From Spizellomyces punctatus DAOM BR117 (lineage: Eukaryota): DNA of 26,754 nucleotides. A program made the translations under genes and the position numbers. The notes below the pieces were generated by a model, which did not search any database, had not been told where the DNA came from, and saw only the letters and a program-made list of their open reading frames with translations. How positions within the stretch are numbered: position 1 is the first letter of the stretch; each line of letters starts with the position of its first letter. The stretch lies in assembly GCA_000182565.2 (NCBI GenBank), contig KQ257456.1. The stretch is one strand, 5' to 3'. Below are positions 1 through 26,754 of the stretch, piece by piece.

Positions 1-1965
1 TCTCCTTCACTGCCACTGCTTGTCGGAGACTCTGGACTTCCATTCGTTTCGACATGCTGATCATGGTCATCTTCGGAAGGACGTTGCTGTTTGCGTGGGG
101 GTAAAAGTTCCACTCCCCCAATTTTCGCTCTGACAACGGTCATCTCATTTTGAGTAAGGGTTCCAGTCTTGTCCGAGCAAATTGTTGTTGCGCTTCCCAT
201 CGTCTCGCTAAAAACGAGAGCAGGCATATCAGAGAAAGATTAAACCGTGATTGTTTTAATGTGAGCGTATTTCAACATACCAAGCAGAAAGAACTCTAAC
301 TAAATTTCCATCCGTCATCATTCTGGTCGTAGCATATGCCAACGCAATGGTTACGGCCATAGGGAGACCTTCCGGAACAGCGACGACCACAATCGTTATA
401 CTCTGGATCACGATGGCCACAATAGCGCTGACAATGTTAACGGCGGGAGGGATGTCCTTGTCTCGCTGGCTGGGTGGTGTATGTTGCCGCGTGACGAAAT
501 ACTTTATCAAAAGAGTGCTGTAGGTGGGCAAATGTGGTCAGTCGATGCGACCCAATTTTCAATGATCAAATGACAAAAGTATTGATCCTCACATGAGCAT
601 TAGGATTGCTGCTGCGATGCCGAATTTGGCGATGCGCTCTGCCAAAGCCTGTAGCTTTTCTTGAAGCGGTGTAGCAGCATTTGCATCATCGTCGCGAATT
701 GACTGGTGAATTACCATCATCGCTGCGTGAGCAGGTCTCGCAGGTGTAAACTCCAAACGACCTTGCATCACGTACCATCATAGCACTACCCATGACCGAT
801 TTTTGCCCTGAATGTTCGCAAACCCGCCAGAAACCATGTCAACATTCTCATTTGTAGGCCAACACACGTAGCAACCTACCGACGCAACAGACGACTCCTC
901 TCCCCATTCCCTCCTGGATCCTACTACCACTCAACAAGACGACATCCTCACCGATCTTCTTCTGAGTACTCTCACTCTCCCCCGTAGAACTTGATTCGTC
1001 CACTTTGAGCTCCGATCCACGGACCAGGAGACAATCTGCGGCTAGGATTTCACCAGAATCGAGAAGGTAAATGTCCCCAACAACTAATGAGGTGCTTGGA
1101 ATCGTCACTTCCTTGCCGGATCGAAGGACTTTGACTTTCCGATCACTCTTTTTTGCGTTCAGTTTCCGGAATTGGCGTTCTTTTTGGTCTTAATGACGAA
1201 TACTTTGGTCAGTGCGCATCCCAACAATAGCTCTTTCCATATCTCACGTACAATCGTTCACAGAGTTTGTCAAGACCACGACCAAGACCGCGACCAGGAT
1301 TCCCGCTCCATCGACCCATCCAACGCTAACAGATTCCGAAAGTTAATACTTGGGGTCGTTCCATAGGAAGCGAAAAGGGCCCCGTATACCCACCGAGGCT
1401 CCTCTGGATCATGTAGTCCTACAATGTAGACAGTCAATGGCGAATCAACCGAGAACAACATTGGGCGGCACAATTCACCAACCAGAAAAATAATCCTCCC
1501 ATATACCAATCCCCAGTGAAATGAGTGCCGCTATGCTCAAAAGAACTGCGAAAATGTCAATGTAAACATGTTTGGAAGGTTCGGAGAGAAGCGATTCGAG
1601 TACACCTACTCAAAGTCTTATCGGACAATGCCTCCCACATGAGCTTACAAAATGGTTTTGATTTCGCTTCTGGAAGTACCTATACACTATGTCAATCCCA
1701 GTGTTTCAAATATGAAATGACGGCTACATACATTCTCGCCATATTCTTCTTTCCGCGACTTTTCATCCTTCTTGTCCAATCCCTTATCAGGATCCACTTT
1801 CAAGCTCTCCAAAACCCCATCAACTCCTCCCAAGTCATCAAGAAGCGCCTGATTCTTGTGGTCTTCAAATACAGCAGCGAGTTTGTCTGTTATACCAGAT
1901 GACTGATCGTTCGAGTCAGAGGAGGTCCGGACGGGATGGTAGTCGCTGCTTCGTGGGCGTGCCAT
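1..1965 (-). CDS. PMC1: Plasma-membrane/vacuolar-type Ca2+-transporting P-type ATPase (P2B, PMCA/Pmc1 family), 5' part; multi-exon, runs off the window at position 1
   Basis: ATG at 1965 (MARPRSS...). Exon 1 is 1965-1732 (ends EYGEN) and exon 2 is 1679-1610 ([23 protein letters not shown]), followed by further short exons. Spliced motifs are [35 protein letters not shown], actuator [18 protein letters not shown]4 [19 protein letters not shown] and the phosphorylation motif [21 protein letters not shown] (DKTGT at 173-159). Confidence 0.93.
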
Positions 1966-2903
1966 GATGGTGGAAGCATAGGACAAAGGAAACTTTGGAC
2001 AAGAAACTGTTCAGAGGAAGAGCGGAGCGTGGCTTCACGCTTATTACGTCACTTGGTTTTTAGAGTTTACAATGCAGGATCGAAATTACAATATACCCTA
2101 ATTTGGATTCATTAAGTAGATGAGCAATTAACCTTCCATAACTTCGGCACTTTTCCGACTCTCCAACCGCTTTCCGGGTTATCGGCCCAGCAATTCACCA
2201 TATGGAAATACAGACCCAATTCCCAACTATGCTATCGAGGAACTGAGACCAAAAAGTACGCAGCGCTGCGGAGCTACCTTGAGGTGGGATGTTCAGAGTC
2301 GACAAGGAGGCAATAATGACATGATACAAAACGGCGCTGTGCAGGCTAAACACCCGGAGCTAAATCTCAGCATTCTGCATGGCAATTGTCAATATGTGAA
2401 TATGTGAGTGGGCGGTCAGATGTGGCAGTGGAAAATGCTGGCCGTAGTAATTATCTGACACCATTAACCCAAACCCATATCGCACTGGTCATTCCGACGC
2501 TAACCAGACTCAATATCCCTTTTTGGAAGGCAAACGTTTGGAACAGGTGACGGGTGAGGGTAGTCACTCTGCACACTTCATTCAAGTCATCCGCATGTCG
2601 GACGAATTGCTTTGCCGGGCGGCGAAAACGTTGTAGCTGTCAAAGATGTGGGCGCCTCGGTTGTCCTTATTGTGAGCTCCGCTGGCCTCACGTCCAGAAT
2701 GACTCTGGATATTGGGTAATATTGCATAGAATGCAGGGCAGACGTTATTCCAAAGTAGCGTCAGTCTCAAATTACATCTCATCTAAAGGAAACTCCTTCT
2801 TGGAGAAAAAGAAAAATGCCAGAAAATCTATCTAGAAAATTGTATGCTATATAACGAGCTACCATAGAAGGACCCCCAAAACAAGAAAAAAACACATGGC
2901 AAC

Positions 2904-4202
2904 TCAACTATAACCACTATACGGGCCTTGACTCCCGCTATATGGATTTCCATAATTGGCAGATCCACCGACATTTGCTGTCGTTGCACCATAGCTTGTC
3001 GCATATCCATTTTTTCCGTAGCTTACGGGAACGGGCGAGCTTTGGCGCGACAAAGTTCCTTCATAGTATCCTCGGAGGTCATACCCATCATCAACGGTTC
3101 GCGTGTCGCTTTTGCTTCGCAACCGGCTGTAGATTACGTAGGGCGTACTCGCTGTCCAAGCTGCTCGGCCGGTTCCAAATACGAGCCAAGAACAGATTCC
3201 GACAATCGCCCCAGCGTATTCTCTAACGCCAGCTTCCTTGTCACTCTCTGAATATTCTTGTCGAATGACAGCGCGGATCTGCCTAAAGTTGGCGCACACC
3301 ATGATGGTCAAAAAGACTATCCCCCACATTCCGAATCGGTAACACATTCCCAGTGATATCCGGGTCGTTGCGCTACTGTTGTTACTGTTCGAAAATCCCT
3401 TGCTCTGGGATGATGTCGCTCGTTCGGCGTCGGTGTCAATACGTTGTCGGTAAATCAGGAGCTGGACACCTGCATGAACTAGAACGTACGACAAGGAGCT
3501 TGAGAGGCCAGTACATGTGAAGCTACAAGGGTGATCATGTACATACCGATCATGAACAAGGTCGCTACGACGAACAGGGAATTGAAGGGTAGTGGGCCGT
3601 ACGCGTAGCCATTGATGGGAAATTGATATGTGCAGTATACTAATAGGATGCGTCAGCCGTTTATTTACGTCTTTCAGAATGAGATTGAAGGCGCGATCTT
3701 ACCAGCATGTGGACCAAAGCCAATTCCTTTTGGTTTTTGACTGTTCATGATACCGACCACAATGGTGGGTATCAATGACAAAACCAACGACGAAAGAAGG
3801 AACCAGCCGAACCGTCGGCGTTCCTGGTCTCGAAATTTGCTCGTGCATACCGCACTCCACACGTTGAAGGTGAGAAAAAAATTGAGGACATAACTGTATA
3901 AGAAGAAATAGTGGTCAAGCTCAGTGTCGCCTCAACACGCTTCTTCCTCATACTTACAGCATACTCAACAGGTACAACAGTACGAGTGCCTGCACTCTAC
4001 ACACTTCGGGATCCAAATCCTTGATTTCCCCTTTTGTAATGCCCATCCCAATGAAGATTACCAGCGCAAACACGATGTAAAGTCCTGCAAAGACTCGTAG
4101 AGTAATGTTCTTTTTGACACGTGTATATATGAGGATGAGTTCAAAGGCAGCGAGGGCGGAGATGGCGTAGAGGGCGAGGAGGACAATGTTTTTGACCTCC
4201 AT
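2904..4202 (-). CDS. 7-transmembrane GPCR-like protein (~364 aa; resembles cAMP-receptor-like/Git3-type fungal receptors)
   Basis: Exons 4202-3958, 3893-3703, 3639-3547 and 3469-2904 join in frame through GT-AG introns; a second in-phase acceptor 9 nt upstream is possible for the last exon. There are about seven hydrophobic segments, a Cys at the start of TM3 (VCRVQALVLLYL), a Cys in the ECL2 position (VYCTY), TM7 ending WLVFGT, and a Ser/Tyr/Gly-rich cytoplasmic tail. The family assignment is inference. Confidence 0.72.
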
Positions 4203-5494
4203 AGTGAAATTACTTGAACGGTGGCAATAGAAAAGGACCGAGTTGCGAAGATGATTCCCGTGATATTTTGATTCTAGTCGCGCGCAAGGTCAACGTCCCA
4301 TAGGGCGAGACGCTCAATTGGAAGGGCTAGGAGGGACGCTCAAGTAGCGAAATGGACGGACGGTAGCTCGAACAAGCACTACTCGTTCAACGTCGTTAAC
4401 AAGGCCATCGACACGGAAAGTAAAACGACGACGGCAAACGGAAGACGAGCCTGGTGGGGGGAAGCCGAAAGCAAGTCTTTTTTTTTGTCTGTTAGCGTCT
4501 GATTTTTTTTTTGCCTGTTTTTGCCTTTGACTTTCCGTACACAACGTTAGTGGCCATCGAGAGGCTTGAAAAACCCAATTTGATTAAATCGACAAATGGC
4601 GTGGGTGTTTAAATTGCTGGCAACATAAGTTGCAAAGTGACAATTGTCACCAGACATCATCAACATTGTCATCATTTACCCTTTCTTTCCAAATTGTCGC
4701 ACATTTCTTGCATTGATAAATGTTATACTTCAAGCAAAGCATTGCACCATCCAAGTCTGCCAGCATGTCCCCATGGGAGGTCTCATCGTTTTTCCTTTTA
4801 CTGTTCAACTGTGGTTTAACAAAAGGAGGTGCCCGATCTGCGCACATCTGGGGCGTTGGCAGGCAGGCAAACGAGCAATACACCAGTACTGCACAGAAGG
4901 AAAGTCTCTTCTTTGGCAATGAAAGACGCAAAAAACAAAGTTCTGGCTGGTACCATTGGTACGGCAGAGGAAGTTGGACACGTGTGTTACGCTACTGACA
5001 AATTTGCAAAACGAAAAGAAAAATCTGTCCTTCCCTGTCACTTTGTCTCGTGGACAGGCTCCTTTGCCTCCCGTAAGTGTGGCTCTCTCTCACAGCTCCC
5101 ATGCTCCGTAGTCGTGAGACATGCAAGTCAGGTGGGCTTGTCAGTGCAGTGCGAAGAGGAAGTTGCAGTGCCTCCAAGTGGAGAGGAGAGCATGCAAGTT
5201 ATGGCATTACTCTGGTCGACACACCACCTGTGGCCTTATCGCAAGAGCTGCGCACCAGGGGATAAGATAACAGAGTAGTAGTGTACACCTGATGTATGGC
5301 TTCCATCCACATCTTGAGACAGAGTTTAACCAAAGTTCATTGCGGAGATTCTAATTTCCGATTACCATATCCCCAACTGGTCATATAACTTAAAAAGGCA
5401 AATGGTGCATTTTGCACGTGATCGTAATTAGTCCGTATTAGGCATAATTAAACCATTGGAACCAGAAGCGGTTTTAATTTACGCAACCCGCGAA

Positions 5495-6044
<550 letters not shown>

Positions 6045-6422
6045 GCAAGTTGATTATCTTCGCTCGGCGTATGCATTTTGGCTTTGTGGCTCGGTGGGAG
6101 CCTGTGTTTTGTCAACACTTTTGAAGCCTGTGTTTCTTTTTGTCAACACACTTTGAGCATCTTATTGTATAAATTGATACCTTTTGTAAATACAAACCAT
6201 GCAACACCACATCAACCGCGTAATTGTGCGGAAGTTTTGTTTTTTTGACCGTTATCGTTATCTATTTTTTTTCTCTGAGTGGCTCGAGTGGCTCGACCAC
6301 CAGCTGTGACGCGCTTGGCGCGCGATGAACGCATGAGCAAGTGATTTCAGGGGTGTATCCTTTATTAGGATCCTTTCTACTTAGATTCTACATAGAAACC
6401 ACGTGGCAGCAAGGGGTATAGT

Positions 6423-6495
6423 GGGCCTATGGCCCAATGGACAAGGCGCCTGACTACGGATCAGGAGATTCCAGGTTCGAATCCTGGTAGGCTCG
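6423..6495 (+). tRNA. tRNA-Arg(ACG): Cytosolic tRNA-Arg(ACG), intronless
   Basis: Full cloverleaf: acceptor GGGCCTA/TAGGCTC, D arm with AATGG, anticodon stem CCTGA/TCAGG around CT-ACG-GA (ACG at 6456-6458), T arm CCAGG-TTCGAAT-CCTGG, discriminator G. Confidence 0.97.
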
Positions 6496-6514
6496 ATCTA
6501 TCGACACTACGATC

Positions 6515-6523
6515 TTTTTTTTT
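6515..6523 (+). terminator. RNA polymerase III terminator (T9) for tRNA-Arg
   Basis: Run of nine T residues about 20 nt downstream of the tRNA 3' end. Confidence 0.8.
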
Positions 6524-7044
6524 CAAACCTTTTTTCATATCCCCTCTTGGGTGGCTGATGGACGCATCTTTTTCTGTTTCATCGTGACAAGGTGGACATG
6601 CAACACTGGAATGGATCGAGGCAGAACGGCATCATTTTAATGACCACACCATACCCACATGGTGCACACACAGAGATTTATACACACACACACACACAAG
6701 TGGTTTTGTCCTACTGGTGAACCATGAAGCATTGAGCACATCTAAGCAATCCCCATATATGCTCGTGTTGCATATTTCTTTTGTGGTTATTGGACCGACT
6801 CACCGCATTGCCTCGCTTGACATTCCACTGGGAAGCCCCATTGTAACAACTGTAATCACTTTATAACTCTATTAGACAAGTGCAATCAGACATGTCCATA
6901 TGTAAATGCCATGGATAGCCATGTTCTAGTGAGATGGAGAGAGATGGAGAAAAAGAAAATCGGAAGCGCGTCATGTTCGCAGTTCTAGTTTAAACTCGTT
7001 TGTAGATGGCACAGCAATTACGTACTTTCCCCCCCCTCGTTTTG

Positions 7045-7046
<2 letters not shown>

Positions 7047-7076
<30 letters not shown>
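7047..7076. repeat. (TG)15 microsatellite
   Basis: Perfect dinucleotide run upstream of OGT. A shorter (AC)n run lies at ~6682-6698. Confidence 0.95.
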
Positions 7077-7078
<2 letters not shown>

Positions 7079-7657
7079 TCCTTTGCTCATTTCGCATCTG
7101 GTGCTGGTTCCTTTCCCCAGATTTTTATTTTTTTTTTATTTTCTTTCTTGTTTATTCTGTTCAATTATCGTATTGCTTTTCAAACGGGCATTCATCATAA
7201 CAAGGCTTTACAAAGGTTGAAAGCAAAAAGGACACACACAAAAGGGCCGACGGAAGTTGGGCGTCAGTTTAGGATTTTTGTTCCCCTCCGTGTGTACGTT
7301 ACGCCAAAAAAAGTGACGATTAGCCGCCTAGCCGTGTGCGCGTGAAAAAAGCCCCTTCACCCCGCCGGGACCCACCCAACTGCCCACCACCAACACACAC
7401 ACAGATAATCCAACACGACGACTGCAGTCTGCCCCAAACACTCGCCCCACATCTCATTGTTCGTCGAGCCCAACTAGCAAAAGGCACCGCAGACTCGGGA
7501 CCTCCGACTTCCTCTTGAAAGGAGCAGACCTTGCGGACTCTGGTGACTTTTTTGTGGGGAGCAACAAGGCATCCGAGAATGAGGCGGGAGTGATTCAACA
7601 GAGACCTTTTCATTCCTCAAACAAGAACAGCAACAACGTACACAGCAAGTAGCGCAA

Positions 7658-10600
7658 ATGGCCGTTCCCCAACAACCTCCTTCTCCTGCCAATATTGCAA
7701 ACTCACATTTTGGTAAGTAGTTGAAATGCCTGAGTGATTCCCAACTGAGGTACTGGTGAACGGCGTCGTGTGTATGCAACGAGGACTGCGAGTCGACCCT
7801 GCACAAGGCCCGGAACCTAGGCAAAAAGGATTTGCCATTCTGCTTCTGCACAGTCAGTTCTCGACCCGATTTACAGAGTGCACCGCACATCCACATGCTA
7901 CCTCAATCTTGCCAAAGAGATTTGGGACTAACTTTTCCCTTTGGCGGTCTTTTTCTTGCTAGGGTTTGGGCATTACCGAAGGGATTCACGGACCATGATG
8001 GGGCAGACGGCAACCGACGCTCGCTTGCTACTCGAACGGACCGGTTCCGATCTTCAAGCCTACTCCATTTCTACCACACAGACGAACGTTCTTCCCCAAC
8101 GGACAGCCTCCAGACAACCTACCTCGTACCCTTTACGTAGCAGCTCTACCACCTTTGCCCGGCACGTTGGATCTGCAACACTGGCAACTCCTGTTCAGTT
8201 GTACGCGCCGTCAAACACCGATCCAGCATTGTACGCACAATTCCCACAACACATGCTAAAGCCCATTGTAACGCTGCCACCTGTCCAGCAAACTCAGCAG
8301 CCAGCATTTCTCGGTGGCGCTTCGGCCGAAACCTACCATCAACACTTTCAATCTTCCCTTCAGCAAACGTACGCTCAACCGCATGCACCACAACTGCAAC
8401 AACCAACAGCTGCACCATCTTCACAATCGCTGCAACTCTTGCAGCCGCTTGAGCCTCTGCAATCCCTCCAACAATCCGTTCAACAGCCGCAACAGCAGCA
8501 GCAGAATCACCATCATGCATCAACGCTCTATTTTCCGCAGCACAACCTTCCCGCCGGAGCCACGGCCGTTGTCCCCGTCGCCCCCGGCGCCGCCTATCCC
8601 CTCCACGCCGTCAATTACATCAATGTTGCGAATCCAAGCCCGTCATTTGCCCACTTTACTGCCAACATTACCCAAATGCCGAATCAAATCTACTATCAGC
8701 CGATCATGTATCACCAACCTCATCCGATGCCGATGCATGCACTCGCATATGGCGGTTTGGCATACAGTGGTCTTGGAACGCAGGAAATCGTTGGAGGCTC
8801 GACATTTAGCGCGCTGGGAACATCAGGTATTGATGGGTGTAGCATTGGAACAGGGTCCATACCTGGATCGGCAATGGGACTGGTTCCTACGCCTGCTTCC
8901 ATTCCTCCGACCAGGGAATGGTTGGGTATGTCCTTGCAAATTTTAGTAGTGTCGCGGTGAGGTGATTGACTTGTTCTTTCCTCTATAGAACAAGGACTCA
9001 GTATAGCTCATGACAAGTACAATGCGGGCGACTTTACCGGTGCCTACAACCTACTGCAGACGCTGTACCAAGCGAATCAAGCACATCTTCCTACGCTACT
9101 CCTACTCGGATGCACATGTTATTCGCTGAACCTGCATCAGTTGTCCATTCATTACAACAATCTGATCCTGCAACTGGATCCGCACTTTGCAGAGGCGTTT
9201 TCCAATCTCGGAACAACCTATCGGGTATTATTCATTGTATGTTTATCTGTATGGGCGTCTACTAATCGTGTCCTGCAGGCTATGGCGCAGAGTGGTGTAA
9301 ACAATACCGGAAGTCCAAGCTACAACCTGAACATGGCTGAGCAGTACTATCGCATTGCGATTTCAATTCGACCAAAGTACTGGGATGCGAGTATCAATTT
9401 GGCAGGATTGTTAAGCGCCCATGGCCGTTATGATGAGGCGATTCTCGTGTACACAGCATATGAGCGCGCTCTGGAAGAAGAGTTTGAAGCGGATGAGAGA
9501 TTTGATTTGATGGTCGATATGGCCAGAGACGGCGCAGAAGACAGTGACTTTGTGACACTGCTGACCGACATTGAGAAGCGACGAAAGGCGCGCATCACCT
9601 ATGAAAAAGCATCCGGTGCAAGTGCCACTGGTGAAGGTAGCGGCTGGACAGATGGACGGCGTCGAGATTTGTATTACGCAAAGGCCAGTCTTATTTATGC
9701 GATGGGGGATATCGTTCGCGCCAAGTACGAGTTTATCAAGGGTCTGGTGGCGATTGGTCTAGATCTTGTTTCCGTCTATTCTCAGGCTAGCAGTGGGGTG
9801 CTTCCTCTTCCAACCGTCACACCAGCGCAATCTTTGGTGGCCTTGCAACAGCAGCAGCAACTTAAGGGCCTCAAGATGAATCTCGAGTACAATAACACAG
9901 CCTCAGCCATCCTGCAGACCCTGGCAAAGATTTACCAGGACGCCCAGCAAATGGCGTTGGCTGTGTCATTCTACTACATTGCGCTGAGTATCTGTCCCAA
10001 TGCGAATACCTGTAACAACATCGGTATTCTGCTTGCTCAACAGCGATTACACGAAGCTATTTCGTGGTACGAGTTTGGACTGAACCTCGAGCAGAACCAC
10101 GTGCATCTTTTGACGAATCTAGGGTCTGCGTTGAAGGATCGAGGGCAAGTGAATGAAGGGATCGCGTGCTACCAACGCGCAATATCTATTCAACCCGATT
10201 TCTTTATTGCCTTGGCGAATTTGGCGAATGTGTATAAGGATTTGGGTCGTGTGGAAGAAGGAATTGACCTCTACCGACGAGCCCTTAAAGTCAAACCCGA
10301 TTTTATCGAAGCCTTTTGCAATTACGTCAACAGTCTGTTGTTTATTTGCGATTGGGAAGAGCGGGATAACAATCTGAAGAGGATCTATCAGATTGTTGAT
10401 CAGCAGCTTCGAGATGGTCGCAAACAGGTGCCGAAATTGGTACCGACTGTTCTACCATTCCACACATTTACCTATGCCAGTTTGTCGGCTTGGATGGTCC
10501 GTGAAATCAGTCGGCGGAATGCGGAGCGGGTGCTGTGGAATGTGTTGGTTAGCGATTGGTTCCCTGGATTCCCAGAGCGACCTGTTAAAGGGGCGGCTGG

Positions 10601-12952
10601 ACTATTGGATGGCAGAAATAGTAGAAAGGTTTCAACGGTGCAGCCTAATGCAATGGAGCAGGCAATGCATTACCCGTATCCTTATCCACCACCACCACCG
10701 CCGAGCCCACACATTCGGGTTGGATACTTGTCGTCCGACTTTAATAACCATCCACTGGCACATCTCATGCAGTCCGTGTTTGGTCTGCACGATCGGACGC
10801 GGTTCCAAGTTTATTGCTATTCGCTTTCTCCCACGGACAACTCACCATATCGGGCCAAAATCGAACGGGAAGCAGATGTCTTTTTGGATGTGTCGAGTTG
10901 GTCCATCAAGGAAATCGTCGAGCGTATCGCATTGGTGGATCAGATTCATATTCTGTGCAATTTGAATGGGTACACCAAGGGCGGACGTAATGAAGTCTTT
11001 GCTGCGCGTCCGGCTGTTGTGCAGATGCAATTTATGGGATTCGCTGGGACGATGGGCGCGGGTTCCGTTTACGATCCTGACAATGATAAGGAAGGTGATA
11101 GCAAGGGGCAATCAAAGATTGAGGAGTTGTTAGATGATGGAGACGATGTAAATACGACTGAAGAAGACGATGATGAGATGTTTGACAATGTCAAGGAACG
11201 GTGGTTGGACTATCTTTTAACGGATGAAATCGCATCTCCGCGCAAATTTGTGTGTGGTGAACCGCTGGAAGCAGACGAAAAGTTACCTACGGATGGTACA
11301 AAGCTGATACATCGTGGTCTTGTCCGCCGAAAGGATGATGCAAATAGGATTTACACGGAAGGGCTGGTGTTTATGCCCAATACCTATTTCGTAAACGATC
11401 ATCGGCAGGGTTTCCGGGAGACGGAGGACGCTGAAATTGATGACATTGTCATGGGCCACGGGGCGTCTGTTAAGGTGGAAAACGGCAAAACCGGCGATGT
11501 GGATGAAGGATATGATAGCGATGATGATTTAACAGAGGATGAGCGGTGTCGCTGGCGCAAAGAGCAGATTCGGCGGTTGAAGATGCGGGGAGAGCTGTTC
11601 CCATGGTTGCGGGAAGATACTGTTATATTTGCAAATTTCAATCAGTTGTACAAGGTATGCTGTGTTGGCTTTGCTTTCTCACTGGTTCATTTTAATAATT
11701 CTTTCGGTGCTAGGTGGATCCTGAGATTTTTGCAACGTGGATGAGGATTATCAAACGCGTTCCAAATTCAATTCTTTGGCTGTTACGCTTTCCTCCTGCA
11801 GGAGAAGCGTATTTGAGAAAGAAGGCTGTGGAATTGGTTGGAGAGGCGGTTGCTCAGCGGCTCATCTTCACTGGTAGGTAAAAATGGTTATGTCTGTTTG
11901 TATAAGCGTGTGTCACCAATTGAATTTCTGCAGATGTGGCACCCAAACATTTGCACATCCATCGCGGCCGTATTGCGGATGTTTTCTTGGACACGCCAGA
12001 GTGTAATGCCCACACGACTGCCGCAGATATTTTGTGGAGCGGAACTCCGGTCGTCACTTACCCAAAATATGATTTCAAAATGTGCAGCCGAGTGTGTGCA
12101 TCCATTGCGTATGCAACGGGCCGATGGTCGCGATCGGATCTAGCTGGTTTGGAAGGAGGGATCGAGACTGCTGAACAAGCCCGGGCGGGTATTCGGTTGG
12201 AAGGTGTGGAGCGGCTCAAGGACAAGTGGCTTCTGGGTCATTGGATGGTTGTCAAGAGTTACCAAGAGTACGAAGATATCGCTGTGAGACTCGGGCGTGG
12301 AATGAAATGGGGCTGGAAACGCGTTGACGCTTGGAGAGATCATGTACGAATGACCAATAAGCGACCGGTGGTCAATACCATTGTGGAATCGAGGGCTATT
12401 TCTACTAATCCGGCAAGCACGAACCCGCGTATCCCCCCCAGGCATATCTTGGCTCAACCACAAACGTCGCAAGAACACAGTCGACAAGTTACTCGATCTC
12501 AAATCAGCCATACCAGCAACAGCAGCCATATCCCCATGTCGAGCAGTATTGCGTACGTCCTGAACCCGACCACCGTACCATGTCTTCCAGATACACCCCC
12601 ACCGCATCTGGCCCCTGCTACACCCTTTTATCCCACCCGCCCCACCTGCACGCACATTTACACGCCCTTGTCAAGCACCCTCGCCATCCGCCTCCGCCGC
12701 CGTCTCTTTCTGACGCGAGATGAGTGCGCCCTCTTTGATACACCTCGTTGGGTAAGAGGTCTTGAACAAGCCTTTGAGAAGTCCTACGCGCGGTGGGCTC
12801 AGGCGTGGGCAAGACTTGAGCGAAGACGGGGCATCCCGTCTAGCACGAAACGGAAGCAACGGGCCACGTCACGATGTTTGTGGATTAGGGACACTACTGT
12901 CCATGGTGGACGGACGGGGCATTTGAATTCTATTCAAACCGAGAGGATGTGA
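7658..12952 (+). CDS. OGT: O-GlcNAc transferase (GT41; TPR repeats plus two-lobed catalytic domain), ~1602 aa
   Basis: Exons 7658-7712, 7963-8925, 8989-9224, 9279-11654, 11714-11873 and 11934-12952 total 4809 nt and stay in frame. Intron 1 has a GTAAGT donor and GACTAAC branch site; the alternative start is ATG 7995. TPR motifs include AHDKYNAGDF, AEAFSNLGTTY, LTNLGSALKDRG and ALANLANVYKDLG. Catalytic motifs are RVGYLSSDFNNHPLAHLM, NLNGYTKGGRNEVFAARPA, GFAGTMGA, FANFNQLYKVDP, ILWLLRFP and DVFLDTPECNAHTTAADILWSGTPVVT. Confidence 0.95.
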
Positions 12953-13724
12953 AGGGAGAGCTGAACATTGGGATACACAATGGATTGAGTTGTGTGTTTT
13001 ATTTTCTTGTGTAATTTTCTCTGTGTGTTTTATTTCTCTTTTTTTGTATGTAGTCTGGGTGGGATGTATCCTCAAGGTGAGAGAGTATAATACGGGTTTT
13101 ACAGTTGGGAATCATTGGGTGGAGTGTGTTTTGGGCGTGGTAGACTTTTTTTTTTTTTGTTGCGTTTGCTGTTTTTGCTGCCAGTGCGGTGCAAAACAAG
13201 TTTATATTTTCTTTTTTCCAAGATGTACTTGAGTTTGTATCAATGTGGGATTTCAACTTGTGTATGTCGGACTTTGAGGTTTTGCGTCCTTGTGGTTGAC
13301 GATCACCTTGTCGCCGTAAGTCATGTCTATGTCTGGTTGCCTGGATATCATATCTGGGCGGTGAAGCTCCTCCAGTGCCCGTTCATATTATTTTCAGTTT
13401 GCGACCAGAAATATGGGAATGATATCTGTTCATGTTTGTGCAGTACCACGGTAACTTATTAAAATACCAAGGATTATTCGATAGCGAACAAAAGACATGA
13501 AATGGAATAGAACTACTCTCAAGGTTGTCTGCGCTTGTTGCGAACAATCACTCCCCAAAGACCTCCAATTATCCGTTGTTCGTTGAGCAAAATGCACACG
13601 CATTACTAATGGAACAAACCAAACAAATCGCTTGCGTCGTAGCACGGATCTGCCTTTCCGGATGTTCCACTTGATTAGTAAAGCGGGTCGCGCAATATCA
13701 TTTCTCATCAACAATAATCAACAA

Positions 13725-13738
13725 TATAAAAAGGGGGC
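13725..13738 (+). promoter_or_regulatory. TATA box of GST gene (TATAAAAAGGGGGC)
   Basis: TATAAAAA lies about 100 nt upstream of the GST ATG. Confidence 0.55.
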
Positions 13739-13826
13739 ATCGTTACTTGTTGCATCACTGCATCATTCAACGTCTTTCGCTTAACGCTTATATCTCAACA
13801 AGCCTTTTTTCATCGTCCAGCTTATA

Positions 13827-14699
13827 ATGGGTATCAAGGTCCACGGAGCACCTTTCTCGACATGCACGCAGCGTGTTGCTGTTGTCTTGAGGGAGAAGAA
13901 CGTCCCTTTTGAAATTGTTCCCGTTAATTTCGCTGCAGGACAGCACAAGGTGGGTTTGGCAATTGTTTTATTTTTTTTCGCATTATTGTGTGTATAGAAA
14001 ATGAGTGAATTGTGTGATTCATGATTTTATGGTTGTGACAGAGCGAGGAGTTTCTCAAGTTGCAGCCGTTCGGACAGGTTCCTGTTCTAGAAGACGATGG
14101 GTTCTTTCTTTTCGGTGAGCGTGCGCTGGAACTTTGCAGTACGTAAAATGCTCCTACTGATGGGTTCCTATGTATGTTACCAGAGTCCCGTGCAATTGGT
14201 CGGTACATTGAAAACAAGTACAAGTCCCAAGGCACCTCGCTTGCGCCATCTGATCTCAAGGGTGCTGCCGTGGTTGAGCAATGGGCTTCTGTCGAGGTTG
14301 CCAATTTTGATCCGTATGCGTCAGGAATTGTTGCTGAATTAGTGTTTAAAAAGTGAGTAGGAGATGTCAGCGTGTTGCGAATGTCCGTGCCTATATGCTA
14401 ATGATGTTATGCCGCATAGATTGTTCAACCGTGGCGAACCCGACTTGGAACGAGTAAAGCAGCTTCGTGCAAAGCTGGACGCTACGCTCGACGTTTACGA
14501 CAAGATTTTGGCAAAACAACCCTTCCTGACGGGTCAGCAAGTGTCCCTTGCAGATCTTTTCCACTTACCCTATGGTGCCAAATTGTTTGTTGCTCAACAC
14601 GGTGATGCGATTACATCTCGGCCTAATGTGAAGGCTTGGTGGGAGAGGTTGACTTCCAGACCGACTTGGCAAGAGACCGCGGCAGCTGGCGCTCATTAA
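13827..14699 (+). CDS. Glutathione S-transferase, phi-class-like (214 aa; exons 13827-13949, 14042-14114, 14184-14352, 14420-14699)
   Basis: Translates to MGIKVHGAPFSTCTQRVAVVLREKNVPFEIVPVNFAAGQHK | SEEFLKLQPFGQVPVLEDDGFFLF E SRAIGRYI...VEQWASVE... | ...LDVYDKILAKQPFLTGQQVSLADLFHLP...RPNVKAWWERLTSRPTW. These are typical GSTF signatures (catalytic-Ser STC motif, PFGQVP, FESRAI, SLADL-HLP). Confidence 0.94.
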
Positions 14700-15552
14700 G
14701 CTTGTTATTGTTACCAATCTTAAAGGGCATTATCTTTGTTAGTTTTTGAAAACCTGAAAATGAATATCTAACATTTTAAGGATCTACATCTACTCAGCAG
14801 CTGTTTTTGGGTTGAATGCATGTGTCTCCTCGATTGTTTCCACCCGGGACGGAGCTCCATTGGGCTTGAAGCCACTTCTTTGTTTTACATCCCCACCATG
14901 TTTAAGCAAGTCTGTAGGGGCTGTAAGGTGCAATGACCCTTTGTCTCCTGTGGTGTGAACCCTGTGGTTCCTGCAAACAGATCGCGATTTGAAATTTGAG
15001 AATAATACGACTACGCATGGCTGAGTGCGTCTCACTGGGATCTTTTAGGTTGAAGGTTCACCACAAAAAGGGTAACACTGTCCAGGTCCGCCCCCATGTC
15101 ATGTCCACAGACGCATAATCAATCGTCGATACCATGAAGAAAATATCTGGTAGCGCGGCCACAAATAGCAAGCAACCCTGAGCATATTGTCGACGCAGTT
15201 CTTTGACGTTGTGTTCAAAAGTCGGTCAATAACATTTCTCCTGGGCCTGGTTGGGTTCTGTCCAGAACTTTTTCTGACCCCAAAATATAGACCGTTGCTG
15301 TTATTTTCCTCCCTCCGTTCTGAGTGCAAAACCCGCCCAGATGAACTTGAGCAGTTTTTCAGACTTTCTGTAACCTGCACTTACTCTGATCACTACCAAG
15401 CACTCGATTTTAAGCACTCACTGAATTGGGAGCTCCACGGAAAGCCTCTTGGGTCAGTTATTTTTCGTAAAAGTAAGATAGTATTATCGAAAAGACATTT
15501 AATCCGCTACTGTCGGTGCAAACAGAAGTACATTCTCTATCAACATCCAGCC

Positions 15553-16482
15553 ATGTCGGTATGCTCAGATGTATACAGTGACCCTGTGCTGACGGCCGTC
15601 TATAACAACAATCGGGACCTAATGATTTACGCACTCATTATGGCGGTCCTGTCTCTTGGATTTGTTTGGGATTATCTACCTAGTCTCCCCATGCGGGCGA
15701 GTCGATATGCCATAATTATTACCGCTGTATCGAACGTCCTGTGGACAATTGTAGAGATTCTCGACTGGACTTATCCTTGGTCCTGTCAAGCATTCGGCCC
15801 AAGGGGTCTAATTACCATGCAAATTCTTACGTTGATCTTTGACAGTATTGCGAACAGTGGCTTTGTCTTCTTCACCATCTACCGAACGGTGAAACTCTTG
15901 ACGAGAAATGAGCGAATTCACATGCTTTCGTCAACTGTGCTAGCCCTCCTCGCCGGCACGACGTCCATAGTCGCTTGGACAAATTACATCAAAAAGCTCA
16001 CCAGCGATGAAAGTATTCTCGTCGAAATATACGACAATTGGGTTATCATCTATTACGTTCTCTGGACAACGGCGGTAGAAATGGGTGCTTTGACGATAGT
16101 TTTGCTCAAAGTTTTTCAGGCCGCTATTGTTCGCAAGAGAATCACCAGCGTGCAGCAACAAAGTAACGCAAGCTTATGGCACGCGACGCTTGGAATTGCC
16201 ATCCGCTACGCACTCATCATCGTGCTCCAGTACTACAATCTCAAGTACTGGTTTTCAGCCACCCCCACAAACATTGCAACTGCGTGTTATTCAACCCTGC
16301 GTAGTATCATGGTCATTCTTACGCTTACAGACCAAGTGAAAGTACAAACCATCCTTGGTATGAACAATGCGAGCCAAGCGTCGACTGACTCAAATCCTCG
16401 AAATCCTGTGAGCAAAGCCTGTGCTACAGGGGCAGGCCGAGTAGGGTCGATTCTGAGGACTGATATACAGGATTCGGTTTGA
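15553..16482 (+). CDS. Intronless multi-pass (about 7 TM) membrane protein, GPCR-like topology, 309 aa
   Basis: The first ATG of the long open frame is at 15553 (CAGCCATGT); the upstream TTG-started extension looks non-coding. There are seven hydrophobic stretches, a Cys before TM3 (WSCQAF), FFTIYR at the end of TM3, a basic loop after TM5 and a polar C-terminal tail. Family not recognised. Confidence 0.7.
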   Translation: MSVCSDVYSDPVLTAVYNNNRDLMIYALIMAVLSLGFVWDYLPSLPMRASRYAIIITAVSNVLWTIVEILDWTYPWSCQAFGPRGLITMQILTLIFDSIANSGFVFFTIYRTVKLLTRNERIHMLSSTVLALLAGTTSIVAWTNYIKKLTSDESILVEIYDNWVIIYYVLWTTAVEMGALTIVLLKVFQAAIVRKRITSVQQQSNASLWHATLGIAIRYALIIVLQYYNLKYWFSATPTNIATACYSTLRSIMVILTLTDQVKVQTILGMNNASQASTDSNPRNPVSKACATGAGRVGSILRTDIQDSV

Positions 16483-16751
16483 GGACTTCGTTTCTGGAGA
16501 TGCTTTAATGTGTAGGGTTATTCTGCTACGCGTGTTTGAATATGTTTTGAAGGGTTACCTTGGATGAGAACCGTTGTCTGTAGGGAGCTCATTTATGTAC
16601 GGGCACATTGGAAGACTGAGTGCTCAACAGTTTAATATTATATTATTTCTGGTCGACTTTCCGGTGATGAGAGTACTGTTGTATATTATATATGTATCTA
16701 CATATTTCTCAGAAAATCATAGCCCTCTCTACATCTAACTTGTCATCATCT

Positions 16752-19700
16752 TCAACTCCAAAAAGGACACAGCGCCAATGCAGCCAGCCTGAAATGCATT
16801 TTCGCAAATGGCCAAAAAATAACCGTCAACGTGAGGAGAAATCCGACCATGCCATGCAACATCGCAATGAATATGCCAGCGACAATGATGACTCCATAAT
16901 TAACGAGAGCTAGATACCACTTGGGTAGCTTTCTCACTCTCCCTTCACGTTCTCGCTTGGGGTCCAATCCATATGGACAGACGGTCATTGGCACGCGACG
17001 CAGAATCCACCAAGCACCGGGAAGCAAGACGATCGTCAAAGCAACCAAGAAGGCGCTACAGATGTATACCAAGGCCAGAAAGAACCCTCCGAACAGTGCG
17101 AATAATCCATTGGCGATCATTGCAGTAATTCCTGTGATTCTTGACGTTTCTGTAAAGTATTTGAATGGTACTTTCGTTGGAGTCCTGTCACCCTCGTCTC
17201 GTGCATCCGCTTGACGTGCGAAATTCAGAAAAACTTGCTCCAGTGATGTCCGGCTAAGGGCATAGTCTTCGATGCCCGCATCTTGGACATTTTGGCGGTA
17301 GGCTTCGATGGCTTCGAACACAGTCGCGAGTGACCCAATGGAATGCTGCGAAATTTCATATCGTAGATGTCGGTTACCTTGTTCAACGAGCTGAGCGTTA
17401 GGGAACGTGTTTGAGACGAAATCTTGAACTTGAGAGGTTGACTGTTTCGATCTAGTCTGAAGATCGAGTTGGTATCCGGACCCGTAGCGTGTCCTTAGAT
17501 GTTGAGCACTACCGAGGCAGCGCAGTTGTCCAGCAGTCATAACTCCGATTCTGCGATCAGTGATCAGAATTTGAATAAAGCAACCCATGTACATAGATGT
17601 GCGCCGCGATATGATTACCTCGTGCTAATCGCCTCGGCCTCCTCCATACTGTGAGTTGTCAATATGACTGCATGCTCTTTCCTCAAGTCTTGGATCAGAT
17701 TCCACATTGATCGCTTGCTGACTGGATCCATTCCAGTACTTGGCTCGTCAAGAATGATGACCGGAGGTTTGCCAATGACGGCTATGCCAACAGATAGTTT
17801 GCGGCGATTGCCCCCACTGAGATGGCGACTCTGTTTGTCTGCATGGGGAACGAGGTCGAGCGACTGGAGAAGAGCGTTCACGGTCATTGTGATTTGTATC
17901 GTTGGGACACCTTTCAGCCGCGCGTAAAGTTCCAAGTGTTCTCGCGTGGTCAGCGTGGGCTGTGATTCAAGTTAGGAAGCGTACAGGAAACAAAGTAGCG
18001 AGTAAAACCATTTCTTACCAGTAAAGCGTCGAATTGAGGCGTGACACCCATTGACCGTTGTACCCTCGAGAGGTTGTCAAGAATCGAGAATCCATTTACA
18101 ACACAATCGCCTCCAGACGGCAGCTGATCGCCAGCCAAGATTGACAGCGTTGTAGTTTTTCCTATTGTCGGCTACATTGAGTGCCACGCTCAGTGTCGTG
18201 TGGTGATCAACGATGCTCACCTGCTCCGTTTGGTCCAAGCAATGCAAAGCAGTCTCCACGATTGATGCCCAAGGACAAGCCCTTCACCGCTTGCTTTTCC
18301 CTCCCATCCGCGTTGGCTCCATAGTATTTGATTAATCGTTTGATCAGAACTGCAGAGTCTTTTCCAGCTGCCTTCTCCACACGTTGTCGTTCTCTGACTA
18401 CATCCTCATCATCATCTTTGAGATCCTCTGCAGATCCTCGATGCGCTTGACGCTTTCGCAACGCTTTCGCGGACAACCACAGCACAAATCCATCCCACAT
18501 ATCGCTGCCGACCGCTCCAAAGAAAAATACAAAGCACTGTGCAATCTGGATAATAAGCACAAAAGCGATTGTCTCCCTAGGTGTGCGAAGCGCAATATCG
18601 CCAACAGTACAACGCAGTGGCCCATAGTTTGCAAGTGCTAGGAAGTTGTAAACAAATCCCGCGGCGGGACTGTAGACAGAGACGATACCAGTAACAAGAT
18701 TCAGCGTAGATTGCGGTGATTGAGCACCGTAGAAAAGATTCATCAACAGGGTAATGAAGAAGAAACCGGCTCCAAGCAGGATCGCAAGGATACTGCCAGT
18801 AGCACCGGCGGAAGTTTCAAATCGAGAGTGAAGCGCATACTGCCAGTGGGTAAAAACAGGCACAAACATAAGCTCACGTCAATAGTGGACACTCGAAAGG
18901 GAATGATAGACATACCCCGAATGCAGATGCCGACAAAAGGTACACTGTATGGAGGGAAACCATCAGTAACCAATAATGGGTGCGCATGTCGAATCTACAT
19001 CAAGGACTTACGTAAAATTGAGCAGAATATCCATCCCAACGCATCTTTGATCATGGGCGTCCTGAACGCTGCAAAAATGACGGTAGCAGCGGCAGCAATA
19101 GCAACGGCATTGATCACATCCCACAGCCAATAAGCCAGCCAATATGCCAAGGGCCTTGCCCCACTAACTCTTTGCTGATGCATCGTCTTGCCCATACGCT
19201 CCCTCACCAGCGATGCCGTTGACAGGGCAGGAAGAAGAGCAAAGACAGCAACGAGCATCAGGGCCCCGCCTATCGTGCCACCGTCTGACACGTCCATAGC
19301 GCGCGGGGATGAGAAGCGATGGATAGCTGAAGATATTGCATAACGACCTGCTGGGGCGGCTGGGGTATTGTTGAAACGGGAAGCGATGAAAGCATTGTGG
19401 GCCAGGTTGATAAGGCTTGCCTGAACCACAATTTCCCCAGAAAAATCTGCTTGTGCAGCGTTATATGACCCATCCCAGGTAGACGTGTCTGCGTTGGCGA
19501 CAAAAGTCGAGAACTGAAGGGCCGCACTGAAGTTGTATATGGAATTATCGACGTGAAATTGGTACGCTGTATCATCGGGCACCACAAACGGCTGCACAGT
19601 CGGGTCGACCAGATACACAATCGCATTGTCAGGCTGAACAATGAGAGGCTTATTCGACCAGTGGAGAGGAACGACTGGCTCTGCCGGGGAAGGTGTGCAA

Positions 19701-22700
19701 GTACCATCCAGGTTGCGCATCATCCATGCCACTACGATTGTAGCAACGATTGGCGCCACGAAACGGACGATGGGAAGGATTGGTTGTCGTCGGTTGAGGA
19801 AAACCACTTTACGGAAAAGAGTGTACGTCTGCTGGGCGAAACTTGGTAAGCGCTCTGCCTGGGCGCCAGTTTGGAACACGGTCTGATTCTTGCCAGCGAC
19901 ATTGATCACTGTCATCTCATGACCACTGGCATCTTGAAAAAATAATGAGGATTTGGGCAGTATAACATAGGAGGCCGACTGACATTACCAAGAGAGACCT
20001 TCTCGTCATGTCGTACAAGTGTAGACTCATCTTTCTCCTCAGCACTCACGGCGATTTTCATCAACACTTCCTCTAAACTAGTTACCGAAAGCTCGTAGTT
20101 TTCCACACCTAGGGCCAACCCCTTATCTCCCTCAAGACTCCTCAAAAGCCGCGGGAAACTAAATCTAGATTCTTTGGGCAACTGGAATGCAATTTCCCGA
20201 CCGGCCTCGCTCCGTAGTATCGCCTTCCCCACAAAGGTCTTTACAAGCTGTTCAATGGCTCCAACGTCCGACAGACCGTTGCGCAGAAGCGTTAAGGTGT
20301 AACCAACTCCGAAGCGTTCCTTTAAGAACATGGAAGTACCCCAAGCGCGAAGTTTGCCAACTGCCATGATAACGATGCGGTCTCCCAAATGATCTGCTTC
20401 GTCCATGAAATGGGTCGTCAGGACAACAGTGCGCCCTTCCTTATTCATTCTCACAACGTCCCAGATCGCTCGACGACTCAGAGGATCCATTCCTGAGGTA
20501 GGCTCATCCAAAATCACAATCCGCGATCCGCCTAGGTACGCAATTGCAACTGAGAGTTTTCGTTTTTGCCCGCCAGACAAAGTTGATACATAACTGTCTG
20601 CCTTTTCGCTTAGATCGCATCGGGTGATGGTTTGCTTTACTTCCAGTGCAACTCCTTGCCTAGCCGCCCCCTTCAAACCAGCGAAAAGTTGCAGATGTTC
20701 TCGGACTGTCAGGGTTGGCCATAAAACGTCATGCTGCGGACAAATTCCCAAGGTATCTTCGGCGAGTTTGGCATTTCGGGCGTCTCGAGGCTTCCTGCCC
20801 CGGAGGAGTGCCTCCCCGGCAGTCGGCGAGAGAAGACCTGTAAGCATGGAAATCTACGGCGGAAGAGGATGAGCATCACCACACCAATTCCAAGTTATGG
20901 AAGAGCACGGTAGCCATCTCACCAACGTGGTCTTTCCAGCTCCGTTCTTCCCTAGCAAAACCATTGTCTCTCCCTGATAAGCGTTCAAGGTCAGATCTTG
21001 AACCGCATGCTGAACTTTTCCCGTTGTCGGGTTTCGAAAGCTTCTGCTCAGATCTCGTATGCTGATACCAAACTGGCCGCTGCTAAGAGTATCTTCAATT
21101 AGCGGAGCATCATTGCCCAAAGGTGAAAAAGCCGTGTTGCGGATTTGATGAGCTGGGTCTTTCCTCCAGAACGAGTACCAAGGCTGATGTCCGCTTGACA
21201 CGGATGTGACAGTTATCTCCAAATACCATCCGAGACATGTGTATAAAATCGCATCAAGTACGAGAATGAGAAGACAAGTTGTAAAGCGAATGCCCTGATA
21301 TTCCTCTGTAGACGAGCTATCATTTTAGTAATGAACGTATTTTGCCTGGAAAGAAGGCTCCATACCGCTCCAATTGGCAAACTGGACCCCAATTAGCCGC
21401 CCTTCTTGATGTGCGATGACCCGGTTGGCGTAGACAAAAGAAAATGGCGAAATGAAAGAGAGCGCCACTTTTGCTGCAGGTCCGAGGTCCCACTGATTAT
21501 TGTTGATAAACATGGCAGCAGCACTGACGCCAGTAAACAGCCTTTGTATGTGACGCATAGCCGACAATGTTAGGGCAAAAACATAGCAAGCAGTGTTTGA
21601 GCAACTTACGCTATCGAAAACAGTCCACCTGATCGCGGCGACTTCATTAAGACTTCAAGAATAAAGGCCCAGCCAATGACCGGCAAGCTCGAGATAACAA
21701 GCCATAGAAACAATATGAACAGATTCGTCCTTGTATAAAATGTGACCTTCATGATGACCGCGGAGATCAGCCACGCTGGTAGAAACAACACGGTGTAGGT
21801 AACGAGCCAGCTGATGTTGTAGGATGTTCGACTGAGACCCATCATGAACATGCCCTCTCGAAGTTTCGACTATGTCATCCAGGGCGTGAGTAGATTTGAA
21901 TGGCCAAAATCGATCGTCAATATACATATCGAACAGCATACCTTTTTTTCCTCTAGGATGGCGGCCACGATCGAATAGAGCATCGGAAGAAAAACACATA
22001 TGAGCATACCACCAGACCCTATGATCTTCTGTGAGGAGTACGGACTATTTTATCCAGGTGAAAGCAACGTACATCCTTCCATGAAGGCATAGAACATCGC
22101 CTATTATAAATGATCACACCCAGCTGCTTAAAAACTAAGTGTCTGAACATGTACCGGGAAGTCCACATACCTTTACAGCGGCTCCCTGAACCTGCTGAGT
22201 CGAGACTTTACTTGCACTAAGCGTGCTAGCCAACGTTGGATGTATAACAGAAATGATGGATCTTTCAATTGCGACCTGGACATCGGCCATTGCTTCCTGG
22301 GGGAATTGCGAGGAGCATTAATATGTAGGCGAGTTTGCATTGTGTCACTTGAATGCGTACTGGAGGTTTGACTTGAAACCGCGCCCATTGACGGTCTATC
22401 GGATCCATTCTCAATGTATAATTCCATCCACCAGCAGAGGTCGGACCATGCAGTACAATGCCCGCCAAGCAGTCATTGATACGGCAATACTCATTCATTT
22501 GGTTATCGGAGGCAAACTGGCGAAGGCTGCCAGCGGACCGACTGAGCTCGGTGACAATCGCATTCACCTCGGGACTTGCAGCATCAATGACATAGCCGAG
22601 GGGCCCTAGATTCGATACTAGGTGGCGAATATCACTGTGGACAGGCTGAACACTTGTGTTTGCAAAGTTATTGAAATTGCTCCAACTAGTAGTGATCGGG

Positions 22701-22953
22701 AGAGTAAATAATCAAACGATGAGACTGATACTCTGAATGAGAAAGTGCTGTGGACTTACGTGTATACTACAAGGGCAATGACTACTAGAGGAAGCAGGAG
22801 TGCAATACAGAACTAGCTTACAATGACGAATTTAACATGGAAGGACTACCGTGTCTACGATCGTAAAGCTACCTGGGATGCTAAGGCCCGACGGCGGACC
22901 TGATATTCCTTTCTAACGAGTAAGCCTATGGGACGCAAAAAACCGCGCGCCAT
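16752..22953 (-). CDS. Full-length ABC transporter, subfamily A (TMD-NBD-R)x2, multi-exon, with an extra C-terminal membrane module
   Basis: ATG at 22953 ([22 protein letters not shown]). TMD1 contains EEKK...[21 protein letters not shown]1 has [45 protein letters not shown] and [17 protein letters not shown]1 has SLEEV. TMD2 contains [19 protein letters not shown]2 has [43 protein letters not shown] and [12 protein letters not shown]2 has [10 protein letters not shown]. Stop at 16752. Small exons between ~21900 and 22400 were not fully resolved. Confidence 0.93.
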
Positions 22954-24189
22954 GGTGAGACTGGTGATTGTCGTCTATGAGAAATGTAAAAGGACTTGTA
23001 AGAGATCAAACGGGAATATGTTGGAACTTGGGCGATAGGGTTCGTCGGCTTGATGCTGACCGTTTATTTATGAGATGAGTAAAATCGGCCATAGTGTTCG
23101 GAGGAGCCAAGACTTGGTTAGCGCCGAGCCCCAAGGAAGGCTGTGTTCATTTCTCTATTTATTTCTTTTTTTCTGCTTCAAATTGTCAGTGCTTTGGCGG
23201 TCCCTCCAGCACGACCATGCTGCCAAATGTGCTTAAGCAAGTAAATGGTGATTCACGGTTTGGTCGACAATGACTAAGCAAGCAGCAAAAAATTAACAAA
23301 AGTACAAAGATATTTGCATGCACGCTCTCCAGTCCAAACCTTCTCGTTTTCCTTGCTGTCTTGTGAAGTTCAGACATTCCAAAAACCTTCCTACTTCATT
23401 TACAAGTACGATTCTTGGCATTATCCGTGGCAGTGCCTACAAAGCCAAGACAGCGCGCAAGACTGACAATGCATAAAAAACGGAAGAAGAAAAAGGAACG
23501 CGCCCTAAAAACTTTTAGTGAGTCATTTAATTCCATGCTCTGGGCGGGAGTTTGATAATCGTGGCAAAATGGAAACTATGCCAGTCAACAACCTTCGAAA
23601 ACACACTCCAGAGCTACCTAACTAGAACTATTTGTTTTAGATATTTTCATCTGGGTATAGCGATGACTGAGAATTCACTAAGAAGCCTTGTGGTGTGCAT
23701 GCCCGTAGTGTTTGAGAGAATCGGGCATTGATAGCAGCTGCCGTCCCATCGGTATCATCTTCCGGCCATTAATACCTCTCCACTCTGGCAGTGTTTTTGT
23801 ATAGCCAATCCATCGCACAGCAGCTCCTGCAAAGAGTACAAGGCGTGATAAGTAGGAAACGAGATTGGCAGCATTTAAAAAAGATCTGTGATATGTAAGC
23901 TATGGGCTTGAAAAAGTGCAAGAGTATTCCATGTCTTTCCAGGGCGTGACGGTTGTAGTAGGGGGTTTTCGCCTTCTATCTAGTACACAGAGAGGGTGGA
24001 TTTTCACATATGCAGTTGTTATTAACGGTCCGTATATACATGGATTTACAATTTCATCTCTATGGTACAGCTATCGTGTATACAATGTATAACCCTCCAG
24101 TTCCTCTATGATGAGGTAGTGATGTTCGCACCACGCTCTCCGTAACATCGGGTACCTTCTCTTCCACGCTGAATCGGGGTTTGTGCATA

Positions 24190-24783
24190 TTAAGCGTCGG
24201 CAGCAGCCTTGCCCTTCGCAGCTTTCTTGGCACCAGCCTTGCCCTTCTTGGCAGCAGCCTTACCCTTCTTTGCCGCCGCCTTCTTGGCAGCAGCCTTAGC
24301 CTTATTCGCAGCTGCCTTCTTTGCACCCTTCTTCGCACCCTTCTTGGCACCCTTTTTGGCAGCCTTTTTCGCAGCCTTTTTGGCACCCTTCTTTGCAGCC
24401 TTCTTTGCAGCCTTCTTGGCAGCCGCATCCTCTACATCGCCAGCAGCGGCCGCGACTTCTGTCCCATTGTTGGCAGCTCCCGCATTAGGATCAAGAACCG
24501 CGACAGCGTTAGGATCGGCAGGAGCAGTCGCATTGTCTGCAGTGTTCGGATCGACCAAGGCTGCGGCGAGTCCAGCGCAGTCTCCACCAGTTGCACCGTT
24601 ATTGCAGTCAGCCTGAGCCAGGCCCTTGCCCTTACCCTTACCCTTACCGGCGTGTGGGGCTATAAACAGCAACAGCATATCAGTCCAAACAAGTCACGCG
24701 CGGCAAACAACAAAGATCCCCAACTTACAGGCAAGGGCAACTGCGGCGAGGACAGCAACAGTGAAGAATGAGAGCTTGACCAT
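24190..24783 (-). CDS. Small secreted Lys/Ala-rich repeat protein (174 aa; exons 24783-24729 and 24659-24190)
   Basis: MVKLSFFTVAVLAAVALA-S|PHAGKGKGKGKG... forms a classic signal peptide across a phase-1 intron (GTAAGT...CTGAT...TAG). It is followed by a two-Cys segment, three DPN units and about 75 aa of AAKK/GAKK repeats. TATAAAAA lies upstream on the minus strand (~24875-24882). Confidence 0.85.
24205..24425. repeat. Degenerate 12-nt coding tandem repeat (GCAGCCTTCTTK / GCACCCTTCTTN on +) encoding AAKK/GAKK
   Basis: Visible 12-nt periodicity at 24310-24425, decaying into 15-nt variants toward 24205. Differences between units are mostly at third codon positions of the minus-strand frame. 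Confidence 0.9.
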
Positions 24784-26384
24784 GATTGAATTTGCGTTGT
24801 AGTTTTTGTTTTGGGAATACGATGTTAAGGTCAGAAGTTTAGATCTGGGATCGGGATCTCATATTCCGTAGCTTCTTTTATAACCCAAGCCCAAGGGAAG
24901 TCAAGCGCAAAAGCCAACTGGACCCTAATGAAACAAAACCGCGATCTAATTGATTATTTAAATGTTCCACTAGCATCAAAACTATTCGATATCTCACCAT
25001 AACTCTTTTGTTTCAGGGGCTCCCGGAACACTATTGGGTACGTCAATGTGGTACCTATGCGGATCATCAACCGAAACAACCCCTGTGTTTGCATGTTTGC
25101 ACCCTTGACTTGCCTCCCTCCGTTTCCGCAACTATCGGAACCTTTGAATATTGAATTTCGATTATTTCTTGTTACCCCTACCGAACATATCCGTTATTAC
25201 GGGGTGCACCTGTGCTCACCAAACTTGTTTCGTCGCCGCTCAACATAAGGACAAAATTACGCCGAGGACCCCTATAATATGCAACGAAGGGCGATTCATC
25301 AGATGCTGCATTTGCGCCGCACTTAGACGGATAGTGCACGTTGCGTCTGCTGTGTCATTTTGTGTAGACATTCGTATTTCCAATGCCTTTCATGAAAGGC
25401 ATTCATCCCATAATTCTAGGATTACAAGTTGGAAATTCACAGATGAGAAGCGGATGCATTCAGCTTTTCTGAGGTACAATTGACACCTGGTGTGTAAAAT
25501 ATTTTTGGATGAGCAGTCACCAACTAGAAATATTGTCAGGTGTGACGAGGATAAGAATTAGTGGATTGGTGGGTCTCTGTAAGGTCCCTCGTCGCCGGGT
25601 GTGTATGGTACCCCTATGATGAACCATCATACGTTACAATGCGGCAATGGTTTACGGGGAGTGTCATTGGATCCTCAGGTTGACAAGAAATAAAAACAAG
25701 ATCAAACGTGGCGATCCGCTGGTGTCCATTAATCAGCAATTGTGTAATCAAAGTTACACGCTCCTACACCGTTAAAATCACAATATGTAGGTTATAGTGC
25801 ATTAACTCAATCAAGTGCACTCAGTCATTGCCCACATCTTCACGTTAACAGCATGGTTGCAATCTCGGTGTTTAACAGTGTACAGTACAGTGTACCGTGT
25901 ACGAGTGATACACGGGATCTAGCATTTGTGTGAAGTGGGTGCACCCGCCAGCACTTTGATACGCATCTACTCTCCCACAAGAACCGTCTCACAGCAAACA
26001 GCTCGTTTTGCTCCTTTCTCCTCCGATGACTGCACGAGGCTCAACCAATAATGGACCAAGAAAGACACAGAAGCGGAACCTAGTGCATAAGACCAAAGGG
26101 AAGGAGCCACTAAAGAAGGGAAAGGAACGTTTCCAGGTATGAAGTTTTGTACGCGAGGGCAATATGCATAGAACTCAACTTCATGATGTTTCTTTTGGCT
26201 CTGGTAGGGTCGGGTCGAAATTACCGGCAATGTCGCTTACTTACTACTGGACCAAGCGCCAGGTGAAACGACTCAGTCTTGGGACAAGTAAGGCTACCAG
26301 GCTTTAATAGGTTTACCTTGCTCTAGAAATGAGAGAGTGGCGGATGCGTGATCATCGCAGGGAGAAGATGCACAAGACTTTTGC

Positions 26385-26754
26385 AAAGATCAATATAAAG
26401 GTATGATAATTTGGATTCAAAGTTGGATAAATTTTTATATATTGCAAGTATGTCATCCTTATTGGTAATTTTTCTATAGTAGTAGTATCTGATATAAATA
26501 ATACTTCATATATAAATTGTTTGAGGTTACAATTATTAGCATTATTGGTCTATCAACTAGATGTAGGTTATATTTAAACCTATCCAAGGGCTGGATGGGT
26601 CACCCAGAATTGGGTAACCTGTGGAGAAATTGGTAAACTCAGTGGACTCTAAATCCACCGTAGAAATACTTGTGGGTTCAAGTCCCACTGTAGGAACGAC
26701 TCTGATAAACCGGTTCGCTTAAAAAAGCATCAGATGACCTTGATTGAGGTTTCC
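26385..26754. other. Probable mitochondrial-derived segment (NUMT or co-assembled mtDNA); continues past the window end
   Basis: Abrupt shift to strongly AT-rich sequence at ~26385-26580, then an organellar-type tRNA with short GC-stemmed hairpins on both sides. The left boundary is approximate. Confidence 0.65.
26615..26696 (+). tRNA. trnL(CUA): Organellar-type tRNA-Leu-like gene with CUA anticodon (reads UAG); acceptor stem mispaired, so probably editing-dependent or a pseudogene copy
   Basis: D arm GAG-AAATTGGTAAA-CTC (26624-26640); anticodon arm GTGGA-CT CTA AA-TCCAC (26642-26658, CTA at 26649-26651); long variable arm GTA-GAAA-TAC; T arm GTGGG-TTCAAGT-CCCAC (26672-26688); 3' strand TGTAGGA plus discriminator A. 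The type-II architecture, A73 and GAAATTGGTAAAC D loop are bacterial/mitochondrial Leu features. Confidence 0.85.

What the first reader, a model, noticed from the sequence alone, without database searches (positions are those of the whole stretch)
16752..17117. ABCA transporter fused to a tandem YccF/DUF307-like membrane module at its C-terminus
Seen: after the normal ABCA end ([10 protein letters not shown]) the same exon continues without a stop into two related hydrophobic repeats. These are [50 protein letters not shown] (17117-16968) and [50 protein letters not shown] (16907-16758), joined by a charged linker. Established: the YccF (DUF307) repeat has the pattern N..W..FGG...A.......LL..TIIGIPF....F.LA..AL.PFG. 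It occurs twice in small bacterial inner-membrane proteins and also in Vnx1-type cation/H+ exchangers, whereas ABCA proteins normally end in a short soluble tail. Inference: an architecture I do not know from characterised ABCA proteins. It would add a third membrane module and, as a Rosetta-stone fusion, link YccF to lipid export.
Basis: partly seen in the sequence, partly recalled or inferred. Interest (0 to 1): 0.8.

Follow-up and report, generated by a model that had tools for sequence, protein, structure and literature searches.

The report
Chytrid ABCA transporter with YccF tail
A lipid-pump-type (ABCA) transporter gene of the chytrid fungus Spizellomyces punctatus really does run on, in the same exon, into a small four-helix membrane domain of the uncharacterised bacterial YccF family; several other chytrids keep the same fusion, and I found no paper describing it.

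Summary
The window is Spizellomyces punctatus DNA. A 16-exon minus-strand gene (22953..16752) encodes, letter for letter, the public 1741-aa protein SPPG_04879. Its last exon (17550..16752) runs without a stop from the end of NBD2, through the ABCA regulatory domain and the VFLNFA motif, into two YccF (PF03733) repeats.

YccF homology is solid:
- Pfam scores 39.8-42.8 bits on the tail, and each repeat hits alone.
- The profile-profile comparison gives probability 99.6%, E 7.6e-24.
- All family-invariant residues are kept.

AlphaFold2 gives a confident up-down four-helix bundle (pLDDT 92.8) with no specific match among solved folds.

The same fusion occurs in 7 chytrid species of 5 genera. The modules form one clade and are as conserved as the core transmembrane domains. 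I found none outside chytrids. Most records score below Pfam's cut-off, and no searchable paper describes the architecture.

RNA 3'-end reads place the poly(A) sites about 90 nt after the module's stop. They do not bridge the ABCA part and the module.

The function is inferred, not shown. My best reading is a C-terminal accessory or regulatory membrane domain tethered to the NBD "pinning helix". I class it as a new variant of a known kind, of moderate interest.

The parts
16752..22953 (-). Whole coding region of the ABCA-YccF gene (SPPG_04879, 1741 aa). It has 16 exons, GT-AG introns of 54-76 nt, and 5226 coding bases including the stop.
   Evidence: Exact threading of P0073 onto the window. 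tblastn with the S. palustris orthologue. Pfam finds ABC_tran x2, ABC2_membrane_3 x2, R1_ABCA1 and YccF. The best solved relatives are ABCA3 (E 3.9e-186) and ABCA1 (E 1.6e-185).
16752..17550 (-). Last exon (exon 16, 799 nt). It holds the end of NBD2, the regulatory domain R2, VFLNFA, the linker, both YccF repeats and the stop.
   Evidence: The preceding intron 17618..17551 is GTAATC...TCGCAG.
17253..17483 (-). ABCA C-terminal regulatory domain (residues 1499-1575).
   Evidence: Pfam PF23321 R1_ABCA1: 51.6 bits, E 1e-13 in the full protein; 46.1 bits in the ORF.
17217..17234 (-). VFLNFA motif (residues 1582-1587). It is the counterpart of the VFVNFA 'pinning helix' of ABCA1/ABCA4 and is the last ABCA-type element.
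   Evidence: Sequence. F1583 and A1587 are invariant in 6 of 6 full-length orthologues. PDB matches end at 1591-1595. The role of the motif in ABCA4 comes from a passage of PMC7932691.
17133..17216 (-). Linker (residues 1588-1615). It is charged and poorly conserved, and contains a short predicted pre-membrane helix (1605-1612 = 17165..17142) with invariant F1608.
   Evidence: Identity to the Geranomyces and Cladochytrium orthologues is 4-17%, against 29-42% in the repeats. AF2 helix at module residues 6-13. F1608 is invariant.
16968..17132 (-). YccF repeat 1 (residues 1616-1670): long helix A (1616-1647), a tight uncharged turn, helix B (1652-1666) and the PYG motif. N1623, G1631, P1653 and P1668 are invariant.
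   Evidence: Pfam hit of the repeat alone, profile 1-50/51. AF2 model. Invariant in 36 of 36 rows.
16923..16979 (-). Basic inter-repeat loop (residues 1667-1685), predicted cytosolic.
   Evidence: The stretch 1659-1685 (module residues 60-86) holds 8 K/R against 3 D/E in the window row; the mean over 36 rows is 3.97 against 1.81. Both hairpin turns carry no charge.
16755..16922 (-). YccF repeat 2 (residues 1686-1741): helix A' (1686-1716) and helix B' (1719-1735). The His pair H1708/H1728 is invariant; T1718 and P1723 are nearly invariant.
   Evidence: Pfam 36.1 bits for the repeat alone. AF2 model. H109 and H129 are present in 36 of 36 rows.
16752..16754 (-). Stop codon TGA.
16658..16751 (-). 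3' UTR, with two poly(A) addition sites at about 16665 and 16658.
   Evidence: RNA run X7: loose ends of T-runs before 16658 (4 reads) and 16665 (5 reads). Depth is 12-19 over 16682..16916 and falls to zero beyond 17105. No joints are listed.

Best explanation
SHOWN. One gene encodes one open reading frame: a complete full-length ABCA transporter (TMD1-NBD1-R1-TMD2-NBD2-R2-VFLNFA) followed by a 28-residue linker and a bona fide tandem YccF/DUF307 domain. The fusion arose once in chytrid fungi and has been kept under purifying selection as strong as that on the transporter's own membrane domains.

PREDICTED. The module is an up-down bundle of four helices (two helical hairpins). Its N-terminus, its basic middle loop and its C-terminus all lie on the cytosolic side. 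This fits its attachment to the cytosolic R2 domain.

INFERRED (my commitment, about 45% for this step).
- The bundle is a third, accessory membrane domain sitting in the same bilayer beside the TMDs.
- It hangs on a short tether directly behind the VFLNFA helix. In ABCA4 that helix pins the two NBDs together at the base of their tweezers-like motion.
- The module could therefore couple something it senses or binds in the membrane to NBD closure, that is, to pump activity. Candidate binding residues are the family-invariant intramembrane N1623 and the His pair H1708/H1728.
- By analogy only, it would be a C-terminal counterpart of the extra TMD0 of ABCC transporters.

The substrate of the pump is unknown.
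For: Continuous frame, single exon:
-.
- The product is identical to public P0073 (1732 of 1741 for my first model; threads P0073 exactly).

ABCA identity:
- Pfam.
- PDB phmmer: ABCA3 3.9e-186, ABCA1 1.6e-185, plus ABCA4 and ABCA7.
- The TMD2 of the model matches ABCA4 and ABCA1 at Z 25-28, rmsd about 3 A.

YccF identity:
-.
- hhalign probability 99.6%, E 7.6e-24 over 123 columns.
- 30 of 30 Atlas hits are YccF clusters.
- N24, G32, P54, P69, H109 and H129 are invariant in 36 of 36 rows.

Conservation of the fusion:
- All 13 hits longer than 300 aa among the 61 proteins at E<=1e-3 were Pfam-scanned; 2 more of the 61, of 245 and 267 aa, were scanned as well. 5 of the 13 are ABCA-type with the module at the C-terminus.
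- A profile search added 2 more Geranomyces variabilis records; 6 of 6 hits are chytrid ABCAs.
- Names and taxonomy.
- The 8 modules form one clade, support 100/97.
- Repeat identity is 29-42% against 24-38% for the TMDs and 4-17% for the linker.
- There is no Met conserved in all 6 rows at the module start (alignment).

Fold and topology:
- AF2 pLDDT 92.8, pTM 0.86.
- Charge counts.
- The YidC-depletion screen that lists E. coli YccF used GFP-tagged membrane proteins (passage of PMC3225971). That the tag is C-terminal, and that its fluorescence implies a cytoplasmic C-terminus, is recalled, not in the passage I saw.

Transcript:
- Poly(A) sites lie at 16658/16665, after the module's stop.
- There is no read pile or 3' end between the VFLNFA codons and the module in a 3'-biased library, and no joints.

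Pinning-helix role of VFVNFA: passage of PMC7932691.
Against: - No read bridges 17105..17433, so a single mRNA joining the ABCA part to the module is inferred from the ORF and from orthologues, not seen. Only about 6% of run X7 was read, and 122 reads were laid.
- Nothing here shows where the module sits relative to the TMDs. The AF2 model of the C-terminal half has pTM 0.46 and a poorly predicted NBD2, and I could not inspect inter-domain contacts.
- No function is known for any YccF protein: 26 papers hold any of the terms and none has one in its title or abstract. The sensing or regulatory role is therefore pure inference.
- The linker is poorly conserved. That fits a passive tether as well as an allosteric one.
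- In the full-length protein the Pfam YccF score is only 27.2 against a cut-off of 27. One orthologue (P0006) has no Pfam YccF hit at E<=1e-3.
Confidence: 0.5

Rival explanations
1. Passive accessory domain. The YccF bundle is only an extra membrane anchor that serves folding, sorting to a particular membrane, or oligomerisation of the transporter. It has no allosteric control of the ATPase cycle.
For: The linker and the inter-repeat loop are poorly conserved (4-17% identity). The extra TMD0 of some ABCC proteins is known mainly for trafficking and partner binding (recalled, not tested here). YccF is fused to unrelated partners in other organisms: proteins of 417-733 aa whose only Pfam hit is YccF, and a source's name 'YccF/Zn-finger protein'.
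Against: The family-invariant polar intramembrane residues (N, H, H) are retained in all 8 chytrid modules. A mere anchor would not need them. The repeats are as conserved as the core TMDs.
Confidence: 0.25
2. Independent functional unit. YccF is itself a small ion, proton or solute pathway, and the fusion merely co-localises it 1:1 with the ABCA pump, for example for charge or pH compensation. This would parallel its reported presence in cation/H+ exchanger-type proteins.
For: An invariant His pair lies at matching positions of helices A' and B'. One paper passage reports a YccF domain in non-plant CAX proteins (PMC11018787). Standalone YccF proteins are widespread in bacteria and occur in protists such as Chromera, Tetraparma and Petalomonas.
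Against: No transport activity has been reported for any YccF. A single four-helix bundle with uncharged tight turns offers no obvious pore. The structure search gives only generic four-helix-bundle matches (best Z 7.1 at rmsd 5.6 A).
Confidence: 0.12
3. Not one protein. The module is a separate small YccF gene product made from an internal promoter or start, or the ABCA protein normally ends earlier through unseen splicing. On this reading the 'fusion' is a gene-model artefact.
For: An ATG (M1620) lies just before repeat 1 in S. punctatus. RNA reads cover only 16635..17104 and a trace at 17434..17527, so continuity is not directly shown. All orthologue records are automatic gene predictions.
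Against: There is no stop between VFLNFA and the module in 8 records from 7 species. M1620 is Thr in S. palustris and is not conserved elsewhere. The 3'-biased RNA run shows no 3' end or poly(A) loose end between 17105 and 17433, where an ABCA-only mRNA would have to end, and no joints. In Spizellomyces the junction lies inside one exon.
Confidence: 0.05
4. A functionless appendage: a captured YccF gene that is drifting.
For: Pfam scores of most orthologues are below the cut-off (19.9-24.7 bits), which shows divergence from canonical YccF.
Against: It is retained in three named orders plus one incertae sedis lineage, with all invariant residues and no frame disruption. Identity in the repeats equals that of the TMDs and is 2-8 times that of the linker.
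Confidence: 0.03

Closest known systems
Human ABCA1 / ABCA3 / ABCA4 / ABCA7 (solved full-length ABCA lipid transporters)
   Same: The domain order TMD-ECD-NBD-R is present twice, with the R-domain Pfam family and a VFxNFA motif at the end of the ABCA core. E-values are 1e-166 to 4e-186. TMD2 of the model superposes at Z 24-28.
   Different: The solved proteins stop soon after the motif: all matches end at query residue 1591-1595, and no structural row among the 50 shown extends past residue 1590. The chytrid protein adds 28 + 126 residues that form a four-helix membrane domain. Its ECDs are much smaller (protein 1741 aa against 2146-2317 aa for the solved ABCA1, 4 and 7 chains).
Bacterial YccF (DUF307, Pfam PF03733), e.g. 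E. coli YccF
   Same: A tandem of two ~51-aa repeats with the same invariant N, GG, P, P-[FY]-G, H, T, P, H pattern. hhalign probability is 99.6%.
   Different: The bacterial proteins are standalone, at 120-180 aa. Here the domain is the C-terminal part of a 1741-aa ABC transporter. The conserved Trp after the Asn is Phe, PFG is PYG in 8 of 8 chytrid rows, and the inter-repeat loop is more basic.
TMD0 of long ABCC transporters (MRP1, SUR1; recalled, not tested here)
   Same: The concept is shared: an extra membrane domain appended to a complete ABC core, used for regulation, trafficking or partner binding.
   Different: TMD0 is N-terminal, has five helices, is unrelated in sequence and belongs to a different ABC fold class. 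The YccF module is C-terminal, has four helices and follows the cytosolic regulatory domain.
Cation/H+ exchanger (CAX/Vnx1-type) proteins said to carry a YccF domain
   Different: No Na_Ca_ex family appears among the 21 Pfam families listed for P0073 at E<=0.01. The partner here is a primary active ABC pump. I could not fetch a Vnx1 sequence to compare the modules.

Membership tests
ABCA subfamily, full-length transporter | Two ABC ATPase domains and two ABC-2-type membrane domains in one chain | tested here: met
   PF00005 at 199.7 bits in 2 stretches; PF12698 at 120 bits in 2 stretches.
ABCA subfamily, full-length transporter | Closest solved relatives are ABCA proteins over both halves | tested here: met
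   ABCA3 3.9e-186, ABCA1 1.6e-185, ABCA4 3e-167, ABCA7 1.4e-166. The next class (ABCB) is at 1e-35.
ABCA subfamily, full-length transporter | Cytosolic regulatory domain after the NBD and a C-terminal VFVNFA-type motif | tested here: met
   PF23321 at 51.6 bits, residues 1499-1575. VFLNFA at 1582-1587, with F and A invariant in 6 of 6 orthologues.
ABCA subfamily, full-length transporter | Extracytosolic domain between the first two helices of each TMD | tested here: inconclusive
   Hydropathy leaves about 150-aa gaps at 51-203 and 865-1005. The second is modelled at pLDDT below 50. These domains are much smaller than in animal ABCAs.
YccF / DUF307 (PF03733) | Pfam match above the curated cut-off | tested here: met
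   42.8 bits (tail) and 39.8 bits (last-exon ORF) against a cut-off of 27. The full-length protein scores only 27.2 bits.
YccF / DUF307 (PF03733) | Two tandem copies of the ~51-aa repeat | tested here: met
   Each repeat hits alone (20.9 and 36.1 bits). Repeat against repeat gives E 4e-6. hhalign covers both repeats.
YccF / DUF307 (PF03733) | Family-invariant residues (N, G-G, P, P-[FY]-G, H, T, P, H) | tested here: met
   N24, G32, P54, P69, H109 and H129 are in 36 of 36 rows. G31 is in 33, T119 in 34, P124 in 35 and P139 in 33 of 36.
YccF / DUF307 (PF03733) | Small standalone inner-membrane protein | tested here: not met
   Here it is the C-terminal domain of a 1741-aa protein. It is a member of the domain family, not of the standalone protein type.
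Vnx1/CAX-type cation exchanger carrying YccF | Na_Ca_ex exchanger domains | tested here: not met
   No Na_Ca_ex family appears among the 21 Pfam families at E<=0.01 for P0073.
ABCC-type TMD0 accessory domain | N-terminal five-helix bundle preceding TMD1 | tested here: not met
   The module is C-terminal and has four helices. This is an analogy of role only.

The most novel reading that the evidence does not exclude
YccF/DUF307 is a general membrane-embedded sensor or ligand-binding module for transporters. In chytrids it has been wired, through a short tether behind the NBD-pinning VFLNFA helix, into a new kind of ABC regulation: a C-terminal 'TMD-C' that gates an ABCA lipid pump according to something read inside the bilayer (proton, metal or lipid head-group) at the invariant Asn / His-His site. 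This would also give the first functional handle on a DUF that is widespread in bacteria.
Probability: 0.15. Interest if true: 0.75.

Novelty: new variant of a known kind. Interest (0 to 1): 0.5.

Why it matters
ABCA transporters are medically important lipid pumps, and how their cytosolic regulatory end controls the ATPase cycle is still being worked out. A natural variant with a conserved membrane domain hung directly behind the pinning helix is an unplanned experiment on that question.

YccF is found widely in bacteria (its nearest Atlas clusters are 91-100% bacterial, commonest phyla Bacillota, Chloroflexota and Pseudomonadota). It has no known function: 26 papers in the searchable library mention it, none in the title or abstract. 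A conserved fusion to a pump gives it a first testable context.

S. punctatus can be transformed (title and abstract of PMC7213984, search listing). Tagging, truncation and point mutants are therefore feasible in the native host.

The limits are real:
- The sequences are already public as 'hypothetical protein'.
- The fusion is confined, as far as I could see, to one fungal class.
- No function is shown.

Tried and rejected
- **Docking test.** I ran complex prediction with TMD1 (1-425), TMD2 (830-1245) and the module as partner. It gave no answer: score 0.00 in two runs, controls not run, alignments not used. This is no evidence either way.
- **AF2 of the C-terminal half (residues 819-1741).** Mean pLDDT 68.9, pTM 0.46, NBD2 and ECD2 poorly modelled. 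It is too weak to say where the module sits, and I have no access to its contacts.
- **Fold searches with the module model.** Foldseek against the PDB gave no match at E<=1e-3; the best was E 1.1, ferritin. VIA-align wide gave a best Z of 7.1 at rmsd 5.6 A to ferritin-like bundles, within the range the tool calls a common arrangement for helical bundles. I therefore name no related solved fold, and this does not show that the fold is new.
- **PDB by sequence with the module.** 0 matches at E<=10.
- **Single-sequence word-index searches.** Both found only the S. palustris orthologue (1 of 1581 candidates; 1 of 441).
- **Metagenome scan with the module profile.** 82 pattern matches, none confirmed by tblastn.
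- **Whole-genome search.** No genome is held for this window, so I could not check the second full-length ABC-A paralogue reported for S. punctatus.
- **Origin of the module.** The tree leaves the sister group of the chytrid clade unresolved.
- **Contig runs X3-X5.** They are colinear with the genome, intron included, so they say nothing about transcripts.
- **Earlier findings of this scan.** Nothing relevant.
- **Supplements of PMC2848647.** These are the gene lists of fungal ABC-A proteins, which might note this gene's extra helices.
- **First spliced models.** The model skipped small exons and the model mis-set one mini-exon. One search replaces both.
Full report
**What is in the sequence**

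On the minus strand the frame 17624..16752 is open for 290 codons. It reads the end of an ABC ATPase domain, then a stretch that Pfam recognises as the ABCA1-like regulatory domain (PF23321, 46.1 bits), then ...[10 protein letters not shown]. With no stop it continues through a charged 28-residue linker into two hydrophobic repeats and ends at TGA 16754..16752.

**The gene**

- A search with the 142-aa tail found a 1741-aa protein of Spizellomyces sp. 'palustris' (P0002, 89% identical in the tail).
- The cluster of P0002 also holds SPPG_04879 of Spizellomyces punctatus DAOM BR117 (P0073).
- Threading P0073 exactly onto the window gives 16 exons from 22953 to 16752. All introns are GT-AG and 54-76 nt long, and the coding length is 5226 bases. 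The window is therefore S. punctatus, and the public gene model already contains the tail.
- Exon 16 (17550..16752) holds the end of NBD2, R2, VFLNFA, the linker and both repeats.

**It is a genuine ABCA**

- Pfam finds two ABC_tran and two ABC2_membrane_3 regions plus R1_ABCA1.
- The best solved relatives are ABCA3 (3.9e-186), ABCA1 (1.6e-185), ABCA4 and ABCA7. The next class, ABCB, follows at about 1e-35.
- Every ABCA match ends at query residue 1591-1595.
- In a structural comparison of my model of the C-terminal half, none of the 50 rows shown reaches beyond residue 1590 of the protein.
- The last 146 residues therefore have no counterpart in any solved ABCA.

**The tail is a genuine YccF domain**

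- Pfam PF03733 scores 42.8 bits on the tail and 39.8 bits on the last-exon ORF, in two stretches, against a cut-off of 27.
- Each repeat alone hits the model (20.9 and 36.1 bits). The repeats match each other at 30% identity over 40 aa, E 4e-6.
- A profile of six chytrid tails against a profile of 18 standalone YccF proteins gives probability 99.6%, E 7.6e-24 over 123 columns spanning both repeats.
- In a 36-row alignment (8 chytrid tails and 28 other YccFs) N24, G32, P54, P69, H109 and H129 of the module are invariant. These are N1623, G1631, P1653, P1668, H1708 and H1728 of the protein. G31, T119, P124 and P139 are nearly invariant.
- The protein-language-model Atlas returns 30 of 30 YccF clusters.

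**Distribution**

- HMMER against 1.84 billion representatives gave 61 proteins at E<=1e-3.
- I scanned 15 of the 61 with Pfam, including all 13 that exceed 300 aa.
- Five of the 13 carry ABC_tran and/or the ABCA regulatory domain with the YccF-like region at the very C-terminus:
  - S. palustris;
  - Geranomyces michiganensis (1818 aa);
  - Cladochytrium replicatum (1763 aa);
  - two fragments, from Borealophlyctis nickersoniae (304 aa) and Blyttiomyces helicus (604 aa).
- A profile search for longer proteins returned 6 hits, all chytrid ABCAs, and added two Geranomyces variabilis records.
- With S. punctatus that makes 7 species in 5 genera. They belong to Spizellomycetales, Rhizophlyctidales, Cladochytriales and one incertae sedis lineage, all in Chytridiomycetes.
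- I found no fused form outside chytrids, and a metagenome scan found none. Sensitivity was limited, though: Cladochytrium itself scored only E 3.5e-4 with the single sequence.
- The other hits are small standalone YccFs from bacteria and from some protists (Chromera, the Tetraparma cluster, Petalomonas), plus a few mid-sized proteins with no other Pfam domain.

**One origin, kept by selection**

- The 8 chytrid modules form one clade (ultrafast bootstrap 100, SH-aLRT 97). The rest of the tree is a polytomy, so the donor lineage is unknown.
- Against the Geranomyces and Cladochytrium orthologues, the two repeats are 29-42% identical. The TM2-6 and TM8-12 bundles are 24-38% identical, and the linker and inter-repeat loop 4-17%.
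- Against S. palustris the repeats are 89% identical and the whole protein 92%.

**Why it is not annotated**

- In the full-length S. punctatus protein the Pfam YccF score drops to 27.2 bits, just at the cut-off.
- The other orthologues score 19.9-24.7 bits or nothing.
- None of the clusters returned lists PF03733 among its precomputed domains.
- The records are named 'hypothetical protein' or 'ABC transporter domain-containing protein'.

**Literature**

- A search for YccF, DUF307, PF03733, IPR005185 or the Pfam name found 26 papers with a whole-word match. None has a term in its title or abstract, and those whose YccF passage I read mention it only in passing.
[quoted passage not shown] It says no fungal ABC-A has a known function. 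The passages I saw do not mention an extra membrane module, and its supplementary gene lists could not be opened.

**Fold and topology**

- AlphaFold2 on the module with the 36-row alignment gives mean pLDDT 92.8 and pTM 0.86.
- The model has a short pre-membrane helix (residues 6-13 of the module), a long helix A (17-48), helix B (53-67), a loop, a long helix A' (87-117) and helix B' (120-136).
- The only structural matches are generic up-down four-helix bundles. This tells me the arrangement of the helices but names no relative.
- The A-B and A'-B' turns carry no charge in any of the 36 rows.
- The stretch from the end of B through the inter-repeat loop has 8 K/R against 3 D/E here, and a mean of 3.97 against 1.81 over all rows.
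- By the positive-inside rule (established knowledge) the loop is cytosolic. The module then enters and leaves the membrane twice, starting and ending in the cytosol, as its attachment to cytosolic R2 requires.

**RNA**

- One RNA run of the same species label (X7) is strongly 3'-biased. About 6% of it was read, and 122 reads were laid.
- Depth is 12-19 over 16682..16916, falls to 1-3 up to 17057, and is zero from 17105 to 17433.
- T-run loose ends mark poly(A) addition at 16658 (4 reads) and 16665 (5 reads), about 90 nt after the stop.
- No joints are listed.
- The module-coding region is therefore in a polyadenylated minus-strand transcript. There is no sign of a 3' end between the ABCA core and the module. 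No read physically links the two.

**Mechanism (inferred)**

- In ABCA4 the VFVNFA motif forms one of two 'pinning helices' that hold the two NBDs at the base of their tweezers-like closure (passage of PMC7932691).
- In the chytrid protein the chain leaves that helix and, 28 residues later, enters the membrane as the YccF bundle.
- Fully extended, 28 residues span roughly 95 A (my estimate). That is enough to reach the bilayer beside the transporter but not to wander far.
- I therefore read the module as a third, accessory membrane domain next to the TMDs.
- It may couple an event at its invariant intramembrane Asn / His-His positions to NBD closure.
- Its position relative to the TMDs is not shown (see Tried and rejected).
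- The rivals are a passive anchor or sorting domain, an independent ion or solute unit, a separate gene product, and a functionless appendage. They are listed with their evidence.

**Verdict**

The observation and the architectural reading are right. The sequences are public, but the architecture is, as far as I could search, undescribed and mostly invisible to Pfam thresholds. It is a new variant of a known kind (an ABCA with a C-terminal YccF membrane domain) and appears restricted to chytrids. No function is demonstrated. Interest is moderate, 0.5.

Noticed in passing
window 7932-12952 (+): Long ORFs with Glyco_transf_41 (194 bits) and many TPR repeats. This is an O-GlcNAc-transferase-like gene upstream of the ABCA locus.
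   Followed up: partly
window 15169-16482 (+): A 436-aa open frame convergent with the ABCA gene. It is rich in hydrophobic stretches and has no Pfam hit at E<=1e-3. RNA run X7 covers its 3' side (16400-16634) in the opposite read direction, so it is expressed.
   Followed up: partly
window 24190-24693 (-): An open frame that is mostly Ala/Lys repeats (AAKKAAKK...), about 1.2 kb upstream of the ABCA start. I cannot say whether it is a real gene or a low-complexity frame. The overlapping plus-strand frame has no Pfam hit.
   Followed up: no
window 22073-22100 and 18916-18944 (-): Two mini-exons of 28 and 29 nt in the ABCA gene (exons 5 and 12). My first similarity-guided models skipped or mis-set them.
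   Followed up: yes
module tree: The module tree groups Spizellomyces with Borealophlyctis (Rhizophlyctidales), and Geranomyces (Spizellomycetales) with Blyttiomyces. Support is 98/90 and 98/82. This disagrees with taxonomy. It may be old paralogy of the fused gene or an artefact of using only 126 columns.
   Followed up: no
P0006, P0074, P0075 (Geranomyces), C-termini: The Geranomyces proteins carry a further polar extension after the YccF module (about 60 aa in P0006; the two G. variabilis records are about 75-85 aa longer than the Spizellomyces protein). The Spizellomyces proteins end 2 residues after the last conserved Pro.
   Followed up: no
alignment A3, module position 70: All 8 chytrid modules have PYG where the 28 other YccF rows have PFG. 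This is a clade signature of the fused form.
   Followed up: partly
P0031, P0042, P0061, P0007, P0051, P0060: Uncultured-source proteins of 417-733 aa carry the YccF tandem at one end and have no other Pfam domain. One cluster is named 'YccF/Zn-finger protein' by its source. YccF is therefore fused to other, unknown partners too.
   Followed up: partly

Follow-up and report, generated by a model that had tools for sequence, protein, structure and literature searches.

Why should a tRNA whose D, anticodon, variable and T arms are all intact carry an acceptor stem that does not close? The question is raised by a leucine-type sequence with anticodon CTA at the right-hand end of the stretch of DNA analyzed here, 26 754 nt in length and hereafter called the window. 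ARAGORN called two tRNAs in the window, a tRNA-Arg(ACG) and, at 26617-26697, one whose anticodon is cta. The latter call agrees with a search of the whole window with Rfam, in which the tRNA family (RF00005) matched 26618-26695 with 34.5 bits, above its gathering score of 29 (E = 0.00075). With E-values allowed up to 10, the tRNA family alone exceeded its gathering score between 26200 and 26754; the Plastid-ycf2, mir-7360 and frnS rows obtained in the same interval were far under their thresholds and were attributed to chance. In the organellar check suggested by the initial annotation, the metazoan-mitochondrial modes of ARAGORN (-mt and -mtx), which are unsuited to a bacterial-like tRNA, returned no tRNA. 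The ARAGORN and Infernal output, read by eye, describes the body of a good type-II tRNA, with a long variable arm, organized as follows:

26615-26621, plus strand: 5′ acceptor strand TAACCTG
26622-26623, plus strand: T8 and G9
26624-26640, plus strand: D arm with stem GAG/CTC (by eye)
26642-26658, plus strand: anticodon arm with a 5-bp stem and loop CTCTAAA, CTA being at 26649-26651 (by eye)
within 26659-26671, plus strand: variable arm GTA-GAAA-TAC with a 3-bp stem (by eye)
26672-26688, plus strand: T arm GTGGG-TTCAAGT-CCCAC (by eye)

ARAGORN, RF00005 and the pairing scores concur with the initial annotation that these arms belong to a type-II tRNA with anticodon CTA and a defective acceptor stem. 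No seven-pair stem closes the cloverleaf of the window copy. In the canonical register, TAACCTG (26615-26621) faces TGTAGGA (26689-26695), which gives one Watson-Crick and two G-T pairs out of seven and leaves positions 2-5 unpaired. Pairing improves to six of seven (three Watson-Crick, three G-T) when the 5′ strand is shifted by 2 nt to 26617-26623, and the unpaired positions 2-5, like the pairing of CCTG with TAGG upon a 2-nt shift, had been noted beforehand from the letters alone. ARAGORN adopts the shifted acceptor stem at the expense of the D stem, which it cuts to two pairs, and the Infernal alignment retains CCUG/UAGG alone in the acceptor stem, with three model positions deleted. At least six pairs out of seven in one of seven registers are also reached by 4359 of the 52 764 7-mers (8.3%) of the nuclear part of the window, so that the shifted pairing with TGTAGGA needs nothing beyond chance. 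Folded alone, the 82-nt stretch gives no cloverleaf and has an unremarkable energy (z = −2.08).

The sequence that precedes the AT-rich surroundings of this tRNA is nuclear DNA of a eukaryote, with the following features:

1..26388, unstranded: eukaryotic nuclear DNA, GC 0.478 (Pfam, tRNA-Arg, pieces from run X1)
6422-6496, plus strand: tRNA-Arg(ACG), a standard nuclear tRNA with a fully paired cloverleaf, 62.1 bits (ARAGORN, Rfam)
9141-12952, plus strand: OGT-like gene with GT41 catalytic domain and TPR repeats (Pfam)
16752-20847, minus strand: ABCA-type transporter in several ORFs (Pfam)

According to the Pfam matches, the O-GlcNAc-transferase-like gene occupies two or more ORFs (9141-11744 and 11936-12952), which implies an intron at about 11745-11935, and the ABC_tran, ABC2_membrane and ABCA1 R1 domains of the transporter are likewise found in separate ORFs. 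A YccF-like membrane segment is also present in the R1-domain ORF, at the C terminus. Long ORFs are absent from the last 1.6 kb or so of the nuclear part, none of the ORFs overlapping 24800-26754 exceeding 111 aa from stop to stop.

The last 366 bases of the window depart from this DNA in composition, and the limits of the foreign part were obtained from sequencing runs. Twenty-four runs were listed as matching 26100-26754, and the contigs of four of them (X1 to X4, which represent three samples at most) were aligned to 25000-26754. The 24 listed runs include several soil and rhizosphere metagenomes and two metatranscriptomes, which hold small shares of the words of 26100-26754 and were left out of account with regard to habitat or expression. 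We observed that every contig piece touching the AT-rich part fits solely inside 26389-26688. A 1822-nt contig of X1 matches this interval from end to end (record positions 548-847) and reaches well past both of its ends, while the contigs of X2, X3 and X4 match 26458-26688, 26470-26688 and 26389-26518, respectively. In each of the four the match has 0 other letters and 0 gaps, with no insertion or deletion inside 26389-26688. The right-hand end of the window is therefore divided as follows:

26388..26389, unstranded: left junction between nuclear and putatively mitochondrial-derived DNA, with no shared base (X1 and X4 contigs)
26389..26688, plus strand: segment putatively derived from mitochondrial DNA, 300 nt, GC 0.320 (exact contig matches in four runs)
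26615..26688, plus strand: truncated tRNA gene, tRNA positions 1 to 65 (ARAGORN, Rfam, pairing scores)
26688..26689, unstranded: right junction, immediately 3′ of the 3′ strand of the T stem (X1, X2 and X3 contigs)
26689..26754, unstranded: right flank, 66 nt, presumed nuclear, GC 0.424 (GC content; absent from the contigs of X1 to X4)

Upstream of 26389, the X1 and X4 contigs carry identical AT-rich 30 letters (...TTTAATGGAA) that are unlike the nuclear sequence of the window, the last bases being ...TGGAA in the contigs and ...CAAAG in the window. The left junction, previously guessed to lie around 26385, is thereby placed at 26388/26389. On the other side, the X1, X2 and X3 pieces all cease to fit at 26688. 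Immediately after this position the X2 contig reads CAGGCTCATTC... and the window TGTAGGAACGA, all of the first seven letters being different; the X2 continuation extends over 27 letters (CAGGCTCATTCTATTCTTTCCTTGACG) that are unlike the window, which there reads TGTAGGAACGACTC... Since organellar identity ends at 26688, TGTAGGA is foreign flank and not the 3′ strand of the tRNA. The initial annotation was right in recognizing organelle-derived DNA in a nuclear context, given the exact contig matches over 26389-26688 and the nuclear DNA to the left, but it assumed a tRNA copy with its own 3′ acceptor strand and overlooked this second junction, at 26688/26689, inside the tRNA. The segment is made up of 226 nt of AT-rich spacer, with a GC content of 0.283, and, 3′ of it, the initial 74 nt of trnL(CUA); neither the 3′ acceptor strand nor the discriminator base is present in the window copy. 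No base is shared at either junction, hence no microhomology, and no contig among those of X1 to X4 bridges 26388/26389 or 26688/26689. Their AT-rich flanks, together with the relative L001 described below, suggest that the X1, X2, X3 and X4 contigs are mitochondrial; no mitochondrial protein gene adjoining the segment was identified.

Two further observations concern the organellar sequence itself. Its spacer contains two perfect hairpins found by eye, TAGGTT-ATATTTA-AACCTA at 26564-26582, upstream of the tRNA, and CCCA-GAAT-TGGG at 26603-26614, the last base of which directly precedes tRNA position 1. A role as processing signals is conceivable for both, as is an origin as mobile hairpin elements. 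In addition, the 18 nt found at 26392-26409 recur in the 1822-nt X1 contig, some 1.1 kb farther downstream (record positions 1656-1673), which indicates that the mitochondrial DNA contains a short repeat of dispersed type.

The same runs inform on the nuclear part and on the tail. X1 contigs also carry the nuclear intervals 25000-25175 and 25313-25531 with 0 differences, which makes X1 the same or a near-identical organism. A piece of X3 that aligns to 25784-25825, differing at 6 of 42 nt, was treated as a chance or repeat match. Cover of the nuclear part is patchy in every run, X1 being the best of the four with 14 of 30 bins, and the contigs of X1 to X4 have no cover over 25532-26388 or 26689-26754, a gap that was not counted against a NUMT. 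Compared with plasmids, E. coli genomes and phages, the 66-nt tail gave no match at E-values up to 1, and vector or host contamination was accordingly rejected as its origin. Nor is the tail a local repeat, as the words that it has in common with the remainder of the window measure at most 13 nt and are due to chance, and Rfam found no RNA family in it besides the tRNA match and one sub-threshold overlap. The first seven bases of this flank are the TGTAGGA that imitates a 3′ acceptor strand, and we are confident that the right breakpoint, falling inside the tRNA, accounts for the mispaired acceptor stem.

The acceptor stem of the intact gene can be read from X2, in which CAGGCTC, then A, directly follows the T arm; the source is one 258-nt contig, from run X2 alone, with a depth of 2.3. 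Scored strand against strand, TAACCTG and CAGGCTC pair as x|x||||, with five Watson-Crick pairs at position 2 and positions 4-7, and the only non-pairs are 1-72 (T/C) and 3-70 (A/C). Pairing as good as this in that register is found for only 549 of the 52 764 nuclear 7-mers of the window (1.0%). Non-pairs of the true gene are thus confined to acceptor pairs 1-72, 2-71 and 3-70, a rule that the window copy, taken at face value, breaks with its unpaired positions 2-5. On the strength of these two strands, the true gene fits the known class of mitochondrial 5′ tRNA editing exactly. Its mature 5′ end is predicted to read G-A-G once positions 1 and 3 have been edited. The tRNA also combines a type-II body, a CUA anticodon and A73, as expected of a tRNA serving the UAG=Leu code (table 16). 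The discriminator A73 is a mark of leucine identity, and an A follows the 3′ acceptor strand both in X2 and in L001. These results uphold the proposal of the initial annotation that this is a CUA tRNA of the chytrid-mitochondrial kind with 5′ mismatches of the editing type, the X2 strand giving non-pairs at 1 and 3. They do not support its suggestion that editing would go deeper than three positions, as CAGGCTC leaves non-pairs at 1 and 3 only and nothing points to editing beyond position 3.

Independent support for this register comes from a relative. A scan of metagenome contigs with a pattern made of the anticodon and T arms returned one locus, L001, a contig of 1018 nt (GC 0.373) whose minus strand (1-1018) carries tRNA(CUA), tRNA-Asp, tRNA-Tyr and tRNA-Lys in a row. 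The tRNA(CUA) of L001 is 91.3% identical to 26620-26688 of the window over 69 nt, which puts the tRNA body far above chance, and its T8 G9 and D arm are identical to those of the window. It lies in the canonical register, with acceptor strands 5′ AAAGGTG and 3′ CGCCTGC, then A. Relative to TAACCTG/CAGGCTC, pairs 4-69 and 5-68 are swapped from C-G to G-C on both sides, and the stem of the variable arm covaries as well (GTA/TAC in the window, GTC/GAC in L001). These compensatory changes confirm the register and identify CAGG... as the proper partner of ...CCTG. Furthermore, non-pairs fall only within positions 1-3 in all four L001 tRNAs, according to ARAGORN drawings placed by hand in the canonical register (those of Asp and Lys being re-read for this purpose): at 1 and 2 in Leu, and at 1 and 3 in Asp, Tyr and Lys. 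A 22-aa ORF end in L001, considered as the possible end of a mitochondrial protein gene, had no Pfam match, and translation in frame 1 was uninformative. Judging from these tRNA sequences, L001 points to an uncultured relative that would combine 5′ tRNA editing with a UAG-reading tRNA.

A looser tRNA pattern gave 0 matches in viral contigs and two loci in genome contigs, L002 and L003, whose tRNA(CUA) have short variable arms and were rejected as unrelated to the tRNA of the window. The tRNA at L002:1324-1398 lies on a contig of GC 0.289 filed under a bacterial MAG, the ORFs of which stay open only if TAG is a sense codon, with seven in-frame TAGs in a 104-aa ORF at 1764-2078 (table 16); this contig may belong to a TAG-recoded phage or similar element. 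At L003:1472-1548, on a contig of a Planctomycetaceae MAG (GC 0.568), a fully paired tRNA with anticodon CTA is drawn by ARAGORN with eight pairs in the acceptor stem and six in the anticodon stem, and may be a bacterial amber-reading tRNA.

Taken together, these observations make it probable that a very recent NUMT, the right end of which falls inside trnL(CUA) so that the stem defect is a breakpoint, is the whole explanation of this locus. According to this scenario, a 300-nt fragment of mitochondrial DNA would have been captured while a broken chromosome was being repaired by end joining, with no part played by microhomology, and the right end of the insert would lie in a mitochondrial gene for a leucine-type, UAG-decoding tRNA(CUA), immediately 3′ of the T stem. 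Only tRNA positions 1-65 would thus be kept and the 3′ acceptor strand lost, TGTAGGA would be flank, and its partial, shifted pairing with CCTG would be a coincidence. In the mitochondrion, the intact gene TAACCTG ... CAGGCTC-A would be an ordinary substrate of 5′ tRNA editing, which would remove the first nucleotides and refill them in the 3′-to-5′ direction against the 3′ strand, whereas the nuclear copy would be an inert fragment. The 300-nt segment has two junctions, and diverges from organellar DNA at both ends with 0 differences in between, as expected of a NUMT. Its right flank is unlike plasmid, E. coli and phage records and unlike the mitochondrial continuation, and the GC content of the tail (0.424) is nearer that of the nuclear part (0.478) than that of the spacer (0.283), although 66 nt are too short to give this figure weight. 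We therefore favor a genuine NUMT residing in the chromosome, and lean, more cautiously, towards an extremely young one (0 changes in 300 nt), for which the species may still be polymorphic.

An assembly or cloning chimera, in which the 300-nt piece, perhaps together with the 66-nt tail, was joined artificially and is not part of the chromosome, is a possibility that we consider rather unlikely, though a substantial one. Zero differences in 300 nt, that is, 100% identity to organellar contigs, are the expectation for an artefact as much as for a young insertion. Chromosomal linkage is putative, as no contig of X1 to X4 bridges either junction or carries the last 66 nt. However, the nuclear cover of these runs is patchy everywhere, reaching only the 14 of 30 bins of X1 at best, and absent bridges consequently say little. 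Only 66 nt separate the piece from the end of the window, and if a contig ends there too, this is a place favored by chimeric reads. Moreover, the S. punctatus genome paper mentions misassemblies that required manual breaking in a Sanger assembly of a chytrid (PMC4991717), to which the window may belong. On the other hand, a chimera needs two artificial joins within 300 nt, its tail matches no vector, E. coli or phage DNA, and a degraded read end is contradicted by the fact that the tail is unlike the mitochondrial continuation. The reading of the stem is equal under a NUMT or a chimera: the copy is truncated, and the defect is the breakpoint.

Much less plausible is the proposal of the initial annotation that the window holds a complete NUMT copy of the tRNA, mispaired at positions 2-5 through the loss of about 2 nt or through deeper 5′ editing, a reading that we regard as very improbable. 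It draws on the unpaired positions 2-5 of the canonical register, on the six of seven pairs gained by the 2-nt shift and on the acceptance of the shifted fold by ARAGORN. This pairing is nevertheless what chance provides for 8.3% of nuclear 7-mers, and it costs a pair of the D stem. Moreover, organellar identity stops at 26688 and the real 3′ strand, which pairs at 2 and 4-7, lies outside the copy altogether; the absence of indels within 26389-26688 in any of X1 to X4 speaks against the 2-nt loss, and L001 is in the canonical register, its tRNA(CUA) having non-pairs at positions 1-2 only. A latent nuclear amber suppressor was also put forward. That the copy is a tRNA gene of this kind, whether latent or working, with Pol III transcription from the internal B-box-like GGTTCAAGTCC, is scarcely credible despite an intact tRNA body and a T arm that by eye resembles the B-box consensus, given that the 3′ acceptor strand is missing, that positions 8-19 match the A-box consensus poorly by eye, that the 58 nt downstream (26697-26754) have no T run of four or more, and that the 82-nt stretch yields no cloverleaf of its own; the complete tRNA, internal promoter and T-run terminator of a Pol III gene are not found together here, and transcription of the tRNA-like fragment from its T arm would appear to have no support.

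Our preferred interpretation, a recent insertion broken inside the tRNA gene, carries a caution: tRNA finders complete a cloverleaf from any flank when an organellar fragment ends within a tRNA gene. The register shift and shortened D stem that ARAGORN reports for the window copy are an example. A tRNA completed in this way looks aberrant and tempts one to postulate unusual editing or a suppressor; once both breakpoints are located, the anomaly is gone. The positive yield is the true gene, with non-pairs at 1 and 3 and a predicted edited 5′ end of G-A-G, which together with the four-tRNA cluster of L001 fits the established occurrence of 5′ tRNA editing and of UAG=Leu in chytrid-type mitochondria. 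If the NUMT is true, its youth would imply ongoing transfer of DNA from mitochondrion to nucleus in an early-diverging chytrid-like fungus, the donor mitochondria having a reassigned UAG codon as well as 5′ tRNA editing.

NUMTs are inserted when broken chromosomes are repaired by end joining, a process that may or may not involve microhomology (Hazkani-Covo et al. 2010, PMC2820518). The segment resembles such NUMTs in that it is short, organellar and sharply bounded, has non-organellar DNA on both sides, shows no microhomology and sits in a stretch without long ORFs. It differs from them in its zero substitutions, which imply either a very young insertion or an artefact. Three other sources, concerned with mitochondrial 5′ tRNA editing, state that the edited mismatches are restricted to the first three acceptor pairs, where the nucleotides are taken out and then resynthesized with the 3′ strand as template (PMC4284800; PMC3061083; PMC11404450). 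One of them, a review, names Acanthamoeba, slime moulds and the fungi Spizellomyces punctatus, Harpochytrium and Monoblepharella as organisms that carry out this editing (PMC4284800). With the Acanthamoeba and Dictyostelium systems, which rely on Thg1-like 3′-5′ polymerases (PMC4284800; PMC3061083; PMC11404450), the true gene shares mismatches at 1 and 3 and a 3′ strand suited to serve as the template. The lineages are different, and the present case is known from a DNA sequence.

All of the biology invoked here is already documented, be it the mitochondrial tRNA-Leu(CUA) of chytrid type, its editing at positions 1-3 or the possible NUMT. S. punctatus, the closest system for comparison, reportedly has a mitochondrial tRNA-Leu(CUA) and 5′ tRNA editing, findings said to be those of Laforest et al. 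in 1997 and 2004. The window differs from that tRNA in holding positions 1-65 only, outside the mitochondrial genome, and in being known from DNA alone. The mitogenome of S. punctatus is cited as a user of the UAG=Leu code (PMC6821328), and the published GC content of S. punctatus, 47.6% (PMC4991717), is close to the 0.478 of the nuclear part of the window, a similarity that is suggestive only. The tRNA described here has the CUA anticodon and the long variable arm of the S. punctatus tRNA-Leu(CUA), and the non-pairs of the true gene are likewise confined to the first three acceptor positions. The tRNA cluster of L001, with its non-pairs confined to positions 1-3, extends this likeness to the mitochondrial tRNA editing of S. 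punctatus.
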